Shown here piece by piece: positions 1 to 64,000 of a stretch of 64,000 bases of DNA. The DNA is from Anaerolineales bacterium. Its GTDB lineage: Bacteria; Chloroflexota; Anaerolineae; Anaerolineales; UBA4823. The stretch spans positions 3,040,796-3,104,795 of the forward strand of contig JAOSJQ010000001.1 in NCBI GenBank assembly GCA_027494035.1. Reading direction: 5' to 3'. The position numbers and the translations under genes are program-made. How positions within the stretch are numbered: position 1 is the stretch's first letter; each line of letters opens with the position of its first letter. The notes under the pieces were generated by a model that worked only from the letters and a program-made list of their open reading frames with translations, was not told the DNA's origin and ran no database searches.

Positions 1-1318
1 CGATCGTTTTGGCTGAACCAAGCAGGATCGCGCGCACGGCGTCGGCTTCGGTGACGAGTTCGCATTCGCAGATCAATTTCCCATAGCTTTGATCTTGCTC
101 GACCTCTGCCAGGCGGTGACCGGCGGTTAATGAGGAGTGAACCGAGCGCGCTTTGGGCGCGCCGCCCGGTGCATCCGGGAGGACCTCTAGGTGGGTGCGG
201 CAGGAGCGGGGCGAACGCAGTTTCTGGCAGACCAGGTCGACTGTTGCCTCCGCCATTTTGCGATAGGTAGTCCATTTTCCGCCAGTGATGGTGATCATCC
301 CTGGCGTTTGATCTCTTTGTTCGTGATCGAGCAGAACGAAGGCGCGCGTGACATCGCGGGTGTCGTCCACCGAGGCGTCTTGATACAGCGGGCGGACGCC
401 CGCCCAGGCGCGCAGCACGCGCATCTGCTTGAACCCGGGCACGAGCTTTTCGCCCTCGTCGAGCATCAACTCCACTTCCCAGGGTTCGATCGCAAAATGG
501 TCAGGGTCTGCGACCTTGACGTCGGTCGTGCCGATGACCGCGACAGTGTGGGCTGGCACCAGGATATCGCCGTCCGAGGGGAATTTACAGCGGTTGATCA
601 CCGTGTTGACAATGCGATGGTTGAGCGCCAGCATCGTGCCTTTGCCGGGGATCACGGGCGCTTCCAGACCCGCCAGGCGGGCGATTTTTCCCGCCCAGGC
701 GCCGCAGGCGTTGACCACAATCTCCGCTCGGATTTCAACCGTCTCGGCGCCAACCAGGTCCTCGCACAGCGCGCCGACGATCCGGTCGTCCGCGCGCAGC
801 AGGGCGGCGACTTTGTGATAGTTCAATATCCGCGCGCCGTGCTCCTGCGCAGAGACGGCGTTGAGTTCGGCTGCCAGGAATGAATCCGCCGAACCGTCGG
901 GGACGCGGAAACAGCGCGCGATGCGCGGGTTCAGCAGCGGTTCCTCGCGCAGCATCTGGGCGATGCTGAGTTCCTCCACGGGTATGCCGACAGTCCGGCA
1001 GCCTGCCAGGAATTGGGGCGCATAGTCCGGGTCGTCGTGTTCGGTCAGGACGAAAAATCCGCCCGTGTCCTCGATGCACTGCGGCATGATCTGGCGCAGG
1101 ATGCGGTTCTCGGCGATGCATTCTCGGGCGGCTTGCGGATCGCGGACGACGTAGCGCCCGCCGCTGTGCAGCAAGCCGTGGTAGCGCCCGGTCGTGCCGC
1201 GGGTAAGATCGCCTTTTTCGACCAGCACGGCTTTGAACCCGCGCATTGCGAGGTCGCGGACGACGCCGGTTCCGGTGGCGCCGCCGCCGATCACTAATGC
1301 TTCAGTTTCGATTATCAT
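1..1318 (-). CDS. glpA: anaerobic glycerol-3-phosphate dehydrogenase subunit A (FAD); 3' end cut by left window edge
   Basis: Absent from the ORF track because it runs off the edge. Hand translation of the minus strand from ATG 1318 gives MIIETEALVIGGGATGTGVVRDL (GxGxxG), RGTTGRYHGLLHSGGRY, KGTMLALNHRIVNTVINRCKFPSDGDILVP, ITITGGKWTTYRKMAE and LICECELVTEADA. These parallel E. coli GlpA as I remember it. The + strand ORFs 191..883, 429..818 and 1013..1297 are antisense shadows. Confidence 0.85.
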   Translation of the reverse strand, partial: MIIETEALVIGGGATGTGVVRDLAMRGFKAVLVEKGDLTRGTTGRYHGLLHSGGRYVVRDPQAARECIAENRILRQIMPQCIEDTGGFFVLTEHDDPDYAPQFLAGCRTVGIPVEELSIAQMLREEPLLNPRIARCFRVPDGSADSFLAAELNAVSAQEHGARILNYHKVAALLRADDRIVGALCEDLVGAETVEIRAEIVVNACGAWAGKIARLAGLEAPVIPGKGTMLALNHRIVNTVINRCKFPSDGDILVPAHTVAVIGTTDVKVADPDHFAIEPWEVELMLDEGEKLVPGFKQMRVLRAWAGVRPLYQDASVDDTRDVTRAFVLLDHEQRDQTPGMITITGGKWTTYRKMAEATVDLVCQKLRSPRSCRTHLEVLPDAPGGAPKARSVHSSLTAGHRLAEVEQDQSYGKLICECELVTEADAVRAILLGSAKTI

Positions 1319-1359
1319 GCACGGTTTCCAGGTTGTGACGCGAAACCAATTTTACCGTT

Positions 1360-2871
1360 TTATTCGACCCAATCCAGCGTGCGTTGGACCGCCTTTTTCC
1401 ATTCGCGGAACAGACGGGCGCGTTCGCGCTGGTCCATTTGGGGCTGCCAGGTTTTATCGATCTGCCAGTTGGCGCGCAGGTCTTTCGGCTCGCTCCAGTA
1501 GCCGACTGCCAGACCGGCAGCGTAAGCCGCCCCGAGGGCGGTGGTCTCGGTGACCCGCGGGCGCAGGACGGGTACATTGAGGATATCGGATTGAAACTGC
1601 ATCAGCAGGTCGTTGTTGACCATCCCGCCGTCCACCTTTAGGGCGCTCAATTCCACGCCTGAATCGGCTTTCATCGCGTCCAAGACTTCGCGGGTCTGAA
1701 AGGCGGTGGCTTCGAGAGCCGCGCGGGCGATATGACCCTTGTTGATATAGCGCGTCATCCCGACGATTGCGCCGCGCGCGTCCGATCTCCAGTAGGGCGC
1801 AAACAGCCCCGAAAACGCCGGTACGAAATATATTCCACCATTGTCTGCGACGGTTTTAGCAAGCTCCTCGACCTCGGAGGAGTGCTGGATCAATCCCAGG
1901 TTGTCGCGCAGCCACTGCACCAATGCGCCGGTGATGGCGATCGACCCTTCGAGCGCATAATTCGCCGGGCTGGCGCCGAATTTGTAGCCCAGCGTCGTGA
2001 GCAGCCCGCTTTTCGACGGGACGATTTTCATGCCGGTGTTCAGTAGCATAAAGCAGCCCGTTCCATAGGTGTTCTTGGCTTCACCCGGGCTGAAACAGGT
2101 CTGCCCGACCAGCGCCGCCTGCTGATCCCCCAGATCGCCGCAGACCGGGATCTCGGCGCCGAAGGGACCGCTGCGCACGGAATGCCCCCAGGTGTCCGGG
2201 TCGCTGGACGGTACGATGCGCGGCAGCAGCGCGCGCGGCAATTGCAGCGCGGCGGTCATTTCAGCATCCCATTCCAGGGTTTCGAGGTTCATCAACAGTG
2301 TGCGGCTGGCGTTGCTCACATCCGTGACATGCGCGCCGCCGTCGGAGCCGCCGGTGAGCCACCAGATCAGCCAGGTATCAATGGTACCGAAGAGCGCGTG
2401 ACCCGCTTCGGCAGCCTGGCGGACGCCGGGGATGTTCTCCAGAATCCAGAGCGCTTTGGGACCGGAAAAATAGGTTGCGATCGGCAAGCCGGTGATGCGG
2501 CGGAAGCGGTCCTGCCCGCCCGCGGCTGCCAGCCGGTCGCAGATTTCTTTTGTGCGCGTGTCTTGCCACACGATCGCGTTGTAGTAGGGCTTACCGGTGC
2601 GCTTATCCCAAATCAGCGTGGTCTCGCGTTGATTGGTTACCCCAATTGAAACGATCGCGGCCGGGTTCACCTGAGAGGCTGCAAGCACGTCGCGGATCAC
2701 TTGCTGCGTATTCTCCCAAATCTCCAGCGGATCGTGCTCAACCCAACCGGGCTGGGGATAGATTTGGCGGTGCTCTTTCTGGGCGATGCCGGCGACTGCG
2801 CCGGAATGGGTGAACAGCATGCAGCGCGTGCTGGTCGTGCCCTGGTCGATGGAGGCAACGAACGCGTTCAT
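1360..2871 (-). CDS. glpK: glycerol kinase
   Basis: 503 aa. FGGY kinase signatures: [14 protein letters not shown] at the N-terminus, [13 protein letters not shown], and length typical of GlpK. Lies directly downstream of glpA. Confidence 0.95.
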
Positions 2872-2921
2872 TTAGCCGACTCCTGAAGTGGGGTGGTTGG
2901 TTTAGCTATTATAAATTACAG

Positions 2922-3677
2922 TTATGCGCCGCTCAACGTGCGTTTCAGGAAGGCGAGGGTGATTTCATTCACTTGAGCCCGCTCCTGGTCGAGGATCACA
3001 CAATGCGTGGAGCGTTCCATCCAGTGGATTTCCACGACGGGCGACCTAACGTGCGCACGGATCATTTCCGGGGCGTCTGGATGGACGGTTTGATCCAGTT
3101 TCCCCTGGACGATCAGAAGCGGCTGACTGATCTGCTCCAGCCGGGGTTGGACGTAATTTTGGAGCTGCAACAACTGGATCACGCCGCGCAGCGGGTTCAC
3201 GCGGTACCCCTGCCACAGTTCGCTGCCTTCGTCCAGGTTGGGTTTGGGGAGCCAGGGGATGAATGGCGCGGCGAGGCGGATGCGCAGCGCGTCGAACGGG
3301 CGCATGTTCAAGCGCATAGCGGGCGCATACAAGAGCAGGGCGGCGATTTCAGGACGACGGACAGCCAATTCCAAAGCCAGTAAAGCGCCAGTCGATTCCC
3401 CGCCGGCAATAACGGTGGAGCAAACGGAAGCTAACCGGGTATAGGTTTCTTCGGTTTGGGCAGCCCAATCCTGCCAGCGCACCGCATTGAGATCCGCGGG
3501 CTGCGTGTAGTGACCAGGCAGCAGCGGCGCGGCGACGGTGTAGCCTGCGTCGTGCAGAAAAGCCGCTAGCGGACGGACCTCGGTGGCGGTCGCGGTCAAT
3601 CCATGAACAAGCAGGACGCCAATGGGTCCTGCTTGCCAGAAAAACGGGTCGCCTTGCAGATGCGGATTAAGGATCAT
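2922..3677 (-). CDS. alpha/beta-fold hydrolase (carboxylesterase / monoacylglycerol-lipase-like)
   Basis: 251 aa. LLVHGLTAT oxyanion region, GESTGA nucleophile elbow (GxSxG), and a C-terminal His region (ERSTHCV). Confidence 0.75.
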   Translation of the reverse strand: MILNPHLQGDPFFWQAGPIGVLLVHGLTATATEVRPLAAFLHDAGYTVAAPLLPGHYTQPADLNAVRWQDWAAQTEETYTRLASVCSTVIAGGESTGALLALELAVRRPEIAALLLYAPAMRLNMRPFDALRIRLAAPFIPWLPKPNLDEGSELWQGYRVNPLRGVIQLLQLQNYVQPRLEQISQPLLIVQGKLDQTVHPDAPEMIRAHVRSPVVEIHWMERSTHCVILDQERAQVNEITLAFLKRTLSGA

Positions 3678-3682
3678 CTATA

Positions 3683-5002
3683 TCAATGGGTGATGCGCGG
3701 ACCTACCCAAACCGCGGCGTTCTCGTCCGACTTGTTGTTGGCGCGCACTCTAAAGATGAAAGACACATATTGACCATTCAAGCCCAGGCTGCTCAGGTTG
3801 AGATCGATGTTAATCAGCGAGCCGGTGTAGGTTTTATCGAAAACTACGGAATCCTCGGAGACGCGGGTGTTCGGGGGCGCGATTACACGGTACACCAGTT
3901 CGAACGTGACATCGCACTTGTTCGCTCCGCTGCGGCAGCCGATCTGGGATACAAAGTGATCTCCGCTGAAGACGAGCATCGCCGGGAAGATCCCCTGGGT
4001 AATCCCGCCAGGCGCCCGCGGCGGGTTGGTCCATATGCCTCTGAAGCCAACGATCTGACCCGATTCCATGTTGGGGTTGTTCACCTGACGGACAAAACCT
4101 ACCGGAGCGCCGGTTTTTCCGTCGCAGCGGAGGTTGGTGACCAGATTTTTTTCTATGCGGATGGTGTTGCGAACCACACGCGCGTTGCTCTGATATTCGG
4201 CGTTGCAGATCTGGGCGGCGAAATCGTAAACCACGTTGGGCGGCGAATTGGAAACGTTCACGTTAACGCGGAACGGCTTCGAGCCATTGTCGCCAAAGTT
4301 TTCCTTGCCCGCGGTGAAGATCCATTCGCCGGTGAAGTTGCCCTCGGCGCTGGGGGTCAGCAGATTCACTGCCAGGTCGATCGTTTTTCCAGGCTGGACG
4401 CGCCCCGGCAAATTAATTGGGCTGCCGAAGAGCGGATCATGCTTGCCCACCGGGCGGAAGACAATTTTGGAATCCCAGGTGCAGGAGCCAGTGTTTTGGA
4501 CGCGCCAGACTTTCACAAAGCTGCGGTTGGTGGGCAGAAACTGCCCATTCGGGATCGTGACGTGCCGCACCAGGCGCGCTGCCAGGCAGGGCACAACGGC
4601 GCCACCGCCGCCGCCTCCTCCGCCGCCGCCCCCACCGCCGCCGCCCCCGCCGCCCGGAATCCAGGGTGTTACGCTTGGAATAAGGGTCGCGGTGTGGGTC
4701 GGCTCAGGCGTGTTGGTTGGGATTGCCGTCAGCATGGGGACCGGGGTGCTGGAGGCGGTCGGGGTGTTTGTGATGGTTGGCGTTTCAGATGGGATCGGAG
4801 TGTCGGTAGGCGGCGCCGGGGAGCTCGTCGGCGTTGCGGAAAGCGCCGCGACGGTTCGCATTACGACGAGGGTGCGTTCTGCCAGGGTCTCGGCAGCCCC
4901 GGGCGCGCTCGGGACGGACGGCGCGGTTGAGATTCCACAAGCAATGACTGCCAGCAGGGTGATTGCCGAGATCAGCGCCAGACGAGTGTTTTGTGTGTTC
5001 AT
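3683..5002 (-). CDS. secreted lipoprotein: PT-rich linker, poly-Gly tract, NBR1-FW (N_BRCA1_IG-like) domain and an unknown ~200-aa C-terminal domain
   Basis: Signal peptide with lipobox (LLAVIAC), T/P-rich linker and an 18-Gly run. The FW-like core follows: CLAARLVRHVTIPNGQFLPTNRSFVKVWRVQNTGSCTWD...GKTIDLAVNLLTPSAEGNFTGEWIF. It matches the human NBR1 FW pattern (F..D...G..L.PG..F.K.WR..N.G...W). Confidence 0.8.
   Translation of the reverse strand: MNTQNTRLALISAITLLAVIACGISTAPSVPSAPGAAETLAERTLVVMRTVAALSATPTSSPAPPTDTPIPSETPTITNTPTASSTPVPMLTAIPTNTPEPTHTATLIPSVTPWIPGGGGGGGGGGGGGGGGGGAVVPCLAARLVRHVTIPNGQFLPTNRSFVKVWRVQNTGSCTWDSKIVFRPVGKHDPLFGSPINLPGRVQPGKTIDLAVNLLTPSAEGNFTGEWIFTAGKENFGDNGSKPFRVNVNVSNSPPNVVYDFAAQICNAEYQSNARVVRNTIRIEKNLVTNLRCDGKTGAPVGFVRQVNNPNMESGQIVGFRGIWTNPPRAPGGITQGIFPAMLVFSGDHFVSQIGCRSGANKCDVTFELVYRVIAPPNTRVSEDSVVFDKTYTGSLINIDLNLSSLGLNGQYVSFIFRVRANNKSDENAAVWVGPRITH
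4601..4654 (-). repeat. GCC/GCC-like triplet tract (18 consecutive Gly codons on the coding strand)
   Basis: The + strand reads gcc acc gcc gcc gcc tcc tcc gcc gcc gcc ccc acc gcc gcc gcc ccc gcc gcc. It is in frame with the 3683..5002 ORF (reverse complement GGN x18). Confidence 0.9.
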
Positions 5003-5043
5003 GGATCCTCCAGCCCTCTTGTTCGTTACACCTTTAGTATAGA

Positions 5044-5078
5044 CAAAAATCTTCCCAACTGCAAGGGGTAGTTGGGAA
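5044..5078 (-). terminator. intrinsic terminator downstream of the 5143..5838 gene
   Basis: 8-bp stem tcccaact (5053-5060) / agttggga (5070-5077). On the minus strand it is followed by AGATTTTTGT. Confidence 0.6.
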
Positions 5079-5142
5079 AATTTTTGTAAAAATTTTTAAG
5101 TTTGTAAAACCGATTTCACGAATCGTCTTTTTGGCACTGTGC

Positions 5143-5838
5143 TCAGCCGGGGGTCGGTTTTGGCGTGGGTTTGATTTGGATCACCACTGAGAGAGGCTGC
5201 GCGCCATCAACGCCAAGCCCGAATAAGTTGCCTGCGGGATCGCTCAGCACCCAGTAGCCGGTCGAACTCGTTATCCCGCTGGGGGCGACCAAGTCGAGCC
5301 GGATTTCCACGGTTTCGCCCGGGTTAACCGGGTGGGGCAGTTGGATCTGGGCGGGTCCGTTCATTTCATCGCCGGAGTAGAAACGCAGCGAATAGGCTTC
5401 GCTCCAGACACAGCCGCTGGTGTTCTTAACCAGCCAGATCTTCGCAAACGGCTGTCCTGCCTGGAGAGCGGTGTTGTCGGAAATGGACAGGTGGCGGACA
5501 AATTCGGCTGAGTTGGCGCAGGCTGGCGCGGCGGTCGCCTCCGGGGATTGCGCGGTTTCCGCGGAATTGTTCACCGGCGTGTGGGTGGGAGGCAGATTTA
5601 CATGAACGGTAGGCGCAGGAGGCTGAGTAGGTGCGGGGGTGGGCGTGAAATTCACCGCTGGCAGGTCCAGCCTGAGCATGCGCACAACGATCGGAGTGGC
5701 GATCATTTGCGCGGAAGCCGAATTTGAAGCGCTGGGACTTCCTGTCGAAGCGCAACCTGCCAGGATAACCGCGCTCAGCGCCCAAGCCAGGCGCAGGATG
5801 TTTTTTTGGATCATATTCTCGCTCGCTGACTGGCGCAA
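5143..5838 (-). CDS. secreted lipoprotein with NBR1-FW domain (paralog 2)
   Basis: Lipobox AVILAGCAST and a P/T-rich linker, then CANSAEFVRHLSISDNTALQAGQPFAKIWLVKNTSGCVWSEAYSLRF...VNPGETVEIRLDLVAPSGITSSTGYWVLSDPAGNLFG. The true start may be the internal Met (MIQKNIL, about 5814). Confidence 0.85.
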   Translation of the reverse strand: MRQSASENMIQKNILRLAWALSAVILAGCASTGSPSASNSASAQMIATPIVVRMLRLDLPAVNFTPTPAPTQPPAPTVHVNLPPTHTPVNNSAETAQSPEATAAPACANSAEFVRHLSISDNTALQAGQPFAKIWLVKNTSGCVWSEAYSLRFYSGDEMNGPAQIQLPHPVNPGETVEIRLDLVAPSGITSSTGYWVLSDPAGNLFGLGVDGAQPLSVVIQIKPTPKPTPG

Positions 5839-5858
5839 CGCGCCAGAAGGTTGGCTTA

Positions 5859-6494
5859 TCAGCCGCAGGAGAGGGTCTCCAGCAGGCGCTTATTAAACTT
5901 GAGCGGTTCGACCACAACAACGGCTGAAAAAGGTTGGTCGGCTGCCGCGCCGGCGCCAAACGTATTTCCAGCGGGATCTTTTAGCATCCAGTAACTGGAA
6001 TAGGTATTGGGCTCCATGGGCGTGACCATCGTCACTTGAACGTCGACCGTCTCGCCGGGTTTTACCTCGTGAGTCAGCATGGTCTCGGAAACAGAGCTGA
6101 AATTGTCGCCGTTGTTGAAGACAAACGCGTAATCGGTGGTCCAGGTGCACGTCCCGATATTTTTGATGCGCCAGACTTTGGCAAAATAAACCCCGGGCAG
6201 CAGTTGGGTGTTATCCGACACGGACAGGTGGCGCACAAACTCTGCCTGGTTGGTGCACGCCTGAATGGTCGGGCTGGGCGGAACCGGGGAGGCAGGCACT
6301 TCAGTTGCCGGCGGTTTTTGCGTGCTGGTCGGCGTAGGGGTGGGGACGCTCGTGTTGGTGGGTAAGGGCGTATGGGTCGGCAAAGCTGGGGAACTGGTTG
6401 CCGTGAATTGAAGCGCAGCCGGGTTAGTTTGCTTCGGGGAGGCGCAAGACGCAAGTAAAATCAGACACACCAATAAGAGTGTAACTCGTTTCAT
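5859..6494 (-). CDS. secreted lipoprotein with NBR1-FW domain (paralog 3)
   Basis: Track ORF 5859..6593 trimmed to ATG 6494 (MKRVTLLLVCLILLASCASP), which is preceded by AAGGA. Core: CTNQAEFVRHLSVSDNTQLLPGVYFAKVWRIKNIGTCTWTTDYAFVF...VKPGETVDVQVTMVTPMEPNTYSSYWMLKDPAGNTFG. Confidence 0.85.
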   Translation of the reverse strand: MKRVTLLLVCLILLASCASPKQTNPAALQFTATSSPALPTHTPLPTNTSVPTPTPTSTQKPPATEVPASPVPPSPTIQACTNQAEFVRHLSVSDNTQLLPGVYFAKVWRIKNIGTCTWTTDYAFVFNNGDNFSSVSETMLTHEVKPGETVDVQVTMVTPMEPNTYSSYWMLKDPAGNTFGAGAAADQPFSAVVVVEPLKFNKRLLETLSCG

Positions 6495-6555
6495 AACCTT
6501 ATCCTTCTTTACCAGTTTTAGTCGCCGGCGATCCACGCCAGCCAGGTTATTTCTT

Positions 6556-7296
6556 TCAACCCCCGCCGCCGCAGATGCCAAAGACCTGCCCAAGCCCGTC
6601 GAGGCCTTGCAGGCGCCCTACGGCGACCGCCACCCAGATGAAGTTATTGGGCCCGGAGCTGGTCCCGAACTGTTCCCCCTCTTCGTTCTCGAACATCCAG
6701 TTTCCCTGATAAACGCCTTTAACGGTTGGCGCAACCAGGTCGACCGAGATGTTGACCATCTCGCCCGGCGGCACTTCGAGACCGATCGGTTTTGGCGAGA
6801 GACCGCCCATGCGATCGCCAAAGGTGAACACGAGCGTGTAATTCGGCGTCCAGACGCAGGTCCCGCTGTTGAGCATCCGCCAGACTTTGGTGAACCGCTG
6901 ACCCGGTTTCACTTCGGTCAAATCCGGGAAGGATATATCGGCGACGAACTGCGCTTTGTTCTTGCAGAGGTCGGCGTACTCATAAGAATCAAGGCTGCGA
7001 TCGAGGGGCGTCAACGACGGCGCCGGCGTTGCGCTGGGGTACGGCTGTGGCTGCTCAATTGAATTGCTGAGATGGACTTCATCAAAAACGGCAACCAGCT
7101 CGGGCTCGGGCGACGGCGTTGCGGTTGCAAAATAACTCACGCCTTGCTGGGCAACCAGCGTGCGCACGGCGAGGGTATGTGCCAGACCGGGGACTTCAGA
7201 TGGCTGCGGGCGGCTGGAGCAGGCGCTGGATAATACCACTAAGACGATTGCGGTGACGATAAGTCTGGATCTCGTGATCATGCTATTCTTCCTCAA
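6556..7296 (-). CDS. secreted (lipo)protein with NBR1-FW domain (paralog 4)
   Basis: Signal anchor IVTAIVLVVLSSACSS. Core: CKNKAQFVADISFPDLTEVKPGQRFTKVWRMLNSGTCVWTPNYTLVF...VPPGEMVNISVDLVAPTVKGVYQGNWMFENEEGEQFG. Confidence 0.85.
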   Translation of the reverse strand: MRKNSMITRSRLIVTAIVLVVLSSACSSRPQPSEVPGLAHTLAVRTLVAQQGVSYFATATPSPEPELVAVFDEVHLSNSIEQPQPYPSATPAPSLTPLDRSLDSYEYADLCKNKAQFVADISFPDLTEVKPGQRFTKVWRMLNSGTCVWTPNYTLVFTFGDRMGGLSPKPIGLEVPPGEMVNISVDLVAPTVKGVYQGNWMFENEEGEQFGTSSGPNNFIWVAVAVGRLQGLDGLGQVFGICGGGG

Positions 7297-7377
7297 AACT
7301 GCCTTGAGCGGTGAGCCGGTAATTGCAAGTGATTTATCTTTCCGAGATCAAAGTTGAGTATATCAGATAATTTGCAA

Positions 7378-7417
7378 TTAAAACAGGTATCCATTTTACA
7401 AAGGATACCTGTTTTAT
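7378..7417 (-). terminator. intrinsic terminator after fdhA (hairpin looks terminator-like on both strands)
   Basis: 11-bp perfect stem aacaggtatcc (7382-7392) / ggatacctgtt (7403-7413). The minus strand continues TTTTAATTG and the plus strand continues TTATCCGTTTTT. Confidence 0.6.
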
Positions 7418-7444
7418 CCGTTTTTACCGGTTGAAATTGTAAGC

Positions 7445-10204
7445 TTAATCCAGCGCTTCAACCCGCACTGCACAGATCTTGTATTCCGGGATCTTGGCAA
7501 CCGGATCGAGCGCCGCAATCGTCAACTCGTTGGCGGATGATTCAGGAAAGTGAAAGTTGGAGAAAATCATCCCCGTTGGAACCCGGTCAGTGATCCAGGC
7601 GTGGGCTTCAATGCTGCCCCGGCGTGAGCTGACGCGGACGCGGCGTTTGCCGTTCAGCCCCAGCATGCGCGCGTCCTCGGGATTAATCTCGATTTTTGCG
7701 TGACTGTAGATCTCGAGCAAGCCTGCGGATCTGCGGGTCATCTCGCCGCCGTGCCAGTGATACAGAACGCGCCCGGTGTTGAGCAGCATGGGATAAGCTT
7801 CGTCCGGCAGTTCGGCTGGCGGGACGTGCTCGACCGGCATGAAATGACCCTTGCCGCGCGTGAACTGTCCGACATGCAGGATCGGCGTGCCGGGGTGTTC
7901 GGCGTCTTTGACGGGCCAGTGCAGCCCGGCGGGGTCGCGTTCGAGGCGGGCGTGCGATACGCCAGCGTAGCTGGGTGTCAGCGCCGCCACCTCGTCCATG
8001 ATCTGGGAAGTGTTTTCGTATTCCCAGCCGGAATAGGGCGCGGGTTGAACCTGGCGCGCGCCCTGGGCGAGCACCCGGCGCGCGATTTCCGCGATGATCC
8101 ACCAATCCGGGCGCGCCTCTCCCGGCGGAGATATCGCCTGGTGGACCATCTGGACGCGGCGCTCGGTGTTGGTAAATGTGCCCGATTTTTCGGCGAAGCT
8201 TGCGCCAGGCAGCAAGATATCGGCATACGGCGAGGTCTCAGAGGGGAAGATCTCCTGCAGGATCACCAGGTCGCACTCTTCCATGCACTTGCGGATGTGG
8301 CTGCTGTTGGGGTCGCTCACTATCGGGTCTTCGCCCAGGACGTAGAGGGCGTGAATCTTGTCCTCTTCGATCCCAGGGATCATTTCGGTCACCGTCATTC
8401 CCACGGTTTGAGATAGCTGGGCGCCCCAGGCAGCTTCGAACTTCTCCCGGCTGGCGTCCAGTGTGACGTTCTGATACCCGGAATAGACGTTGGGCAGCCC
8501 GCCCATATCGCAGGCGCCCTGCACGTTGTTCTGACCGCGCAGAGGGTTGACGCCCCCGCCCGGAACTCCGAGGTTGCCCAGCATCATTTGTAGGTTTGCC
8601 AGGTCCATCACGTTGTTGACGCCGACGATGTGCTGGGTGATCCCCATTGCCCACATGACTGCCATAGGCTTGTTGGTCGCCAGGATCTCCGCCGCTTCGT
8701 AGAGCTTTTCGAGCGGGATGCCGGTGAGCTGCGCCACGTGCTCCGGAGTGTAGTGTTCGAGCGTTTGGCGCACTTCATCGAAGCCCTCGGTGCGGTTGAG
8801 GATAAAATCGCGATCCTCCCAGCCTTTTTCGAGGATGATGTTCATCAGCCCGTTGACCAGCGGGATATCGGTGCCCGGTCTGAGCTGTAAGTGCAGCGTC
8901 GCAAATTCGGTGATGTCGATTTTGCGCGGGTCCGCGACGACGAGCTTTACCCCGCGATGCATGACTGCCTGACGGATCATCGTGCCAAACACGGGATGTT
9001 GTTCAGTGGTGTTCGAGCCGATGATCAGCATTGCTTTCGCATGTGAAGCGATATCTGCCATCGTGTTGGTCATTGCGCCAGAGCCAAAGGAAGCCGCCAG
9101 ACCGGCGACCGTGCTGGAGTGTCAGAGACGGGCGCAGTGATCGATATTATTCGTGCCAATGACTTGCCGGGCAAACTTATTGAACAGATAATTTTCTTCG
9201 TTGAGGCATTTGGCTGAACACAATATCCCCAGGCTGTTTGAACCGTAGATATCGCGGCAGGCGCTCAGCTTTGCTGCGGTGAGGTCCAGCGCGGTATCCC
9301 AGTCCACCGTGACCCACTCGCCGCGACCCGGCGGGCGCGGCGTGCCATCTAAGAGATATTTGCGCACCTGCGGCTGGGTCAGGCGGTCGGGGTGATGGAT
9401 GAAATCGTATCCGTAACGTCCCTTGACGCAGAGGCGCATGCCGTTGACGGCGGCGTCGGAGTTGGAGGTGACCCGAATGACCTTGTCGTCTTTCACGTTG
9501 AGTTCGAGCTGGCATCCAACCCCGCAGTAGGTGCAGGTTGTAGTCACCTTGCGATCCGCCGCGCCGAGGTGCAGCGACATTTTGTTGTTGAGCGCGCCGG
9601 TGGGGCAGTACGCTACGCACGCGCCGCACGATTCGCAGCGCGCGTCCAGCATGGTGGTACCCGCCCCGGCGACCACCTGCGTGTGTGCGCCGCGCGCGGC
9701 CAGGCTCCAGACGAAGCGACCCTGCACATCAGCGCAGGCGCGAATACAGCGCGTGCACAGAATGCATTTATTCATATCCACCCAGACGAAGGGGTTGGGG
9801 TCGCTGTCGACGCGATAACGGGGCTGTTTTGCCATTGCCTGCTCAAGGTCGATGTGATAATGCTCAGCCCAATGCAGCAGTTCATTTGACCCGCCGAGCC
9901 CGTCTTCATAGCCTTGATCGTAATAATCCGACAGGAGCAATTCCAAGATGCCGCGGCGCGCTTCCGCCAGCGCCGGGTTTTCGGTAATCACTTCCATATC
10001 CTGGCTGACCGGCAGCGCGCAAGACGCCATGGGCAGGCGGTAGCCTTTCACTTCCACCACACACAAGCGGCAGCCACCGTAGGGCGTCAGATCGGGATGG
10101 TCGCACAGGGTTGGAATGGTGATGCCCGCAGCTTCCGCGGCGCGCAGGACGGTGGTGTTCTCTGGGACTTCAACGGTTTTACCGTCAATTTTCAAGGTTA
10201 TCAT
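7445..10204 (-). CDS. fdhA: formate dehydrogenase catalytic (alpha) subunit, selenocysteine-containing; single gene read through TGA at 9122..9124
   Basis: Track ORFs 9122..10204 and 7445..9073 are in the same frame. The junction reads ...[33 protein letters not shown]..., which matches the E. coli FdhF Sec site (CCARV-U-HGPSVAGL..[8 protein letters not shown]). The N-terminus has 2Fe-2S and 4Fe-4S Cys clusters, then TTCTYCGVGC (molybdopterin 4Fe-4S). The C-terminal half is a molybdopterin oxidoreductase. Confidence 0.9.
9093..9124 (-). promoter_or_regulatory. Sec codon (UGA 9124..9122) plus SECIS-like hairpin
   Basis: The mRNA reads UGA CAC UCC AGC ACG GUCGCC-GGUCU-GGCGGC. This is a 6-bp stem (one G-U pair) with a GGUCU loop starting 18 nt after the UGA. 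E. coli fdhF SECIS has the same loop sequence and spacing (..GUUGCA GGUCU GCAC..). Confidence 0.75.
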
Positions 10205-10271
10205 GTATCAGCGCTCCTTAATCATCTTTCATACCAGGGTATCAACCTCAATTTGTGTGAACAACGCGCGC

Positions 10272-11954
10272 TCACGCGGATGCCAGCGGCTGCATTTCCT
10301 CCGCCGCGGGGGCCTCGACCCGCATCGGGCAGACGCCGGTCGGACACACCCCCAACTGGATGTGGGCTTCCACTTCGGTCCTGAAGTGTTTGAGCATGTC
10401 ACGGATCGGCACTGCGGCGGTCTGACCCAAGCCGCAGTTTGAAAGCCTTACCATTTGATCCGCCAGCTTTAACAACTCGTCCAGGGCGTCAAGCTCCGCC
10501 TGTCCTTGAGTGATGCGCGTGAGAATTTCATAGCTGCGCTGGGTACCGATGCGGCAGGGGGTGCATTTGCCGCAGCTTTCAAAACGGAAGAAGTTGAGCA
10601 GCACTTTTACCAGGTCCACTACACAGGTGTTTTCGTCGGCGATCAGCAGCGCGCCCGAGCCGAGCGAAACGCCGGCTTTGCGCGTGGCTGCGAAATCCAG
10701 CGGCGTGTCTTGCAGGCTGGCGGGGATCAGCGAACCGCTCGAGCCTCCCGTCTGCGCCAATTTGAACGCTGCCCCGTTTTTCATCCCCTTGGCGTAGATG
10801 CTAATCGCTTCCCGGAGCGTAATCCCCATCGGGACTTCGAACACGCCGGTCAGGTTGACATTTCCGAAGATGGTGTAGACTTTCGTCCCCGGGCTGCTGG
10901 GGGTTCCAAATTTTTTGTACCATTCGCCGCTCCGCCGCAGGATCGGCGGAACGTTTGCCAGCGTCTCGACGTTGTTCACCAGCGTGGGGCAGCCCCACAG
11001 CCCATGCGTGGTAGGGTAGGGGGGACGCGAGCGCGGTTCGCCGCGCTTGCCTTCGATCGATTCGATCAGCGCGGTTTCCTCGCCGCAGACGTAAGCGCCG
11101 GCGCCGGAGTGGATGTGCAGGTGGAAGCTGAAATCCGTGCCCAGGATATGCTCGCCGAGCAAGCCCAACGCTTGCGCCTGCTCGATCGCCTTTTGGAAGC
11201 GCTGCTGCGCCAGTTGATACTCTCCCCGAATGTAGATAAAGCCTTCGTCAGCGCCGATTGCATAAGCCGCCAGCGCCATAGCTTCGACGATCGAATGGGG
11301 GTCGCTTTCCAGGATCACCCGGTCTTTGTAGGTGCCCGGTTCGCTTTCGTCGGCGTTGCAGATCACGTATTTTTTGCTCCCGGACGTGGAGGCGACGATC
11401 TCCCATTTTTTGCCCGTCGGAAAGCCCGCGCCGCCGCGCCCCTGTAAGCCTGAAATCGTCAGTTCTTCAATCACCTGGGCGGGCGTCATCTGCGTCAACG
11501 CTTTTGTCAGCGCTTGATAGCCGTCGTAGATGATGTAATCCTCGATGCTTTCCGGGTCGATCCGCCCGGCGCGTTCCAGCACAATGCGCTGCGCTGCCGG
11601 CAGCGCGCCGGAGCGCGCCGCCAGCCAGGCGATTCGTCCGGTGAGCTGGTGTTTTGGGACGATCATCTCCTCGATGACGCGACCCTGCGACAGATGTTCT
11701 TTCACGATCCGTCCGGCGTCCGCAGGATGGACGGGTCCATACACGACGGCTTCGGGGTAGATGATGACCAGCGGTAATAAGTTTTTGGCGCCCACGTCCA
11801 CAATCGTGTTGAGATCCACTTCGTTTGCCAACCCACAGCGGTCAATTTCAGTCCGAAGCGCTTGCAGCAGTTCCTGGCTGCCCAGCCGGCGGCTTTCCGA
11901 GTCGTCAGATACGAGAACCAGCGCACGTTTATTGATCACCTTTACCTCCATCAT
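10272..11954 (-). CDS. NAD(H)-binding flavoprotein subunit of formate dehydrogenase (NuoF/FdsB-like) with a Cys-less thioredoxin-like N-terminal domain
   Basis: 560 aa. GLQGRGGAGFPTGKKW (FMN/NADH site) and ESCGKCTPCR (4Fe-4S). Its start overlaps the upstream stop as ATGA (11951-11954). Confidence 0.9.
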   Translation of the reverse strand: MMEVKVINKRALVLVSDDSESRRLGSQELLQALRTEIDRCGLANEVDLNTIVDVGAKNLLPLVIIYPEAVVYGPVHPADAGRIVKEHLSQGRVIEEMIVPKHQLTGRIAWLAARSGALPAAQRIVLERAGRIDPESIEDYIIYDGYQALTKALTQMTPAQVIEELTISGLQGRGGAGFPTGKKWEIVASTSGSKKYVICNADESEPGTYKDRVILESDPHSIVEAMALAAYAIGADEGFIYIRGEYQLAQQRFQKAIEQAQALGLLGEHILGTDFSFHLHIHSGAGAYVCGEETALIESIEGKRGEPRSRPPYPTTHGLWGCPTLVNNVETLANVPPILRRSGEWYKKFGTPSSPGTKVYTIFGNVNLTGVFEVPMGITLREAISIYAKGMKNGAAFKLAQTGGSSGSLIPASLQDTPLDFAATRKAGVSLGSGALLIADENTCVVDLVKVLLNFFRFESCGKCTPCRIGTQRSYEILTRITQGQAELDALDELLKLADQMVRLSNCGLGQTAAVPIRDMLKHFRTEVEAHIQLGVCPTGVCPMRVEAPAAEEMQPLASA

Positions 11955-12448
11955 TCGTATCTCGACAGGATTTCCGGCAGCCGTTCGGGTGTGACATTGC
12001 CGTACATATCTTCGTCGATCACAACTACCGGTCCGACCCCGCAGGCGCCGAGGCAGCTAGTGGTCACCAGCGACCACTTTCCGTCGGGGCTGGTTTCGCC
12101 GGCGCTCAGCGAGAGCTGCTCCTGTAAAGCCTGCCAGACCGCCCTTCCGCCGGTCACGTGGCAGGGCGCGCTTTCGCAAAACAACACAATGTGCCGGCCG
12201 CGCGCTTTGAGCGACAGCATATGATAGAAAGACGCCAGCGAGAAGAGATGCCCCTCTTGAATGAGCCGGTCTCCGACCGGCGCGTTGAGATGCTTTTTGA
12301 TCTCGGTCAGCGCTTTGACCGGGATGTACCCATACTCCTGGTTGACCTCCAGCAAGATGGGGATAAGCGCATCGGGCGAAGTGCCGTGTTTTTCGATTGC
12401 CAGGCGCGCCATTTCTTTGTATCCGTTATCCGTTGTATGAGCGCTCAT
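11951..12448 (-). CDS. NuoE/FdsG-like [2Fe-2S] thioredoxin-like ferredoxin subunit
   Basis: 165 aa. CESAPCHVTGG ... CLGACGVGPVVVID, the NuoE 2Fe-2S ligand pattern. Confidence 0.85.
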   Translation of the reverse strand: MSAHTTDNGYKEMARLAIEKHGTSPDALIPILLEVNQEYGYIPVKALTEIKKHLNAPVGDRLIQEGHLFSLASFYHMLSLKARGRHIVLFCESAPCHVTGGRAVWQALQEQLSLSAGETSPDGKWSLVTTSCLGACGVGPVVVIDEDMYGNVTPERLPEILSRYE

Positions 12449-12481
12449 TTAGCCTCCTGAATGACCAAGTTTCCGCCGCGC

Positions 12482-12886
12482 CTAACCGAGTTGGGCGAGC
12501 AGCTGCTCGATCCGATATTCTTCCACAACCTTACCGCCCAGCAGGTGTTCGGTGAGGATGCGTTCGGCGACCGCCTCCGTCACCTTTCCGTACGTCACCT
12601 CCGGGTTGCCGCCGATTACGACCCGCACGATTGGCTCCAGCGAGTCGTAACCGATGTTTGCCGTCTGCTGGACGTGGACGTGCTCGAGTTTGCGCGCGGC
12701 GACGTAATCCAGGATCGTTTTCAGCGTCCTGGAAGCGCCTGAGGCGAGCGCGGGCGTGCTCAGATCGACGGTCATCCAGGCATCCCCGGTTTCTGCCTGG
12801 CGTTGTTTATTTTGCAGGGCTGCCTGACGCAATTGATCGAGGTCAGCCAGGGATTTTATCGTTGTCATTTCACACTCCGTGTTCAC
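12482..12886 (-). CDS. small thioredoxin-like-ferredoxin-fold protein lacking the Cys ligands (HndB / HymB-N-terminal-like)
   Basis: The pattern ...MTVDLSTPALASGASRTLKTILDYV...EPIVRVVIGGNPEVTYGKVTEAVAERILTEHLLGGKVVEEY resembles Trx-like 2Fe-2S domains, but the cluster cysteines are absent. The likely true start is ATG 12868 (MTTIKSL), which has GGAG 7 nt upstream. Confidence 0.5.
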   Translation of the reverse strand: MNTECEMTTIKSLADLDQLRQAALQNKQRQAETGDAWMTVDLSTPALASGASRTLKTILDYVAARKLEHVHVQQTANIGYDSLEPIVRVVIGGNPEVTYGKVTEAVAERILTEHLLGGKVVEEYRIEQLLAQLG

Positions 12887-13024
12887 CTAGATCAGATAAA
12901 CTGGATGATAAAGACTGCGCATAATAGAATTTGCCAGGAATAGTATAACCATTCCTGGCAATAATCCTATGTGCTAAATGTCACTATCTGGGTAGGGAGT
13001 TATCCAGATATCTGTGTGATGATC

Positions 13025-13873
13025 TTAATTGGATGCGGACGGGCTGGTTTGCCCGAGGCGAATTTCTATTCCAGCCGGATCGTTCATTGAGGGGAGGACG
13101 ATCCGCTCGGGATGGGCGTAGATCCTGAAGCGCTCGCGGCTGGCGTAGCCGATCAGCGTTATTCCGTGTTTCTCCGCCAGGGCAATCGAGAGCGAGCTGG
13201 GCGAGGTGCGCGACAGCACAATCTCTGCCCCGATGCGGTGCGCTTTTTGGAGCATTTCCGAGCTCACGCGCCCGGTGGTCAGCAGGATGCTTGGGTCGGG
13301 ATCGAGGTTGTCCAGCAGGCACTTGCCGGCAATTTTATCGAGAGTGTTGTGCCGCCCGATGTCTTCCGCCATGACGTTGAGACCTTTGTGGTTGGTCAGC
13401 ACCGAGGTGTGAACGCCGCCGGTTTTCTGGTACAGGTCCTGCGAAATAAGCAAACGGCTGACCAGTTCTCTAACCTGTCTGGCGTCCAGAAGCAGCCCGT
13501 TGTGCGGCTGGGTGAGCGCGGAAGGCGCCAGCAGATTTTCCGGCGATATGGAGGTCACGCCGCCGGTGCAGCCCGAGGTCTTGCGCCAGTTGTCGGGTTT
13601 TTCGACTGAATGATTGAGCCATACATCGATGTTATCGCCCGTGGGACACAGGCGTACGTCGGCAATCGCGCTGGTGGACTGGATCACCCCTTCGTTGTAG
13701 AGGAAGCCCACCGCGAGCGCCGGCAGATCTACGGGGGTGCACATAAACGTCAACCAGACTTCGCCATTTACCGTCAGGGAAACGGGCGTTTCCACGATGA
13801 TCTCGGCATGATGGATCGCCCATTTGTTGGCATCCACCAGTAAATAAGAGATAGGTTCGTTTGGGAGGGTCAT
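13025..13873 (-). CDS. fdhD: formate dehydrogenase accessory sulfurtransferase FdhD
   Basis: 282 aa. KTSGCTGG active-site loop and EDIGRHNTLDKIAGK (FdhD hallmark). Sits at the head of the fdh cluster. Confidence 0.9.
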   Translation of the reverse strand: MTLPNEPISYLLVDANKWAIHHAEIIVETPVSLTVNGEVWLTFMCTPVDLPALAVGFLYNEGVIQSTSAIADVRLCPTGDNIDVWLNHSVEKPDNWRKTSGCTGGVTSISPENLLAPSALTQPHNGLLLDARQVRELVSRLLISQDLYQKTGGVHTSVLTNHKGLNVMAEDIGRHNTLDKIAGKCLLDNLDPDPSILLTTGRVSSEMLQKAHRIGAEIVLSRTSPSSLSIALAEKHGITLIGYASRERFRIYAHPERIVLPSMNDPAGIEIRLGQTSPSASN

Positions 13874-14010
13874 TTCAATACCATTAGAGAGAATGTCGGT
13901 TCGATTCGTTTACTTCGCGTCTCGGGCTTATTGTAACCGGTTTCTGCAAATATGCAAAAGCCGTGGATTTGTTATAATCAGGGGGATAGATCACGCGTTG
14001 GGAGGCAGTT

Positions 14011-14814
14011 ATGAAGCGTTATTTTTTCAAACCGGGGACTAAGATTAACCTGGCTGATTGGGACCCGAACGAGACCGCCGAATTCGACGGCGGTAAGAAC
14101 GCCAGCAAGAACGCGTTGGAAAAATTAAACCAGGAGCTCGAGCCGCTGCAAGAGCTGCTCTACGCCGAGCACAAACACAAAGTGTTGGTGATCCTGCAAG
14201 GGATGGACACCTCCGGTAAGGACGGGGTGATTCGCCACGTATTTGAGGGCGTGAACCCGCAGGGGGTCAGGGTGGCGAGCTTCAAAGTGCCTACGCCGAT
14301 CGAGCTCGCGCACGATTATTTATGGCGCGTCCACCAGCAAACGCCTGGAAATGGCGAAATGGTGATCTTCAACCGCAGTCATTACGAAGACGTTCTGGTA
14401 GTGCGGGTGCATGAGTTGGTCCCGAAGTCCGTTTGGCAGAAACGATACCGCCAGATCAACGAGTTCGAGCGAATCCTGGCTGACGAAGGCACGTTGATCC
14501 TGAAGTTTTACCTGCACATCGATTTGGATGAACAGAAACGGCGGCTGCAAGCCCGGCTGGACGACTCACAAAAACAGTGGAAGTTCAGCGTTGGAGATCT
14601 CAAGGAGCGTCAGTTTTGGCCTCAATATACGCGGGCTTACGAGGAAGCCCTGACCCGCACCAACACGAGTTGGGCGCCCTGGGTGATCGTGCCGGCAAAC
14701 CGCAAGTGGTACCGCAACCTGGTGATCGGCACGATCCTGGTGAAAGCGCTGCAATCCTTGAAGATGAAGCTGCCCGCATTTGACGGAGACCCAAAAGAAA
14801 TCACGATCGAATAG
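14011..14814 (+). CDS. ppk2: polyphosphate kinase 2 family protein (polyphosphate:nucleotide phosphotransferase)
   Basis: 267 aa. Walker A VILQGMDTSGKDG and single-domain PPK2 length. GGGAGG lies upstream of ATG 14011. Confidence 0.85.
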   Translation: MKRYFFKPGTKINLADWDPNETAEFDGGKNASKNALEKLNQELEPLQELLYAEHKHKVLVILQGMDTSGKDGVIRHVFEGVNPQGVRVASFKVPTPIELAHDYLWRVHQQTPGNGEMVIFNRSHYEDVLVVRVHELVPKSVWQKRYRQINEFERILADEGTLILKFYLHIDLDEQKRRLQARLDDSQKQWKFSVGDLKERQFWPQYTRAYEEALTRTNTSWAPWVIVPANRKWYRNLVIGTILVKALQSLKMKLPAFDGDPKEITIE

Positions 14815-14834
14815 TCCGTGCATTCCCGCAAGCA

Positions 14835-14877
14835 TAAAAAAGCCGCCCGGCGAAGCGCGCTGGACGGCTTTTGGTTT
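14835..14877. terminator. bidirectional intrinsic terminator between convergent ppk2 and the 14897..16216 gene
   Basis: 12-bp stem agccgcccggcg (14841-52) / cgctggacggct (14858-69) with one mismatch. Flanked by AAAAAA upstream and TTTTGGTTT downstream. Confidence 0.75.
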
Positions 14878-14896
14878 CAGGGATGCGCACCCAGAC

Positions 14897-16216
14897 TCAG
14901 CGGATGACCCACCCGGCGATTTCGTCCACCGCGACCGAGAAGTTCGCGGCGGATTCGGCGCGGATCGCCAACCCATACAAACCGCCCGAATATGTCCCGT
15001 CGGTGAACGAATAGAGCAGGGTGTTGTTGGCGTAAAACTGGAACTCCGCGCCCACGGCTGAGATACCCATCACATTGGTCTGGTTGGCGCCGGGGTGGAT
15101 GGCGGGATTGGTGGTCCAGTTTTGGATGTTGTTGAAATTTCCGTTGTCCATGCGGTAGACGCGATATTTTCCATCGCAGGAGAAGCTGAACACATAGCCC
15201 GAATTGATATTTCCATCTGGCTTGGAGGGCGCTCGCACGAGCATCCCGTAGCCGTCTTTTCCGTTACAGATGCTGCCTGGCATGAAGATCGTCTGCAGAT
15301 AGAAGTTATCCAGGAAGGAAGCCTGAGCAACCCGCCACTGGTCGCCGGTCGGTTTGAGCGCCGTGATCACCAGCTTCCCGTCTGCGATGTTGTAATTCAT
15401 GCCCGAGTCGGTGCCCAGGAAGAACGGACTGCGATCCGAGCCAAAGCCCACGGTCCAAGAAGGGTCGCCGAGGTTCTGCGGGCGGCTGACCGATGGCGAA
15501 CCGGCGGTCGGGTTGACGGTGGGGTTGGCGCCCTGAACGACCTGGATTTTGACCCAAAAAGGCGTTTTGGCGTCGCTGCCCAGCCCGAACTCGACGCCGT
15601 CGGTCGAGCGCAGCATCCAATCGCCCTGGAAGACGCCGGGGTTGGCGGGCGCTGTTTGGGGCAGAAAGATCTGCAGGGTATTTCCGGGCGGCACGGTCTG
15701 ACCGATGGGAACCGGGCTGGTACCGGACATCCGCTCGCCCCCGATGGAGACCAGCGAATAGGCGGGGTTCCAAACGCAGGTGCCGACGTTGCGCAGCGTC
15801 CAGGTCTTGATAAATTCCTGGTTGGGACCGAAGATCGAGAGATCCGGCACGGTTTCCTCTACCAGTTTTGCCAGATTAACGCAGCCGGGCAGGCTGGTCG
15901 CCGGCGGGGTGACGATCGTCGCTGCCTCGGTAGGGGCGGGGGTTGGCTGAACCTCGCTGGGCGGGACGGGGGTTGCTTCCGCGGTCGGGATTGCGGTGGC
16001 AGGCGGAACCTCCGTGGGCGCCGGCTGGGCGGTGGCGGTCAAGAATAGGTTGACCGCCATGGCGGTTTTGGTCTGGGCGACGATGGTATCCAGGTCGGGT
16101 CCGGCGGGTTTGCCGGGCAGGTTGCACGCAGAAAGGAGGATTGCGGCGAGAAGCAGGGTCGCAAGCGCTGACGCAAGCGGTTTGGGATTTATATGGGGTC
16201 TCATCAGTCTCTCCAT
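14897..16216 (-). CDS. secreted lipoprotein: NBR1-FW domain (paralog 5) fused to a C-terminal concanavalin/LamG-like (DUF1080-like) domain
   Basis: Lipobox AAILLSACN and a PT linker, then CVNLAKLVEETVPDLSIFGPNQEFIKTWTLRNVGTCVWNPAYSLVS...VPPGNTLQIFLPQTAPANPGVFQGDWMLRSTDGVEFG. The C-terminal ~190 aa (..GYGMLVRA..GYVFSFSCDGKYRVYR..GLYGLAIRAES..) looks like a jelly-roll lectin fold. The likely start is ATG 16204 (MRPHIN), preceded by GGAGAG. Confidence 0.75.
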   Translation of the reverse strand: MERLMRPHINPKPLASALATLLLAAILLSACNLPGKPAGPDLDTIVAQTKTAMAVNLFLTATAQPAPTEVPPATAIPTAEATPVPPSEVQPTPAPTEAATIVTPPATSLPGCVNLAKLVEETVPDLSIFGPNQEFIKTWTLRNVGTCVWNPAYSLVSIGGERMSGTSPVPIGQTVPPGNTLQIFLPQTAPANPGVFQGDWMLRSTDGVEFGLGSDAKTPFWVKIQVVQGANPTVNPTAGSPSVSRPQNLGDPSWTVGFGSDRSPFFLGTDSGMNYNIADGKLVITALKPTGDQWRVAQASFLDNFYLQTIFMPGSICNGKDGYGMLVRAPSKPDGNINSGYVFSFSCDGKYRVYRMDNGNFNNIQNWTTNPAIHPGANQTNVMGISAVGAEFQFYANNTLLYSFTDGTYSGGLYGLAIRAESAANFSVAVDEIAGWVIR

Positions 16217-16264
16217 TTTTTCTTGCTTTATTTATTGCAACGAGACAGCTCGAACAGCCGAAAT

Positions 16265-16320
16265 GCAGCGCATTGAAATAGGCGCACTTTAGTGCAGCGC
16301 ACTTCGATGCGGCGCATTTT
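16265..16320. repeat. four direct repeats containing GCGCA at 14-15 bp spacing, in the promoter region of the 14897..16216 gene
   Basis: gcagcgcatt (16268), ggcgcacttt (16282), gcagcgcactt (16297), gcggcgcatttt (16312). On the minus strand these read AA(G)TGCGCY and lie about 50-110 nt upstream of the start codon. Confidence 0.6.
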
Positions 16321-16372
16321 GTTGAGGGTAAGACGCCGAACGAGCTTGCCGGGTTCCGCGCTCGACGGCGGC

Positions 16373-17245
16373 TTAACGCCTGGCGCCGCTGGCATCCAGG
16401 TAACGATCGACCGCAGCGCGGACGGAAATTTGACCATGCAGCGCCAGATCCTGATACTGCACCGCCCAGTTATACAGGTGCGAACGGGCTTCCAGCAGTT
16501 CTTTTAGAACCAGATCGACCAACGGACCGCCCTGATCGAGATATCCGGTGGTGTAAAAATCCTGGATTGCCTGCGGATAATCGTATTCGAGGCGGACGAT
16601 TTCGGCGCGCCACTGGCTCGCCTGCCAGGTGAGCCGGGCATAACAAAGCCGCCGGTCGTGGTCAAAGGGCAAGCCGACCGAACCGGCGTTCACCACCAGC
16701 GCCTGGTCGAGCTGGCGGACCAAGGCGCGATGGGTGTGACCGACCACAAAACCGGCGAGGCGCTCCGCGCCAGCGTTCGGTCTGCCGTTCAGTCCAATTT
16801 TTGCCCGGAGCTGCGCTTTGCTCGTTTCGGGGTAGATCCCGTCGCGCCGCCCCAAGAGCGAACCATGCGTGAAACAAACCTGACCGCCGCCTGGATCGGT
16901 CAGCCATTGCGCCGCGGGCATGTCCGTCAGGGGGCGGACTTTCTTATCGAGCTGGCAATAGGTCCAATAAGAGGCTTGATGAACCTGGCGCGCCGCGCTG
17001 GATCGAGGCGCGTCGGGACCGGCGTGCAGGATGACGTAATCTTCGTGATTGCCCCGCACCAGCAGCCAGCCTGAATGCGCGACTTTGTCCAGCACGAACT
17101 CCAGGCACTCTGCCGGTCTGGGTCCACGATTGACCAGGTCGCCGTTGACGATGACGTGATCCGGCTTCCATTCATCCAGGTCAGCCGCGGCAGCCAGCAA
17201 AGCCGGCAGGTTGGCATGGACATCGGCAAGCACAGCAACTTTCAT
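16373..17245 (-). CDS. calcineurin-like metallophosphoesterase
   Basis: 290 aa. VLADVHAN, NGDLVNRGP, RGNHEDY and VGHTH motifs. Confidence 0.85.
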   Translation of the reverse strand: MKVAVLADVHANLPALLAAAADLDEWKPDHVIVNGDLVNRGPRPAECLEFVLDKVAHSGWLLVRGNHEDYVILHAGPDAPRSSAARQVHQASYWTYCQLDKKVRPLTDMPAAQWLTDPGGGQVCFTHGSLLGRRDGIYPETSKAQLRAKIGLNGRPNAGAERLAGFVVGHTHRALVRQLDQALVVNAGSVGLPFDHDRRLCYARLTWQASQWRAEIVRLEYDYPQAIQDFYTTGYLDQGGPLVDLVLKELLEARSHLYNWAVQYQDLALHGQISVRAAVDRYLDASGARR

Positions 17246-17252
17246 TTCGGGT

Positions 17253-18524
17253 TTATTCTACCTGGACCTGGATACAATCCGTGGGGACTTTGGCGAGGCG
17301 GGCGGTTTGATAGCGCGCCAGCAGCGTAAATGCCAATACGCTCAACGCGCCGATCACTGCGCCGCCGATCCAAATCGCCGAGGGTCCGTACGTGTCGCTG
17401 AGGAAGCCGCCTAACACCGGCGCGATCCCCATTGCCATCCCCCAGGTGAGGGCGTAGAGGCTCATGTAACGCCCGCGCTTATCGACGGGCGCATGGTTGG
17501 CTACATAGGCGCTCGAGGTGGGTACGATGATCAACTCGCCAATGGTCATTATAATCATGCAGACGAGGAAGCCTAGAAAGCTGTGCATGAAGGCGACTGC
17601 GCCAACTGCGACGGTATAAAATATGGATCCGAAAGCCACGACCGGTAAATCGGGGAAACGCTTGGTGATGCGGGTTATCAGAAGCTGCAATGTTACGACC
17701 ATCACCGCGTTGGTGGTGGGGATGAAGCCGTACAACTGCATCGGAACGTTGTGAGTTTCGGTGGCGTAAACCGGCAGCAAGACCCAAATCAACGTGGCGC
17801 ACATCGTCACCAGCGTGAAGGAGAAAATAAATCCCATATAAGGTTTGTCTTTGAGGATTTCCAGGTATCCGCCGAACTTCTCTTTGGGCGGCTTTTCGAT
17901 CAGGGCTGCGTCTTGGGCGAGCCGCGTCGCGCGCGCGGGCAGCGTCTCCCGCGCAAACCGCGTCAACAGCAGGCTGAATGTGATCATTCCACCGGCGGCG
18001 AAATAGAAGGCGAGCGTGTACGACGAGGCGGCGATGAAACCGCCAATCGCCGGACCGATTGCGACGCCCAGGTTGTTGCTCAGGCGCAGCAATGCATAAG
18101 CGTCGATGCGGTCTTCTTTAGGTACGAGATCCGCCATCATTGCGTCGGCGCCGACACGATAGAGCGGGTTGGCGGCGCCGTTCAGCGCAAGCAGCACGGC
18201 AAACTCGGCGAAGGTGGTGGCGTAGCCGAGCGCCAGGTAGCCCAGCCCATTGGCGACCAGGCTGAACACCATGATCCACTTGCGCCCGAAACGATCGATG
18301 AGCGGACCGCCGATGAATGAGGCGATCAGCCCCATCAGGGCGTTCAGGCTCAGCAGGCTGGCGATCGAGGTCAGGGGAGCGTCCAGGCGTTTGCTGGCGT
18401 AAATCAGCAGGAAGGGCCAGATCATGCTGGTGCCGACCGTGCTGATCAGCATCCCGACGAACATCAGCCAGAATTGAGGGGGGTATTTACGGTATTTCGC
18501 AGCAAGAGTAGAGATCACGATCAC
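17253..18524 (-). CDS. MFS transporter
   Basis: 423 aa with about 12 hydrophobic segments. The GGPLIDRFGRKW loop matches the MFS motif A. GTG start. Confidence 0.85.
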   Translation of the reverse strand: MIVISTLAAKYRKYPPQFWLMFVGMLISTVGTSMIWPFLLIYASKRLDAPLTSIASLLSLNALMGLIASFIGGPLIDRFGRKWIMVFSLVANGLGYLALGYATTFAEFAVLLALNGAANPLYRVGADAMMADLVPKEDRIDAYALLRLSNNLGVAIGPAIGGFIAASSYTLAFYFAAGGMITFSLLLTRFARETLPARATRLAQDAALIEKPPKEKFGGYLEILKDKPYMGFIFSFTLVTMCATLIWVLLPVYATETHNVPMQLYGFIPTTNAVMVVTLQLLITRITKRFPDLPVVAFGSIFYTVAVGAVAFMHSFLGFLVCMIIMTIGELIIVPTSSAYVANHAPVDKRGRYMSLYALTWGMAMGIAPVLGGFLSDTYGPSAIWIGGAVIGALSVLAFTLLARYQTARLAKVPTDCIQVQVE

Positions 18525-18558
18525 AGTCCAACGGACAGTCCAGCGGACAGCTCAACGG
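18523..18558. repeat. three tandem 12-mers (acagtccaacgg / acagtccagcgg / acagctcaacgg)
   Basis: Read directly from the sequence. They sit immediately upstream of the MFS start codon on the minus strand. A 10-bp-stem hairpin follows: ctcaacggcg (18551-60) / cgccgttgag (18574-83). Confidence 0.8.
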
Positions 18559-18622
18559 CGCCGTCAGCGACGACGCCGTTGAGAAATTATACACGATGAT
18601 CTTTCTTTAGCCTGAGTCGACG

Positions 18623-20443
18623 CTAGAGCGGCGCCAAACCGTCGAGGCGGAACAGATCGTATTCCTGGGCGAGTTCTCTGCGGAACTGGCGCGTGTAAAG
18701 GTTGAAGTACGGACCGCGCTGGCGCAGCAGCTCGTTGTGGGCGCCCATTTCAGCAATGCGCCCGTTTTCGATATAGATAATGCGGTCTGCCCGGCGGATC
18801 GTGGACAGCCGGTGGGCGATGATAAAACTGGTGCGCCCCTGCATGAGGTTCTCCATCCCTTTTTGGATCAACGCTTCGGTCAGGGTATCGACGGAACTGG
18901 TGGCTTCGTCCATGATGAAGATTTGCGGTCGGGCAAGCACAGCCCGCGCCAGGCTGATGAGCTGCTTTTGCCCGGTCGAGAGCAGGTTGCCGCTTTCGCC
19001 CACGTCTTGGAGGTAGCCGTCGTCCAGGCGGGCGATGAACTCGTGCGCGCCAGCCAGGCGGGCGGCTTCTTCAACTTCCTGATCGGTAGCGTCCAGCCGA
19101 CCGTAGCGGATGTTTTCGCGCACCGACCCCGAGAACAAGTGGGGCGTTTGAAGCACGATCCCGATGCGCGATTGGATGGAATGCTGAGTTAAATGCGTAT
19201 AGTCAACACCATCGATTAGTATCCGACCCTTTTTGGGCTCATAGAAACGGCAGATCAGGTTCACGATGGTGGTCTTGCCCCCGCCGGTGGGACCGACCAA
19301 GGCGATCGTCTCGCCATGCCGCACCTGCAGGTTGAAGTCGGTCAACACCGGTTTTTCGGGTTCGTAGTAGAAATCGACGTGGTTGAAAACGATGTCGCCG
19401 CGCAAGTCGCCCGGGTCGAAGGAGTCGGGTCGGTCTTGCAATTCAGGCACCGCGTCGATCAGCGAGAACATCCGCTCGGCGGAGGCGATTGACTGCTGCA
19501 TTTCGGCATAAACGCGGGCGAGGTCCTGGATCGGCCACGTCATAAACAGAATGTATGAGACGAACGCCTGGATGCCGCCGATGGTCATGCCGCCTACCTC
19601 GACGCTCAGCCCGCCATACCAGGCGACCGCGCCCAGCGCAAACGCGCCGATGATCTGGACGGTGGGGAGGAACAGGGCGGACAACCAGGCGGCGCGGTAA
19701 CTGGCGCGGTACATCTCGGACGTCAGCGCGTGAAACTCTTGGATATTCTCGTTTTCGCGCCCAAGCGCTTTGACCACGCGGACGCCAGTGATGTTCTCGT
19801 TGTAGGCGCCGGTGATCTTCGAGTTCGTTTTTCTGGCGCGGCGGAATTCGACCAGGATCTTTTTCCGAAACTGGATCGCGACCCAGGAGATAAAGGGCAG
19901 AATCGCGAGGACGAACAGCCCCAGCCGCCAGTTGATCTTGAGCATGAAAAACGCGGAGGTGAAGATGTTTGCTGTAGCCCAGCACACGTCCACCAGCCCC
20001 CAGGTAACCAGATCCGACACGCGTTCGGTGTCCGAGGTGACCCGCGACATGATCCAACCCACGGGCGTGTGGCTGTAATACGAGAGCGACAGATCCTGTA
20101 AGTTGTTCACCAGCTTCTTGCGCAGGTCGTAACGCACACGTTCGCCCAGGACGCTGGCTAAAAAGACAAATCCCAAAACCGTCACACCCTGAACCAGGAC
20201 CAGCAAAGCGTATTTAATGACGATCTCGATCAGGACCTGTTTGTTGTTCGCCATGATGCCTAGATCGACGATCTGTTTGCCCAGGTAGGTTAAATACCCA
20301 TCCAATACCGAGGTGATGACGATCGCGGCGACGAACCCGACGACCCAAATCCAGTGCTGCCGGGTCTGCGCCAGAATGCGCAGCACGGTCTTGCCGTTAA
20401 ATTGGGTGGTAAATTCTTCTTCTTCATAAAACTGAGCGGTCAT
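18623..20443 (-). CDS. ABC exporter, fused permease/ATPase half-transporter (second of pair)
   Basis: 606 aa. Six-TM N-terminal domain, Walker A GPTGGGKTT, signature LSTGQKQ and Walker B IFIMDEATS. Confidence 0.9.
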   Translation of the reverse strand: MTAQFYEEEEFTTQFNGKTVLRILAQTRQHWIWVVGFVAAIVITSVLDGYLTYLGKQIVDLGIMANNKQVLIEIVIKYALLVLVQGVTVLGFVFLASVLGERVRYDLRKKLVNNLQDLSLSYYSHTPVGWIMSRVTSDTERVSDLVTWGLVDVCWATANIFTSAFFMLKINWRLGLFVLAILPFISWVAIQFRKKILVEFRRARKTNSKITGAYNENITGVRVVKALGRENENIQEFHALTSEMYRASYRAAWLSALFLPTVQIIGAFALGAVAWYGGLSVEVGGMTIGGIQAFVSYILFMTWPIQDLARVYAEMQQSIASAERMFSLIDAVPELQDRPDSFDPGDLRGDIVFNHVDFYYEPEKPVLTDFNLQVRHGETIALVGPTGGGKTTIVNLICRFYEPKKGRILIDGVDYTHLTQHSIQSRIGIVLQTPHLFSGSVRENIRYGRLDATDQEVEEAARLAGAHEFIARLDDGYLQDVGESGNLLSTGQKQLISLARAVLARPQIFIMDEATSSVDTLTEALIQKGMENLMQGRTSFIIAHRLSTIRRADRIIYIENGRIAEMGAHNELLRQRGPYFNLYTRQFRRELAQEYDLFRLDGLAPL

Positions 20444-20484
20444 TCGAATGCTCCTGTTTGCGCTTAGTCCAAGCTCGCCGGACG

Positions 20485-22329
20485 CTAATCCAGGCTTGCG
20501 GACAGCATCGGTTCTTCACTCACCGGATCTTCACTCATTGCGATTTCCTGTTTCAACTCGCCTTCGATCCGCATCTGGATATCAAAAATCTGGCGGTAAA
20601 TGCCTTCCTCTTCGAGAAGCTGGCTGTGGGTGCCTTGCTGCACGATCCGCCCTTTATCCATAACCAGGATCTGGTCGGCGTTCATCACGCTTTGGATGCG
20701 ATGGGCGATGATGAAGGTCGTACGCCCGAGCATCAGGTTTTCGAGCGCGGTGCGGATTTCGGACTCGGTTTCGAAATCGACCGATGAAGTCGAATCGTCC
20801 AGGATCAGGATGCGGGGCTGCCTCGTAATCGTCCGGGCAATGGTGATCCGCTGCATTTGACCGCCCGAAAGCGTAACGCCTCGTTCGCCAACCAGCGTAT
20901 CGTACCCCTCGGGAAATGCGAGGATGCCTTCGTGGATTGCGGCGGCTCTGGCAGCGGCTTCGATCTCGTTTTGATCGACTTTTTCGCCGACGCCGTAGAG
21001 CAGATTTTCGCGGATCGTCCGCGAAAATAGAAAAGGCTCTTGCTCGACCACGCCGACCTGGCTGCGCAGGAACTTGCGCGAATAGCGGGTCAATTCAACG
21101 CCATCGAGCTTGATGGAGCCGCGCGTATATTCATAGAAGCGCGGCAGCAGGTTGACCAGGGTGGTTTTGCCGGAGCCGGTCGAGCCCAGCAGCGCGATGG
21201 TCTGCCCCGGTTTGGCGGCGAAACTGATGTCGATCAGCGCCGAGGTCTCGTCATCGTCGTATTCAAAACAAACGCCGTCGAATACCAGCTCGCCGCGGAG
21301 CGGTTGCTGGGGCTGGTAATCGCCTTGATCCAGGGGTTCGCGCTGTTCTTGGATGATGGTCAGAACCCGCGAGAACGAAACCAATCCGGTCGAGGTCTGT
21401 ACAATCAGCCGACCCAGGTTGCGCAGCGGCCAGATCAACCAGGCGACCAAGCCGGCGTATGCCACATAAGTGCCAACCGTGATCGTCCCGTTGATCGCCA
21501 TGACCGCGGCGATAGCCAGCCCGATCAGCATTTGAACCCCGCAGATGATGTCGGAGGCGGGCCAAAACAGCGCATGCATAGACGCCAGGCGCCGTCCCAG
21601 CAGGAATTTCTGCCAGTTTTCACGGTCGAACTTGGTTCGCTCATAATCCTGACGGGCAAAGGCTTTCACCACCCGAACGCCGCTGAGGTTTTCTTGCAGG
21701 GTGGTGGTCAAAACGGATTCTTGTTCCTGGTAGGCTTCGTATGCCTTAGTAACCTTGCGGAAGAAGAATATCGAAGTGGAGAGAATAAAAGGCACCGCGA
21801 TGATCGAAATCAGCGCCAGGAAGGCGTTCAAATATAGAACCGCCACAAAATTGACGGTGAACAAGAAAATGATCCGCCCGACGCCGATTGCCTGCTCAGA
21901 GAAGAAGCGCCGCAGCGCATCGACATCGGAGGTGGCGCGTTCGATCAGATCGCCGGTTTTTGCCTGGCTGTGATAGGCAAGGGTGAGGCGTTGGATGTGG
22001 TCGTACAGGAAGTCCCTTACTTTTTGGGTGATACCTTCCGCGGTGAAAGCCGCCAGCCTTCCGCTGGTGTACGTGCAGGCGCCTTCAAGAGTAGCCAGGG
22101 CGATAAATCCCAAGGCGACCCAGGGCAGCACCTGGCGTGCGGTATCGCTGCCGATGACGTGGTCGGCAAAGTAACGCAGCAGCAGAAATGTGGAAGTCTT
22201 GAAGATGGCTGATAAACCTAAACTGAGGTTGGCTACCACGTAGGTCAAGTGGAACCCATCCATCAACTTCCAGATGCCGAGCAGCTTGTTTTTTACAATG
22301 ATCTTGCTGAGATCGTCAGGGTAGTACAT
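20485..22329 (-). CDS. ABC exporter, fused permease/ATPase half-transporter (first of pair)
   Basis: 614 aa. Walker A GSTGSGKTT, signature LSGGQMQ and Walker B ILILDDSTS. Adjacent to and co-oriented with 18623..20443, which suggests a heterodimer. Confidence 0.9.
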   Translation of the reverse strand: MYYPDDLSKIIVKNKLLGIWKLMDGFHLTYVVANLSLGLSAIFKTSTFLLLRYFADHVIGSDTARQVLPWVALGFIALATLEGACTYTSGRLAAFTAEGITQKVRDFLYDHIQRLTLAYHSQAKTGDLIERATSDVDALRRFFSEQAIGVGRIIFLFTVNFVAVLYLNAFLALISIIAVPFILSTSIFFFRKVTKAYEAYQEQESVLTTTLQENLSGVRVVKAFARQDYERTKFDRENWQKFLLGRRLASMHALFWPASDIICGVQMLIGLAIAAVMAINGTITVGTYVAYAGLVAWLIWPLRNLGRLIVQTSTGLVSFSRVLTIIQEQREPLDQGDYQPQQPLRGELVFDGVCFEYDDDETSALIDISFAAKPGQTIALLGSTGSGKTTLVNLLPRFYEYTRGSIKLDGVELTRYSRKFLRSQVGVVEQEPFLFSRTIRENLLYGVGEKVDQNEIEAAARAAAIHEGILAFPEGYDTLVGERGVTLSGGQMQRITIARTITRQPRILILDDSTSSVDFETESEIRTALENLMLGRTTFIIAHRIQSVMNADQILVMDKGRIVQQGTHSQLLEEEGIYRQIFDIQMRIEGELKQEIAMSEDPVSEEPMLSASLD

Positions 22330-22358
22330 AATGTAGATTTCCTTGAAAGATTTTCGAA

Positions 22359-22392
22359 CAAAAAACCACGGGTTATTTTAGCACCCGTGGTT
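22359..22392 (-). terminator. strong intrinsic terminator 30 nt upstream of the ABC exporter start codon (candidate attenuator)
   Basis: The minus strand reads AACCACGGGU-gcuaaaaua-ACCCGUGGUU-UUUUGUU. This is a 10-bp perfect stem (22383-92 / 22364-73) followed by a U tract. Confidence 0.8.
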
Positions 22393-22417
22393 GGAGTAAC
22401 ACAAAGAAAAACTATTC

Positions 22418-22495
22418 TCAGCCGGCAGGCGCGCTACGACAAGGCAAATTGTAATCACCTTTGCGAACTTGATTGATTTCGACGATCATGCTCAA
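22418..22495 (-). CDS. candidate leader peptide (23 aa from ATG 22489, or 25 aa from TTG 22495)
   Basis: Hand translation gives (L S) M I V E I N Q V R K G D Y N L P C R S A P A G stop(TGA 22420-22418). AGGAGG (22508-22503) lies 7 nt before the TTG and 13 nt before the ATG. The ORF is below the track's 60-aa cutoff. Confidence 0.4.
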   Translation of the reverse strand: MSMIVEINQVRKGDYNLPCRSAPAG

Positions 22496-22530
22496 GCGCC
22501 TGCCTCCTTTTCTGCAATAGTTCGATTTGC

Positions 22531-22560
22531 AGTTTACCACGCATTAATTCTGCGTGTCAA
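22531..22560 (-). promoter_or_regulatory. sigma70-type promoter candidate with an embedded palindrome
   Basis: On the minus strand: TTGACA (22560-55), an 18-nt spacer, then TAAACT (22536-31). The spacer contains the palindrome CACGCA-N7-TGCGTG (22538-22556). Confidence 0.45.
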
Positions 22561-22600
22561 GGAAATTCGCCAATCGTTTCCGGAGATTTTGCAATTTGGT

Positions 22601-24337
22601 TTATGGCAATTCCGGCGCGGTGATTTCATCCTTTAGGCGGGCGAGCTTCAATTTGAAATCTTGCAGTTTGTCCTGGTATTCCGTCAGGTTTTGCTGCTCG
22701 GCGCGGACGAAACGGGTGTACGGCGACGTGGCATTATCGATCCTCTGGACGCTGCGATCGATCTCTTTTTGAAACTGACCCTCCAGAGTTTCAATTAGAC
22801 GATCGCGCAGCTCGCGCAATTTGGCGCTCAGTTCATTTTTTGCCAGCTTTCGCCGCGCGGGGATGATTACCAAGCCCAAAGCCGCGATGAATGTCGCCAG
22901 CAGGATGCCGGTCACATCTGCGGCGGCGGTGCTTGCCAGCACAGCCACCAGCGCGCCCAGCCCGATCGCGCCTACCTCCAACACCGCTGAAGCGGCAACA
23001 GCTTCCTGAGCGCCTTCCGCGATTTGGCGCGCTTCGTCGACTTTATCGTAGGTATCGATCACCTGCTGGGCTTGCCGTCCCACCGCATCCATGAATCGCT
23101 CACGGTCATATTCAAAGCTGCCCGGACCCAAATCGCCGACAATCCGACCTTGATGCGCGCGCCGGCGCTCCGCCAGGTGCTCGTTGACGGCTTGCCACTG
23201 GCGCAGGTCCGATTCGACCAGCCAATCGACCAGGTCGTTGACCTTGTTGTCGATTTGAGTGGGCATATCCGCGATGACTTTATTTTCGAATTCCGTCTGG
23301 ATGCGCTCTTTGCTTAACAGATCGAACACCCGCTTCAACCTGAAGGTGTCCTCGAAGTAATCTAAGCCGCGTTTCTCCATTTCGTAGAGCAGGTTTTCGA
23401 TATCCGCCATACGGTATTTGAAATCGCGCTGCATGTCTTCTTTGTACAGCGCCATTTGCTTTTCGACATCCGCCAGCATCTCGACGTCGTCCTGCAGCGT
23501 CTCCAGCCGGTTGGTTACGATGGTCAAATATCGATCCGCAATGTGCAAACCAACCCCGAGCGGGTTCAATAGCTTAATTTGGACCCGGCTGGTCTCGTCC
23601 AGCGTGTTGCGAATATAGTCCTCGAGCGGTTCGAACCGGCTTTCGGTCCACAACTCGGGTTTTCCGGATTTCGAGGCAAGCGCCTGACGCGCGCTGATTG
23701 GAAAGATTTCGGGTGAAACGCCAAGCAGGAGGCGGCTGTTCTCGTTCACGAATTCCAGCACCTGCAGGATTTCCTGTTCGGATTGCAGGATGTCAATCTT
23801 GTTTACAACTACCAGGATCTTCTTGCCCCAATTGCGGATCCTTTCCATGAACAGCCTTTCGCTCTCGGTGAAAGGGCGATCTGCGGAAGTCACAAACAGG
23901 ACTAAGTCCGAACGGGGGATGAAATCGGTGGTGATCGTCTCGTGCGTGCGGATGATCGCGTTGGTGCCCGGGGTGTCGACAATGCTGATCTCTTTCAACA
24001 ATTCAACTGGCAGGGTCAGCAGAAGCTGATTTTCGTTTTCCAGTTTTCGGCTTTGCGAATCCCCGTAGCGCAGGATATTGATCTGGGCGGTGGTGGGCGT
24101 GACCCCTTCAGTCAGGAACGCGCCGCCCAGCAGCGCATTGATGAACGCGCTCTTGCCGCCGTTGTACTCGCCGACGATCACCAGCAGGAATAAATCATCC
24201 AGTTGGGCGATCGAATCCAGCAGCGCCTGGCGGTCTTCGGGCGCAGCCGGGAACTCGACTAACGCCACGAGCAGTTCGTTCAGCAGGCGGCGCTCGCCGG
24301 CTAATAACACTTCTTGATCCGATGACAGGATTTTCAT
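22601..24337 (-). CDS. bacterial dynamin-like GTPase
   Basis: 578 aa. G1 GEYNGGKSAFINALLG, G3 VDTPGT and G4 VVNKID. Long helical stalk and a hydrophobic paddle near the C-terminus (AIGLGALVAVLASTAAADVTGILLATFIAALGLVII). Confidence 0.85.
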   Translation of the reverse strand: MKILSSDQEVLLAGERRLLNELLVALVEFPAAPEDRQALLDSIAQLDDLFLLVIVGEYNGGKSAFINALLGGAFLTEGVTPTTAQINILRYGDSQSRKLENENQLLLTLPVELLKEISIVDTPGTNAIIRTHETITTDFIPRSDLVLFVTSADRPFTESERLFMERIRNWGKKILVVVNKIDILQSEQEILQVLEFVNENSRLLLGVSPEIFPISARQALASKSGKPELWTESRFEPLEDYIRNTLDETSRVQIKLLNPLGVGLHIADRYLTIVTNRLETLQDDVEMLADVEKQMALYKEDMQRDFKYRMADIENLLYEMEKRGLDYFEDTFRLKRVFDLLSKERIQTEFENKVIADMPTQIDNKVNDLVDWLVESDLRQWQAVNEHLAERRRAHQGRIVGDLGPGSFEYDRERFMDAVGRQAQQVIDTYDKVDEARQIAEGAQEAVAASAVLEVGAIGLGALVAVLASTAAADVTGILLATFIAALGLVIIPARRKLAKNELSAKLRELRDRLIETLEGQFQKEIDRSVQRIDNATSPYTRFVRAEQQNLTEYQDKLQDFKLKLARLKDEITAPELP

Positions 24338-24338
24338 T

Positions 24339-25556
24339 ATGATGTGGCTCCCTGGGTGGAATTATAGCAAAAAAGGTATCAAACAATCAGGTTTCCGTTT
24401 ATACTCGATGTCGATGGTTGCGCAATCGAGGGCAGGTTATTGGTGGCTGCCAGTCATCCTTGCCCTGGAAGGGATGATAACGGAGATGAGACACCTGATT
24501 TGGAACACAAAGTGGGGCAACTGGCTGTTGGCGCTGTTGGTTATCGGCGGGCTAATTGCGTGTAGCCAATCTAGTATAATACAAACCACACTTAATACAC
24601 CCGTCAAAAACATAACCTCAGCCGTCACAACCCAAGCAGGGCAGACTTTCTCGCTCCAGTCGTTAACCAAAAGCGAAGAAGCGACCGATCTCATCTGGCT
24701 GGAGGGCGAGTTTGCAGTAACAGGCTTGGACTGGGTGCGGCTGATCGGGGTCCCAGCCGAAAATCAGCCGCAGAGGCTCAGTCAACTCCAGGATATCGAG
24801 ACCGGTCCGTACCCGATCCGCCTGACTACGAACCGGTTCAAGACCTCCATCGGCTGGGTGTCAAACGAGAATGAAATTATGACGCTGAAGATCAATGCTT
24901 CCGCTGCGCCGATGCAAATCGCGGAGCCGGATTTCCCCGTCACGGGTCTGGCGCTCAACCCGGCTGGCGACGAGCTTGTGTATGCAGCGTTGGATGGAAG
25001 CATCGTCAGGGTGGGGCTCGCTCCTGCAGCGCAAGCCGCAGCAGAATGGCAGGCGCCGCACTGGCTGGCAAACCTGTCCTATTCACCCGACGGGAAACAA
25101 ATTGGGGGCGCGGATCTGGCAGAGTTCAAGGTGTATATCTATGAACTGGATGGCAGCTTGACTTCCACACTCGAATGGCAGGGCGCGGTGAGCCCCGCGC
25201 TTTATGGGGTGCATTTCAGCCCCGACTGGAAAACGCTCGCCTGGGTGAACGGGAGCGTGGTGCAGCTTATGAACTTGAACACGGGCAAAGAGACATATCT
25301 GCTGAGCCACGAAGATGCCGTGAGCTATGCAATCTGGTCGCCGCATGGGAGCTGGTTTGCCACCGCTTCTGCGGCAAACATCGGCGGCAACCTTACGCCG
25401 GTGGTTGACATCTGGAGGCAATCCAACGGTGAACTGGCAGCCAGTTTCCCGCAAGATTCGCCAATTCAGAGCCTATCTTTTTCACCAGATGGAAGTAAAA
25501 TATCGGTTTTAGATGCAAATTCAACCGTTCGAATTTTCGCGCTGCCGGATCAGTAA
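24339..25556 (+). CDS. WD40/TolB-like beta-propeller lipoprotein
   Basis: Repeats YSPDGKQ, FSPDWKT, WSPHGSW and FSPDGSK. Lipobox LLVIGGLIACSQ. The likely true start is ATG 24486 (MRHLIWN). Confidence 0.7.
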   Translation: MMWLPGWNYSKKGIKQSGFRLYSMSMVAQSRAGYWWLPVILALEGMITEMRHLIWNTKWGNWLLALLVIGGLIACSQSSIIQTTLNTPVKNITSAVTTQAGQTFSLQSLTKSEEATDLIWLEGEFAVTGLDWVRLIGVPAENQPQRLSQLQDIETGPYPIRLTTNRFKTSIGWVSNENEIMTLKINASAAPMQIAEPDFPVTGLALNPAGDELVYAALDGSIVRVGLAPAAQAAAEWQAPHWLANLSYSPDGKQIGGADLAEFKVYIYELDGSLTSTLEWQGAVSPALYGVHFSPDWKTLAWVNGSVVQLMNLNTGKETYLLSHEDAVSYAIWSPHGSWFATASAANIGGNLTPVVDIWRQSNGELAASFPQDSPIQSLSFSPDGSKISVLDANSTVRIFALPDQ

Positions 25557-25565
25557 GATACACTT

Positions 25566-26645
25566 TTGCGCCAGGAGAAACAGGAGATGAAATTTCGGGT
25601 TGCACTGCTTGCGAATTTGAAAAAGAACGCCCCGAGCGTCGATGGCATGAATAAGGATCACTGGGATGATCTGGATTCGGAAACGACGGTTGAAGCGTTG
25701 GTGGAGGCGATCCGTTCGGGCGGGCATGTCTGCGAGTTTCTCGAAGGCGACGCCAACCTGATCGACACGGTCCGGCAGCTCAAACCCGATATTTGTTTCA
25801 ATATCTGCGAGGGTCATTTTGGCGACGCCCGCGAAGCGCAGATCCCGGCGCTGTTGGAGATGCTGCGCATCCCTTATACCGGCTCGAAAGTCTTGACGCT
25901 GGCTCTGGCATTGGACAAGCCCATGACCAAGCGCGTGCTGACCTATCACGACTTGCCGACGCCGCCGTTCCAGGTGTTTGAACGCGAGGACGATCATTTA
26001 AGCGACGAGATGAGTTTCCCGATGTTCGTCAAGCCCAGCCGCGAAGGGACCGGGATGGGCGTGTCCAAACGCTCGATTGTCAATACGGAGGCAGAATTAT
26101 TCGAACAGATCGCGTATGTGCTGCGCACCTACCGGCAGCCGGCGCTGGTCGAAAAATACATCGAAGGCAGGGAGGTGACCGTGGGTGTGGTGGGGAACCT
26201 CATCCGCCCAGCCGCGCGCCGGCTGCCCGAAGATGACGCCGCGCTGCATGTTCAGGCAGGGCTGCGTTTCATGCCGCCGCTCGAAGTGGATTTGCAGCCT
26301 TTCACCGAACTGGACACCGTGTACAGCAACCGCTTGAAGGTGGATCTGGCAGCCGAGCTGAATTACATGTCGCCGGCGCCGATCGAACCGGCGCTCGTGG
26401 AGGATCTGAACTGGCTCACCGCAGCCGTATTTCGGGTAAGCGGCGCCCTGGATGTCGCGCGGGTTGATTTTCGTCTGGATATTCACGATAACTTGAAACC
26501 GTATATCCTGGAAATCAACCCTATCCCGGGGTTAGCGCCCAAGATCTCGGATTTGGTGATCGAAGCCGAGGCAGCGGGCATCAGCCACGCCGAACTCGTG
26601 AATATGATCCTCGACGCAGCCCTGCGGCGCTATGAGATGATCTAA
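25566..26645 (+). CDS. ATP-grasp enzyme of the D-alanine--D-alanine ligase family
   Basis: FPMFVKPSREGTGMGVS and the YILEINPIPGL ATP-grasp motifs. The likely start is ATG 25587 (MKFRVALL). Confidence 0.75.
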   Translation: MRQEKQEMKFRVALLANLKKNAPSVDGMNKDHWDDLDSETTVEALVEAIRSGGHVCEFLEGDANLIDTVRQLKPDICFNICEGHFGDAREAQIPALLEMLRIPYTGSKVLTLALALDKPMTKRVLTYHDLPTPPFQVFEREDDHLSDEMSFPMFVKPSREGTGMGVSKRSIVNTEAELFEQIAYVLRTYRQPALVEKYIEGREVTVGVVGNLIRPAARRLPEDDAALHVQAGLRFMPPLEVDLQPFTELDTVYSNRLKVDLAAELNYMSPAPIEPALVEDLNWLTAAVFRVSGALDVARVDFRLDIHDNLKPYILEINPIPGLAPKISDLVIEAEAAGISHAELVNMILDAALRRYEMI

Positions 26646-26660
26646 GAATTCAGTGGTAAA

Positions 26661-27863
26661 TCAGGGTTTTTCGGGGTCCGGTTTTTTCGCGTAGCGCACT
26701 ACGGCATCCCCATAACGGTCGCGCAGCGAATCCAAAGCGGCGCGCAGTTGGTCACTTCGAACATCGGTTTCGTCATGTTTTTCGTCGGCAGCATCCCAAA
26801 GGCTCAACTGGCGCGCCGCGCCCTGGAAACCGCTCACGCCTACTCCAATTAGACGCACTGCCTGACCTTCTATCCACACCTTTGAAAACAGCCTGAGCGC
26901 AGCCTGAAAAATCTCTTCGTCCTGATTGGTCGGCGCTGCCAGAGAAAGCTGGCGGGTGAGCGTGGCGAAGTTGTGCCAGCGGACTTTGATCTTGACCGTT
27001 TTTCCAGCCAGGTTGTTGGCGCGCAGTTTGTCGCCAATCTGTTCGGATTGGGTGCGCAGTTCGGCAGCCAGGTGCTCGAAATTGCGCACATCTCGGGCGA
27101 AAGTGACTTCCTGGCTGATGGATTTTGTCTCGCGGCTGGCGGATACCGGGCTGTCATCGATGCCCAAGGCGTGCTGGGCAAGCGATTGACCGTTTTTCCC
27201 AAACATTCGGATCAATTCGGCGACCGGGCAGCGCGCCAGGTCGCCGATCGTCAGAATATTCATTTTTTTCAGCCGTTCGGTGGTTTTGGGTCCCACGCCC
27301 CACAGGCGGTTGACCGGCAATGGCCCCAGGAAAGCCGCCTCCTGCCCGGGTTCGACCACGGTGATGGTGTTCGGGGGGTTCTCGCCGCGCGTGGCAGCTT
27401 TTCCGACATCGTTGGCGATCTTGGCTACCAGTTTGTTCCCCGCCACGCCGAACGAACAGGGCAGGCGCAGTTCTTGATTAATGCGCTGCTGCAGATCTTG
27501 AGCAATCTGGCATCCCGGCGCTGAGAGGTGTGTCGCATCCACAAACGCCTCGTCAATGGAGACCTGTTCGACTTCGGGCGAGATTTCGCGCACGAGCCCC
27601 AGCATCTGTTTGGAGAGCCGCGAATATTCGCCATGCCGCGAGGGAACGACGATCAATTCGGGGCAGAGGCGCAGCGCCCTACCCATTGGCATCGCCGAAT
27701 GCACGCCGAATTTACGGGCGGCGTACGAACAGGAGGCGACCACGCCGCGTTCTTGCGGTCTGCCACCCACTGCAAACGCTTTTCCAGCCAGCGTTGGGTT
27801 CGCCAGCTCTTCGACAGAGCAGAAGAACGCATCCAGGTCCAGGTGAAGGATTTTGCGCGTCAT
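26661..27863 (-). CDS. dinB: DNA polymerase IV (Y-family)
   Basis: 400 aa. ILHLDLDAFFCSVEE, SIDEAFVD and the HhH-like region LPVNRLWGVGPKT. Confidence 0.92.
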   Translation of the reverse strand: MTRKILHLDLDAFFCSVEELANPTLAGKAFAVGGRPQERGVVASCSYAARKFGVHSAMPMGRALRLCPELIVVPSRHGEYSRLSKQMLGLVREISPEVEQVSIDEAFVDATHLSAPGCQIAQDLQQRINQELRLPCSFGVAGNKLVAKIANDVGKAATRGENPPNTITVVEPGQEAAFLGPLPVNRLWGVGPKTTERLKKMNILTIGDLARCPVAELIRMFGKNGQSLAQHALGIDDSPVSASRETKSISQEVTFARDVRNFEHLAAELRTQSEQIGDKLRANNLAGKTVKIKVRWHNFATLTRQLSLAAPTNQDEEIFQAALRLFSKVWIEGQAVRLIGVGVSGFQGAARQLSLWDAADEKHDETDVRSDQLRAALDSLRDRYGDAVVRYAKKPDPEKP

Positions 27864-27884
27864 ACAGGTCTGGTAGATAATGCG

Positions 27885-28568
27885 CTAGCCGCAGGTCCGC
27901 TGAAATATATGAGCGTTTTTGCGTTTTTCGATGCAAGAAATTACGCCAAGCTGCGCCAAACAATAAGTCATTTTGCCCGCGAGTCTGCGCGGGATTTTCA
28001 ATCTGGCGGCTAATTCGGTGTTGGTGAACTGCTGATCGCACAGCGGATCCACAAAGCGAGCGTAGTCGGCTGGTTCTAATAGCAGCCAGCGGTCTAGTAC
28101 GCTGACCAGCCGGCGGTCGATGATGCTGACTCCGCGCCTCCACCAGCTGCCGAGACCGTCGTTGCGGCGCAGCTCTTCTTCGCTGGTGATCAGGATTTCC
28201 AGCGAGAAATTAGGGTTGTTGACGTACTTGATGATATAGATCAACTGGTTGAATATTTCTTCGAAGCGACCGGATTTTGGCGATTTCCTGCGCGATACGA
28301 AATTCGAGTGCCGGTCGTTCATCACAATAAACTTTTGGCGGGCAATCGGATACACCACTCGAATCGGATAATCGTTCAGCAGCGCGTCGAATTTTGACCG
28401 GAGCGAACTGAATTTGCCGGTTTGGATCTCGATGAGCTGACCTTGCTTGAAGACATCGATCCAGTAACCGTCCAGCCACCATTCAGAAAAACCGCCGTCC
28501 TGAAGGTAGAATTGCTTTAGTGAGGAGTGCAGGGAGGATTCGTGCACGGCAGGTAAAGTATACAACAA
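27885..28568 (-). CDS. hypothetical protein: putative PD-(D/E)xK (CoiA-like EIQ motif) nuclease fold with a C-terminal winged-helix-like region
   Basis: 227 aa. ...[23 protein letters not shown]... (D-x9-E-I-Q-x-x-K). The C-terminus [30 protein letters not shown] looks like an HTH. The DNA is visibly more A+T-rich than its neighbours (by eye, not computed). Confidence 0.35.
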
Positions 28569-28660
28569 TTTTCGCGTCAGCTAATCCGAAACGGTCTTTC
28601 GAGGCGATGATATACTTGTTACCCGTCGAGAGCAAAATTATTTTATTCGGAGACAGGCTT

Positions 28661-29404
28661 ATGAACAATTTTTATATTCCCGAGAGCGCGATGGCGATCG
28701 TCGCCCATCCCGACGATATCGAGTATAGCTGCGCGGGTACGCTGGCGCGCTGGGCAAAACACGGGGCGCGGATTTCTTACGTTTTATGCACCAGCGGGGA
28801 CGTGGGGATCGACGAGCCAGGGATGACAAGAGCGCGCGCCGCCGAAATTCGCGAGCACGAACAGCGCGAAGCCGCAAAAATCGTCGGCGCGGTGGAGGTG
28901 ATTTTCTTGCGCGAGCCGGACGGCATGTTGCAGCCAACGCTGGAGCTCAGAAAAAAGTTGGTGCGCGAAATCCGGCGGTTCAAGCCGGAAGTGGTGGTAT
29001 GCAGCGACCCGACCATCGTGTGGGCTGGCGACGATTACGTCAACCACCCCGACCATCGGGCAGCCGGGACCGCCGCGCTGGACGCGATTTTTCCCGCAGC
29101 CGGACAGCCCAATCTGTTCGAAGAGCTGGCTGAAGAGGGTCTTTCGGCGCATAAACCGCGCAAAATCTATGTGACAAGCTTCACCGGGGGTGAATATTTT
29201 GTCAACATCGAGGAAACGATCGACATCAAGATCGAGGCGTTGAAGGCGCACAAGTCACAAATGCACGACTGGGATCCGGTCGATCGGATCCGCCAGTGGG
29301 CGTCGGAACACGGCAAGGGCAAAGAAATGGCTTACGCCGAAGGGTTCCGCGTGGTTACCCTGGTGGATAACGAAACCTGGGAAAAGCAGCAGCAGGAAAG
29401 ATAA
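28661..29404 (+). CDS. PIG-L/LmbE family N-acetylglucosaminyl deacetylase
   Basis: Track ORF 28520..29404 trimmed to ATG 28661 ([26 protein letters not shown]). Also has the VNHPDH motif. Confidence 0.85.
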
Positions 29405-29439
29405 GTCGAACTGATCCAGCCAATCAGGGGCGGTAACGT

Positions 29440-30231
29440 TTAGCCGCTCAAGATTTTCTGCATCATAGCGGACATGGCTTTATACGAAGGCGCGTCGTTG
29501 GGTATTTCCATCAGCGAAGCGCCTTCAAGTTCGACCTCCACCAGTTCGGCGCTGGCTGGCACGACGCCGAGAAAAGGTACGTCCAGCGCATCGATGCGCT
29601 CTTGAATTGCGGCGGGAATCCCATTCACAACCCGATTTAGAATGAGATAGGCGTTTTCAATGTTGATATCCAATTCGGTGCGAAAAGAAGCAATCCTTTC
29701 GGCGGCGGTGATCCCGCGCAGGCTCGGATCGCTGACGATCAACAAAAACTGGACATCGCGCGTTGTGCGCCGGCTGAGATGTTCCATACCCGCTTCGTTG
29801 TCGATGATGACATAGCGATAGTTCTTGCTCATGCCATCGACAACTTCGCGCAGGTTGTGGTTCACGGCGCAATAGCAGCCTGGTCCCTCCGAACGACCCA
29901 TGGCGATCAAATCGAAGTGGTCGCCCTCAGACACGGAAGAGCGGATTTGATAATCTAGATAATCGCGCTTGCTGATCCCGCCAGGCAGCGTACCCATGGC
30001 TGCCCCGCCCATGCCGAGCGAGCTTTGGACCTGCGACAGCAGATCTTCGCGGATATCGCCGATCGTCCAATCGAGCTCTAAACCCAAAACCATGTTGAGA
30101 TTGCTGCTGGGGTCTGCGTCGATTGCGAGGACCGGTCCTGCCTTGTTTTCGACGATGTATTTAATAATTAAACCCGCGATGGTGGTTTTGCCAACCCCGC
30201 CTTTTCCTGCCAATGCAATAGTCGTGGTCAT
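29440..30231 (-). CDS. CooC/AcsF-type P-loop ATPase (Ni-insertion accessory family), copy B
   Basis: 263 aa. Deviant Walker A AGKGGVGKTT and the GPGCYC (CxC) motif. Confidence 0.75.
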   Translation of the reverse strand: MTTTIALAGKGGVGKTTIAGLIIKYIVENKAGPVLAIDADPSSNLNMVLGLELDWTIGDIREDLLSQVQSSLGMGGAAMGTLPGGISKRDYLDYQIRSSVSEGDHFDLIAMGRSEGPGCYCAVNHNLREVVDGMSKNYRYVIIDNEAGMEHLSRRTTRDVQFLLIVSDPSLRGITAAERIASFRTELDINIENAYLILNRVVNGIPAAIQERIDALDVPFLGVVPASAELVEVELEGASLMEIPNDAPSYKAMSAMMQKILSG

Positions 30232-30240
30232 AATTTCCCT

Positions 30241-31038
30241 TTAATTCTGTGAATGATGTGCGTTCTCGATATTTGCCAATAAGCGTGCGGAAATCCCTAG
30301 CGCGGCGCGCTGCAGTTCTGGCACATAATCGTACACGGGCTTGCCCAGCCGGTCGGCTTCCTGTACCGCCAGGTTTGCCGGCAAAAAGCCTAGAAAGGGG
30401 ATGCCGGGCGTCGCTGCGGAAAGAAAGGCTTCTTCTTCCTCGTTTCGAACTTTGTTGCCCACCAGCCAGATGCGATTCAGCCCGATATCGTGGGCGAGTT
30501 TGTTGATTTGCGCCGCGGTTCCCAAGCTCCTGCGGGTTGGTTCCACCACGATGATCATCGCGTCAACGAAGTCCACGGTGGCGCGTCCCAGGTGCTCCAC
30601 GCCGGCGTACATGTCGATGATGAGGACATCGTCCTTGCGGAACATGAGATGCGTGAACAAAGTCTTCAGCATGGCGCTTTCGGGACAGATGCACCCCGAA
30701 CCGCCCAGGTCCACAGAGCCCATCTCGAGCAGGCGCACGTTGCGGTGCATCACGCTGAACCGCTCGGGAAGATCATCGACGCGCGGGTTGATGGTGAAGA
30801 AACCGCCGATCGTGCCCGGCTTTGCGCCGGTGCGCTCCTCGATCAGTTCGCTCATTTCGGAGATGGGGTGCAGCATATCCCGCAGGTCGGCGGGGAAGCC
30901 CAGCGCGCCTGCCAAACACGGCGATGGGTCGGCGTCAACCGCCAGCACGTCGCGGCCCTGATCCGCGTATACTTGCGCGAGCAGAGCCGCCAGGGTGGTC
31001 TTGCCAACCCCCCCTTTTCCTGAAACTGCAATTTTCAT
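30241..31038 (-). CDS. CooC/AcsF-type P-loop ATPase (Ni-insertion accessory family), copy A
   Basis: 265 aa. SGKGGVGKTT and the GSGCICPES (CxC) motif. Confidence 0.75.
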   Translation of the reverse strand: MKIAVSGKGGVGKTTLAALLAQVYADQGRDVLAVDADPSPCLAGALGFPADLRDMLHPISEMSELIEERTGAKPGTIGGFFTINPRVDDLPERFSVMHRNVRLLEMGSVDLGGSGCICPESAMLKTLFTHLMFRKDDVLIIDMYAGVEHLGRATVDFVDAMIIVVEPTRRSLGTAAQINKLAHDIGLNRIWLVGNKVRNEEEEAFLSAATPGIPFLGFLPANLAVQEADRLGKPVYDYVPELQRAALGISARLLANIENAHHSQN

Positions 31039-31063
31039 TTTTTCCCTCGATTCCCCTTTTTTC

Positions 31064-32470
31064 TCAGCGGCTTTTGATCCGCGGACCTTGCGGGGTGTCC
31101 TCGATCTCGTATCCCGCGGCGATGATTTGATCGCGCAGCGCGTCCGCTTCAGCCCAGCGTTTTTCCTGACGCATCTTCGTGCGCGACTCCGCCAGCGCCA
31201 GGATTTCGTCCGGAATCACCTGTTCGGGCGGCTGCCAATCCGCCAGCCCCAAACCCAGCACCTGATCGAAGACGAGCAGCGTTGCCTTTTTAGTGGAGTC
31301 GGGCAAGGCGCTGCGGGTCAGTTCCCAGGTTACAGCCAGGGCGCGCGGGAAGTTCAGATCGTCGTTGATCTGCTCGCGGAACTGATCCACAAACCCTTCA
31401 TCCACGCTGCCCGGCGCGCCCCAACGATACGCCATTAACCGCAGGCGGTCAAACGACTTCGCCGCTGCATCCAGCCCTTCCCAGGTGAAATTTAATTTGG
31501 CGCGGTATAAGGCGTTCATTGTAAAGAAGCGATAAGCCAACGGGTCATAACCTTTGTCGATCAGCGTTTGCAGACGGATGAACCCGCCGGCTGATTTTGC
31601 CATTTTAGCTTCGTCCAGTTGCAAGAAATAACCGTGCATCCAGAAATTGGCTAAGTGCGTGGCGTAGCAAGCCTCGGTTTGGGCGATCTCGTTGGTGTGG
31701 TGAACGGGTATGTGGTCTTCTCCGCCGCAATGGATGTCGAAAAAACTCCCCAGATATTTCACAGACATCGCCGAGCATTCAATGTGCCAGCCCGGAAAAC
31801 CTTTGCCCCAGGGGCTGTCCCATTCCATCTGGCGCTGCTGATCCTTCGGGCTGAATTTCCACAGCGCAAAATCGGTTGGGTGTTTCTTTTCGCCCAGCTC
31901 GATGCGCGAACCGGCTTGCAACCCTTCGACATCCAGGCGCGCCAGGTAACCATAATCGGACAACCGGGAGGTATCGAAGTAGATCCCATCCGAGGTGGCG
32001 TAAGTGTAGCCGTTCTTTTCGATGCAGCGGATGAAATCGATCTGCTCCTGGATATGGTCGGTTGCCCGGCACAGGACGGTTGGCATTTTGATGTTCAAGC
32101 GGGCGAAGTCCTGAATGAACGCCTGGGTGTAGTACTCCGCGATCTCCCAGGCAGTTTTGCCCATTTTCTGGGCGCTTTTTTCCATCTTATCTTCGCCCGT
32201 GTCGGCGTCGGAGACCAGGTGACCGACATCGGTAATGTTCATCACATGATTGACGGTGTAGCCGTTAAATTCGAGCGTACGGCGCAGCAAATCTTCGAAG
32301 ATGTAGGTTCGCAGATTGCCTATGTGAGCATAGTCGTACACGGTGAGACCGCAAGCGTAAAGACGAACCTGGTTGTCTTCCAGCGGTTTGAAAGCGCGCA
32401 CGCTGCGGGTATAGGTATCAAAGAGCCTTAAATCTGTCATAAACGTACTCCTGATTGATCTCAAATCCAA
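31064..32470 (-). CDS. cysS: cysteine--tRNA ligase
   Basis: HIGNLRTY (HIGH), KMAKS (KMSKS) and the C-terminal [20 protein letters not shown]. The likely start is ATG 32440 (MTDLRLFDT). Confidence 0.93.
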
Positions 32471-32482
32471 CCGATTAGGATT

Positions 32483-32806
32483 TTACCGCAGAAAAGCCTC
32501 GTCTCGGTTGGACCACACCCCCCAGAAAATGACGATCATAATCAAGACTGTCAGCAGGATCATTGCCTGGAGCAATCGATGATCCGTGGTCTGGATCACC
32601 TGGGTCTGCTCGATCGCAGGAGGGGCGCTCTCGGGCGTAGCGGTGGGCTTTAGCAGGATGTCTGTGTGGGGCGCGTGAACACCGAGAGCTGAACCCGGCT
32701 GGGACAAACCGGATTTCTCGGTCGGCGCAGCCGGGCGCCAGCCAAACCCGAAAACAGGCAGCAGTCCGAAAAGAACGACAAGCGTAACAAGAGGATATTT
32801 CGACAT
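32483..32806 (-). CDS. small membrane protein, unknown function
   Basis: 107 aa with hydrophobic helices at the N-terminus (LVTLVVLFGLLPVFGF) and C-terminus (AMILLTVLIMIVIFWGVW). Preferred over the overlapping frame 32475..32855. Confidence 0.45.
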   Translation of the reverse strand: MSKYPLVTLVVLFGLLPVFGFGWRPAAPTEKSGLSQPGSALGVHAPHTDILLKPTATPESAPPAIEQTQVIQTTDHRLLQAMILLTVLIMIVIFWGVWSNRDEAFLR

Positions 32807-32870
32807 TGGATTTAGAGCGCGCCTGTGGTGCCAGCGGAAACCACAGTACTTTCATACGATTTTAACTGTC

Positions 32871-34055
32871 TCAGTTTACCCGATCAGCTTCCAGGATATG
32901 AGTGATGATCGTCGCGCCGCTGCCACCGATGTTTTGCGCCATCCCGATCTGGGCGTTTTCAATTTGGGTCGCGCCCGCCTCGCCGCGGAGCTGCTGAACC
33001 GCTTCGACGATCTGGTAGATGCCCGTTGCGCCAACCGGATGACCGCGCGCCTTCAAACCGCCGCGGGTGGCGATTGGGATGGACCCATGGATGGTGATTT
33101 CGCCATCCAACCCCAGGCGGGGCGCCTGACCTCTTTCGGCAAAACCGCAGGCTTCGAGCGAGAGCGCCGCCATAATCGAAAAGGCGTCGTGCAGTTCGAA
33201 GAAATCCACATCGGCGGGGGTGATTCCAGCCTGGGCATAAGCCTGGCGGGTGGACCTTTCCGCCGCAGCAAGCCAGAGCGGGTCTTTGCGTGAATGCACT
33301 GCCAGGTAATCGGTGGCTGAAGCCGAGCCGCTGATGCGAATATTGCGGCGCTTTAGCCCAGCCTGAGACGGAAATTTTCGGCGCACGTCTTCGAGCGGGA
33401 CGATGACAACCGCGGCGGCGCCATCGCCGATCGGAGAGGCGTCCAGCAAGTTGATCGGTTCGGCGATCATGCGGGCGCGCTGATAATCCTGTTCGGTGAT
33501 CATTTCGTGAAGCCGGGCAGCGGGGTTATGCAGGGCGTTTGCGTGGGCATTGATCGAGAATGGGGCAAAATCGGTGTGCCGCCAACCGTATTCGTGGAGA
33601 TAACGCTGCATCACCAGCGCGTTCAGCCCGACAAAAGTCACCCCCTGGATCACTTCATAATCCGCGTCAGCCGCGGTTGCCAGCGCTGAAGTGGTCTCAG
33701 CCCCTTTGGTTTCGGTCATTTTTTCGACCCCGGCAACGATCGCCGATTCGAGTTCACCCGATCCCACTGCCATGATTCCCAAGCGCAGCGCCGCCGCGCC
33801 GGAGCCGCACGCCGCTTCGACTTTAACCGCGTCCTGTCCGCGCAAGCCAACCCAATCGGCGACCAGGGCGCCCAGGTTCTCCTGCTTGCTCAGTTGACCC
33901 GAAAGCATATTGCCAATAAAAATTCCATCCGCCGAGGTTAAACCTGCGTCGTGGAGCGCGGCGATGATCGCTTCTCCAGCAATTTCGCGGATAGATTGAT
34001 CCCAATTTTCTGTAACGGGCGATTGCCCGATGCCGATAATCGCGATTTGACGCAT
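32871..34055 (-). CDS. thiolase-fold protein (acetyl-CoA acetyltransferase / SCP-x-type)
   Basis: 394 aa. VEAACGSGAAAL (active-site Cys), ELHDAFS and GHPVGATG. Confidence 0.85.
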   Translation of the reverse strand: MRQIAIIGIGQSPVTENWDQSIREIAGEAIIAALHDAGLTSADGIFIGNMLSGQLSKQENLGALVADWVGLRGQDAVKVEAACGSGAAALRLGIMAVGSGELESAIVAGVEKMTETKGAETTSALATAADADYEVIQGVTFVGLNALVMQRYLHEYGWRHTDFAPFSINAHANALHNPAARLHEMITEQDYQRARMIAEPINLLDASPIGDGAAAVVIVPLEDVRRKFPSQAGLKRRNIRISGSASATDYLAVHSRKDPLWLAAAERSTRQAYAQAGITPADVDFFELHDAFSIMAALSLEACGFAERGQAPRLGLDGEITIHGSIPIATRGGLKARGHPVGATGIYQIVEAVQQLRGEAGATQIENAQIGMAQNIGGSGATIITHILEADRVN

Positions 34056-34082
34056 GTTATTTATGCTCCTGGTGCGCCGGTT

Positions 34083-34712
34083 TCATGAGGTCGAAACATC
34101 CGCTGAATCAACGCTCCCCGGCTTGAGGCGTTTCAGGGACTTGATGCGCTGTTTGATCATCTGCTCTGTAGCAACAACCAAGAACACCTCATCTGGGCGG
34201 GCGTCCCACACGTGCACCACGCAGGTACCGGCGATGCGATCGTGCCAGGCAGACCTGCGATCGTTGACCAATATCCATAAAAATCCCAAACCCAAAGGAA
34301 GACCTGAAATGTAATAACCAACATAGCGAGTCAGGGCGCGCTTGAACGTCATCTTACCCCCAATAACGGGGATGATTTTTATTCCCATGACTGCCTTGCC
34401 GATCGTCTGCCCGGCAATTGACCAAAAGAATACATTATAAGAAATGATAATTAGAAATGTGTATATGCCCGACATGACCGGCGAGGTCAGAAATGCGATA
34501 ATGGAGTTAATATGGGGTATCCAGCGTGAGAAATGGGCGATGATGTTGCGGGTCTGAAGAACCAGCAGCGTTGAATTGACGAACCAGGTGAGAAAAAGCA
34601 AAGTGGCGCTGATCGTCAGGCTGTCGATGATAAACGCAATCAGCCGCGTGGCAAAACCGGCGTAATGTCCAACGAGCGATTCGCCCAAATCGTCATAATT
34701 TGGCATGTTCAT
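34083..34712 (-). CDS. RDD family membrane protein
   Basis: 209 aa. GFATRLIAFIIDS, GQTIGKAVMGIKI and AWHDRIAGTCVV. 4-nt overlap with the upstream gene. Confidence 0.75.
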   Translation of the reverse strand: MNMPNYDDLGESLVGHYAGFATRLIAFIIDSLTISATLLFLTWFVNSTLLVLQTRNIIAHFSRWIPHINSIIAFLTSPVMSGIYTFLIIISYNVFFWSIAGQTIGKAVMGIKIIPVIGGKMTFKRALTRYVGYYISGLPLGLGFLWILVNDRRSAWHDRIAGTCVVHVWDARPDEVFLVVATEQMIKQRIKSLKRLKPGSVDSADVSTS

Positions 34713-35401
34713 TCGCGGTATACCCTGCCTCGGATCTGGCGCGGCGGACGGGCGCTTTCGATCACCGCATCCGCTGGCACAACCCGCGGGTCGCGCTGCG
34801 GCATCCGCAACAGATTGCGGACGAGCACTTCAAGGAAAGTGTCCGCGCTAACGCCGCGCTGGCGCAGCTCTTCCACAATTACGCCTGCCAGTCCAATGCT
34901 TTGTGATTGAACCAGTTCGCGAATTTCCTGGTTTTCAGACAGGTGGTCGATAAAAAAGTCGACCGAATCGTTGGTCGCCTGCGCTGCAATCGCGCGGCTT
35001 TGCCGGTGCTCGGTGCGACCGATGTCCACCCAGCGATACCAGACCTGCTCTCCCCGGTCGACGAGTTGGTCAAATCCAGCGGTGAAAGGACGGCTCAACC
35101 GGCTGGAGGTGAGCGGTTGTGCGAGTTGATTGGTCCTGTTGTAAGCCCAGGTGGTCAGGCGGTTGAACCGCGAAAAGCCTTTTTGGAGCTGACTTTCGGC
35201 GTCGAAGAGGATGCCGGTGACGCCCGCCGCCATTTCCTCACTCGGGGTGGGCGGCTGTGCCAAATCGATCACTTCCGGTTCAGCGTCTGCGGGCTTTGCC
35301 CCACGGTGCGTGATCACCCGATCCATTTGCTCGATGGCTAGAAAGACACCGCCGACTGCCAGCCGGGTGAACGTCCTCAGGGTGGATGGTTTCGATTTCA
35401 T
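34709..35401 (-). CDS. hypothetical protein
   Basis: 230 aa ORF, translationally coupled (4-nt overlap) to the RDD gene. I recognise no motif. Confidence 0.5.
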   Translation of the reverse strand: MKSKPSTLRTFTRLAVGGVFLAIEQMDRVITHRGAKPADAEPEVIDLAQPPTPSEEMAAGVTGILFDAESQLQKGFSRFNRLTTWAYNRTNQLAQPLTSSRLSRPFTAGFDQLVDRGEQVWYRWVDIGRTEHRQSRAIAAQATNDSVDFFIDHLSENQEIRELVQSQSIGLAGVIVEELRQRGVSADTFLEVLVRNLLRMPQRDPRVVPADAVIESARPPRQIRGRVYRE

Positions 35402-35475
35402 GCGTTCGTCGTATTCTCGCAGTTCTGATCAACCGGATGGGATAATTATACCCGTTGCAGGTCACATGCAGCTTA

Positions 35476-37554
35476 CTAATGTAGCTCTAGTTCTCGTCTG
35501 AAGGATTCGGGATCGCTGACTGGCTGCCGGCAGAAGAATTTTTCGCAGACATAAGCCGTAATGCGCTGATCGTCCAGTTTTCGGTTGTGGAGAATCTCGG
35601 GCGCGTCCACTTCGGCGAGCGGGAATTGGCTGGCAGCCAAGACCCAGTTGGGGCGGTAGCCGCCCCAGATCAACTCCGTATAGCGGGAGATATCCGCCTG
35701 TTCCGGCGGAAACAATATGGCAATTTCTAGCGATTTCGCCAGGCTGAAGTCGTAGGCGCACAGCCAGTTGGCAAAGGCGGTGGGGTATTTGACTGCGACG
35801 CCGCCCATGGCTGCCAACATCTGCTCCGCCAGTTCACGGTGGGCGCCGCTGCCGGTGAACGCTGAGAATTGCAGGAGCGCCATGGCAGCCAGCGAGTTGC
35901 CGCACGGGGTCGTGTTATCCTGAACATCCTTGGGGCGCAGGAGCGGCGTTTTCTGATCGGCGGCGGTATCGAAGAAACCGCCCGAAGGGTCGGTGTAATC
36001 GGAGACGATCTTGTCGATCAAGCGGCGGACGGTCCGGAACCAGACCGGGTTGTGATCGGTTTGGTAGAGCGCGAGCAGCCCCAGCGCCAACGCGGCGTAA
36101 TCCTCCAAATAGGCGGTGTGCCGGGCAATCCCGTTGCGCCACGACCGGTAGAGCCGCCCATCGACAAAGAGGTTTTGGACGAGGAACGCCGCGTTCTGCT
36201 GCGCCATCCGCAGATAGCCGGCGTCGTTCAAGTAGCGCGCCGCTTCCGCCAGGGTTAGCAGCATGAAGCCGTTCCAGGCGGTGAGCGCCTTGTCGTCCGC
36301 GCCGGGGCGGACGCGCGCCTGCCGTTGATCCAACAGCGTGCGCTGGATGATATCCAAGCCTTGCTGAATTTGTTCGAGACTCAGGCTGAATTTCTCCGAC
36401 AGCTCAAGGTCATTCAGCGCGCGCTGCAACACGATCGCGCCTTCGAAATTTCCGCCGCGCGCAACCCCATAAGCGGTGTTGAAAACGTCCGTCCAACTCG
36501 CCCCGCTCAGCGCTGGGAGCTGCGAGGCGAGGCGTTCGACCTGATCAACCAATGCGGCGTACGTCCACAGGTAGTATTTGCCCTCTTCGCCTTCCGAATC
36601 GGCGTCAAGGCTGGAGTAAAACCCGCCGAGAGGGTTCGTCAGCTCGCGCTGGACAAAGTCGAGCGTGGCGCGACAGACGTGGAGATAGCCCGCATCTCTG
36701 GTGAGGAGATGGGCATAAAGGTAACAGCGCGCCAGGAGCGCGTTATCGTAGAGCATCTTCTCGAAATGGGGTACCAGCCATTGATCGTCGGTGCTGTAGC
36801 GGGCAAATCCGCCCCCGATAAGGTCGTACATTCCGCCGCGCGCCATGGCGTCCAGGGCGTTGACTGCCAGATCCATCCCCAATTTGTCGCCTTGCGCCGC
36901 GCGGCGCAGCAGGAATTCGATGGTCATCGGCTGCGGGAATTTTGGCGCCTGCCCCCAGCCGCCATTTTTCCAGTCATAGCCCTGCGCCAGGCGCAAAACC
37001 GATTGCTCGATCACTTCTTGGCGCAGAGTCTGGTCGCCGCCGGCGCGGGGAGTTTGATCAGCGATGAGGTGCGCGGTGATTGCCTCGCTCGACTTGTTGA
37101 TCTGCTGGCGGTCTTCTTTCCACAGGCGCGCGATGGCTAGAATGACCTCCTGGAAAGACGGAATGTTGTACCGGCGCGCCGGCGGAAAATAGGTGCCGCC
37201 ATAAAAGGGCTGCAGATCCGGGGTGAGAAATACGCTCAACGGCCAGCCGCCCTGCCCCGTGAGCGCGACCACAGCATTCATGTAGATCGAATCCAGGTCG
37301 GGGCGTTCTTCGCGATCCACCTTGATATTGACAAAATTTTCATTCAAAATTTCAGCGATTTCGGGATCTTCGAACGATTCGTGCGCCATCACGTGGCACC
37401 AGTGACAGGCAGCGTAGCCGATGCTCAAGAAAATCGGTTTATCTTCGGCGCGCGCCCTAACGAGGGCTTCTTCGCCCCATGCGTACCAATCCACGGGGTT
37501 GTCGGCATGTTGGAGGAGATAGGGAGAATTTTCCGCAATAAGATGGTTAGGCAT
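35476..37554 (-). CDS. thioredoxin-domain (DUF255) / six-hairpin glycosidase-like protein, YyaL/SSP411 family
   Basis: 692 aa. [13 protein letters not shown]...[21 protein letters not shown]. Confidence 0.88.
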
Positions 37555-37702
37555 TAGTTACCCCTGAGACTAAACTCGAATCTGACTTAGCGAGGTCGAA
37601 GAAACGAACTGGCGGAGATGCGCGGGTGGATTTTTTTCGCTGCCCTATACAAACAATGTTCGCAGGCAAGGTGGGTTTGCGCCCGCTCAGCGGTTTGGCA
37701 TT

Positions 37703-38476
37703 TTATTCTCCAAACTCGAGCTCGAACGCAAAATCTTCCTGCCAGTCCTCAGCCGGTTCAAAGTAGATCTCCGCGAACAGGTCTGCCTGGCGGGCAAGCA
37801 GCATGTGTCGCTTGACCAGTTCGAGCAGCGCCAGGAATGTCACCACAATTTCGAGCCGCGAGCTGATTTTGGCGGAAAAAAGCTGCGAGAATTCGCCTTT
37901 CTGCTTCGATTGAAGATAGCTGGCGATGCCCAGAATCTTCTCGCGGATGGTGAAGCGGGGCGCGGCAACCACCGAATCGAGCGTGGGTAAGTCCGGCGGG
38001 TTCTCAAAGACCTGCTGGGCGGCTTGAAGCAGCTCCTCGATGGTCAGGTCTTGCAGACCCGGCAGCGCGCTGGCGCGCGAAACTGGCGCAATCCTTGGGA
38101 ACGTCCGCTGATTGCCCAACTGCACGCCCAGTTGCTCAGCCACAATTTTGAATTTTCTGTACAGGATGAGTTGACGCCACAGCGCTTCGCCGGGGTCGAC
38201 CTCTCCGGGTTCGCGCACGGGTGGGCGGGGCAGGAGCGCCTCCGATTTGATCTGCACCAACTTCGCGGCAATAATCAGAAACGATGATACATCTGCGGCG
38301 GTGTTCTGCGGCAGGGCATGCAGGTGGGTCAGGAACTGATCCGTGACCTGGGCGAGGGCGAGGGCGGTGATGTCCAGTTCGGCTTTTTCGATCAACTGCA
38401 ATAGGAGATCGAGCGGTCCTTCAAACACCGGGGTGACCACCGTATAGGGCTTAGCTATCTGTGTATCCTGGAGCAT
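37703..38476 (-). CDS. scpA: segregation and condensation protein A
   Basis: 257 aa. FEGPLDLLLQLIEKAELDITALALAQVTDQFL, a typical kleisin ScpA N-terminus. Confidence 0.85.
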   Translation of the reverse strand: MLQDTQIAKPYTVVTPVFEGPLDLLLQLIEKAELDITALALAQVTDQFLTHLHALPQNTAADVSSFLIIAAKLVQIKSEALLPRPPVREPGEVDPGEALWRQLILYRKFKIVAEQLGVQLGNQRTFPRIAPVSRASALPGLQDLTIEELLQAAQQVFENPPDLPTLDSVVAAPRFTIREKILGIASYLQSKQKGEFSQLFSAKISSRLEIVVTFLALLELVKRHMLLARQADLFAEIYFEPAEDWQEDFAFELEFGE

Positions 38477-38513
38477 CCCAGCGATTATACCTGATAAATA
38501 TTCAGCCTTTATG

Positions 38514-39843
38514 TGATCGTTCCAAGGCTGGTAAAAGCGTGGTTAAATGGATGTGAGGCAGTTAGCCGACCGCCCCACATCCTACGAACAGAAAGGCACA
38601 CCTACATGCGCCTCAACCTGATTTTACCAAAAGTTGAACCAAACGAATTTGAAACTCCTAAAAAATGCCATCGAAAAGGTTGTAAGGGGATGCGGTTTAT
38701 TCCGCGGCAGGAAGTGAGCAAGAAAATCGTGGACGCTCAGCACCCAGAAGTAACGGCTTGGAGGTATGAATGCGTAAAGTGTGGCTATGTTTTCCGCGTC
38801 TATCCGAAAGGCGTTAGTGAGAAGCAAATTTCGAAGCGTGTGAACGGGATGGCCGTGATGTTGTACATTCTGGAGCTCAGTTACGGGGCAGTGGAAATTG
38901 TATTGAACAGTCTAGGAATGGGGATTGGAAAAACGAGCGTGTATCGAGCCGTGCAGGCAGTGGTCAAACAAGTGCCTGGGATGCAGCGGGAAAAGCTGCT
39001 GGGTGGATACAAAACCAAAGCGGTTGGAGCCGATGTAACCAGCGTGCGGTGTAACGGGAAGTGGGTAACGGTGGGAATTGCCGTCGATGCGATCAACGGG
39101 ATGGTGTTGAGTATCGATGAATTAGCGGGCGAAGATGCCGAACAACTGAAAGCCTGGCTTGAGCCCATCCTGGATGCGGTAGATGCGGATGTGGTGGTCA
39201 GTGATGATGCGGACGCACTGAAGAAGGTGAGCGATGAGACCGGACGTTCGCAGCAGGTGTGCAAGAGCCACGTAGGTCGCAATACCGATGCGCTGGTAGA
39301 AGAACTTTCGGCGCTCATTGGTGCTGGACAGGATCATTCTCTGGATGCGATTGGCATTCTTCCCGAACAAGCCTTGGAGGATCTCGCGGCACTCAAAGAG
39401 ATGATCCATTCCCGGCGCCCCGAAGACCAGTCCCGCCTGGAAGAAATCTATCTGCGCTATGCCGACGCTCGCAAACCAGGCAAGGGTAAGAAATATGACG
39501 TGGCTTATCGGATGCGTAATCTGTTGGTGGATCGCTGGAATCTCTGGCCGCGCCTGACTTTCTATCGTCACTGGAAGGATGAATATGGAAACGTGATTTT
39601 GGATGGTACCAACAACGCTTGTGAACGCGCCATTGGCTGGTGGATCAAAGAGCGCTACCGCTCGATGCGCGGTTACAAGCAGGAGCGCTCTGCGCTAGGC
39701 GTTAGTCGCCTGATCGCCTTGGCCGGAATCACCTGGCTCGCGGATTGCGTTTGGCGGACTTGATGGCGTAGCCGAGCAAATCCTCGGCACATCTGCCATC
39801 TATGCTGCCTGCGCCTACTTTATTTACCAAATCTGGAACAGTC
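38514..39843 (+). mobile_element. intact insertion sequence (1330 bp) with imperfect terminal inverted repeats and an 8-bp target-site duplication
   Basis: Left end tgatcgttccaaggctggtaaa versus the reverse complement of the right end tgactgttccagatttggtaaa (16/22 identical). An exact direct repeat cctttatg abuts both ends (38506-13 and 39844-51). The element carries a single transposase ORF. Confidence 0.85.
38606..39763 (+). CDS. DDE-type transposase with an N-terminal zinc ribbon (family unresolved; ISL3/ISH6-like features)
   Basis: Track ORF 38513..39763 trimmed to ATG 38606 (MRLNLILPK). C..C..(n)..C..C ribbon (CHRKGC...CVKCG). Candidate acidic triad around GADVTSV, VVSDDADAL and TNNACERAIGWWIKERYRSMRGYK. 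Confidence 0.75.
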   Translation: MRLNLILPKVEPNEFETPKKCHRKGCKGMRFIPRQEVSKKIVDAQHPEVTAWRYECVKCGYVFRVYPKGVSEKQISKRVNGMAVMLYILELSYGAVEIVLNSLGMGIGKTSVYRAVQAVVKQVPGMQREKLLGGYKTKAVGADVTSVRCNGKWVTVGIAVDAINGMVLSIDELAGEDAEQLKAWLEPILDAVDADVVVSDDADALKKVSDETGRSQQVCKSHVGRNTDALVEELSALIGAGQDHSLDAIGILPEQALEDLAALKEMIHSRRPEDQSRLEEIYLRYADARKPGKGKKYDVAYRMRNLLVDRWNLWPRLTFYRHWKDEYGNVILDGTNNACERAIGWWIKERYRSMRGYKQERSALGVSRLIALAGITWLADCVWRT

Positions 39844-39949
39844 ACCTTTATGCTATTATAGATCTGTTGAATCCAATATTCAGCCCAATGTAACAAATCG
39901 AGGACTTAACGCATCTAACTCTTAGTTGAGATTATTCAGGAGGTAGTGC

Positions 39950-40312
39950 ATGATTTCGGAACCCATCCACGTGACCGACGCGGCGTTTGAGAAGACGGTG
40001 CTTCAGTCGAAAATCCCAGCCATTGTTGACTTCTGGGCGCCCTGGTGCGGTCCTTGCCGTATGGTTGCGCCGGTTTTGGATAAACTGGCAAGCGAGTACG
40101 CTGGAAAATTATTGGTCACCAAAGTAAATACCGATGAAAACCCCGAATGGGCAATGAAATATGGCGTGCAAGGCATCCCGACGATGCTGTTTGTCGCCAA
40201 CGGTAAGATAGTGCATCAAACGGTCGGGGCGCTGCCCGAGCCTATGCTGCGCGACGTGGTCGTCCAATTTCTGGAAGTGGCTGCGCAGAATCAAACCGCA
40301 GACGCCGCCTGA
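39950..40312 (+). CDS. trxA: thioredoxin
   Basis: 120 aa. WAPWCGPC active site. AGGAGG lies upstream. Confidence 0.93.
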   Translation: MISEPIHVTDAAFEKTVLQSKIPAIVDFWAPWCGPCRMVAPVLDKLASEYAGKLLVTKVNTDENPEWAMKYGVQGIPTMLFVANGKIVHQTVGALPEPMLRDVVVQFLEVAAQNQTADAA

Positions 40313-40331
40313 TCGATCGTGAAAACCCGTT

Positions 40332-40361
40332 AAAAAAGGGCAGCCCGTGCTGCCCTTTTTT
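40332..40361. terminator. bidirectional intrinsic terminator between convergent trxA and murA
   Basis: AAAAAA-GGGCAGC-ccgt-GCTGCCC-TTTTTT (stem 40338-44 / 40349-55). Confidence 0.85.
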
Positions 40362-40386
40362 GCGTTAATCGAACCATCTAAACCGA

Positions 40387-41676
40387 CTATTCTTTGAGGC
40401 GTTCGATTTCAGCCCCCAGATTGCGCAATTTCAGATCGACCTGCTCGTATCCCCGGTCGATCTGACCGATGTTGCGGATGGTCGATTTACCTTTAGCCGC
40501 CAGGGCAGCCAGTAATAGCGCCATGCCCGCGCGGATATCCGGGCTCTCCATCTGTTCGCCAAACAACGTCGTGGGACCCTGGACAATGCAGCGATGCGGA
40601 TCGCACAGCACGATGTGCGCGCCCATGCCGACCAACTTGTCGATGAAGAACATGCGGCTGGGGTACATCCAGTCGTGAAACAGGATGCTGCCTTTGGATT
40701 GCGTGGCGACCACGATCGCAATGCTCATCAAATCGGTGGGGAAGGCGGGCCAGGTCATCACCTTGATTTCAGGGATTGCATTGCCCAGGTCTGGCTCGAT
40801 CTCCAATTCCTGGTCGCCGGGGATGAAGATGTCGTCCTGCTCGACTTCCCAACGGACCCCCAGCCGCGCGAAAACCATGCGGATCATATCCAGGTATTCC
40901 ACGCCGGCTTTGCGAATGTGGATGCTGCCGTGGGTCACGGCGGCCGCGCCGATGAAGCTGACGACCTCGAGATAATCCGGACCGATTTCGTGCTCGCCTC
41001 CGTGCAGCTTAGCGACGCCTTCGATAAGCAGCGTGTTCGAGCCAATATTCGCAATCTTAGCGCCCAGCTTGTTGAGGAAGTGACACAACTCCTGCACATG
41101 CGGTTCAGATGCGGCGTTTCGCAATACGGTGGTCCCTTTTGCCATCACCGCCGCCATGATTGCGTTCTCGGTGGCGGTTACGCTGGCTTCGTCGAGCAGA
41201 ATGTCCCTCCCGGAAAGGCTGGGCGCGCTGAATTCAAAAACCTGTTCGGCGCGGTCGTATTCGATTTGCGCTCCGAGGGTTTTCAGCGCCAGGATATGGG
41301 TGTCCAAGCGTCGCCGCCCGATCACGTCGCCGCCCGGCGGTGGAATTTTAAGCATCCCGGTGCGGGCGATCATTGGACCGGCGAGCAAAATCGAGGCGCG
41401 GATGCGCCGGCATTTCTCCGGGTCGAGGTTTGCCGAATGAACATCTGCGGCGTGGAAACGCCAGGAATTCGACCTCAGCGGCTCGATTTTCACCCCCAGA
41501 TTGGCGAGCAAATCCATCATGTCGGAAACATCGCGAATGGTCGGCACATTATGGAGGGTGACCGGTTCGTCGGTCAGCAACGTGGCAGCCAGCAATGGCA
41601 GAGTCGCGTTCTTATTGCCCGATGGCGTGACCTCGCCGGAGAGAGGTTTGCATCCCCTGATGATAAACTTTTCCAT
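40387..41676 (-). CDS. murA: UDP-N-acetylglucosamine 1-carboxyvinyltransferase
   Basis: 429 aa. The N-terminus FIIRGCKPLSGEVTPSGNKNATLPLLAATLL is typical of MurA. Confidence 0.93.
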   Translation of the reverse strand: MEKFIIRGCKPLSGEVTPSGNKNATLPLLAATLLTDEPVTLHNVPTIRDVSDMMDLLANLGVKIEPLRSNSWRFHAADVHSANLDPEKCRRIRASILLAGPMIARTGMLKIPPPGGDVIGRRRLDTHILALKTLGAQIEYDRAEQVFEFSAPSLSGRDILLDEASVTATENAIMAAVMAKGTTVLRNAASEPHVQELCHFLNKLGAKIANIGSNTLLIEGVAKLHGGEHEIGPDYLEVVSFIGAAAVTHGSIHIRKAGVEYLDMIRMVFARLGVRWEVEQDDIFIPGDQELEIEPDLGNAIPEIKVMTWPAFPTDLMSIAIVVATQSKGSILFHDWMYPSRMFFIDKLVGMGAHIVLCDPHRCIVQGPTTLFGEQMESPDIRAGMALLLAALAAKGKSTIRNIGQIDRGYEQVDLKLRNLGAEIERLKE

Positions 41677-41802
41677 ATACTAGGCATCTCCTGGATAATT
41701 TAGATTTCGGTGGTGAAGCGTCCAGTTCGTTGCTATAATACCGTAAATTAACCGAATGGCAAGGATTTCAGTTCACACATCACCCCATCACTGAGCAAAG
41801 GT

Positions 41803-42582
41803 ATGATCCCACTCGATCTTGTCGGTAAGCTAATCATCGGCTTCGTCATTGGATGGCTGTTTGGCGTCTTAATAAACTACCTCGCCGATGAGCTGCCGGT
41901 TCGCCGCCGCCTGGGCAGACCCCAATGCGCGGGCTGCCAGACCCCGTTTGCCCTGGTCAATTACTTCATTTTGCCCCGCAAATGCGAGACTTGCGGGTCC
42001 GTCCGGGGTAAGCGCACCTGGATGGTTGAACTCGGGATGGGCATTGGCGCCAGCTTATTGGTGGAGTTCACCCCGCGGGGGTTTGGGTGGTTTGGCGCCC
42101 TGATGTTGTTAGGCTACCTGGTCCTGGTAACCGTAATCGATATCGAGCATCGCTTGATCCTACACATGGTCAGCCTGGCGGGGGGCGTGATCGCGCTCAT
42201 CCTGGGAATTCAGCTCCACGGCGTCGTCCCGACCCTGGCAGGCGGAGCAATCGGTTTTGGAGCGATGCTGCTTTTTTATTATTTGGGGATTCTCTTTATA
42301 TGGTTGTCCAGGCGCAGCCGAGACGAAGAGACGACTGAAGAAGAGGCGATCGGATTTGGAGATGTGATTTTGAGCGGCGTGATTGGCTTGCTGCTAGGCT
42401 GGCCCGGCATCACGCTGGGCTTGCTGCTGGCAATCTTGGTCGCCGGGGTGGTCAGCCTGGCGGTGGTCATTATCAACGTTATCCAGAAGAAATATCATCC
42501 GGATCTCGCTATCCCTTACGGACCTTTTCTGACGATCAGCGCGTTTTTGCTGATTTACATCCGCCCATTCTTTCTCAGATAA
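41803..42582 (+). CDS. pilD: prepilin (type IV leader) peptidase, A24 family
   Basis: 259 aa polytopic protein. CAGC...CETCG zinc ribbon loop and the GFGDVILSG aspartyl motif. Confidence 0.8.
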   Translation: MIPLDLVGKLIIGFVIGWLFGVLINYLADELPVRRRLGRPQCAGCQTPFALVNYFILPRKCETCGSVRGKRTWMVELGMGIGASLLVEFTPRGFGWFGALMLLGYLVLVTVIDIEHRLILHMVSLAGGVIALILGIQLHGVVPTLAGGAIGFGAMLLFYYLGILFIWLSRRSRDEETTEEEAIGFGDVILSGVIGLLLGWPGITLGLLLAILVAGVVSLAVVIINVIQKKYHPDLAIPYGPFLTISAFLLIYIRPFFLR

Positions 42583-42624
42583 AAAAGAGAGCTGCCTGGT
42601 TTGGGCGTTCGTCCAGACAGCTCC
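42581..42624 (-). terminator. intrinsic terminator after secF
   Basis: 11-bp stem (one mismatch) gagctgcctgg (42589-99) / ccagacagctc (42613-23). On the minus strand it is followed by TCTTTTTT. Confidence 0.65.
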
Positions 42625-42648
42625 CGATGTTACGTTAAATCGACGAGA

Positions 42649-43584
42649 TTATGCGCTGGCAGAGCTTTGGCGCGGCTTGAACCAGTTCCGCCATTCGCGC
42701 CCTTCCCAAACGACCAGGATCGGCGCGGCGATGAAGATGGAAGAATACGTACCACTGAGCAGCCCGACCAGCAGGATCGTGGCAAATTCGCGCAGGGTCA
42801 CGCCGCCAAACAGGGCAAGCGCCAGGAGCATGAACTCGACCGTCATCAACTGGGTGTTGATGGATCGCTGCAACGTCTGAACAATCGAGTGATTTACCAG
42901 GGTTTCAAATGGCAGCCGCCGGAGGATGCCGGTGTTTTCGCGAATCCGATCGAATACCACCACTTTGTCTTGAACGGAAAACCCGATCACGGTCAGCACT
43001 GCCGTCAGGAACAGGGCATCGATCTGCCAACCCCACAACACGCTGCCGATCGCGGTCAAGCTAAAGACAATTGCAACGTCGTGAACCATCGCAATGATGG
43101 CGCAAATCCCAAATCTCAAGGCATGGGGCACGCCGCGGAACGCAAACGTCATGTATACGGTGACAATGAACGCCGCCACCGCCACCGCCTGGGCGGCGCG
43201 CTGGGTGACTTCGCGCCCAATCGTGGGCCCGACGTTTTCAAAGCGCAGGACCGTCACCTCGGTATTGAATTCTTCTCCCAGTTTTTGGACGATGCTGCCG
43301 CGAATGTCCTCGCTTAGAATTGACGAGCGGATGACATAGGAATCGTTGCTGGTGGTCTGCACTTTCACGTCTTCGACGTCCAGACCGTTGAAAAACAAAA
43401 TCAGGTCGGTTTCGGAGGGCTCGTTGCCGGTGAAACGGATTTCAAGCAGGCTGCCTCCGGTGAAATCAATCGATACAGGAAGCCGCCCGCTCGAGATCAT
43501 ATATCCGAGCAATGCCAACCCGGGTACGATGATCAGCAGCGACAAGGCAAAAAAGTAATAACGCTTACCGATGATGTCGATCAT
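42649..43584 (-). CDS. secF: protein translocase subunit SecF
   Basis: 311 aa. GIDFTGGS motif and six TM segments. Follows secD. Confidence 0.92.
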   Translation of the reverse strand: MIDIIGKRYYFFALSLLIIVPGLALLGYMISSGRLPVSIDFTGGSLLEIRFTGNEPSETDLILFFNGLDVEDVKVQTTSNDSYVIRSSILSEDIRGSIVQKLGEEFNTEVTVLRFENVGPTIGREVTQRAAQAVAVAAFIVTVYMTFAFRGVPHALRFGICAIIAMVHDVAIVFSLTAIGSVLWGWQIDALFLTAVLTVIGFSVQDKVVVFDRIRENTGILRRLPFETLVNHSIVQTLQRSINTQLMTVEFMLLALALFGGVTLREFATILLVGLLSGTYSSIFIAAPILVVWEGREWRNWFKPRQSSASA

Positions 43585-43597
43585 ATCGGCGTCCCTT

Positions 43598-44995
43598 CTA
43601 GATCCCGAACCATTTCGGGAAATCTTTAGATTTGAAATTAGCCACCACGAGATCCATCAAAACCCGGGTGACGACGATGGCGCTAAAAAGGCTGACGATC
43701 ACACCGAGGAACAGCGTTATCGAAAAACCTTTCACAACCGTGGCGCCGTAGGTGCTCCCAAACCAGAAGAGGATGGTGCAGGTGATCAGGGTGGCGATGT
43801 TTGAGTCGCGGATGGAGGGCCAGGCGCGCGACCAACCCAGTTCAACTGATTGGCGCAGGGTTTTTCCGTTACGGAGCTCTTCTTTCATGCGTTCGAAAAT
43901 CAGGATGTTTGCATCCAAGGCGCTTCCGGTGCTCAACAGGAACCCGGCAATGCCCGGCAGCGTCAGCGTTACGGGAATAAACCGGAAAATTGCAAATGTG
44001 ATCATTGCGAAAATGATGATTGCAATGTTTGCCATCAACCCGGGCAGGCGGTAGTAAAGCAGCATGAAGAGGATCACAATTGTGAAACCGATTGCGCCGG
44101 CGCGCAAACTCTTCTGCAAGGATTCCATGCCCAGGGTCGGACCGATGGTGCGCACTTCGATAACTTTCAAGGGGATGGGGAGCGAGCCATAACGCAATTG
44201 CACCGCCAGATTATTCGCTTCTTCGTATGAGAAGTTTCCATTGATGACGCCCTGACCATCCGGAATAGGCGAATTGATTGAAGGGATCGAGATCACTTCT
44301 TTGTCCACCACAATCGCCAGGATGTCGCCAACGTGTTTCGAGGTGAAAGCGGCAAACACATCTTTCCCTTTTGGCGAAAGTGTGAAGGCAACTTCGTATT
44401 CCCCGGTCGTCGGATTGGTCGTGACGTTTACAGATCGTAAGTCCGCCCCGGTGATGACGGTCGGAAACGTCTGTGAAATCGCGGCAGTTCCGGTAATCGG
44501 CTGGGTAATTTGCTCTGAAGAAAGACCGAAATCGGTGGTGATTCGCGAGCCGACCAACGTCGAGGCTTCTGCCTGGGAAATGCTCGAGAAATCCACCAGT
44601 TCGAGCAACCCAGTTTGCTGAATAGTTTCCAGGGCTTTTTCCGGATCGGTTTCTCCCGGAAGCTCGACCACAATCCGCCGGTCGCCCGCCTTTTGAACCA
44701 CCGCTTCGGTGAGCCCGAGACCGTTGACCCGGTTTTCAACTACTTTGGTGGCTGCATCCAAGGCGCCCGGTTCAATTATCGTCTCGGGCGGCAGGTCCGC
44801 CTCCAATAGAGCCTGGACTCCGCCGACCAGGTCCAGACCCAGGCGGGTCGTGAACTCTCTTTGTATCCCGAACGCGTGGATGCCCGGGCTGTTTGGCAGG
44901 ATAATGTAAATAGCCGAAGCGACGATTACGGCGATCAGGATTAATAAATAGCTATTGCGTTGTGTCATTCCAGGCGCAGCCTCCCATTCAAACAA
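43598..44995 (-). CDS. secD: protein translocase subunit SecD
   Basis: 465 aa. LGLDLVGG, the periplasmic P1 domain and an RND-like C-terminal TM bundle. The start may be the internal Met (MTQRNSY, 44968). Confidence 0.92.
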   Translation of the reverse strand: MFEWEAAPGMTQRNSYLLILIAVIVASAIYIILPNSPGIHAFGIQREFTTRLGLDLVGGVQALLEADLPPETIIEPGALDAATKVVENRVNGLGLTEAVVQKAGDRRIVVELPGETDPEKALETIQQTGLLELVDFSSISQAEASTLVGSRITTDFGLSSEQITQPITGTAAISQTFPTVITGADLRSVNVTTNPTTGEYEVAFTLSPKGKDVFAAFTSKHVGDILAIVVDKEVISIPSINSPIPDGQGVINGNFSYEEANNLAVQLRYGSLPIPLKVIEVRTIGPTLGMESLQKSLRAGAIGFTIVILFMLLYYRLPGLMANIAIIIFAMITFAIFRFIPVTLTLPGIAGFLLSTGSALDANILIFERMKEELRNGKTLRQSVELGWSRAWPSIRDSNIATLITCTILFWFGSTYGATVVKGFSITLFLGVIVSLFSAIVVTRVLMDLVVANFKSKDFPKWFGI

Positions 44996-45057
44996 ATACC
45001 AGCCTCAGGCTGGCAGACCGAAGACGGATTATACTCCCGAAATTCTTTATTGTCCAA

Positions 45058-45426
45058 TTATTTTTGTTGCGCGGAATTGGGAGAAATGTTGGTAACGAAT
45101 TCTAACGCAATTTGCAGCACCTGTTCGGGGGTCAACGGATCGGTGTCGATCGCCAGATCGGCGTGGTCCCTGGCGTGCTGGAGGCGGCGAAGTTGTTCCT
45201 GGTACTCTTGCTCGCTCCAGTTCATCTTCCGCCGGATCAGCGTATTGGGATATGAAACGTGCAGGTAGATCAAACAATCGGGGTTCGAGACGCGCTGCCA
45301 CATCGCCGGCACGTAGGAATGCTCTTGGGCAATATGGCGGACATCGTACCCAAACCGTTTCATTCCATTCGCCAGCGTGGTCTTGCCGGCGGCGCAAGAG
45401 CCGACAACGCCAATCTTGAGGGGCAC
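45058..45426 (-). CDS. small P-loop NTPase/kinase-like protein
   Basis: 122 aa. Walker A VGSCAAGKTT at the N-terminus. I recognise no other motif. Confidence 0.5.
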   Translation of the reverse strand: MPLKIGVVGSCAAGKTTLANGMKRFGYDVRHIAQEHSYVPAMWQRVSNPDCLIYLHVSYPNTLIRRKMNWSEQEYQEQLRRLQHARDHADLAIDTDPLTPEQVLQIALEFVTNISPNSAQQK

Positions 45427-45502
45427 GGGGGTTATCTCGGTTGGATCAATAACCTAGCTTACAGCTTTGGCTTGATAGCTTCAGCCTTACAACCTTGGCT
45501 GC

Positions 45503-46222
45503 TCAGTTCCAAATGTTCAACGGAAAATGAACCGTCATCCGGCGCGCCTGGTCGCCAAAACGCTGTGAGATGCGGACGACCGCGATGGTGATGTCGTCCG
45601 CGGGGCGCTGTTCATCCAGTCGCAGCGCCTCCGCTAGCAGCGCGTCCGCAATTTGCTGCGGCGATAGTTGACCGTCTTCCACCAACATACGAAACGCGGC
45701 GGGGATGTCCATCGCCTGACCGCAGCGATCGCCGGCATGAATCAGACCGTCCGTAAATACCACGACAATCAACTCGGGTTGAAGCTCTATTTCCGTGATC
45801 AACGGGCGGGTACCGCGGTATAAACCTACCGGTTTGCTGGGCTCGTCTAAAACGCGGATCTCTCCATCCAAAAAGACCAGCACCGGACAGGGATTGTTGC
45901 GGGTGATCACCAGCGTGCGGGTTTGCTGGTCGATGGAGACAATGTTCAAAGTGGAGGATACCTTGCCCGACCGCTCGGTATACAGGGTGTCGGAGGCGGC
46001 GCGGGCTGCCGCGCCGTCGCGCACGCCTTCCGCCAGGAGTGAGATCACTTTGCGCACCACCATCGCGGAGACGTTCTTTGCGCCGCGACCGGAGCTTTGC
46101 CCATCCGCCATCACCAGCGATAACCCGCCATGCGGTCGTTCGATCACCTCGACCGTGTCGCCGCTCGATGATACCGCGTATTTTCCAACTTTGGCGACTG
46201 CAACCGATGCTTCCATGCGCAT
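45503..46222 (-). CDS. SpoIIE/PP2C-like serine phosphatase domain protein
   Basis: 239 aa. SGDTVEV...LVMADGQSSG...VVVFTDGLIHAG, a pattern typical of the SpoIIE/PPM fold. Confidence 0.65.
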   Translation of the reverse strand: MRMEASVAVAKVGKYAVSSSGDTVEVIERPHGGLSLVMADGQSSGRGAKNVSAMVVRKVISLLAEGVRDGAAARAASDTLYTERSGKVSSTLNIVSIDQQTRTLVITRNNPCPVLVFLDGEIRVLDEPSKPVGLYRGTRPLITEIELQPELIVVVFTDGLIHAGDRCGQAMDIPAAFRMLVEDGQLSPQQIADALLAEALRLDEQRPADDITIAVVRISQRFGDQARRMTVHFPLNIWN

Positions 46223-46248
46223 ATTTTACTTCAGTTTGCCAAGACGAT

Positions 46249-46929
46249 TCAAGCTGGCGCGCTTTTTTGCGCGGTGATCAGCAGCATTTTACTTGAGTTT
46301 GATTCGACAACTTCGTACGAAACCTTAAAACCCAGGTCAGCGAGCCGTTCAGAATACGCTTGCAACGGACCGGCGAGCAATTCTTGCATTGGCGGGGATT
46401 CATGCGTGACGCGAAACAAACCCGCCGCGAGACGCTGCGGAATCGTCTTACCGGTTATCCACGCAACGGGGCAGATCACCGCCTTCCCGCCGGGGAGCAG
46501 GACCCGTTGGATTTCCCGAATCGTCTCGAGATCGAAGATGTATTCTGCGGGAAATGTGGATACGACGCAGCCAAAGGAATTCGCCGGAAACGGCAGGTTT
46601 TGGGCAACGCCGCGCAGGATGCGCGGTTCTAAGCCACCTCTGACCAGTTTCTGGCGGGTGAGCCGCGCCATCTGCCGGCTTTCATCGATCCCATAGACAG
46701 CGAAGCCTTTTTGGGTCAGATCGAATTGAAGCTGCCCCGTGCCAAATCCTACCTCTAAAACCGGCTGGACGTCGAGCCGGCTATATGCCGCCGATATCCA
46801 TTCCGACCATTGACCTAGCGAGACAGTGTAAGCGACCAGATCATACGCCCACGCGAACTGGTGATAAAGCAGTTGAAAGAAGAACCGCAACGATTTCGAT
46901 AAAAGCTCGGGCGCAAGCTGTCCGCGCAT
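46249..46929 (-). CDS. class I SAM-dependent methyltransferase
   Basis: Track ORF 46249..47007 trimmed to ATG 46929 (MRGQLAPE), 12 nt after the rlmN stop. Motif I: VLEVGFGTGQL. Confidence 0.75.
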   Translation of the reverse strand: MRGQLAPELLSKSLRFFFQLLYHQFAWAYDLVAYTVSLGQWSEWISAAYSRLDVQPVLEVGFGTGQLQFDLTQKGFAVYGIDESRQMARLTRQKLVRGGLEPRILRGVAQNLPFPANSFGCVVSTFPAEYIFDLETIREIQRVLLPGGKAVICPVAWITGKTIPQRLAAGLFRVTHESPPMQELLAGPLQAYSERLADLGFKVSYEVVESNSSKMLLITAQKSAPA

Positions 46930-46940
46930 TGATGGTGAGA

Positions 46941-47996
46941 TCAACCTGTGGCAAGCTGTCCGCAGCCAGCCTGGATGTCGATCCCGCGGCGGACGCGCAC
47001 GGTACATGGCACTCGCTGTTCTTCAAGCGCCGCTTTGAATTGATAGGCTTTTTGTCTCGAAGAGGCTTTGCCAGCGTATTTTTGAGTGGGGTTCAGGGGG
47101 ATCACATTCACGTGACACAGCGCGGCGTGTTCCTTGAGAAAAGGTTCTAAGAACCAAGCCAGTTTTTTCGCGTGAAAAGGACTGTCGTTCACGCCGTCGA
47201 TCAACGCCCATTCGAACGTGATCCGGCGATGGGTCGCCTCGACGTAGTCCACGCAGGCGGAGCGCAGCGCCTCGAGCGGATATTTGCGGTTTATTGGAAG
47301 CAGCGCGGAGCGTTGGTCGTCATCCACGGAATGCAGCGAGACCGCCAGGTTCACCTGCCGCTTTTCACTCGTGAACCGGCGGATTTGGGGAACCAAACCC
47401 ACGGTTGAGATCGTGAACCGCCGCGCCCCAAAGTTTAGACTCTGCGGGTCGTTGAGCCGGTCGATCGCAGACATGGTCGCCTCGTAATTGTGAAGCGGCT
47501 CGCCCATGCCCATGATCACGATGTTGCTCAATTTTTCAGATGATGAAGCCAGCATGCGGGCGTAATAGATCACTTGCTCGACGATCTCGCCGCTCGTAAG
47601 ATTGCGGCGGAAACCCATCTGCCCGGTGGCGCAGAACACGCAGCCCATGGCGCAGCCAGCCTGACTGGAGATGCAGATTGTGCGGCGCTCACGGTAGCGC
47701 ATCAGCACCGCCTCGATTGAGTTGGGGGGCTCGAGCGCAAACAGCGTTTTGAGCGTCTCCCCGTCGGTCGATTCGAGCGTCTTGGATGGCGCGAGCCTGG
47801 AAAAGCGGAATTCTTCTGCCAGGCGGAGGCGCAGCGGGCGCGGCAGCGTCGAAAAATCCTCAGGGGCGCGGTAAAAATGTTTATAAAGCCCCTGCCAGAT
47901 TTGGGCGGCGCGAAACGAGGGTTCGCCGATGGACGCAACCCATTCCGCAATCTGCGCGAAGTCGAGGTCGAAGATAAAACGCGGTGCGCCGCTCAT
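46941..47996 (-). CDS. rlmN: 23S rRNA/tRNA (adenine-C2)-methyltransferase RlmN (radical SAM)
   Basis: CAMGCVFCATG radical SAM cluster and the GMGEPL motif. Start trimmed to ATG 47996, which forms an ATGA overlap with the upstream stop. Confidence 0.9.
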   Translation of the reverse strand: MSGAPRFIFDLDFAQIAEWVASIGEPSFRAAQIWQGLYKHFYRAPEDFSTLPRPLRLRLAEEFRFSRLAPSKTLESTDGETLKTLFALEPPNSIEAVLMRYRERRTICISSQAGCAMGCVFCATGQMGFRRNLTSGEIVEQVIYYARMLASSSEKLSNIVIMGMGEPLHNYEATMSAIDRLNDPQSLNFGARRFTISTVGLVPQIRRFTSEKRQVNLAVSLHSVDDDQRSALLPINRKYPLEALRSACVDYVEATHRRITFEWALIDGVNDSPFHAKKLAWFLEPFLKEHAALCHVNVIPLNPTQKYAGKASSRQKAYQFKAALEEQRVPCTVRVRRGIDIQAGCGQLATG

Positions 47997-48793
47997 CCGA
48001 ATTTGACCCGGAGTTCCTCGATTAGCGCGGTCAAGTCGCGGGCGATATAATCCACCGGCGGCTGCCAACTGCGGGCGCTTTGCTCGTCGGACACCCCGGA
48101 CAGCACCAGCGCGGTCTGAGCGCCGATCGCTTGCGCGCCCAGAATGTCGGTGTCGAGCCGGTCGCCCACGATGAGCGTCGTTTCGGGGGTCGTCTGCAAA
48201 CGTTCCAGGGCGACCCGATACATTTCCGGCGAGGGTTTGCCAATGATGATGGGCTCCACATCGGACGCGGCGCGCAGAAAAGCGATCACCGCGCCAGCCC
48301 CGGGCATCAAGCCATCCGGGGTGGGGTAGGTGCGGTCGGGGTTGGTGCCCACGAACAGCGCGCCGGAGCGGATAGCGCGGGCGGCGGCGCCGAGCTGACC
48401 GTAGCTCAATTGACGATCCATCCCCACCACCACCGCAAGTACATCCGCGTCAGCTTTTAAGAACCCCGCCTCAGCCAGCGTGTGCGCGAGCCCGTTCTCT
48501 CCGACGATGAAAACCGCCCCGCCGGTTGGAAATTTCTGCTTCAGGAAATGCGCGGTGGCGTCGCCGGAGTTGACAACTTGCCAGCGTTCTAATTCTACGC
48601 TGAGTTTGCGCAGCTTTTCCAGGTAATCGTCCCGCGAAAGCGTGGCGTTGTTCGTCGCCAATAGCACACGCAGCCCCAGCGCGCGGATTGTGTCAAAAAT
48701 CGCCGGCAAGTTGCCGAGCGGCTGCGAGCCGCGCCACAGCACGCCATCCATATCGAGGATCAATGCCTGGGGTTTTTGTCTGTTCTTTTTCAT
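47993..48793 (-). CDS. HAD-IIA family hydrolase (NagD-like sugar phosphatase)
   Basis: 266 aa. LILDMDGVLWRG (DxDG), ATNNAT and GDRLDTDI. Confidence 0.82.
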   Translation of the reverse strand: MKKNRQKPQALILDMDGVLWRGSQPLGNLPAIFDTIRALGLRVLLATNNATLSRDDYLEKLRKLSVELERWQVVNSGDATAHFLKQKFPTGGAVFIVGENGLAHTLAEAGFLKADADVLAVVVGMDRQLSYGQLGAAARAIRSGALFVGTNPDRTYPTPDGLMPGAGAVIAFLRAASDVEPIIIGKPSPEMYRVALERLQTTPETTLIVGDRLDTDILGAQAIGAQTALVLSGVSDEQSARSWQPPVDYIARDLTALIEELRVKFG

Positions 48794-48804
48794 GATGCTC
48801 CGAT

Positions 48805-48846
48805 TTATAAAAGACGAGCCGTGCCTGACTCTATCACGACTCGTCC
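48805..48846 (-). terminator. intrinsic terminator after clpP
   Basis: 11-bp stem (one mismatch) gacgagccgtg (48813-23) / cacgactcgtc (48835-45). On the minus strand it is followed by TTTTATAAAT. Confidence 0.65.
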
Positions 48847-48867
48847 TTATTCATAAGCCGATCGCTA

Positions 48868-49500
48868 TCAGTCTTCTGCCGGCTTGGGTTCCTTCGCCAG
48901 CTTCGTGTCCGGGATATTCATCACCTGATCGACCAGCCCGTATTCGACCGCGCCCTTCGCGTCTAGATAAAAATCGCGGTTGGTGTCGCGGTCGATCGCC
49001 TCTTTGGTCTGTCCGGTGTGGAAGGCTAAGATGTCATTGAGGTGCTCTTTCAAGCGCAAAATTTCACGCGCCTGAATCTCGATGTCCGAAGCCTGCCCTT
49101 GGGCGCCGCCCAGCGGCTGGTGCATGTGGATGGTCGCATTCGGCAGCGCATAGCGTTCGCCTTTGCTGCCGGCGGTCAGCAGCACGGTCCCAAAGGAGGC
49201 GGTCATGCCCACGGCAAGCGTGCGGATCGGATTGGGGATCATCTGCATGGTGTCGTAAATCGCCATGCCGGCGTACACCTGACCGCCCGGGCTGTTGATG
49301 TACATCTGAATTGGCGCTTCGGGATCTTCGCTGCTCAGAAAAAGCAGTTGAGCCACGATCACATTGGCTACCTGGTCGTTGATTGGGGTGCCCAGAAACA
49401 CAATCCGGTTTCTGAGGAGCAACGAATAAATATCATAAGCCCTTTCCCCGCGGGCAGTGGTCTCAATCACCATCGGGATCAAGGATTGGGGGTTAAGCAT
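48868..49500 (-). CDS. clpP: ATP-dependent Clp protease proteolytic subunit
   Basis: Track ORF trimmed to ATG 49500 ([26 protein letters not shown]). Catalytic region GMTASFG (active-site Ser). Confidence 0.93.
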
Positions 49501-50965
49501 GTTGTTCTCCTGAAACTTCATTAGCTTGTTCTTCAACTTCTTCTTGAATTTGTTCTACTACTGGTTCCTCGGCTGCAGATTGTTCTGCTTCGAGGGTCGC
49601 TTGTTCGGGGGTTTCCGGAACACTTTCCCCTGCTTCTGCCTCGTATTGTCCGTTGGCAATCTTGCGCAGCCTCTCGATCGTCTTATTCGTGAGCAGGTCT
49701 AGCAGCACATTGTTGGCTAAATTCGATTGGACATTTCTGTTCTTAAGCTGGCGCGCCTCATTTTTGGGCAGCACCTGGCTCAAATAATTCAACGTGCTGC
49801 CGGTTTCTTGGATCAGCTCCTCGCTTTCGACCTGAATATCCTCGGCTTTGGTGAGCTCGAACAGCAACAGTCCGCGCTTCAAGCGCTGCTCGGCAACGGG
49901 TTTCAATTCTTCTTTGAAGGCGTCCTCATCCATTTCGCGCGATTTGAGATAAATCTCCAAGTCCAGGTTCTGGCGTTCCAGCCGCCGGACGAGGTCGCGT
50001 TTCATCTGTTCGATCTCTTCATCGAGCATCTGCGGCGGATATTTGAATTCGGCTTGTGCAATCGCCTCGTCGATGACTTCTTCATCGTAGTCCTGGTTGT
50101 ACGTCTCTTTGGCTTGCCCCTCGAGCATGCTGCGGACATTCGCCCGCAGCGCATCCAGGTTGTCGAATTCTCCGACCGAGGAGGCAAACTCGTCGTTCAG
50201 CTCAGGCAGGGTGCGCGATTTGACGTTCTCGATTTTATAGTGAACAATTGCCTTCACGCCGCTCAAGTATTCTTCCGAAAAATCATCCGGATATTGGTGC
50301 TCGACCGTCCCCTCATCCCCGGCGGATTTTCCAATCAGGCTGTGCGAAAAGCCCGCAAAGGGCCAATCGTCTTCGTCGACTTTGTGCACGACGAGCGGTA
50401 CCGGCTGCTCCTTAAACAGGCTTTCGCTCCCTTCGTCAAGTACCTTCTCGATCGAAATTGAGACGGTTACCATATCATCGAGCTGCGCCGGGCGGTCAAC
50501 CGGTTCTACGATTACCTGTCGCTCGCGCAGTGCATCGAGCATCTCGTCCACGCGGCTCTCCGGCACCGGCTCCGGTTTATATTCCCTGCGGATCGCTTTA
50601 TAGTCACCCAACGTTACTTCGGCATCCAACGGCACGACAATTTCCAGGGTGAGCGGTTCGAGCTTGGGCAGGTTCTCCAGATGTCCCGGACCGTAGGGCT
50701 TGATGTCCGCTTCCTTGATCATCTCCGGATAAACCTCATCGAGCAGCATTTCCAGGGCTTCTTCGAAAATTGCCGGATCGCCCACGGTGCGCACGATGAC
50801 CGGGTAGGGCGCCTTGCCCGGTCTGAAGCCGGGGATTTTGACGCGCCGGGCGAGTTTCGCGGCGGCGCGATGCCTCATCTGGTCCACGCGATCATCTTCG
50901 ATCTCGACCGTTAATCTAACTTGATGGTCTTCTAACATTTGTTTTTCGATTTTCAAGATGCTCAC
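49493..50965 (-). CDS. tig: trigger factor
   Basis: 490 aa. N-terminal ribosome-binding region ([10 protein letters not shown]), an FKBP-like middle and an acidic C-terminal tail. Sits upstream of clpP, the classic arrangement. Confidence 0.9.
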
Positions 50966-51060
50966 CCTTCGAAACAGAGATGCAAAAATAATCCGCTGGA
51001 CGAATCCGCCGCATTATATCATGTGGATTAAAATTAATTGTTAGATCGGTATATGAAAAG

Positions 51061-51142
51061 TGGGGAAGAGGGGACTTGAACCCCTACGCCTTGCGGCACT
51101 TGATCCTAAGTCAAGCCTGTCTGCCAATTCCAGCACTTCCCC
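51061..51142 (-). tRNA. tRNA-Leu (anticodon UAG), type II with a 13-nt variable arm; no encoded CCA
   Basis: Hand-folded cloverleaf: acceptor GGGGAAG/CTTCCCC, D-stem CTG/CAG, anticodon stem CTTGA/TCAAG with loop CT-TAG-GA, variable arm TGCCGCAAGGCGT, T-arm AGGGG-TTCAAGT-CCCCT and discriminator A. Total 82 nt. Confidence 0.9.
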
Positions 51143-51213
51143 GGAGGACTGAGAAAAATTATAAGCGCGAGCCGCAGCCCCGTCAATGATCGGCTATAAT
51201 CGGCGCATCTATT

Positions 51214-51654
51214 TTGCAGGAGCACATTTTGAGCAGAATGATAAAACTGGACGGTTCGGGCAAAGAGCGCACGCTGTTGACCCGCAGCGTTCTCAGGGCG
51301 ATCCAGGAACTGATGCGGCAAACCGAGGTCGATGATAAGACCCGCGACCTGGCTTCGTTTATCGTCCTTGCGCTGGAAGCCATCCACCAGACGATCGACC
51401 AATCGGTGCAAGCCTGGGAAAACCGCGGCTATTGGTTGAAAGCCGACCGCTTTCGCCTGGAATGGGAGTGGGCGGGTCTGCTTGCGGATAAAATGCGCCA
51501 GGCGATTTTCACCGATGATTGGGATACGGTTGCGGTGACCGCCGTCAAAGTTAGCAGCCGGCTCGAAAACGTCCAGCTTCCAAAGCGCCAGCCCCAAACA
51601 GAACCGTGGAAAGGCGCCTGGGAACAGCTTAGTTCAGTCACCCGCCCAAAATGA
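51214..51654 (+). CDS. hypothetical protein
   Basis: 146 aa from TTG. The more likely start is ATG 51238 (MIKLDG), with AGGAG about 15 nt upstream. I recognise no motif. The 3' end overlaps the convergent radical SAM gene by 21 nt. Confidence 0.5.
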   Translation: MQEHILSRMIKLDGSGKERTLLTRSVLRAIQELMRQTEVDDKTRDLASFIVLALEAIHQTIDQSVQAWENRGYWLKADRFRLEWEWAGLLADKMRQAIFTDDWDTVAVTAVKVSSRLENVQLPKRQPQTEPWKGAWEQLSSVTRPK

Positions 51655-52815
51655 AAGCTGGCGGAGCGGTTTTCTGCCCGCGAGTGTGATAAACGGCTGG
51701 AGCCGTTGGAGGTTCAACCCGATCCGCTGCAATTCTGCAAAATTGGTCAGCCGCCCGTTTCGCCGCGCGGACAGAATTGCTGCGGCGCCCTTCGGACCGA
51801 TGCCCGGCACGCGCAGCAGTTCAAGCCGGTCGGCGCGGTTGATTTCGACCGGCTGCTCGCTCAGGTTCTGCCGCGCCCACGCCAGTTTTGGATCGACTTT
51901 GAGCGGGAGGTCGCCGCTTGGATCAAAGGGCAGGTCCTCTAACCCGAAACCGTAATCACGTAAAAGGAATGAAGCCTGGTAGAGCCGCCGCTGGCGCACC
52001 GGGTCGGCGGGGGGCTGGTTCTCGAGCGGCGTGCCGTTGACGGGTCGGAAAGCCGAGAAATAAGCCCGGTTGAGCTGCGCCTGCTGGTTGAGCGTGTTGG
52101 TCGTCTGCAGGATCTCCAGATCGCTTTCGCCCACCGCGCCGACCACAAATTGGGTGGTCATAGACGGGGGACGGCTGTTCGGGGCGCGCTGGGCAGAATG
52201 GTTGCTGCGGATCTGGCTGACCCAATGCAGCGGCGCCATCAACTCTTCGAAGAAGGATTTGTGCGGCGCAAGCCGCTCAAGCCGGAGCGGGTTGGGGGCT
52301 TCTAAGTTAATCGAGACCCGGCTGGCGAGCTGCGCTGTGCGCAGCACCTGGTCGTATTCAGCGCCCGGCATGATTTTCAGGTGCAGATAACCGGTAAAAT
52401 GGTATTTCAGCCGTAAGAGCTCAGCGGTGGCGATGATCTGATCTTGCATCCGCCGTCCGCCGCCGGCGATCCCCGAACTCAGGAACAGCCCTTCGACCAG
52501 CCCGGCGCGCTGCAGGGTCATAAAGACCCGCGCCATTTCATCCGGTTTGAGCGTGGCGCGGTGAAAATCCCTGCCCGCGCGGAACGGGCAGTAGTAACAA
52601 TCGCGTTCACAGGCGGAGGTCAGCATGGTTTTGAGCAGCGGAACTCGCTTGCCGTTTGCCCCAGCCGCATAAAAGATGTTGATCGCGTCGGCAGCCCGGG
52701 CGCGGAAGGACGCCGTGGGACAGTCTTGCGCGCTGTCTGGCTCGAAATACATTTGAGATGATAGCTGGTTCAAGCGGGCGTAAAGGTCCATGAGGCGCCT
52801 CGATGCAGAACGCAT
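51634..52815 (-). CDS. putative DNA modification/repair radical SAM protein with a C-terminal helix-hairpin-helix
   Basis: 393 aa. CERDCYYCPF (CxxxCxxC) and the C-terminal LLRVPGIGPKGAAAILSARRNG (HhH). The architecture matches the family I know as TIGR03916. Confidence 0.75.
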   Translation of the reverse strand: MRSASRRLMDLYARLNQLSSQMYFEPDSAQDCPTASFRARAADAINIFYAAGANGKRVPLLKTMLTSACERDCYYCPFRAGRDFHRATLKPDEMARVFMTLQRAGLVEGLFLSSGIAGGGRRMQDQIIATAELLRLKYHFTGYLHLKIMPGAEYDQVLRTAQLASRVSINLEAPNPLRLERLAPHKSFFEELMAPLHWVSQIRSNHSAQRAPNSRPPSMTTQFVVGAVGESDLEILQTTNTLNQQAQLNRAYFSAFRPVNGTPLENQPPADPVRQRRLYQASFLLRDYGFGLEDLPFDPSGDLPLKVDPKLAWARQNLSEQPVEINRADRLELLRVPGIGPKGAAAILSARRNGRLTNFAELQRIGLNLQRLQPFITLAGRKPLRQLSFWAGD

Positions 52816-52891
52816 GTTCTTAGAACAATTGTATCATAATACGGCAATAATGGGGTGAAAAAGTGAGCTTTTTAATTTCCGAGAAAAGCTG

Positions 52892-53023
52892 ATGAAGAAG
52901 AGAGAGACCAGTCAGCGGGGCAGGGGGACGACATTTTATTTCACAGACGAGATAAATGCCTGGCAGGATGGTAAAGACGACTGTAAAAGCCTTGCCGATG
53001 TGCCTAAAACCCTCAAACAGTAA
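52892..53023 (+). CDS. candidate small ORF (43 aa), unknown function
   Basis: Hand translation gives MKKRETSQRGRGTTFYFTDEINAWQDGKDDCKSLADVPKTLKQ*. It lies in an A+T-rich spacer upstream of the recombinase gene and is below the track cutoff. No clear Shine-Dalgarno sequence. Confidence 0.25.
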   Translation: MKKRETSQRGRGTTFYFTDEINAWQDGKDDCKSLADVPKTLKQ

Positions 53024-53149
53024 ACCGCTCCGGCATTTTAGCGGGGGAGGTGTGGCAAAAAGGAATTATAGATTATAGTGACTATGCTTCTGATAAGTAC
53101 TATTATCAGAAACATATGGTATAATCGAATTAACCCTTCAGGAGGCAAC

Positions 53150-54145
53150 ATGGCCACTATAAACGATCTCACAATCGCTCAGGCAATCAACCAGTATCTT
53201 GACGTGATCGGATTGGCGCGCAGCGGACACACTACGCGCTCCTACCGCAACGCGTTGAACGCATTTCTGATTACGCTCGAAAAACGCAGTCTTCCCGCCG
53301 ATCAACGCCCCCTGAAAGACCTTAACGAAGACGCGGTGTCCTGGTTTGCCCAGGATCTCAAAGTCTATGCGCCAGCCACAGAACAGCTTTATCTCACCGC
53401 GCTGGCGGGCTTTTACGAATACCTGGCTGCTGAGCGCCTGGCAGATTTGAACCTGCCGCGCATGCGCCTGCTTATCCGCCACCGGGCGCGCAAACCCGGT
53501 TTGCGCTTGCCGCAGTTTCCCGCAGATACAATTGATAACATCATAGGTCATGCTAATAATCTTGCATTACAGCCTTGCGAGAAATTAACTGACAAACTGA
53601 TCGCTTTGCGCGACCGCGCGTTCATCCTTACCCTGGCGGACACCGGTTTGCGGGTTCACGAGGCGTGCGGTTTGCGGCGCGGCGACCTCGACTGGTTCGA
53701 AAACAAAGCGGTGGTGATCGGCAAAGGCGACCGGCAAGCCGTGGTGCGCTTTTCGCAGCGCAGTTTGGCTGCGCTCAAGGACTACCTCAACGCACGCGCC
53801 GAGATCGACGGCAAGACCGGAAAGCCGCTTGCCTCCCTGCCCCTTTTTGCCCGCCACGACAAAGGCGCGGGCAAAAAGATCAAACCCATCTCCACCCGCA
53901 CCGGGCAGAACATCATCGCGCAACGCGCGATAGAAGCTGTGGGACCAGCCGCGGCGGGCGCAGTCACCCCCCACTCTTTTCGGCACTACTTTGTGACGGC
54001 AGCGCTCAAAGGCAGCGGCGGCAATCTAAAGCTGGCGCAGGAACTGGCGCGCCATCGCAACATCGCTGTGACGCAACGCTATGCGCATTTATCCGATGAC
54101 GAACTGGACAAAGGCTATGCGGAAGTGTTTGAATCTCACAAATGA
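53150..54145 (+). CDS. tyrosine recombinase / site-specific integrase (XerC/XerD family)
   Basis: Track ORF trimmed to ATG 53150 (GGAGG 5 nt upstream). N-terminal SAM-like core-binding domain. C-terminal GLRVHEACGLRRGDL (Arg), HSFRHYF (HxxR) and VTQRYAHL (Tyr). Confidence 0.88.
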   Translation: MATINDLTIAQAINQYLDVIGLARSGHTTRSYRNALNAFLITLEKRSLPADQRPLKDLNEDAVSWFAQDLKVYAPATEQLYLTALAGFYEYLAAERLADLNLPRMRLLIRHRARKPGLRLPQFPADTIDNIIGHANNLALQPCEKLTDKLIALRDRAFILTLADTGLRVHEACGLRRGDLDWFENKAVVIGKGDRQAVVRFSQRSLAALKDYLNARAEIDGKTGKPLASLPLFARHDKGAGKKIKPISTRTGQNIIAQRAIEAVGPAAAGAVTPHSFRHYFVTAALKGSGGNLKLAQELARHRNIAVTQRYAHLSDDELDKGYAEVFESHK

Positions 54146-54185
54146 CCGCCGGTCAAGAGCGGCAGTTTTAACCGGCGGTTTTTCG
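54145..54185 (+). terminator. intrinsic terminator after the recombinase gene
   Basis: 9-bp stem accgccggt (54145-53) / accggcggt (54171-79) followed by TTTTTCGTT. Confidence 0.75.
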
Positions 54186-54310
54186 TTCGCGTCCGGCGCG
54201 TTGCTGCACGATCGTGTTGTAAATTCCCCGGTTGGGTTTACGGGTTCTTAATTCATTTGCGCCCGATCCATAACATCGAGATTGCCAATCATGAATATAA
54301 TCAACGCGTG

Positions 54311-54949
54311 ATGTTGCGCAGCTTTAGCCGGGCAAGCCTGGCGATTGTTCTGACTTTTTCTACGATCAACCTGGGGGTTATCGGTCTGGCGCCTTTTGCC
54401 CGACCCGTCTCAGCGCTGGCTGCGGGCGTTAGCGCGTACGATCTTATTCTGGCGATGAACACGCTGCGCGTCTCGAACGGCTTGCCGGCGCTGGTCGAAG
54501 ATCCGATCATCAACGCCGTCGCCCAAGCCACCGCCGAGACGATGGCAGCCAGCCAGATGTCCTGGCACATTGGCGACGTGCGCGGCCGGCTGCAAGCAGC
54601 CGGCTATGGCGGCGGAGCGACGGTCTGGGCAACCGAAAATTTTGCGGTCGGCAACTATGGCATCGACGAAATCATGGTGATCTGGTCGGATGCGGATCAC
54701 ATGATCCCGGCGGTGAACCCGGCTTACTGCAACGTGGGCGCGGGCGTTGCGAAGTCCGCCAACGGGAAGTTTTACTACATTCTACAAGCGGCTTACACCT
54801 CAGCGCATGCCTGCGGCGAATATAAATCCCCGGCCGGCTCGCCCTCGCAAACCGGAGGCAACCCAGGCGCGCCTGGCGGAGGTGTTTCGCAGTTGATCGT
54901 TCCGGTCAAGATTGCCACCCCCGGACAAGGACGGTCGAGTTTTCCATGA
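54311..54949 (+). CDS. CAP/SCP/PR-1 domain protein with an N-terminal signal anchor; probably the 5' part of a frameshifted CAP-LysM gene
   Basis: Track ORF 54257..54949 trimmed to ATG 54311 (MLRSFSRASLAIVLTF...). CAP-like core: LNTLRVSNGLPAL...HIGD...YCNVGAGV. The reading frame ends 27 nt after a C5 run. Confidence 0.7.
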   Translation: MLRSFSRASLAIVLTFSTINLGVIGLAPFARPVSALAAGVSAYDLILAMNTLRVSNGLPALVEDPIINAVAQATAETMAASQMSWHIGDVRGRLQAAGYGGGATVWATENFAVGNYGIDEIMVIWSDADHMIPAVNPAYCNVGAGVAKSANGKFYYILQAAYTSAHACGEYKSPAGSPSQTGGNPGAPGGGVSQLIVPVKIATPGQGRSSFP

Positions 54950-55736
54950 AGTTCAGGCAGGGCAGTCCTTCTGGTCGATCGCCATCGCCTACAAAGTCAC
55001 CATCCAAGATTTGGAAACCTGGAACAACCTGTCGCGGGAAGCTGGGTTAAAAGTCAGTCAAAAACTGTTCATCCCGGGCAGCAACACGGAAGGTTACGCC
55101 ACCCCTACCCCGGTTGGGATGGTTCTGGTCAAACAGCCCGGCGCGGATGGCAAAATTATCCATGTAGTGCAGCCTTACCAGGCGTTGTCATCGATCGCGG
55201 TCGCCTACAAAGTCAGCATAGACACGATTCTGTCCCTCAATGGGATCCAAAAAGAATGGCCCTTGCAGATTGGGCAGGAACTGCTCATCAGCACGGGCGG
55301 AAACAGCCCGGATGATACCACCCACTCACTCAGCCCGCTCGCGCGGCTCACCCCTGCGAGCGACGGGCGCTACTACCACACGGTAAAAAGCGGCGAGACT
55401 CTCTCGTGGATTGCTAATCTATACGAAATTAATCTGGCGGATCTGATGGCGTGGAACGGGCTGAATGGTGAATCGATCCTGCACCCCGAGCAAAAGCTGT
55501 TGTTGTTGGTCACGCCGCCGGCAACTCAAACCCCCTCGCCCAGCGAAACGCCTGCCCCGGTCGCTTTACTGGAGAACAAGACGGTCAGCACCGTAAGCCC
55601 ATCGATTACCGCCACGCCCTTCCCCAGCCCGGCTTCGCCTTCCAGGGGCGCAATCGACTTCCCCCTGTTATTCATGATCGGCTTGGGCATTACCGGTCTT
55701 ATTGTTTTTATTATTGGGATGAAGCGCCGGTCTTAA
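54912..55736 (+). CDS. three LysM repeats plus a C-terminal TM helix; probably the 3' part of the same frameshifted gene
   Basis: LysM repeats HEVQAGQSFWSIAIAYKVTIQDLETWNNL, HVVQPYQALSSIAVAYKVSIDTILSLNGI and HTVKSGETLSWIANLYEINLADLMAWNGL. The only start is a TTG with no Shine-Dalgarno sequence, and there is no signal peptide. Confidence 0.7.
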   Translation: MPPPDKDGRVFHEVQAGQSFWSIAIAYKVTIQDLETWNNLSREAGLKVSQKLFIPGSNTEGYATPTPVGMVLVKQPGADGKIIHVVQPYQALSSIAVAYKVSIDTILSLNGIQKEWPLQIGQELLISTGGNSPDDTTHSLSPLARLTPASDGRYYHTVKSGETLSWIANLYEINLADLMAWNGLNGESILHPEQKLLLLVTPPATQTPSPSETPAPVALLENKTVSTVSPSITATPFPSPASPSRGAIDFPLLFMIGLGITGLIVFIIGMKRRS

Positions 55737-55738
55737 CG

Positions 55739-56737
55739 TCAGCGCGGGACCTGAACGGCGTCCAACACCTCGTTGACCAGGTCGTCGGGCGAAATTCCCT
55801 CGGAAAGAGCTTCAAAATTTAGAAAGAGCCGGTGGCGCAAAGCGGGCAGCGCCACGCGGCGGATGTCGTCGATCGCCACTGCCTTGCGGTTGTCCAACAG
55901 CGCTTCGACTTTAGCCGCGATGATCATCGCCTGGATGCCGCGCGGGCTGATCCCGACCCGCAGATACTGGCGGATGCGCGCCGGCGCATCCGGGCTATCC
56001 GGCTGGGTGGTGCTGACCACCCGCGCCGCATAGCGATACACGCGTTCCTCGACGGGAACCTGGCGCACCAACGTCTGCATGGAGAGCAGCAACGGAACGT
56101 CCGCGGCGACTTCGACGACAGGCGAACTCGATCCGGTGGTCCGCCGGGCAATCTCGACCAGTTCGTCTTCCATCGGTGACGGCACATCCAGTTTGTAGAA
56201 AAAGCGGTCTAGTTGGGCTTCGGGCAGTGGAAAAGTGCCTTCCAATTCGATCGGGTTTTGGGTCGCCAGGACAAAAAAGGGTTTTGGCAGATGATAGCTC
56301 TCCCCGGCAACCGTGACGTGCTGCTCCTGCATGGCTTCCAGCAGCGCCGACTGGGTGCGCGGGGTGGCGCGGTTGATTTCGTCCGCCAGGATCAGGTTGG
56401 CAAACACCGGTCCACGCTCGAAGCGAAAACCGCGCCGCCCGTCGGGCGCCTCGGTGATGATCATCGTTCCGGTGATATCGGCGGGCATCAAGTCGGGGGT
56501 GAACTGGATGCGGCTGAAGGAACAGTCGAGCGCCTGCGCCAGCGTGCGGATCAGCAGCGTCTTGCCCAAGCCGGGGACGCCCTCCATGAGCGCGTTGCCG
56601 CCGCCCAGCAAGGTGACCAACATGTCGTGGATCAGCGTCTCCTGTCCGACGATCACTTTGCGCATCTCGTTCAAGATGGTGTTCGCGGCGTCGCGAAACT
56701 GCGACACCTGATTGAGTACTTGATTGTATTCAGTCAT
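55739..56737 (-). CDS. MoxR-family AAA+ ATPase
   Basis: 332 aa. Walker A GVPGLGKT and Walker B LILADEINR, with MoxR-typical length and motifs. Confidence 0.92.
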   Translation of the reverse strand: MTEYNQVLNQVSQFRDAANTILNEMRKVIVGQETLIHDMLVTLLGGGNALMEGVPGLGKTLLIRTLAQALDCSFSRIQFTPDLMPADITGTMIITEAPDGRRGFRFERGPVFANLILADEINRATPRTQSALLEAMQEQHVTVAGESYHLPKPFFVLATQNPIELEGTFPLPEAQLDRFFYKLDVPSPMEDELVEIARRTTGSSSPVVEVAADVPLLLSMQTLVRQVPVEERVYRYAARVVSTTQPDSPDAPARIRQYLRVGISPRGIQAMIIAAKVEALLDNRKAVAIDDIRRVALPALRHRLFLNFEALSEGISPDDLVNEVLDAVQVPR

Positions 56738-56763
56738 GGTTTTTCCTGTGTCTTCGCATTGGA

Positions 56764-59409
56764 TTACATCCAGGGCAGCCAGCGCCGGCGAATGGCGATC
56801 TCAAGGGGCCACAAAACCAGCAGCGCTGCCAGAATATACCACGTAAAGTCACGCGGACTGGCAGACGAATTCTCGTCAGCGGCTGATTGAGTTTGCTGCA
56901 GCAATTCATCGAACGTGGTGAACTGTCCGCCGGTCAACTCGGTCCAGCGTTGAAGGTTCGTAAAACCAGCTTGGGGGTCGGCTGGCAACCACTCATCGGG
57001 CGGGTTGACCGCAAATGGAACCGCGCTTTCATAGCGCTCGCCGCCTGCATCTTGGTAAGCCAGAACTGCGCGATATTCACCTTCCGGCGGGCGAGCGAGT
57101 TCGGTTCGATAGGCGCCGATACCCTGCTGCACCAGGCTGAACTTGCGCACAGTCTGGGACTGATCGAGGTAGGAGAAAGTCACCTCTGCCAGATTGACCG
57201 GTTTGCCATCGGTCGTGAACAACGAAGCCTGGATGATCATTTTTTCCGGGTCCACTTGCACGTCCACCTGAGCCGCGCTCGAGGCAGGGTCAGCTAAGGC
57301 ATAGCGCACCACCTGTGACCAAAACTTGCTTTGCGGCTCATCCTCCCAGGCGCCGAGCCATTCTGCCCCGTTGTCCGTCGTCCAAGCGATGACTCGCCCC
57401 AACCCGTATTGCCAGACCGACAGGATGGGATCTTCGAAGCTAGTAGATACCAGGATGTCCTCTGCGCCTTCTTCTTTCCGGCTGGAAAGGGCATTGTATC
57501 CCTGGAGTTCGGGCAGCGATTCGCGGCTCAGCCCGGAAAGGATGGGGTGGCTGGAGTCGAGCGCTTTCAGCCCGCTGACGCCGGTTTGGATGTTTTCGCT
57601 GCGCGCCGCCTGGCTCTCGGCGATCATAATATAGGGCAGTTTTTCGACGTTCTCGACGGCGTAAAAACGTCCCTTGCCGACCTCGGCGAGCTGTTCCAAC
57701 AAGCCCTTGTCTGCTTCCAACCCCAGGGCGATCGTGGAAAGCGTGATCCCGTTGGCAGGCACCAGCCCTGCCAGCGACAGGAACTCATCGGGCGTCCCGT
57801 CGGTGCTTTGCCCGTCGGAAAGCAGCAGGATGTGCTTGTTATGCGGCGCATCCGCGGGGACGCCCGCCATGGTCAGCACGCCCTCGCGCATCGCCGCATA
57901 CATGTAGGTGGTGCCGGAAGCCTCCATACGGTTGACGGTGTCTAACGCCTGCTGAATTTCCTCGGGTCCTGTCAACCGTTGAAGCGGGAAAGCCCATTGA
58001 AAAGCGTCTGAAAACGTCAAAATGCCGAGATAATCATCGACTTGAAGGGTTTCAATGGAGCGCATTGCCGCTTCGATCGCTAACGAAATTGAGGAAATGT
58101 CGTCCTGGTTGCGGACGTTCATGCTGCCCGAAAGATCCAGAATCAGCAGAAAAGTGATCGGCTGGCGCAGCGAACGCGCCGGCGGTTCGAGTTTGACTGG
58201 CAGCATGGGTTCTAGGATCGAATTCTGGTAGCCGCCAAGGGTGTAGCTGTTCTGCCCGCCCAGAAAGACCACCCCTCCCGCGAACTCGGACGCGAACACT
58301 TGCAGCGCGATCTGTTGTTCCTGGTTTAGCTGGTTTGAAAGTAAGTTGTCGATGAAGATGACGCCGAACTGCCGCAACTGCGCCAGATTGGTCGGAAAAG
58401 CCGCAGGCTGGATTTGCGTGACCTGAATGTTCTGATCGGAGAGCAAGCGCTGCATTCGTTGAACAGGCGCCGAATTCGGGTTAGATGTTACGTATAGCAC
58501 ATTTGGCGGCGGGAACACCTGAATGGCGGCGAAAGCCTGGTTGTTTTCGAGAAATGGATCGGAGTCGAACTGGCTGCCGCTTTCATCGCTCTCAGAGGCG
58601 TTTCTTCCGACGACCTTCAACATCACGATGCCTTCCGGGACCTTGCTCAGCGGGATGCGATATAAACCTGAACCGACCTGCGTGGAGGAAACAGCTAAGC
58701 TCTCGCCATTTACGAAAAGCTCGAAAACCGGCGTGGATTCACTGGTTTCTCCTTGCACAGGCACAAAGACGTCAAAAGCCGTGCCAGCCCAAAGCGAACG
58801 CGGGGCTAAAACGTCGGCGACCGCCAGGTCGTTGGCTTGATTTCGGGGCGAAATCGGCACAGCATCCAGGCGCGCCCCCGCCTCTTTACTCGCAGTGAGC
58901 ATTTGGTCGATCTGGTCGGCGCGTTCGACCAATCCATCCGTGGCGAGGATGATCCCGGCGAGCCGGCTGTCAAACAAACGTTCAACTTTCTGCAGCGCCC
59001 CGGCGAGGTCGCTCGATTTGGGATTGGTTTTTTCCAAAATCGTATCCAACGCCCCATCCTCTTCCGGCATGATAAAAACAGAGGAATTCCCATATACGCT
59101 CAAAACGCGGTTTTCAGCCGCCATTTGCCATTCCCGGGCGGAGCGCCAGGCTGCCTCGCGATTGTCCCCGTCGATGCTGTCCGACAGATCCAGCAGCATC
59201 ACGGTTTGCGGCGCGAACGCGTCTGCCGGTTTGCTCCTGGAGGCGTAGAACAGTCCCGCCCAGGCGATCAATACCAGACAGACCCTGAGAACCCAGGCAA
59301 GCAGCCATTTCAGGCGGGCTTTGCGGGCAAACCAGGTGAGCAGCGCTAAAGCCGCCAGCAGGGCGGCTAAAAGCTGCCAGTGAGAGACGATCTGGTCTAG
59401 CGCCGCCAT
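56764..59409 (-). CDS. large membrane-anchored von Willebrand factor A (vWA) domain protein
   Basis: Track ORF 56764..59544 trimmed to ATG 59409 (MAALDQIV..; 13-nt overlap with the upstream stop). N-terminal 2 TM segments, MIDAS LILDLSGSM...SGTTY...LLLSDGQSTDG and a C-terminal TM helix. Confidence 0.8.
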   Translation of the reverse strand: MAALDQIVSHWQLLAALLAALALLTWFARKARLKWLLAWVLRVCLVLIAWAGLFYASRSKPADAFAPQTVMLLDLSDSIDGDNREAAWRSAREWQMAAENRVLSVYGNSSVFIMPEEDGALDTILEKTNPKSSDLAGALQKVERLFDSRLAGIILATDGLVERADQIDQMLTASKEAGARLDAVPISPRNQANDLAVADVLAPRSLWAGTAFDVFVPVQGETSESTPVFELFVNGESLAVSSTQVGSGLYRIPLSKVPEGIVMLKVVGRNASESDESGSQFDSDPFLENNQAFAAIQVFPPPNVLYVTSNPNSAPVQRMQRLLSDQNIQVTQIQPAAFPTNLAQLRQFGVIFIDNLLSNQLNQEQQIALQVFASEFAGGVVFLGGQNSYTLGGYQNSILEPMLPVKLEPPARSLRQPITFLLILDLSGSMNVRNQDDISSISLAIEAAMRSIETLQVDDYLGILTFSDAFQWAFPLQRLTGPEEIQQALDTVNRMEASGTTYMYAAMREGVLTMAGVPADAPHNKHILLLSDGQSTDGTPDEFLSLAGLVPANGITLSTIALGLEADKGLLEQLAEVGKGRFYAVENVEKLPYIMIAESQAARSENIQTGVSGLKALDSSHPILSGLSRESLPELQGYNALSSRKEEGAEDILVSTSFEDPILSVWQYGLGRVIAWTTDNGAEWLGAWEDEPQSKFWSQVVRYALADPASSAAQVDVQVDPEKMIIQASLFTTDGKPVNLAEVTFSYLDQSQTVRKFSLVQQGIGAYRTELARPPEGEYRAVLAYQDAGGERYESAVPFAVNPPDEWLPADPQAGFTNLQRWTELTGGQFTTFDELLQQTQSAADENSSASPRDFTWYILAALLVLWPLEIAIRRRWLPWM

Positions 59410-61304
59410 GCCAGGCTCGCCTCCAACACCAGCAACAGTAACGCGATCCCCAGCAGCCAGGGGCGCAGATCGATTTGCGCCTTTTCCTGTTCGTTGGGCG
59501 GAATAAAGCCGCCCGGAGCAGTGGATTGCACCGAAACGACCCAATCTGGCGTTCGCAGGTCTGATTCGAGCAGGTCGCCAGCGTTTGCGCCGGTCGAGAA
59601 CTCTTCCACGTCGCCATCGAATTTCAGCATTTTAAACCGATAAAAGCCCGGATCCTGGGTGAGGTCCCATTCAGCGGGCCATTGATCGTCCCATTGCACA
59701 ACCGGCTTATCGGGCGGGAGCAATTGAAGCGCCTGATACGCCTTCAAGGGCGGCAACGCGAGCGGCTCGCCCGTTTTTATGGTTTGGGGAAGCGCCGAAT
59801 TGCGGGAATAATCGACCAGGTTGGCGATCAACATCGGAAACGCGGGGTGTTGAGCAAAATTCCCGCGCGCCAGATCCGCCAACAGCACGACCACCGGGCG
59901 GGGTTGAGACGCTTGCGCCTGGACCTGTCCGTACAACAGGATCGGCGCATCATTGGCTGCCAGCAGCGTTTCCAGACCGGGATGCGGATTTGTGAGCTCA
60001 TACACCCTGCCCCAGCGCACCGAATTGAAATCGATCCCGTTGGTTATGGGGTGGCGTTTGGGTATGTGCGTCAATGCGTTGGCGGCAACCGCCTGGCTCG
60101 ATCCGGCTGCCAGGCTGGGCAAAGAGCTGTCAGCCGGGGGTTCTACGAACAAGATGAGCCCTTCCGGCAGGTCGGTTGGCATGAAGCCGCGGAAAACGGT
60201 CAGGTCGAAACGATCTGGCTCGCCAGGCGCGGCGCGGTTGAGATAGTCGTCCACTGTAAATAGCTGCAAATCTACGAACCCGACCGCCTGGATGGCTTGC
60301 TGCAAGGGGTATGAATCGTCGGCGACCAACGCGACGCGCGGACGGTTGCCCGGCAGCAATCCCAGGCTGGCTGAGTCGTCGCCGGCTAACCCGTCTTCGC
60401 CTTGAAACGCGACGCGCAGCTCGCGCGGCGGCTCGACTGCGCCCGGCGTGACGCGCCAGACCTGCGCCACCGTTGAATTTGGGGCGATTTTGACCTCTGC
60501 CTGAGCCGCAGGCTTGCCGTCGATTTCGAGAACCGCCGTCCGGAGCGCTTCGCGTTCGCTAAAATTGGCGAAGCGCGTAAAGAGTTGATATTCATTTGCG
60601 CTAGTCTGCTGCACGTTCAATTCGGTAATCGCCTGGTTATCCAGCGAATCCCCAATGAAATGCCAGGCGACCGGAAATGAAAAACCCTCCAGGTCTGAGG
60701 CGTCCTTCCAGCCAAGATTACCGTCTGTGATAATATGAAATTGCGGTGCCAATTCCGGTTTCAGCAATGTGCGCCCGAGAAACAGCGCCTCGTGAAGCGC
60801 ATCCCCGGCACCTCCCGCCTGGAGCGCGTCGACCGCGGCGGTCAATTGATCCGATTTCGAGTCACGACTATCCGCAACCACTTCCGCAATCCGCCCGAAT
60901 TTGATAACCGTCACCACGTCCCTTGAGCGGGCGTCTGCGATGATCCTTTTGGCTTGGATTTGCGCTTCGGAAAAGCGGGTTCCACTCCCTAGATTAGCGC
61001 GCATGCTGGTCGTCGTATCGATCAAGATCACGATCTGGCGGGCTGGGGCGAGCGGTAGACGCACGCTCCAGATGGGCTGGATCCACGCCAGGGTGAGCAA
61101 AACCGCAATCCACAAATCAACCAGCAGGATGCGCGTCACAGGCAGGCTGCGCACGCGCGGCCCTTTTGCCTCGTGCTCCAGAAATGCCCACAACTTGAGG
61201 TGCGAGACGACCAGCCTGCGAGCCGGCTCGCGCAGCAGATGCAATATCAAAATGACCGGCAGCGAAAGGAAACCGATGACGCCGAGCGAATTGAGGAATG
61301 TCAA
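59397..61304 (-). CDS. BatA-type N-terminal double-TM domain plus vWA domain protein
   Basis: 635 aa. MTFLNSLGVIGFLSLPVILILHLLR (aerotolerance-regulator N-terminal type), vWA VILIDTTTSM, and a C-terminal TM helix. Confidence 0.8.
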   Translation of the reverse strand: MTFLNSLGVIGFLSLPVILILHLLREPARRLVVSHLKLWAFLEHEAKGPRVRSLPVTRILLVDLWIAVLLTLAWIQPIWSVRLPLAPARQIVILIDTTTSMRANLGSGTRFSEAQIQAKRIIADARSRDVVTVIKFGRIAEVVADSRDSKSDQLTAAVDALQAGGAGDALHEALFLGRTLLKPELAPQFHIITDGNLGWKDASDLEGFSFPVAWHFIGDSLDNQAITELNVQQTSANEYQLFTRFANFSEREALRTAVLEIDGKPAAQAEVKIAPNSTVAQVWRVTPGAVEPPRELRVAFQGEDGLAGDDSASLGLLPGNRPRVALVADDSYPLQQAIQAVGFVDLQLFTVDDYLNRAAPGEPDRFDLTVFRGFMPTDLPEGLILFVEPPADSSLPSLAAGSSQAVAANALTHIPKRHPITNGIDFNSVRWGRVYELTNPHPGLETLLAANDAPILLYGQVQAQASQPRPVVVLLADLARGNFAQHPAFPMLIANLVDYSRNSALPQTIKTGEPLALPPLKAYQALQLLPPDKPVVQWDDQWPAEWDLTQDPGFYRFKMLKFDGDVEEFSTGANAGDLLESDLRTPDWVVSVQSTAPGGFIPPNEQEKAQIDLRPWLLGIALLLLVLEASLAWRR

Positions 61305-62272
61305 TTGGGCTTAACCACCTGAAGCCGCCGGAGATGCGGTAAGATCTCTTTTTCCAGTGACCAATTTGAAGGGATGAGCGTGTATTGGCAGCGATGCTGC
61401 AAACAAACCTGGGCGATCTTTGCCTGCCAGGTTTGCAGCCGGCGCTGATAAGTCCCTAATGCTTGCGGGGTAATTTTATAGACGCGCTTTTCTCCGGTTT
61501 CAATGTCGTGCAGTTCGAAATGCCCTTGCAAATCGGGTTGAAGCTCGTCGGGGTGAAGCAGATGAAGAAAAATTATTTTCCAGGCAGGGGCGCGGATCAT
61601 TTCCAGCGCTGGAGAAAGAGACTGCACCGCCAGCAGGTCGGAGATAACAAACACCACCCCGCCCTGCGATTGCTTGTTTCTGGTCAATTCTATCAGCGAG
61701 TTCGTAATGTCGATCTGCCCTTGAAATTGCAGGGAGCGCAGATAATCCGCCAGCAAGATCGCCTGACCCTTACCCCAAAGCGGACCCAGCGGTCGTACGG
61801 GCTGCCCCGAACCGTTGCTTGTGATGGGCAGGATCACCACCCGGTCATTCTGCGCCAGCGCCATATAACTCAGCGCGTTGGCGAGCAGCAAACCAGCCTG
61901 GGATTTCGGGACGTCGCCCCAAGCCATCGAAGCGCTGCAATCCAGAAGCACATAGACCGTCACGGATTTCTGCAGCGCGCCTTGCTTGATGAAAATATGT
62001 TCCTGGCGGGCGGAGGCTTTCCAATCCACAAAACGGATGTCGTCGCCCTGGATGTATTGGCGGTGGTCAAAGAAATCCGCCGCCGGACGGCGCATGTGGC
62101 TGGCGCGCGCCCCGATTCTATTCTCCAGCCAGGTCTGGTCCCTGGAAATATGAAGCCGGTCCATCTGGCGCAGCGCCAGCGCAGACAACGTCATGCCGTC
62201 ACCCCCCGGGCTTGAAGGCTTTACCGGCAGCTTGCGGCGGTCTTTAGCGTTGAAAATATCGCGAAACCACAT
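61301..62272 (-). CDS. DUF58 family protein (MoxR-associated, vWA-like)
   Basis: HRQYIQGDDIRFVDWKASAR, the DUF58 hallmark. 4-nt overlap with the downstream gene. The start may be the internal ATG 62194. Confidence 0.85.
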   Translation of the reverse strand: MWFRDIFNAKDRRKLPVKPSSPGGDGMTLSALALRQMDRLHISRDQTWLENRIGARASHMRRPAADFFDHRQYIQGDDIRFVDWKASARQEHIFIKQGALQKSVTVYVLLDCSASMAWGDVPKSQAGLLLANALSYMALAQNDRVVILPITSNGSGQPVRPLGPLWGKGQAILLADYLRSLQFQGQIDITNSLIELTRNKQSQGGVVFVISDLLAVQSLSPALEMIRAPAWKIIFLHLLHPDELQPDLQGHFELHDIETGEKRVYKITPQALGTYQRRLQTWQAKIAQVCLQHRCQYTLIPSNWSLEKEILPHLRRLQVVKPN

Positions 62273-63575
62273 TGCGCCATTTCCAATAAAGAACGTTTGG
62301 AAGCAAGGGGCTCTGGTTCATCCCGTTGTCGGGGAGGAATGCCGAGTTGAACGGATCGCTCAGCGTTTCAGCGCCGGCAACCCCAGAGGCGGATGGATTG
62401 AGCAGCGCCGAATCCGACCCATTGGAGGAAGATAATTCGAATTCCCCTCCCTCCCCCTCCAGCCGGGATAACGGTTCAGATTTGCCGGTGGTTGAGGGTG
62501 TTGTGTCCGCCTCCGCTAATTCGGGAGAATTGAGCGATTCTTCCAGCGCGCGCAACTCGTTTGCAAGCCCGCCCAGGCTGCGTTCGGCATCCCGGCTTTG
62601 ACTTTGCAACGACTTGGCAGCGTTTTCCATCGCCGCGGACAAGCCCGGGGCGCCAGCTTGGGCGGCTTCTTCAGCCGCCTCTTCCAGGGATTTTGACATG
62701 TTTGCGCGGCTTTCTTGAGACAGCTCGTCTAACCGCTCGGCCAGCTCTTGCAGTTCATCGGCGGCTCTATCCAAATCCAGATTTTCGAGCGCCTTGCCAA
62801 CGCCGTACGTGCCGGCTTGCTGGCTGAGGTCGGCGCCAAGCTCTTGCAGCACTTCGGAGATCGGACCAGAAGGCGTATTTTCAGCTCCTCCTTGGTCGCC
62901 GCCGGAATCTCCCTGGGCGTTGTTGGGCGAAGGTCCGCCGCCGCCCTGGTTTTCTTCGCCGTTTGCGCTGCTATCCTGAGTGGGGGTTGGTTCGGGCGCG
63001 GAATTTGGCAGGTGCTGCGGATCGAGCGGCTGGATAGGCGTAGGGATGAGAAACCCAGCCAACTCAGGAGGTGCCAGGCGCTTTGAATATGATCCCAACA
63101 GATTAGCGGCAAGCAGCGTTACCCCAAGCAGCCCGACGATTAATAGCGAAACCAGATCGCGCCGCAAATACCAGCCTTTTTCCAGCATGCGCGCCCGGAT
63201 TTGCGGCAGCATGATCAACACGTCCTGTACTAAGGCTTCGCTCACCGGGCTGGCATCGCGGGTTTGGGCAATTTCGAGCGCGGTGCTGACCTGCTCGCGC
63301 AGTCCCAGCCGGCGGTCCAACATCCAGGTCCAATCGGACTGGTTCTTGGCTGTCAGGATGAACTGCAACAAAGGGAAGGAAGCCAGAACCAAACCGGCAA
63401 GCAGCCATACAGATGAAGACGGCAGGAGACCCCAGAACTGGTTTATCCCCCAGCCCAGAATCGTTCCGCCCCCAAAAAGCCAGAGCATCCGAATTCCCAG
63501 GCGCGCCAGCTTCTGGACCCGGGCGAGGCGCCTTAGCTCAGCCAGTTCGATCTGGATGCGGTCGAATTCGGTCAT
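62244..63575 (-). CDS. membrane protein with a long acidic/coiled-coil extracytoplasmic region (DUF4175-like?)
   Basis: 443 aa. Several N-terminal TM helices, then low-complexity E/A/L/S-rich helical repeats. Lies inside the MoxR cluster. Confidence 0.55.
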   Translation of the reverse strand: MTEFDRIQIELAELRRLARVQKLARLGIRMLWLFGGGTILGWGINQFWGLLPSSSVWLLAGLVLASFPLLQFILTAKNQSDWTWMLDRRLGLREQVSTALEIAQTRDASPVSEALVQDVLIMLPQIRARMLEKGWYLRRDLVSLLIVGLLGVTLLAANLLGSYSKRLAPPELAGFLIPTPIQPLDPQHLPNSAPEPTPTQDSSANGEENQGGGGPSPNNAQGDSGGDQGGAENTPSGPISEVLQELGADLSQQAGTYGVGKALENLDLDRAADELQELAERLDELSQESRANMSKSLEEAAEEAAQAGAPGLSAAMENAAKSLQSQSRDAERSLGGLANELRALEESLNSPELAEADTTPSTTGKSEPLSRLEGEGGEFELSSSNGSDSALLNPSASGVAGAETLSDPFNSAFLPDNGMNQSPLLPNVLYWKWRNVVSRYFQR

Positions 63576-63991
63576 AGCTGGGCTTCCGTTGGCGGTTCCC
63601 GGCGGGACAAATAAAGAAGCAGCCCAAGAAGCTGCAGTACGACGGTTATGACCATAGTTGCCGCGAAAATATACTGCTTGCGCTGACGCAGTTCCACGGC
63701 TTCGAGCAGGAGTTTGGTGCGCAAATAGCCGTTATTGTCGCCCAGTTGGATCAGCTTGCTGCCAGCCAGAAGGATCCGGTTTGCCAGCGAGAAGGTGTTC
63801 CATTCGTGCGGCAAGCGTTTTTCCAGTTCGTCGAGCTGCGCGTGCAATGCGATCACTTCACGACCCTGGCGGCGGTAGCCCGTAAATTCATCGAGATGAT
63901 AGAACCGATTGCCCGCCTCGGCATAACCCACTTCGGATTGAGCCAGCAGGTCCAGGAACGCGTCGTATTCGCCGGATTGATAGAGCGGCAT
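63572..63991 (-). CDS. hypothetical protein with a C-terminal TM helix; first gene of the MoxR cluster visible in the window
   Basis: 139 aa from ATG 63991, 4-nt overlap with the next gene. The frame may extend upstream past the window edge, which I cannot assess. Confidence 0.45.
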   Translation of the reverse strand: MPLYQSGEYDAFLDLLAQSEVGYAEAGNRFYHLDEFTGYRRQGREVIALHAQLDELEKRLPHEWNTFSLANRILLAGSKLIQLGDNNGYLRTKLLLEAVELRQRKQYIFAATMVITVVLQLLGLLLYLSRREPPTEAQL

Positions 63992-64000
63992 AGCCTGGGC

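Follow-up and report, generated by a model that had tools for sequence, protein, structure and literature searches.

The presence of FW domains in bacteria is already known. A 2012 paper described them, listed Chloroflexi among the FW-containing clades and argued that they are ancient (PMC3357945). NCBI already names relatives of the proteins considered here 'NBR1-Ig-like domain-containing protein', and the label 'eukaryote-type', under which the domain was first noted at this locus, is therefore misleading. The bacterial XRE-FW proteins carry the same domain at the end of a protein with a helix-turn-helix domain (Marchbank et al. 2012, PMC3357945). In eukaryotes, the FW (four-tryptophan) domain is found in NBR1 and ILRUN, which act in the cytosol in autophagy or signalling and carry PB1, ZZ, LIR and UBA domains. 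Human NBR1 recognizes autophagy cargo through this fold. The pocket residues of fungal Nbr1 are F651, D654, D658, W672 and W763 (PMC9233695). No functional study of any bacterial FW member was found in the literature searched, which agrees with the original prediction that the bacterial function is uncharacterised.

Here, we examined a window of 64,000 nucleotides from the Anaerolineae MAG UTCFX2, whose source was anammox granules. Four consecutive minus-strand FW genes had been proposed, and all four open reading frames (designated A-D) were present: A (6556-7281), a 241-aa lipoprotein precursor with a signal peptide, Cys21, an 84-aa linker and an FW domain at aa 106-219 (nt 6625-6966); B (5859-6494), 211 aa, with lipobox LASC, a 62-aa Pro/Thr linker and FW at aa 80-195 (nt 5910-6257); C (5143-5814), 223 aa, with lipobox LAGC, a 77-aa linker and FW at aa 99-214 (nt 5173-5520); and D (3683-5002), 439 aa, with lipobox VIAC, a 116-aa linker containing Gly18 and FW at aa 139-250 (nt 4253-4588). 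The expected Pfam model, PF16158 (N_BRCA1_IG; gathering cut-off 28 bits), matched all of them at 81.9, 83.4, 68.3 and 56.3 bits, respectively. Homology to the eukaryotic NBR1/ILRUN domains (4OLE, 6VHI and 7VQO) extended over ∼97 residues with E values of 1e-15 to 1e-17; against single structures, the joint A-D profile gave 1.8e-17 for ILRUN (6vhi), 2e-15 for human NBR1 (4ole) and 5.8e-9 for Chaetomium Nbr1 (7vqo), which confirms the assignment to the NBR1 FW type.

An HMM scan of the window also identified a fifth FW lipoprotein gene with the A-D architecture, which had been overlooked earlier: gene E (14897-16216, minus strand), a 439-aa precursor with lipobox LSAC, an 80-aa linker and FW at aa 112-226 (nt 15539-15883; PF16158 72.5 bits). 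An n-region, an h-region and a lipobox Cys were found in each of the five proteins. B, C and D passed the strict lipobox rule, and A (LSSAC) passed only the relaxed PROSITE-type rule. The linkers of A-D (62-116 aa) had a P+T+S+A+G content of 48-72%, so that the lipoprotein-type signals and low-complexity linkers first noted are present in all four. The longest open reading frames placed the starts of A, B and C too far upstream; the ATG codons at 7281, 6494 and 5814 are each preceded by a Shine-Dalgarno-like sequence and yield normal signal peptides. The poly-Gly spacer and extra C-terminal domain reported for D proved to be an 18-Gly run (nt 4601-4654; 17 Gly in an ortholog and present in 4/5 D orthologs) and a domain of 189 aa.

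The window proteins share the motifs F.K.W, N.G...W and G.W with eukaryotic NBR1/ILRUN FW domains. In contrast with NBR1/ILRUN, they carry none of the PB1, ZZ, LIR and UBA domains, have a Cys pair, and are predicted to be exported and lipid-anchored. They also differ from XRE-FW proteins in being lipoproteins with long linkers, D and E adding a 190-210-aa domain after FW. On balance, we favor the explanation that A-E are non-enzymatic cell-envelope binding proteins, lipid-anchored and with FW heads, to which D and E add jelly-rolls. Chloroflexota are regarded as monoderm (PMC13319060), and after export each protein would be held on the external side of the cytoplasmic membrane of a monoderm-type envelope by a lipid attached to its lipobox Cys. 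The Pro/Thr-rich linker (60-115 aa) would hold the binding head off the membrane, and an extracytoplasmic disulfide would staple this NBR1/ILRUN-type Ig-like head.

Of 173 Anaerolineae FW domains, 172 carried both Cys residues and none had only one; such an all-or-none pattern suggests that the pair is probably a disulfide. In the window genes, all five have the two Cys 35-36 residues apart; cytosolic NBR1 (4ole) and ILRUN (6vhi) lack both. The equivalents of the Nbr1 pocket residues were also widely kept among 175 bacterial domains (F in 149, D in 148, D in 166, W in 174 and W in 111), and the pocket columns ranked within the top 25 of ∼105 for conservation, although structural constraints could account for the conservation of D+3 and D+8. 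The pocket of A (F,D,D,W,W) is of the canonical Nbr1 type and that of E is near-canonical; both keep all four Trp and the acidic/aromatic residues that bind N-terminal Gly-Gly in Chaetomium Nbr1. By this analogy, the probable ligand of A and E is an amine or a peptide with a free amino terminus. In contrast, B, C and D have lost the fourth Trp and the +3 acidic residue: the pocket of B is remodelled, with His at +3 and Ser in place of the fourth Trp, that of C is remodelled in the same way, and that of D (L,H,N,W,R) is degenerate. Presumably, these three have different partners from A and E. Unlike eukaryotic FW domains, the bacterial ones contain a 6-8-residue insertion ahead of the fourth Trp, which may reshape the pocket. 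Peptide termini, that is, cell-wall peptides or partner proteins, are the leading candidates for FW ligands. The all-or-none Cys pair, and an Nbr1 pocket kept in A/E and remodelled in B/C/D, are new features recognized here.

Ig-like domains frequently serve as spacers in surface proteins, and long relatives carry FW in tandem arrangements alongside CARDB, fn3 and Big domains. The FW domains might then be inert, with binding confined to the D/E jelly-rolls and A, B and C being stalk-only, structural or space-filling proteins. We consider this improbable, since the kept pocket residues, the constancy of pocket variants across orthologs of a given paralog (such as His at +3) and dN/dS values down to 0.08 would be unexpected for stalk-only proteins.

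According to the favored binding-protein explanation, D and E would each add a lectin-like beta-jelly-roll: in D this is domain X, which resembles CBMs, and in E it is of the DUF1080/ConA-like type. Domain X (aa 251-439, nt 3686-4252, minus strand) is a ∼190-aa all-beta domain with four conserved Cys. It had no Pfam, NCBIfam or PDB sequence match (PDB profile search E>0.6). Exhaustive HMMER searches recovered 1056 representatives at E<1e-3, 99 of them at E<1e-30, and the domain directly followed FW in 114/130 cases. The AF2 model (pLDDT 95, pTM 0.89) gave 36 Foldseek matches at E<1e-3 with a probability of ∼1.0, the top ones being CBM6/11/16/22/61 and the Fbs1 sugar-binding domain. Thus, the modelled fold is a carbohydrate-binding-module-like jelly-roll; with TM-scores of just 0.44-0.52, 'carbohydrate-binding' is an inference from fold class, not from binding residues. 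Domain X has no sequence relationship to these modules and differs from them in its four Cys, in its usual position directly after FW and in its occurrence without a glycoside hydrolase. Long FW-X relatives also carry CARDB, SH3_3, PA14, a galactose-binding-like domain, dockerin/cohesin and VanY, and apart from one VanY match no catalytic family was found in them. A large family without a Pfam or NCBIfam model, predicted to adopt a CBM-like jelly-roll, is therefore newly recognized here.

The C-terminal domain of E (nt 14900-15538, minus strand) itself scored below the PF06439 threshold. However, all six of its close homologs examined, 48-59% identical, matched PF06439 (DUF1080/3-keto-disaccharide hydrolase family) and two matched Laminin_G_3. 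This Pfam family presumably includes CBM66, and the E family profile weakly matched (E ∼0.06) the levanase chains 4azz and 4b1l, which we take to be CBM66 modules. Unlike the PF06439 family, the domain of E is fused to a lipoprotein-anchored FW domain. Judging from predicted folds, envelope or matrix glycans are the leading candidates for the jelly-roll ligands.

The genes had been regarded as a locally expanded family that arose by recent duplication. However, the synteny survey found A-B-C-D in the same order, each gene with its 1:1 ortholog, in at least six genomes of Anaerolineae, with identity down to ∼40-50% (1:1 best matches in the same order in L001, L005, L006 and L009, and partly in L004, L008 and L018). 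Each paralog had its own ortholog in genomes whose proteins were 40-88% identical; the orthologs of A and E used for dN/dS were 88% and 84% identical, respectively. The dN/dS values (A 0.08, B 0.14, C 0.21, D 0.11, E 0.13) indicate purifying selection on all five genes and, being similar to those of neighboring housekeeping genes (0.07-0.19), lend no support to recent expansion. The near-identical block in B and C, AEFVRHLS[IV]SDNT, is real, but 7 of its 39 nucleotides differ, the two FW domains are only 45% identical, and the motif is almost constant across aligned B-like and C-like relatives, with an invariant His; it thus reflects selection rather than recent duplication. As judged by synteny and orthology, A-B-C-D is an old, differentiated cassette. 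Paralog-specific C-terminal tails were also kept among orthologs: A ends in ...FGICGGGG (kept in 6 genomes), B in ...ETLSCG (ET[LF][SAP]CG kept in 7 relatives) and C in a conserved KPTPKPTPG.

Such fixed order and 1:1 orthology across deep divergence might also be expected if A-D together build a single hetero-oligomer in the envelope, such as a scaffold inside the multilayered wall or sheath that surrounds filamentous Anaerolineae. FW and the tails would then make protein contacts, and the third, unpaired Cys in the conserved tails of A (...C[GIV]GGG) and B (...[SAP]CG) would form intermolecular disulfides. The difference between the pocket of A and those of B, C and D is in line with this possibility, as is the role of eukaryotic FW domains as protein-binding modules (PMC9233695). 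It overlaps with our favored explanation, but the ligands would lie within the cassette. However, the survey found neither B in L018 nor an A-like gene in L008, which indicates that the cassette is not strictly co-inherited, and D appears to be transcribed separately; we regard such a structure as possible but rather unlikely.

Upstream of A, the boundary region (7355-7415, minus strand) comprises the terminator hairpin of formate dehydrogenase (7380-7415) and, after it, a promoter-like core, TGATATACT (7355-7365), conserved in five loci. Between C and D, we identified a new element, a 90-nt non-coding block (5035-5124, minus strand) that is almost invariant among loci with 50-88% identical proteins. 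It contains a 6-5-6 palindrome (5110-5125), an A/T-rich stretch, a 9-bp inverted repeat with a T-run (5052-5078) and a promoter-like pair, TTGCAG-17-TATACT (−10 at 5036-5041). One copy was present in the window, and in 11/11 cases the block lay directly upstream of the D ortholog. Its inverted repeats were 94% paired with three double-sided changes, and no Rfam family matched. The block is probably the A-B-C terminator together with a regulated promoter/operator for D; A-B-C would form a single transcription unit, with D under its own deeply conserved control region.

Finally, it had been suggested that ligand capture by the lipoproteins supplies the adjoining alpha/beta-hydrolase, glycerol kinase and glycerol-3-phosphate dehydrogenase-like genes. 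The hydrolase gene (2922-3677, minus strand; Hydrolase_4 and Abhydrolase_6 matches) starts 5 nt past the D stop codon, and this tight junction (5-11 nt) recurs in L001, L003, L006 and L009. Further downstream, glpK was found in four of these five genomes (the present one, L001, L006 and L009); the L003 contig stops right after the hydrolase. On the other hand, the gene after D in L005 and L018 encodes an MFS transporter, with neither hydrolase nor glpK there, and among 80 reference-genome FW loci only three had a glpK-like gene and one a full-length hydrolase homolog. A-B-C is, moreover, a putative separate transcription unit, hydrolase and GlpK showed no obvious signal peptide (N-termini inspected by eye), and no glycerol/lipid uptake system adjoins the cassette. 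In six of seven syntenic genome types examined, the immediate upstream neighbor of the FW genes is the formate dehydrogenase operon, which is equally unrelated. The proposed link is thus weak and, by synteny, not universal, and a glycerol-feeding role appears very doubtful. Although the hydrolase gene and D probably share a transcript in the present genome, the gene context of the hydrolase places it outside the conserved cassette.

The array region of the window contains four consecutive minus-strand ORFs: genes A (6556-7281), B (5859-6494), C (5143-5814) and D (3683-5002). The original prediction had assigned all four to the FW (N_BRCA1_IG) domain on the basis of its sequence motif, and the assignment was confirmed by profile searches. 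PF16158 matched A, B, C and D with 81.9, 83.4, 68.3 and 56.3 bits, respectively, well over the Pfam gathering cut-off of 28 bits used as the membership threshold, and a joint profile of A-D matched the solved FW domains of human ILRUN (6vhi, E 1.8e-17), human NBR1 (4ole, E 2e-15) and Chaetomium Nbr1 (7vqo, E 5.8e-9), each over ∼97 residues. An Ig-like beta-sandwich fold is therefore likely for these domains, judging from their sequence similarity to the solved ones. A fifth FW gene, E (14897-16216, minus strand; 439 aa), was detected ∼7.6 kb from the array by an HMM built from the four FW domains and scored 72.5 bits. PF16158 was the sole Pfam family that reached its curated cut-off in the five proteins. 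NBR1, the archetypal selective-autophagy receptor, has the FW domain as its signature. The window proteins have this domain in common with NBR1 and are not NBR1 orthologs: the PB1, ZZ, LIR and UBA elements had no match, and the proteins carry export signals. Two plus-strand ORFs overlapping D, at 3686-4930 (414 aa) and 4236-5042 (268 aa), were rejected as genes and considered antisense shadows of this GC-rich gene; they read its poly-Gly run as poly-Pro.

It had also been predicted that each of the four proteins carries a signal peptide with a lipobox Cys, followed by a low-complexity linker. Lipoprotein signals were evaluated by a regular-expression rule (a positively charged n-region and a hydrophobic h-region, then a lipobox Cys among the first ∼40 residues). 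The start codons of A, B and C were overcalled in the longest ORFs; ATG codons at 7281 (A), 6494 (B) and 5814 (C) are preceded by a Shine-Dalgarno-like sequence and encode standard lipoprotein signals. The strict lipobox pattern [LVI][ASTVI][GAS]C was found in B (LASC), C (LAGC) and D (VIAC), whereas A (LSSAC) satisfied only the relaxed PROSITE-type rule; by inspection, E also fits the strict pattern (LSAC, Cys31), and it shares the layout of A-D (signal, lipobox, linker, Cys and FW domain). The linkers comprise 62-116 aa with a Pro/Thr/Ser/Ala/Gly content of 48-72%, as anticipated. The poly-Gly spacer of D was present as well, with 18 GGN codons (4601-4654, minus strand) directly 5' of the FW domain; the tract has 17 Gly in the related locus L001, occurs also in L005, L009 and L018, and is retained by D in four of five genomes. 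A short conserved segment was observed 3' of the lipobox in A (∼7150-7200), D (∼4860-4920) and E (∼16040-16100), reading PG.A.TLA.RTLV in A and D and more loosely in E, which could form a membrane-proximal helix inside the low-complexity linker. Weak NCBIfam matches to SslE, a Rcas_1661 lipoprotein and GltJ were treated as compositional because they were far under cut-off and limited to the signal/linker region. Identical proteins in the databases are those of Anaerolineae bacterium UTCFX2, a MAG recovered from anammox granules (MWTA00000000; locus tags include B6D39_03485 and B6D39_03520-03530), in which they are annotated as hypothetical or 'NBR1-Ig-like domain-containing protein'. The expression data published for this MAG (PMC5460018) are limited to selected gene categories and include none of these genes.

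Comparison with related genomes revealed that the array is an old and conserved cassette. In L001, the gene order E-PPK2-FdhD-A-B-C-D-hydrolase-glpK is found, with proteins 72-88% identical to those of the window, and E adjoins the PPK2 and FdhD genes in relatives too. A survey of synteny showed that the A-B-C-D order recurs across reference genomes in L005, L006 and L009 and in part in L004, L008 and L018. The best match of each member is its positional ortholog, down to ∼40-50% identity, with a bit score ∼1.4- to 10-fold higher than that of any paralog (L001, L005, L006 and L009). Thus, the idea of a locally expanded family had to be abandoned, as the paralogs are farther from each other than from their orthologs and a recent lineage-specific expansion does not fit. 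The same applies to a recent duplication of B and C, which had been suggested by near-identical blocks in the two proteins, or a gene conversion between them. Their FW domains share 45% identity, the common AEFVRHLS[IV]SDNT block shows 7 nucleotide differences in 39 nt, and this motif is nearly unchanged, with an invariant His, in aligned B-like and C-like relatives, each gene having separate orthologs. For dN/dS, the comparison among paralogs that had been proposed was not meaningful because of their 24-45% identity, and orthologs were used instead. The resulting values for A-E (0.08 to 0.21) were similar to those of housekeeping neighbours (0.07 to 0.19), demonstrating purifying selection. 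Frameshifts splitting gene A in L004 (9509-9936) and the hydrolase gene in L009 (12737-13488) are probably MAG assembly errors rather than pseudogenes. Within Anaerolineae, the FW family as a whole is very common: a scan of species-representative genomes with a profile of B-lineage homologs gave at least 564 confirmed matches. Tandem runs of at least three FW genes were present in 14 of 80 loci.

All five FW proteins of the window contain a pair of Cys residues 35-36 residues apart, the first lying 5-6 residues ahead of the first strand (5-8 in the wider set) and the second within the N.G.C.W motif. Among 173 evaluable Anaerolineae FW domains, both Cys were present in 172 and neither in one, and in no case was one found alone; both are absent from the cytosolic NBR1 and ILRUN domains. 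In an FN3-type topology, the segment preceding strand A and the start of strand C are located at the same end of the sandwich, which makes a disulfide between the two Cys plausible. Additional Cys residues were found in the C-terminal tails, which are conserved and paralog-specific (...C[GIV]GGG in A, ...[SAP]CG in B and KPTPxPTPG in C). The tails of A (6559-6624, minus strand; ...FGICGGGG) and B (5862-5909, minus strand; ...ETLSCG) each contain a third Cys without a partner at their extreme C-terminus and are retained in orthologs down to ∼45% identity. These Cys may form intermolecular disulfides or serve as a recognition tag.

With regard to ligand binding, the Chaetomium Nbr1 FW domain was shown to bind the N-terminal Gly-Gly of Ams1 through a pocket formed by F651, D654, D658, W672 and W763, and this was proposed as a general FW binding mode (Zhang et al., 2022; PMC9233695). 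This specificity makes the poly-Gly run of D a curious feature. We compared the pocket by residue identity in 175 Anaerolineae domains, and the five positions were within the top 25 of ∼105 conserved columns. The equivalent of F651 was Phe in 149 domains (Phe in A, B and C; Leu in D and E), that of D654 was Asp in 148 (Asp in A, Glu in E and His in B, C and D), that of D658 was Asp in 166 (Asn in D, Asp in the other four) and that of W672 was Trp in 174, including all five proteins. At the W763 position, which is the fourth conserved Trp, Trp was found in 111 domains, Tyr or Phe in 35 and Ser in 10 (Trp in A and E, Ser in B and C, Arg in D), implying that loss of this Trp is common in the family. 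A and E therefore keep all four conserved Trp residues, and B, C and D keep three. On residue identity, the pocket of A is canonical and that of E nearly so; those of B, C and D are remodelled, with a partly changed charge as Arg-His replaces Ala-Asp.

The prediction of an additional C-terminal domain of unassigned family in D was borne out. This domain (3686-4252, minus strand; hereafter domain X), which follows the FW domain, had no significant sequence match in Pfam, NCBIfam or PDB sequences. A word-indexed search retrieved only four relatives, whereas exhaustive HMMER searches retrieved 1056 cluster representatives at E<1e-3 (99 at E<1e-30), an upper bound because ∼45 FW positions were included in the query profile. 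When a profile of domain X only was used, 130 near-full domains were identified, distributed over 114 of the 150 best proteins; FW directly preceded domain X in 114 of these 130 domains. FW-X was also the commonest architecture at the level of loci (56 of 80). An AlphaFold2 model based on a 4-sequence alignment was unusable (pLDDT 44.6); the one based on 30 sequences was all-beta with pLDDT 95 and pTM 0.89. Foldseek searches of this model against PDB gave 36 matches at E<1e-3 (TM 0.44-0.52), mostly CBM6/11/16/22/61/4/51, the Fbs1 sugar-binding domain and tailspike lectin-like domains, and the predicted fold is of the carbohydrate-binding-module-like beta-jelly-roll class. Four Cys are nearly invariant in domain X. 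Many of the HMMER relatives are 700-1500 aa long and contain repeated modules, and the long FW-X relatives carry CARDB and SH3_3 (8 of 43 each) as well as fn3_5, DUF11, PA14, a galactose-binding-like domain, dockerin and cohesin. VanY was the sole catalytic family among them and occurred in one relative only.

The C-terminal domain of E appears to be of a different, DUF1080/ConA-like type, and kinship with domain X was rejected (hhalign probability 1.6%). All six of its homologs (48-59% identical) matched PF06439 (DUF1080/3-keto-disaccharide hydrolase; best E 8.7e-8), and two of the six also matched Laminin_G_3. The window sequence itself gave no match to PF06439 even at E<=10, so that its membership in the DUF1080/PF06439 family would follow by transitive homology only. 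A profile of this C-terminal family weakly matched the levanase chains 4azz and 4b1l, which we take to be CBM66 modules.

The array is flanked by an NAD-dependent formate dehydrogenase operon upstream and by alpha/beta-hydrolase and glycerol kinase genes downstream, and ligand capture linked to this lipid/glycerol block had been suggested. Part of this idea is consistent with our data, as the stop codon of D lies 5 nt from the hydrolase start and this junction recurs in L001, L003, L006 and L009. On the other hand, an MFS transporter gene replaces the hydrolase 3' of D in L005 and L018, and in L001, the closest relative, the whole formate dehydrogenase operon is missing between FdhD and A (8990-9214, versus 7297-13024 in the window). 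Neither neighbour is thus obligatory, the coupling to glycerol or lipid metabolism is weak, and nutrient capture for glycerol metabolism is unlikely. The operon is present in more distant relatives (L006, L009 and L018), and its absence in L001 looks like a lineage-specific deletion or relocation. An anti-phage defence role was also considered, and PADLOC gave no match.

The most economical interpretation is that the window FW proteins are non-enzymatic, membrane-tethered surface binding proteins, in which peptide termini or partner proteins would be recognised by the FW heads and glycans by the jelly-roll domains. Granules and sludge flocs are rich in filamentous Anaerolineae, and the window proteins are candidate surface or matrix-binding proteins of this class. 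Such a role fits the granule/biofilm habitat of the organism (PMC5460018), and lipid anchoring would be expected on a monoderm-type envelope, as Chloroflexota are regarded as monoderm (PMC13319060). Beyond individual binding proteins, it is possible that A-B-C-D self-assemble into one complex. The differentiation of the pockets and the lack of a partner for the tail Cys speak in favour of this. A more far-reaching proposal, which we consider improbable, is that the NBR1 cargo-recognition domain is derived from an extracytoplasmic bacterial reader of free N-termini on peptides, or has its mechanism in common with one, and that the cassette is such a self-assembling complex. In that case, oligoglycine or other free termini, such as the amines of cell-wall cross-bridges or a poly-Gly end released from D by processing, would dock in the canonical acidic/aromatic pockets of A and E. 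Other ends would be the targets of B, C and D, with A's conserved Cys-Gly-Gly-Gly tail at the C-terminus as a possible one, and the assembled surface complex would display two new lectin-like domains.

The locus is not a new kind of system. NCBI annotation already names bacterial FW proteins and the domain is already in Pfam. To our knowledge, bacterial FW domains have been noted and never studied. Their occurrence in bacteria, including Chloroflexi, was described in 2012 together with arguments that it is ancient (PMC3357945), and reviews have repeated this (PMC9582228). Our literature search found no account of the lipoprotein cassette, of its Cys staple, of a division of the pockets into canonical and remodelled ones, of FW-X as a module with an unmodelled CBM-like domain or of the conserved, putative control element of D. 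In Anaerolineae, FW is above all an exported surface module, probably disulfide-stapled, that largely keeps the Nbr1 pocket residues and is typically fused to a large CBM-like-fold family lacking a Pfam or NCBIfam model, and we flag domain X for curation as such a family. Considering that FW ligand binding was solved only in 2022 and for one fungal cargo, these proteins offer a tractable bacterial model for the question of what the FW pocket recognised ancestrally.

The putative control element mentioned is a ∼90-nt non-coding segment between C and D (5035-5124, minus strand). It is nearly invariant among loci whose proteins are just 50-60% identical, and far more conserved than the flanking coding sequence. 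A generic repeat was rejected, since the element has a single copy in the window and each of its 11 independent occurrences (the window, L001, L005, L006, L009, L018 and L085-L089) lies directly 5' of a D ortholog. Within it are the palindrome CTGATTCGTGAAATCAG, TTGCAG-17-TATACT and a 9-bp inverted repeat accompanied by a T-run. Pairing in the inverted repeats amounts to 94%, and three changes are double-sided; at one stem position, five of the eight sequences do not form a standard pair, and the spacer of the promoter is itself free of variation. A DNA-level operator/promoter is thus no less likely than an RNA structure. In intergenic regions of window positions 1-20000, no Rfam family was detected. 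On the 5' side of A, the terminator hairpin of the formate dehydrogenase gene is followed by a conserved TGATATACT core.

Finally, two ORFs at 7445-10204 (minus strand) represent one gene for the formate dehydrogenase alpha subunit, interrupted by an in-frame TGA at 9122-9124. The TGA is in the classic context CARL-U-HSSTVAGL, and the formate dehydrogenase is therefore a selenocysteine-containing enzyme. A GC-rich hairpin candidate was observed 3' of this TGA.

Follow-up and report, generated by a model that had tools for sequence, protein, structure and literature searches.

The locus raises the question whether two open reading frames that follow one another in the same frame, separated by a single TGA, are two genes, a pseudogene, or one gene in which the UGA is read as selenocysteine (Sec). 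It lies in a 64,000-nucleotide stretch of an Anaerolineales genome, which was analyzed as a whole and is referred to here as the window; the source genome is a metagenome-assembled genome. A first-pass annotation, made from the letters alone, had proposed a selenoprotein, the formate dehydrogenase FdhA, with a SECIS hairpin resembling that of E. coli fdhF.

The joined reading frame and its neighborhood

The ORFs 9122..10204 and 7445..9073, both on the minus strand, share a frame and are split by the TGA alone, as described at the outset. Starting with codon 1 at position 10204, the frame 7445-10204 contains 919 codons, in which the TGA at 9122-9124 is the sole stop before the terminal stop at 7445, and the joined 919-aa product carries U at residue 361. 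The two features of the gene are:

7445..10204, minus strand: complete fdhA/fdsA coding sequence, 919 aa with predicted Sec361 (TIGR01591 and alignment with FdsA)
9122..9124, minus strand: in-frame UGA, predicted Sec361, followed by CAC (His362) (alignment with FdsA Cys386 and FdhF Sec140, and orthologs)

The 919-aa protein scores 801.8 bits with the TIGR01591 Fdh-alpha profile (cut-off 666.25), over profile positions 1–672 of 672. All five domains expected of an alpha subunit are present (N-terminal 2Fe-2S, 4Fe-4S, Molybdop_Fe4S4, Molybdopterin and Molydop_binding), with PF04879, PF00384 and PF01568, which make up the MopB architecture, each above the gathering threshold. A four-cysteine Fe4S4 motif (C-x2-C-x3-C...C) is found at residues 223–258 of the translation. 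The alignment with Rhodobacter capsulatus FdsA (6tg9_A) comprises residues 3–917 (E 8e-217), places U361-H362 opposite the Cys-His of CARVCHSPTGYGL, and shows the catalytic arginine motif PLRGQNNVQG to be the same in both proteins.

In R. capsulatus FdsA, the residue opposite the UGA codon is the catalytic Cys386 (CARVCHS), and in E. coli FdhF it is Sec140. The latter correspondence, already claimed for the junction in the first-pass annotation, was confirmed against E. coli K-12 fdhF, which reads CARV-TGA-CAC GGC CCA TCG GTT GCA GGT CTG (CARV-U-HGPSVAGL), and alignment of the joined protein to FdsA, FdhF and Cys homologs likewise put the UGA at the catalytic Cys/Sec position. The first ATG past the TGA (9073) is 16 codons on; the intervening codons are protein-conserved in all orthologs, and the ATG encodes the conserved Met of a G-x-G-A-M-[ST]-N motif shared by E. 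coli FdhF. In all likelihood, 7445-10204 (minus strand) encodes one selenoprotein, the catalytic alpha subunit of a formate dehydrogenase, with UGA361 decoded as Sec.

The genes for fdhD, the NuoE-like subunit, the NuoF-like subunit and the alpha subunit are collinear on the minus strand, running from 13873 to 7445. Upstream of the alpha subunit gene, the cluster contains:

13025..13873, minus strand: fdhD, the leading gene of the cluster, for a formate dehydrogenase sulfurtransferase/maturation factor (PF02634, E 7e-68)
12482..12886, minus strand: ORF of 134 aa between fdhD and the NuoE-like gene, without Pfam match
11951..12448, minus strand: NuoE-like thioredoxin-like [2Fe-2S] ferredoxin subunit, FdsG-like (PF01257, E 2e-38)
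10272..11954, minus strand: NuoF-like FMN/NAD(H)-binding subunit, FdsB-like (Complex1_51K, NADH_4Fe-4S)

The NuoF-like subunit has an extra N-terminal thioredoxin-like ferredoxin-type module, and scores 512 bits with TIGR01959 (below the cut-off of 558.65) and 420 bits with NF010120 (above the cut-off of 389). The N-terminus of the alpha subunit is NuoG-like and the diaphorase subunit genes adjoin it, which is the content of an FdsGBA-type complex; no FdsD homolog was recognized in the cluster. On the basis of this gene content, the alpha subunit can with high confidence be assigned to a cytoplasmic NuoE/NuoF-linked, FdsGBA-type, Mo- or W-containing formate dehydrogenase of an Anaerolineae bacterium. 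The enzyme is presumably NAD(P)-dependent.

The window was also scanned for TGA codons with an open frame of 100 codons or more on each side, and no other comparable selenoprotein gene was found; the remaining TGA-joined frames in the window resemble neighboring genes or antisense ORFs. The genome also has two paralogs, both on the window's contig, which were considered as selenoproteins and rejected, as they have Tyr (3546430-3548847) and Cys (512316-514406) at the ligand position. The ORF 5859-6593 was likewise rejected as an Rcas_1661 (seleno)lipoprotein (NCBIfam 21 bits, cut-off 190; without in-frame TGA).

A hairpin directly downstream of the UGA

Bacterial SECIS elements have a stem of 6–8 bp and a conserved G in the loop approximately 20 nt past the UGA (PMC4605307). 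At this locus, the following elements were predicted:

9093..9109, minus strand: predicted SECIS hairpin core, with 5' arm 9109-9104 GUCGCC, loop 9103-9099 GGUCU and 3' arm 9098-9093 GGCGGC
9069..9127, minus strand: sub-threshold match to Rfam SECIS_3 (RF01989) over the full model length 1–59 (35.3 bits, gathering score 63)

In the hairpin, the arm G9109-C9104 pairs with the arm G9098-C9093, leaving G9103, G9102, U9101, C9100 and U9099 in the loop, and G9110-U9092 is an optional seventh pair in this sequence. The first-pass annotation had placed this hairpin 18 nt after the UGA; the hairpin itself is present, but that distance is the start of the GGUCU loop, and the stem already begins 12 nt past the A of the UGA. 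Counting from the U of the UGA, the loop G-U occupies positions 23–24. In agreement with the general description of a SECIS, the hairpin is inside the ORF, directly 3' of the UGA, with a stem of 6–7 bp and G-U in the loop.

Folded on its own, the 66-nt stretch has no exceptional energy (z = 0.27). Hairpins with a 6-bp stem and a 5-nt loop that are equally stable or better occur at 45 of the 127,968 window positions (3.5e-4), and just three of those 45 have a GGUCU loop.

No SECIS was found in the window at the Rfam gathering threshold. The SECIS_3 match, whose E value of 6e-7 is that of a permissive search of a short stretch, starts one codon before the UGA, and its upper stem and loop GUCU agree with the model; the score stays below the gathering score because the seven lower-stem pairs of the model do not form in this sequence. 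A lower helix of the kind known from E. coli or SECIS_3 was considered and rejected, as the CCAG/UUGG pairing given by RNAfold is not kept in relatives and is absent from the RNAalifold prediction. Absent as well is the bulge at U17 that the E. coli minimal element has and that matters for SelB binding in E. coli: in each of the 59 Sec orthologs, U17 (9108) is paired, with either G or A. The hairpin would work like the SECIS_3 family, yet it is outside the threshold of the curated model.

Sec and Cys codons among Anaerolineae orthologs

For comparison, 80 named Anaerolineae loci were used as the ortholog set. The codon at the Sec site is TGA in 59 of the 80 and TGC or TGT in 21; orthologs with a true stop and a separate start for the downstream part were not seen in this set. 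Most orthologs in relatives recovered by whole-genome search (62–80% identity) have exactly one in-frame TGA, and two have none. The TGA is present in orthologs down to approximately 65% identity and also in more distant ones at 46–53%.

In 59/59 TGA genes the six stem pairs are perfect and the loop is GGTCT, whereas the Cys genes, with a nearly unchanged peptide, have the perfect stem in 1/21 and GGTCT in 9/21. Synonymous sites are frozen in the TGA genes (Gly GGT, Leu CTG and His CAC, each in 59/59) and variable in the Cys genes. As the GGUCU loop overlaps conserved Gly-Leu codons, part of its conservation is owed to the protein, a share that is controlled for by the comparison with the Cys orthologs.

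Compensatory double changes were observed at five of the seven tested pairs, and the covariation score of 0.297 (0.166 in shuffles) was reached by none of 500 shuffles. When 55 distinct Sec sequences were folded with RNAalifold, this helix alone was predicted, with zero broken pairs; one stem position occurs as three pair types (GC, CG and AU). The proposed hairpin is present, covaries and is specific to TGA-bearing genes. The comparative evidence across orthologs places the element far beyond chance.

On the protein tree, 8–11 independent Sec/Cys changes are counted; of eight independent pairs, seven or eight have the hairpin on the Sec side (sign test p ~0.008). Many Cys genes keep a decaying 'fossil' hairpin, suggesting that most switches were probably from Sec to Cys. 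Among 81 orthologs, the FdsA-type enzyme appears to have swapped Sec and Cys at least eight times within the Anaerolineae. The SECIS of this lineage would be a minimal hairpin of 17 nt, with a 5-nt GGUCU loop and without a bulged U or a lower helix, which suggests that some SelB proteins may need the apical hairpin alone, at a fixed distance. We moderately favor the joint reading of repeated Sec/Cys switching and a minimal SECIS in this Anaerolineae enzyme; neither of the two alters the known mechanism. Replacement of Sec by Cys in FdhA has been documented previously (PMC1794560).

Probable selenocysteine decoding, alternative readings and known systems

The first-pass annotation had expected selA, selB, selC and selD elsewhere in the organism, and all four were identified in the same genome. 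SelB scores 312.6 bits (353.4 including the C-terminal part; cut-off 242.25) and is full-length, encoded at 2854366-2856294 of the window's contig by a 642-aa ORF with the C-terminal winged-helix domains PF09106 (SelB-wing_2) and PF09107 (SelB-wing_3). The scores for SelA and SelD are 545.5 bits (cut-off 267.9) and 356.2 bits (cut-off 125), and selD carries an in-frame TGA of its own at the position equivalent to Cys17. The tRNA-Sec was found with RF01852 (74.4 bits, cut-off 47) and also with ARAGORN, with anticodon TCA. As the contig that contains the window, 3.65 Mb long, also carries selA, selB, selD and the tRNA-Sec gene, an origin of these genes from contaminating contigs is unlikely. The organism appears to decode Sec and to have two or more selenoproteins, FdhA and SelD among them.

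Several other explanations of the interrupted frame were weighed against Sec decoding. A Cys-type enzyme turned pseudogene, by nonsense mutation or by a sequencing error changing TGC to TGA, would have its hairpin by coincidence of the VAGLA codons; TGA and TGC are indeed one base apart, Cys is used by 21 of the 80 orthologs, frameshifted copies exist in two same-genus genomes, and public gene callers take the TGA as a stop. However, the same TGA recurs in the other 59 orthologs and in the relatives at 46–53% identity, the frame past it stays open and is conserved with its catalytic Arg motif, the hairpin and the synonymous-site constraint are confined to TGA genes, and the genome has the full Sec machinery. 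A 360-aa N-terminal product ending at the TGA is moreover found on 20 contigs from several sources, and is therefore not a one-off assembly error. The ortholog pattern effectively refutes a pseudogene, which we regard as very improbable. That the locus holds two independently translated genes, one for a 360-aa NuoG-like Fe-S protein and one, with ATG 9073 as its start, for a molybdopterin protein of 542 aa, is scarcely conceivable: the split falls inside the Molybdopterin domain (Pfam match 274–709) and loses the metal-ligating residue, and the Cys orthologs are single and uninterrupted. ORF callers do give exactly these two products, and an ATG is available 16 codons past the TGA, but those 16 codons are conserved as protein and the ATG is the Met of the GSGAM[ST]N motif shared with FdhF.

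The UGA might also be read through without Sec, by a near-cognate Trp or Cys tRNA or after a lineage-wide reassignment of UGA, the hairpin only slowing the ribosome. The ORF ends argue against this, since TGA is the commonest stop codon in the genome (729 of 1441 long frames) and, as an ordinary stop, indicates that there is no genome-wide reassignment. The weak termination context UGAC, present in 59/59 Sec genes, and the general ability of downstream hairpins to promote read-through are in line with it; against it are the dedicated tRNA-Sec, SelA, SelD and SelB with SECIS-binding domains encoded in the genome, the position of the UGA, where the family has its Sec/Cys metal ligand, and the loop G-U dinucleotide at the canonical distance. 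We consider such read-through highly unlikely. Decoding as Sec in a single gene, rather than two ORFs or a pseudogene, is supported by the TGA/Cys pattern of the orthologs, the covarying hairpin and the sel genes.

If the UGA is decoded as Sec, the mRNA just past it would fold into the 6–7 bp hairpin as the ribosome approaches, and the C-terminal winged-helix domains of SelB would bind the GGUCU loop. SelB-GTP would then compete with release factor 2 and bring Sec-tRNA(Sec), whose anticodon is UCA, into the A site; this tRNA would have been charged via SelA with selenophosphate from SelD. Sec361 would be a metal-ligating residue, and a shortage of selenium or SelB would end translation at codon 361. 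Selenium insertion, SelB binding, the metal and the electron acceptor are all extrapolated from what holds in E. coli and Moorella.

As anticipated in the first-pass annotation, automated annotation splits the gene: both halves are separate protein entries in NCBI, JGI/IMG, ENA and Logan, and public collections hold it as fragments of 360 aa and 528–542 aa. The result corrects a gene listed as two fragments, and its chief value is annotation hygiene. With the catalytic subunit stored in this way, metabolic reconstructions of Anaerolineae could miss or mis-score formate metabolism, and the selenium dependence of the organism would be hidden as well. The ortholog set also pairs Sec enzymes with closely related Cys enzymes in an unusually dense natural series, usable for comparing catalysis.

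E. coli FdhF has the same catalytic motif, CAR[VL]-U-H...VAGL, and a comparable dependence on SelA, SelB, SelC and SelD would follow here from the presence of the genes. It differs in being 715 aa long and lacking the NuoG-like N-terminal Fe-S domains, so that it aligns to residues 218–917 only. The proposed likeness to the E. coli fdhF SECIS holds in part: GGUCU(G), GGTCTG in the DNA, is equally far from the UGA in the two, and both hairpins are inside the ORF right past the UGA. The elements are nevertheless not identical, as the E. coli SECIS has a GGUC tetraloop closed by A-U, the bulged U17 and a lower helix back to the UGA, whereas the Anaerolineae hairpin has a 5-nt loop closed by C-G, a paired U17 and no conserved lower helix.

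The best full-length structural relatives are the NAD+-dependent FdsGBA(CD) enzymes of R. capsulatus (6tg9), Cupriavidus necator and Methylobacterium (7vw6/7e5z), which likewise have the NuoE-like gene, the NuoF-like gene and fdhD as neighbors. Those enzymes use Cys (Cys386 in R. capsulatus) where Sec is predicted here, and the cluster in the window differs from theirs by the 134-aa ORF and the additional N-terminal module of the NuoF-like subunit. The protein is an ordinary member of the FdhA family in a well-known arrangement, and nothing in it goes against current understanding; to our knowledge, no other bacterial selenoprotein family is as widespread as FdhA. In the NADP-dependent W/Se formate dehydrogenase of Moorella thermoacetica, the Sec-containing alpha subunit, at approximately 900 aa, also has an N-terminal Fe-S extension and is partnered by a NuoF-like subunit. 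The hairpin loop and stem described here are presumably the same as in the Moorella fdhA element, the SECIS RNA of which has reportedly been crystallized with SelB WH3-4 (PDB 1WSU). The Moorella SECIS is a simple hairpin, with the loop G and U bound by the winged-helix domains of SelB; 1WSU is cited in PMC4605307.

Reading frame and gene context of fdhA

The two ORFs listed at the locus, 9122..10204(-) and 7445..9073(-), lie in one frame with only the in-frame TGA (9124-9122, minus strand) between them, as the first-pass annotation had proposed. When the TGA is translated as U, 7445-10204(-) yields a product of 919 residues, in which U361, the residue encoded by this TGA, is the sole internal stop. 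The minus strand around the site reads ...CAC TGC GCC CGT CTC TGA CAC TCC AGC ACG GTC GCC GGT CTG GCG GCT TCC TTT GGC TCT GGC GCA ATG ACC AAC... The observation is thus confirmed, and the interpretation of the gene as a selenoprotein fdhA is supported to the point that we regard it as almost certain.

In Pfam, FdhA matches Fer2_4, 4Fe-4S modules, Molybdop_Fe4S4, Molybdopterin (residues 274-709, with the TGA inside) and Molydop_binding, and its score with the NCBIfam model TIGR01591 (formate dehydrogenase subunit alpha) is 801.8 bits (cut-off 666.25). NAD-dependent FdsA proteins are the best solved relatives, namely those of Rhodobacter capsulatus (6tg9, E 8e-217, residues 3-917 aligned), Methylobacterium and Cupriavidus; with E. 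coli FdhH the alignment covers residues 218-917. In the alignment, U361-H362 falls onto the Cys-His of 'CARVCHSPTGYGL', and the arginine motif PLRGQNNVQG is identical. The gene is the last of a collinear minus-strand cluster:

13025-13873 (-), fdhD
12482-12886 (-), 134-aa ORF without a match to any Pfam family
11951-12448 (-), NuoE-like 2Fe-2S protein
10272-11954 (-), NuoF-like FMN/NADH subunit
7445-10204 (-), fdhA

Judged by gene content, the cluster is predicted to encode a soluble formate dehydrogenase of the FdsGBA type, linked to NAD(P). At its N-terminus the NuoF-like subunit carries an additional stretch (residues ~25-100) that weakly resembles 2Fe-2S thioredoxin-like ferredoxins (NF041612, E 3e-8). 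A Pfam N_BRCA1_IG (NBR1 'FW') domain is present in five paralogous ORFs (3683-7296(-) and 14897-16216(-)), four of which are in tandem directly downstream of fdhA.

The hairpin downstream of the UGA

The hairpin core is as follows:

9109-9093 (-), stem GUCGCC (9109-9104), loop GGUCU (9103-9099), stem GGCGGC (9098-9093)

An additional pair, G9110-U9092, is possible. From the UGA it is 12 nt to the start of the stem and 18 nt to that of the loop, so that the distance of eighteen nt given earlier holds for the loop and has to be corrected for the stem. Taken alone, the 66-nt stretch has an unremarkable folding energy (z = 0.27). Hairpins with a 6-bp stem and 5-nt loop that are at least equally stable occur at 45 of 127,968 window positions, and only 3 of these 45 carry a GGUCU loop. 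Another GGUCU-loop hairpin, GCUGCC-GGUCU-GGCAGU (1505-1521(-), -8.7 kcal/mol), lies within a glycerol-kinase-like ORF (1360-2871) and has no in-frame TGA upstream, and is therefore regarded as arising by chance over Ala-Gly-Leu-Ala-type codons. At the gathering threshold, Rfam returned nothing for the fdhA hairpin; in a permissive search of a short region, SECIS_3 (RF01989) matched over its full model length at 9069-9127(-) with 35.3 bits (E 6e-7), short of the gathering score of 63, as the window sequence leaves the lower stem of the model unpaired.

Comparison across relatives points to a conserved RNA element. In an alignment of 22 loci, the 7-bp helix shows two-sided changes at 5 pairs, its covariation score (0.297 vs 0.166 in shuffles) is reached in 0/500 shuffles, and it scores far higher than helices slid by 1-3 columns. 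For 55 distinct Sec sequences, RNAalifold predicts the 6-bp hairpin stem as the sole helix, with no broken pairs and with one stem pair varying between GC (42), CG (8) and AU (5); a conserved lower helix was looked for in the relatives, including by RNAalifold, and none was found. The window element fits the general description of a SECIS, in which a stem of 6-8 bp carries a loop whose conserved G lies about 20 nt past the UGA and SelB WHD3-4 bind the element (PMC4605307).

Sec and Cys orthologs

Searched at the protein level, 40 related genomes gave orthologs of 62-80% identity, nearly all with exactly one in-frame TGA and two without any; a single TGA is also found in more distant homologs (46-53%). 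In the 22-locus alignment, which covers the region of the site, the TGA column contains TGA in 20 and TGC in 2. Scanning one genome per species gave 80 named loci, all from Anaerolineae/Chloroflexota (among them Thermanaerothrix daxensis, Bellilinea caldifistulae, Ornatilinea apprima and Anaerolinea thermophila), with TGA at 59 and TGC/TGT at 21.

Features beside the site codon in TGA genes and Cys genes (TGC/TGT)
Perfect 6-bp stem: TGA genes 59/59 (8 stem variants); Cys genes 1/21
GGTCT loop: TGA genes 59/59; Cys genes 9/21
Gly codon GGT: TGA genes 59/59; Cys genes 12/21
Leu codon CTG: TGA genes 59/59; Cys genes 13/21
His codon CAC: TGA genes 59/59; Cys genes 13/21

The peptide of the 21 Cys genes is almost the same as in the TGA genes (HSSTVAGLA..), and hairpin energies of the two groups do not overlap (Mann-Whitney p = 5e-12, a value that ignores sequence relatedness). 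To allow for relatedness, a protein tree was built with the site masked. On this tree the Sec/Cys state switches 11 times, with at least 8 of the switches on well-supported branches, and Cys-type orthologs occur on at least 8 independent branches. Of 8 phylogenetically independent pairs, 7-8 have the intact hairpin on the Sec side (sign test p about 0.008).

Of the 21 Cys-type orthologs (loci L064, L066, L067, L070, L071, L074, L082-L084, L086, L088, L099, L103, L108, L113, L114, L117, L122, L124, L127 and L128), many retain 5/6 stem pairs or the GGTCT loop as a 'fossil' SECIS. The fully paired hairpin beside the TGC codon of Ornatilinea apprima (L117) points to a Sec-to-Cys replacement in the recent past. 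According to PMC1794560, which counts Chloroflexi among the selenoprotein-containing phyla, such replacements mostly concern FdhA and SelD, and SECIS-like remnants accompany some of them. Two same-genus orthologs, L131 (G001:C2:585300-588300) and L132 (G004:C9:460300-463500), still have the TGA of the Sec site in its HSSTVAGLA context and are disrupted by several frameshifts, which may reflect either indel errors in long-read assembly or genuine pseudogenes.

Alternative readings, Sec machinery and known systems

A pseudogene or sequencing error is excluded, since the TGA recurs in dozens of species with intact sequence past it, and the N-terminal product ending there is on record for 20 contigs from several sources. 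By exact look-up the halves are separate proteins in NCBI, JGI/IMG, ENA and Logan (N-terminal 360 aa; C-terminal 542, 528 or 447 aa), the split by automated annotation that had been anticipated. Two independent genes are excluded, as the split point lies inside the catalytic domain, the codons from the TGA to the first ATG show conservation at the protein level, and this ATG encodes the conserved Met of GxGAM[ST]N, present in E. coli too. Non-Sec read-through or reassignment of UGA is unlikely in view of stop-codon usage and a dedicated Sec machinery: TGA terminates 729 of 1441 long frames in the genome and is thus an ordinary stop elsewhere, and all four Sec components, whose presence had been predicted, were found on C1, the 3.65-Mb contig containing the window:

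C1:2854369-2856288, selB, above cut-off; 642-aa ORF with EF-Tu-like domains, SelB-wing_2 and SelB-wing_3
C1:1130013-1131338, selA, 545 bits
C1:1837057-1837992 (-), selD, 356 bits, one in-frame TGA
C1:338153-338247, tRNA-Sec (selC), anticodon TCA, ARAGORN and RF01852 (74 bits)

For FdhA, we infer selenium insertion, SelB binding, the metal identity and the electron acceptor. The selenophosphate synthetase SelD is itself a candidate selenoprotein: its TGA (first base C1:1837962) lies in ..SNCAG-U-ASKL.., the Cys17-equivalent position, with strong hairpins past it, including GGCGCAG-GUU-CUGCGCC about 29 nt downstream. Two FdhA paralogs are encoded on C1. One (C1:3546430-3548847(+); 54% identity, residues 1-797) carries Tyr where the Sec/Cys ligand would be (..CCAHIYASDL..) and is therefore probably a non-catalytic NuoG/HoxU-like protein; the other (C1:512316-514406(+), 45%) is a Cys-type FdhF-like protein (..HCTRLCHAGSV..).

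In E. coli K-12 MG1655, fdhF reads TGC GCT CGT GTC TGA CAC GGC CCA TCG GTT GCA GGT CTG CAC... (CARV-U-HGPSVAGL), which bears out the proposed alignment with the FdhF Sec site and the equal distance of the loop, as GGTCTG follows the TGA at precisely the distance found in the window. The two elements do differ: that of E. coli has a GGUC loop closed by A-U, a bulged U17 and a lower helix, whereas the window fdhA has a 5-nt loop with a C-G closing pair and a paired U17. FdsA enzymes of known structure have Cys at the site where the window FdhA has a Sec codon; a Sec/W enzyme of similar architecture is known from Moorella thermoacetica. The case is an ordinary one, a mis-annotated addition to a very well-known class, its only mildly new aspects being how densely independent Sec/Cys switches occur in this lineage and how minimal the hairpin is.

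Follow-up and report, generated by a model that had tools for sequence, protein, structure and literature searches.

The window analysed here is a stretch of 64,000 nucleotides of DNA from an Anaerolineales bacterium. On its minus strand two consecutive genes, ABC1 and ABC2, encode ABCB-type half-transporters, and the DNA ahead of ABC1 carries a promoter, a Shine–Dalgarno sequence (SD), a short open reading frame (sORF) and an intrinsic terminator (Table 1). A first-pass annotation had listed these leader elements, and a reading of positions 22200–22700 found each of them in place on the minus strand: the TTGACA–18 nt–TAAACT promoter, the SD, the sORF and a 10-bp hairpin lying close to the ATG of the exporter.

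Table 1. Features of the leader and of the exporter genes behind it, in positions of the window and in transcriptional order.
Feature	Position	Strand	Remarks
-35 hexamer, TTGACA	22560-22555	minus	Leader's own promoter; TTGACN likewise placed in 44/44 related leaders
Palindrome, CACGCA-N7-TGCGTG	22556-22538	minus	Within promoter spacer
-10 hexamer, TAAACT	22536-22531	minus	18-nt spacer; TG two bases upstream
5'-UTR strand of helix P0, CGAACUAUU	22524-22516	minus	Pairs with 22416-22408 (RNAfold minimum free energy structure)
SD of leader ORF, AAGGAGG	22509-22503	minus	A[AG]GGAG-type SD in all leaders
Segment a, GGCAGGCGC	22504-22496	minus	Overlaps SD and fills SD-to-start spacer; putative 5' strand of anti-antiterminator
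Leader sORF	22495-22418	minus	TTG at 22495 (25 codons) or ATG at 22489 (23 codons) to TGA at 22420-22418
b-box, CCUUGUCGUAGCGCGCCUG	22444-22426	minus	19 nt; family consensus CCUUCUCGnAGUGCGCCUG
Post-stop strand of helix P0, AAUAGUUUU	22416-22408	minus	RNAfold partner of 22524-22516
Intrinsic terminator	22392-22357	minus	10-bp stem 22392-22383/22373-22364, 9-nt loop, U run
Segment c, CGGGUGC	22387-22381	minus	Upper terminator 5' arm plus two loop bases; putative antiterminator partner of b core
ABC1, ABCB-type half-transporter	22329-20485	minus	Walker B ILILDD, without catalytic Glu
ABC2, partner half-transporter	20443-18623	minus	Walker B IFIMDE; atypical signature LSTGQ

The Walker B motifs of the two half-transporters, ILILDD against IFIMDE, are consistent with the earlier assignment of the pair as a heterodimeric ABC exporter, and by sequence ABC1 and ABC2 together form one degenerate ATP site. 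Solved relatives of the two proteins include the heterodimeric exporters TmrAB, TM287/288 and BmrCD, which likewise have one degenerate site, with BmrD among those of ABC2 (E about 1e-92). No NCBIfam model names the exporter at its cutoff, and no peptidase domain is present in ABC1 or ABC2.

The promoter of the window leader agrees with the consensus at 10 of 12 positions, as no other site in 18000–25000 does. Promoter-like matches as a group are not above chance in this region (5 observed, 3.7 expected in shuffled DNA), and the leader elements are taken as more than chance because they are conserved, not because of the count of promoter matches. The sORF encodes (LS)MIVEINQVRKGDYNLPCRSAPAG, with a peptide end of LPCRSAPAG, and the terminator hairpin begins 25 nt past its stop. 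The stem of the terminator is perfect (AACCACGGGU/ACCCGUGGUU, 22392–22364) and is followed by UUUUGUU down to 22357; its 8-bp core has a ΔG of −13.9 kcal/mol. A standard terminator scan with a loop limit of 8 nt passed over this 9-nt-loop hairpin, which RNAfold recovers.

In order to follow the leader in other genomes, the membrane domain of ABC1 was searched with one genome per species, which gave 80 loci at 59–81% identity, nearly all from metagenome-assembled genomes of Anaerolineae or Chloroflexota. A homologous leader lies at 44 or more of the 81 ABC1-ortholog loci, the window counted. All 44 leaders have a promoter of the form TTGACN-N17/18-TAnnnT, the spacer being 18 nt long in 41 and the −10 hexamer TAAACT in 30, and in all 44 an intrinsic terminator (−11 to −23 kcal/mol) starts 33–52 nt after the core of the b-box. 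The b-box itself is a near-invariant 19-nt element, consensus CCUUCUCGnAGUGCGCCUG, close to the end of the sORF throughout the family; the window holds a single copy. The SD columns are invariant or nearly so in alignment A1. Since the leaders share ancestry, these counts are not independent events, with some independence provided by three types of terminator and several classes of operon.

The first-pass annotation had made its proposal depend on conservation of the sORF, and the feature is kept in 44 of 44 leaders: an SD-proximal sORF of 23–34 codons starts 7–14 nt after the SD and in every one of the 44 stops 9–21 nt past the b-box core (8–21 nt over the leaders of all three frames). Its frame relative to the b-box varies among leaders. 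The earlier idea that the palindrome in the promoter spacer might be an operator fared less well. The palindrome is there, but a 6-bp inverted repeat occurs in only one of the 44 promoters, that of the window, and the other 43 have inverted repeats of 0–5 bp at this site; the palindrome of the window is real but not conserved, and is probably not an operator.

A dynamin-like gene on the same strand ends just 40 nt upstream of the −35 hexamer, an arrangement that would suit a hairpin serving as the terminator of that gene, with the exporter expressed from a separate promoter further downstream. However, a conserved promoter separates the hairpin from whatever lies upstream in all 44 leaders, the upstream genes vary between loci, and the 27 nt between the U run and the ABC1 ATG contain just the ABC1 SD, with no promoter-like site found there in the scan of 18000–25000. 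Because the dynamin-like gene is present at only six of the 44 leader loci and every leader has a promoter of its own, it is extremely improbable that the hairpin is the terminator of this gene.

The sORF could be kept for its peptide or for its RNA. In 40 of the 44 genome-derived leaders the sORF ends in a common peptide, ..PxR[SI]AP[VA].., in which R-x-A followed by Pro resembles known arrest motifs. An arrest-peptide reading of this pattern was at first favoured, and was dropped on the frame and codon-position analyses. It holds that the C-terminal L-P-x-R-S-A-P-V/A is an arrest sequence, either like the RAGP/RAPP of SecM or drug dependent as in Erm leaders, and that the stall sets the RNA fold. 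The use of all four CGN codons for the Arg speaks for this reading. Against it, some genuine members of the family translate the same stretch in one or the other of two further frames. Four of the 44 genome leaders read the b-box in a second frame (..LLGVRLxTV*), and the metagenome leaders add at least nine that use the third frame (..FSECAC*) and at least two that use the second. All of these leaders start from an SD-proximal codon of their own, and those from metagenomes lack a usable start in the common frame.

The codon positions point the same way. Within the b-box, third positions are as strongly conserved as first and second ones, at 86–100% in 5 of 8 codons, with Pro always CCU, Ala GCG and Ser AGU, and 5' of the b-box the substitutions among related leaders spread almost evenly over codon positions 1, 2 and 3 (129:138:163), indicating no clear protein-level constraint there. 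The sORFs show no enrichment of any amino acid. Reading in three frames, third-position conservation and the flat codon profile together indicate that conservation of the peptide is a by-product of conservation of the RNA. Moreover, a ribosome stalled on the R-S-A-P codons would cover the switch strand b (described below) and is predicted to favour the terminator rather than read-through. We therefore consider a nascent-peptide sensor unlikely; as judged from the sequences, the family has retained translation through the b-box and a stop shortly after it, and not a particular peptide.

The same observations bear on a different reading, in which the sORF is the gene for a small secreted or bioactive peptide followed by a leaky terminator, the ABC pair exports the product and the hairpin sets the ratio of transcripts. 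A peptide gene, a terminator and an ABC exporter in succession are indeed a common layout of bacteriocin loci. Nevertheless, an amino acid sequence that is not conserved and is read in three frames, exporters without a peptidase domain, and the presence of the leader before GNAT, HAD and MFS genes as well (see below) all speak against a secreted product, and the alternative pairings of the leader RNA would be left unexplained. We regard this reading as very improbable.

Those pairings supply the antiterminator that the first-pass annotation had not seen by eye. The 3' half of the b-box, which in the window extends to 22424 and is here called b, is a switch strand complementary to two segments, a and c. 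In the window, RNAfold pairs a with b over 9 bp, GGCAGGCGC with GCGCCUGCC (22432–22424), and the competing b:c helix joins CGGGUGC of segment c to GCGCCUG; in most relatives the corresponding helices are AGGCGCACUUC with GGAGUGCGCCU for a:b, and GGUGCACUCC with GGAGUGCGCC for b:c. The b:c helix and the terminator both draw on bases of the terminator's 5' arm and are mutually exclusive.

The strength of the pairings was compared with that of shuffled b. The a:b duplex of the window reaches −22.1 kcal/mol as against −13.6 ± 3.2 for shuffled b, whereas its b:c helix is weak, with 7 bp including two G-U pairs and −12.5 kcal/mol, a value matched by 20% of shuffled b. Over the family both helices stand out from shuffled b, a:b with a mean of −18.1 kcal/mol against −10.0 and b:c with a mean of −15.9 against −10.8, and in 39 of 44 leaders b outpairs all other windows of the sORF with both partners. 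In an alignment of 92 leaders, 86.9% of b:c cells are paired as compared with 30–50% when the partner is slid by 1–3 columns, a comparison that favours the true register in that the structures tested, those of a:b and the terminator included, were taken from one member; the core a:b helices are paired in 86–92% of cells. The b strand hardly varies, which limits the covariation that a:b and b:c can display, and the metagenome leaders were chosen by the b-box itself.

The terminator itself adds two observations. Its stem has compensatory changes at 8 of 10 pairs in the 92-leader alignment, and it occurs in the family in three kinds (CCACGGGUGC.., CCACGGUGCA.. and GGCUGUGGCGCAC..), all of them complementary to b; the register of segment a on b moves in step with the kind of stem. 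GGYGC is found in the 5' half of the terminator in 39 of 44 leaders, as compared with 4 of 32 background hairpins resembling terminators in this DNA. In addition, b:c in most leaders uses a conserved CUCC of the terminator loop; the terminator itself makes no use of this CUCC, and b:c is the only explanation of its conservation. The pairing pattern and the predicted folds thus support a classical attenuator architecture for the leader, with segments pairing 1:2, 2:3 and 3:4.

Two further helices border this core. In most relatives a small covarying hairpin, h1, directly follows b, and its loop or 3' arm contains the stop codon of the sORF. The window and its closest relatives have, instead of h1, a pairing between the 5'-UTR and the sequence after the stop; in the window this is helix P0 (22524–22516/22416–22408), which closes the off-state structure predicted by RNAfold, and an analogous pairing is found in leaders L001 and L004. 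The leaders also contain a conserved 5'-UTR motif that lies outside the proposed model.

In order to relate these structures to translation, transcripts were cut before the 3' arm of the terminator and folded with ribosome footprints masked, which gives a thermodynamic prediction. Unmasked transcripts form a:b in 28 of 44 leaders; when codons 0–3 are masked, b:c forms in 43 of 44, the window leader included; and masking of the last ∼9 codons makes b inaccessible. On the window leader, a ribosome that has reached the stop codon would span about 22435–22409, all of b included, and one at the start would lie over segment a. In the full-length RNA at equilibrium the terminator always wins, whatever the ribosome mask, and hence the switch must be kinetic. 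The folding predictions suggest that the position of the ribosome sets the outcome of the fold.

We propose that the location of the ribosome on the sORF would choose between two structures. In the off state, a would pair with the b core to form an anti-antiterminator in which the SD is partly hidden; with the terminator (c:d) then formed, RNA polymerase would stop ahead of the ABC genes. In the on state, the b core would instead pair with c, that is, with the 5' arm and loop of the terminator, which would then not form, allowing read-through into ABC1–ABC2. During normal translation the ribosome would cross b and halt at the stop 8–21 nt beyond, so that b is either masked or left only to a, and transcription would terminate; an untranslated sORF would lead to the same result through a:b. 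Only early stalling, with ribosomes held or queued on the start and first codons as the polymerase moves on, would mask a while leaving b free as c emerges, and so permit read-through.

We conclude that a ribosome-dependent transcription attenuator, served by a promoter that belongs to the leader, is likely to control ABC1–ABC2, as argued by the conserved sequence elements and the modelled folds. The comparative evidence thereby supports the proposal of the first-pass annotation that leader ORF and terminator act together as a ribosome-mediated attenuator of the exporter. By analogy with characterized leaders, the natural signal would be slowed or stalled early translation, most plausibly caused by ribosome-targeting antibiotics, and a slowing of the ribosomes would probably cause the switch to activate genes for export and drug modification.

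The leader is not confined to ABC1 orthologs. A scan of metagenome contigs for the b-box returned at least 120 matches, and among the matches listed ∼60 have the stop codon and the U run in place. The genes 3' of the leader, again among the matches listed, comprise ABC1 orthologs, a second class of fused ABC exporters (∼27% identical to ABC1), ABC ATPases of about 300 aa, an MFS transporter, GNAT acetyltransferases, HAD hydrolases and proteins without a Pfam match. This mixture of efflux and candidate modifying enzymes would fit a response to toxic compounds, of which translation inhibitors are the simplest candidates; the suggestion draws on the gene content and on the precedents of vmlR and bmrB.

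The near-invariance of the b-box over deep divergence and across unrelated operons, while the neighbouring helices covary, could also mean that it is bound by an RNA-binding protein, a small RNA or a metabolite, with the sORF as an accessory. The 5' half of the b-box (CCUUCUCG) also speaks for such a factor: our search for a partner produced only a weak and inconsistent match to the leader SD, and the attenuator model supplies no reason for its conservation. On the other hand, the SD, the start and a stop just past the b-box are kept in ∼100 leaders and in three frames, and a pure riboswitch or protein site needs none of these. The interior of the sORF varies in length and sequence and offers no conserved pocket, the leaders match no Rfam family (see below), and no conserved regulator gene adjoins them, the upstream genes differing by locus. 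A factor acting in trans on the b-box, with translation incidental, therefore seems improbable, and we retain ribosome-dependent attenuation as the preferred reading.

A further possibility is less improbable, though still doubtful. The b-box and the terminator box (GGUGCACUCC) are common to at least six unrelated gene classes, and might mark either an Anaerolineae-wide regulon with one sensor or a hybrid switch. In the first version, the shared sensor could be a general detector of the uncoupling of transcription from translation. In the second, a protein, RNA or small molecule might read the b-box together with the ribosome; this version is suggested by a b-box that is frozen beyond the needs of base pairing and whose 5' half is without a partner. 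If true, such a hybrid of an attenuator with a riboswitch or protein switch would be of an undescribed kind.

Anaerolineae are abundant in sediments, sludge and hot springs; nevertheless, to our knowledge, almost no gene regulation has been described in this class of the Chloroflexota. The leader family offers a testable model for the way in which efflux pumps and candidate drug-modifying enzymes are switched on in these bacteria, and the b-box can be searched for in metagenomes as a flag for inducible resistance-type genes. The reading of the b-box in three frames amounts to a natural experiment in which the need for translation is separated from the need for a specific peptide; in the Erm and Cat leaders, well studied as they are, the two are difficult to tell apart.

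Neither the window leader nor ten consensus-type leaders gave a relevant match at or near the gathering score in Rfam 15, and full-text literature searches returned no description of a leader-peptide attenuator in Chloroflexi or Anaerolineae. On the sequence comparisons, the leaders are apparently an undescribed and widespread family, in a poorly studied phylum, of a familiar attenuator type that belongs to none of the systems with which we compared them. Selection at the amino acid level, by which arrest-peptide sensors of the SecM (RAPP) and Erm types are recognized, is not seen in them. The Anaerolineae leaders resemble macrolide-resistance leaders that work by transcription attenuation, such as the msrD leader (cited in PMC9226507 and 10.1101/2021.11.29.470318), in having a short ORF before an intrinsic terminator, and in them, too, a stalled ribosome would favour read-through; msrD-type leaders depend on a specific stall between peptide and drug, whereas the Anaerolineae peptide is not conserved at the amino acid level.

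The first-pass annotation had likened the locus to bmrB–bmrCD of Bacillus subtilis, in which a 53-aa ORF contains three alternative stem–loops and the terminator inside its coding sequence, and for which a uORF-based logic of anti-antiterminator, antiterminator and terminator has been shown by experiment (Reilman et al. 2014, PMC4191407). The likeness holds for the principle of a leader ORF and for the type of exporter: in both cases a leader ORF and an intrinsic terminator precede a heterodimeric ABC exporter of the multidrug type with one degenerate ATP site. It does not extend to size and layout. The sORF of the window, at 23–25 codons, is half the size of BmrB and ends 25 nt before the terminator, whereas BmrB contains it. 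Control by AbrB, another feature of bmrB–bmrCD, may be lacking in the Anaerolineae leader. Set apart by size, by layout and by phylum as these have been described, the two leaders are unlikely to be homologous, a judgement made on these features.

In classical attenuators of amino-acid operons, of the Escherichia coli trp type, a ribosome at the leader stop covers segment 2 and the terminator forms, whereas a ribosome stalled on segment 1 leaves segment 2 available to the antiterminator (see also the discussion in PMC4191407). The Anaerolineae leaders have the same four segments pairing 1:2, 2:3 and 3:4. They differ in that segment 1 is the spacer between SD and start instead of a set of regulatory codons, and in that they serve transporters and modifying enzymes, whereas the trp type serves biosynthetic genes.

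In the vmlR leader of B. subtilis, an anti-antiterminator that holds the uORF, an antiterminator and an intrinsic terminator have been shown by experiment, and a ribosome stalled at the start of the uORF blocks the anti-antiterminator, so that the antiterminator forms with a small hairpin at its apex (Takada et al. 2022, PMC9226507). The sORF of the Anaerolineae leaders would likewise lie inside the anti-antiterminator, with segment a between SD and start and the antiterminator predicted in 43 of 44 leaders on masking of codons 0–3, and in most of them the antiterminator is capped by h1, the counterpart of SL-2 in vmlR. The vmlR uORF, however, is three codons placed in a bulge, whereas the Anaerolineae sORF has 23–34 codons and runs from the SD spacer to the 3' strand, and a ribosome that finishes it would, unlike in vmlR, mask the switch strand. 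The vmlR gene encodes an ABCF factor and the Anaerolineae leaders stand before exporter, GNAT, HAD or MFS genes; the two leaders share no sequence similarity and come from different phyla. By analogy, the logic of the Anaerolineae leader appears closest to those of the vmlR and trp leaders.

The way in which the leader's short ORF reads the box, the near-invariant 19-nt element near its end, is not the same throughout the related loci. In leaders L140, L149, L158, L093 and L131 the box is read in the third frame, giving ..FSECAC followed by a stop codon 8 nt past the box core, and the genes 3' of these leaders mostly encode an ABC ATPase of ∼300 aa. This pattern suggests that leader subfamilies follow operon classes. 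In three other loci (L154, L187 and L189) a small conserved ORF of 107–141 aa, without a Pfam match, lies directly 3' of the leader and 5' of GNAT or MFS genes.

The conserved 5' half of the box is included in neither alternative helix. It is anti-SD-like, with a weak match to the leader's own SD in 21 of the 44 leaders of the ABC1-ortholog set. A conserved 5'-UTR motif is found immediately 5' of the SD in many leaders.

Promoter layout is remarkably uniform across the 44 leaders (TTGACA; an 18-nt spacer in 41; TAAACT in 30), as at window 22531–22560; this uniformity may reflect the promoter preference of the housekeeping sigma factor in these bacteria. In L090:98–307 and L146:4373–4574 the leader terminator is succeeded, at most ∼40 nt further on, by another hairpin that resembles a terminator and has a U run (columns 255–310 of A1, the alignment of 92 leaders); each looks like a single leader followed by tandem terminators.

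Coordinates of leader elements and neighbouring genes
Feature	Position	Strand	Loci	Sequence or match
Box 5' half	window 22437–22444		window; same position in L001–L200 leaders	CCUUCUCG; CCUUGUCG in window
5'-UTR motif	∼10–30 nt upstream of SD		L024, L028, L040, L041, L058 and others	GUUAAU..AAUUCUAAG
Small conserved ORF	∼285–700 nt after box		L154, L187, L189	..MTIDRID.PNS...W[IL][GS]RAWRLLT..
N_BRCA1_IG (Ig-like) domain protein gene	14897–16216	−	window
Metallophosphoesterase gene	16373–17245	−	window
MFS transporter gene	17253–18524	−	window
Dynamin-family GTPase gene	22601–24337	−	window
WD40 beta-propeller protein gene	24339–25556	+	window
tRNA gene	51061–51142	−	window	Rfam match

The tRNA gene is the sole Rfam match in the whole window. 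MFS transporter and metallophosphoesterase genes (window 16373–18524) follow ABC2, the second half-transporter gene, on the same strand and with short gaps, and are possibly co-transcribed with it. Three neighbours in the window, the N_BRCA1_IG, dynamin-family and WD40 genes, encode domains better known from eukaryotes.
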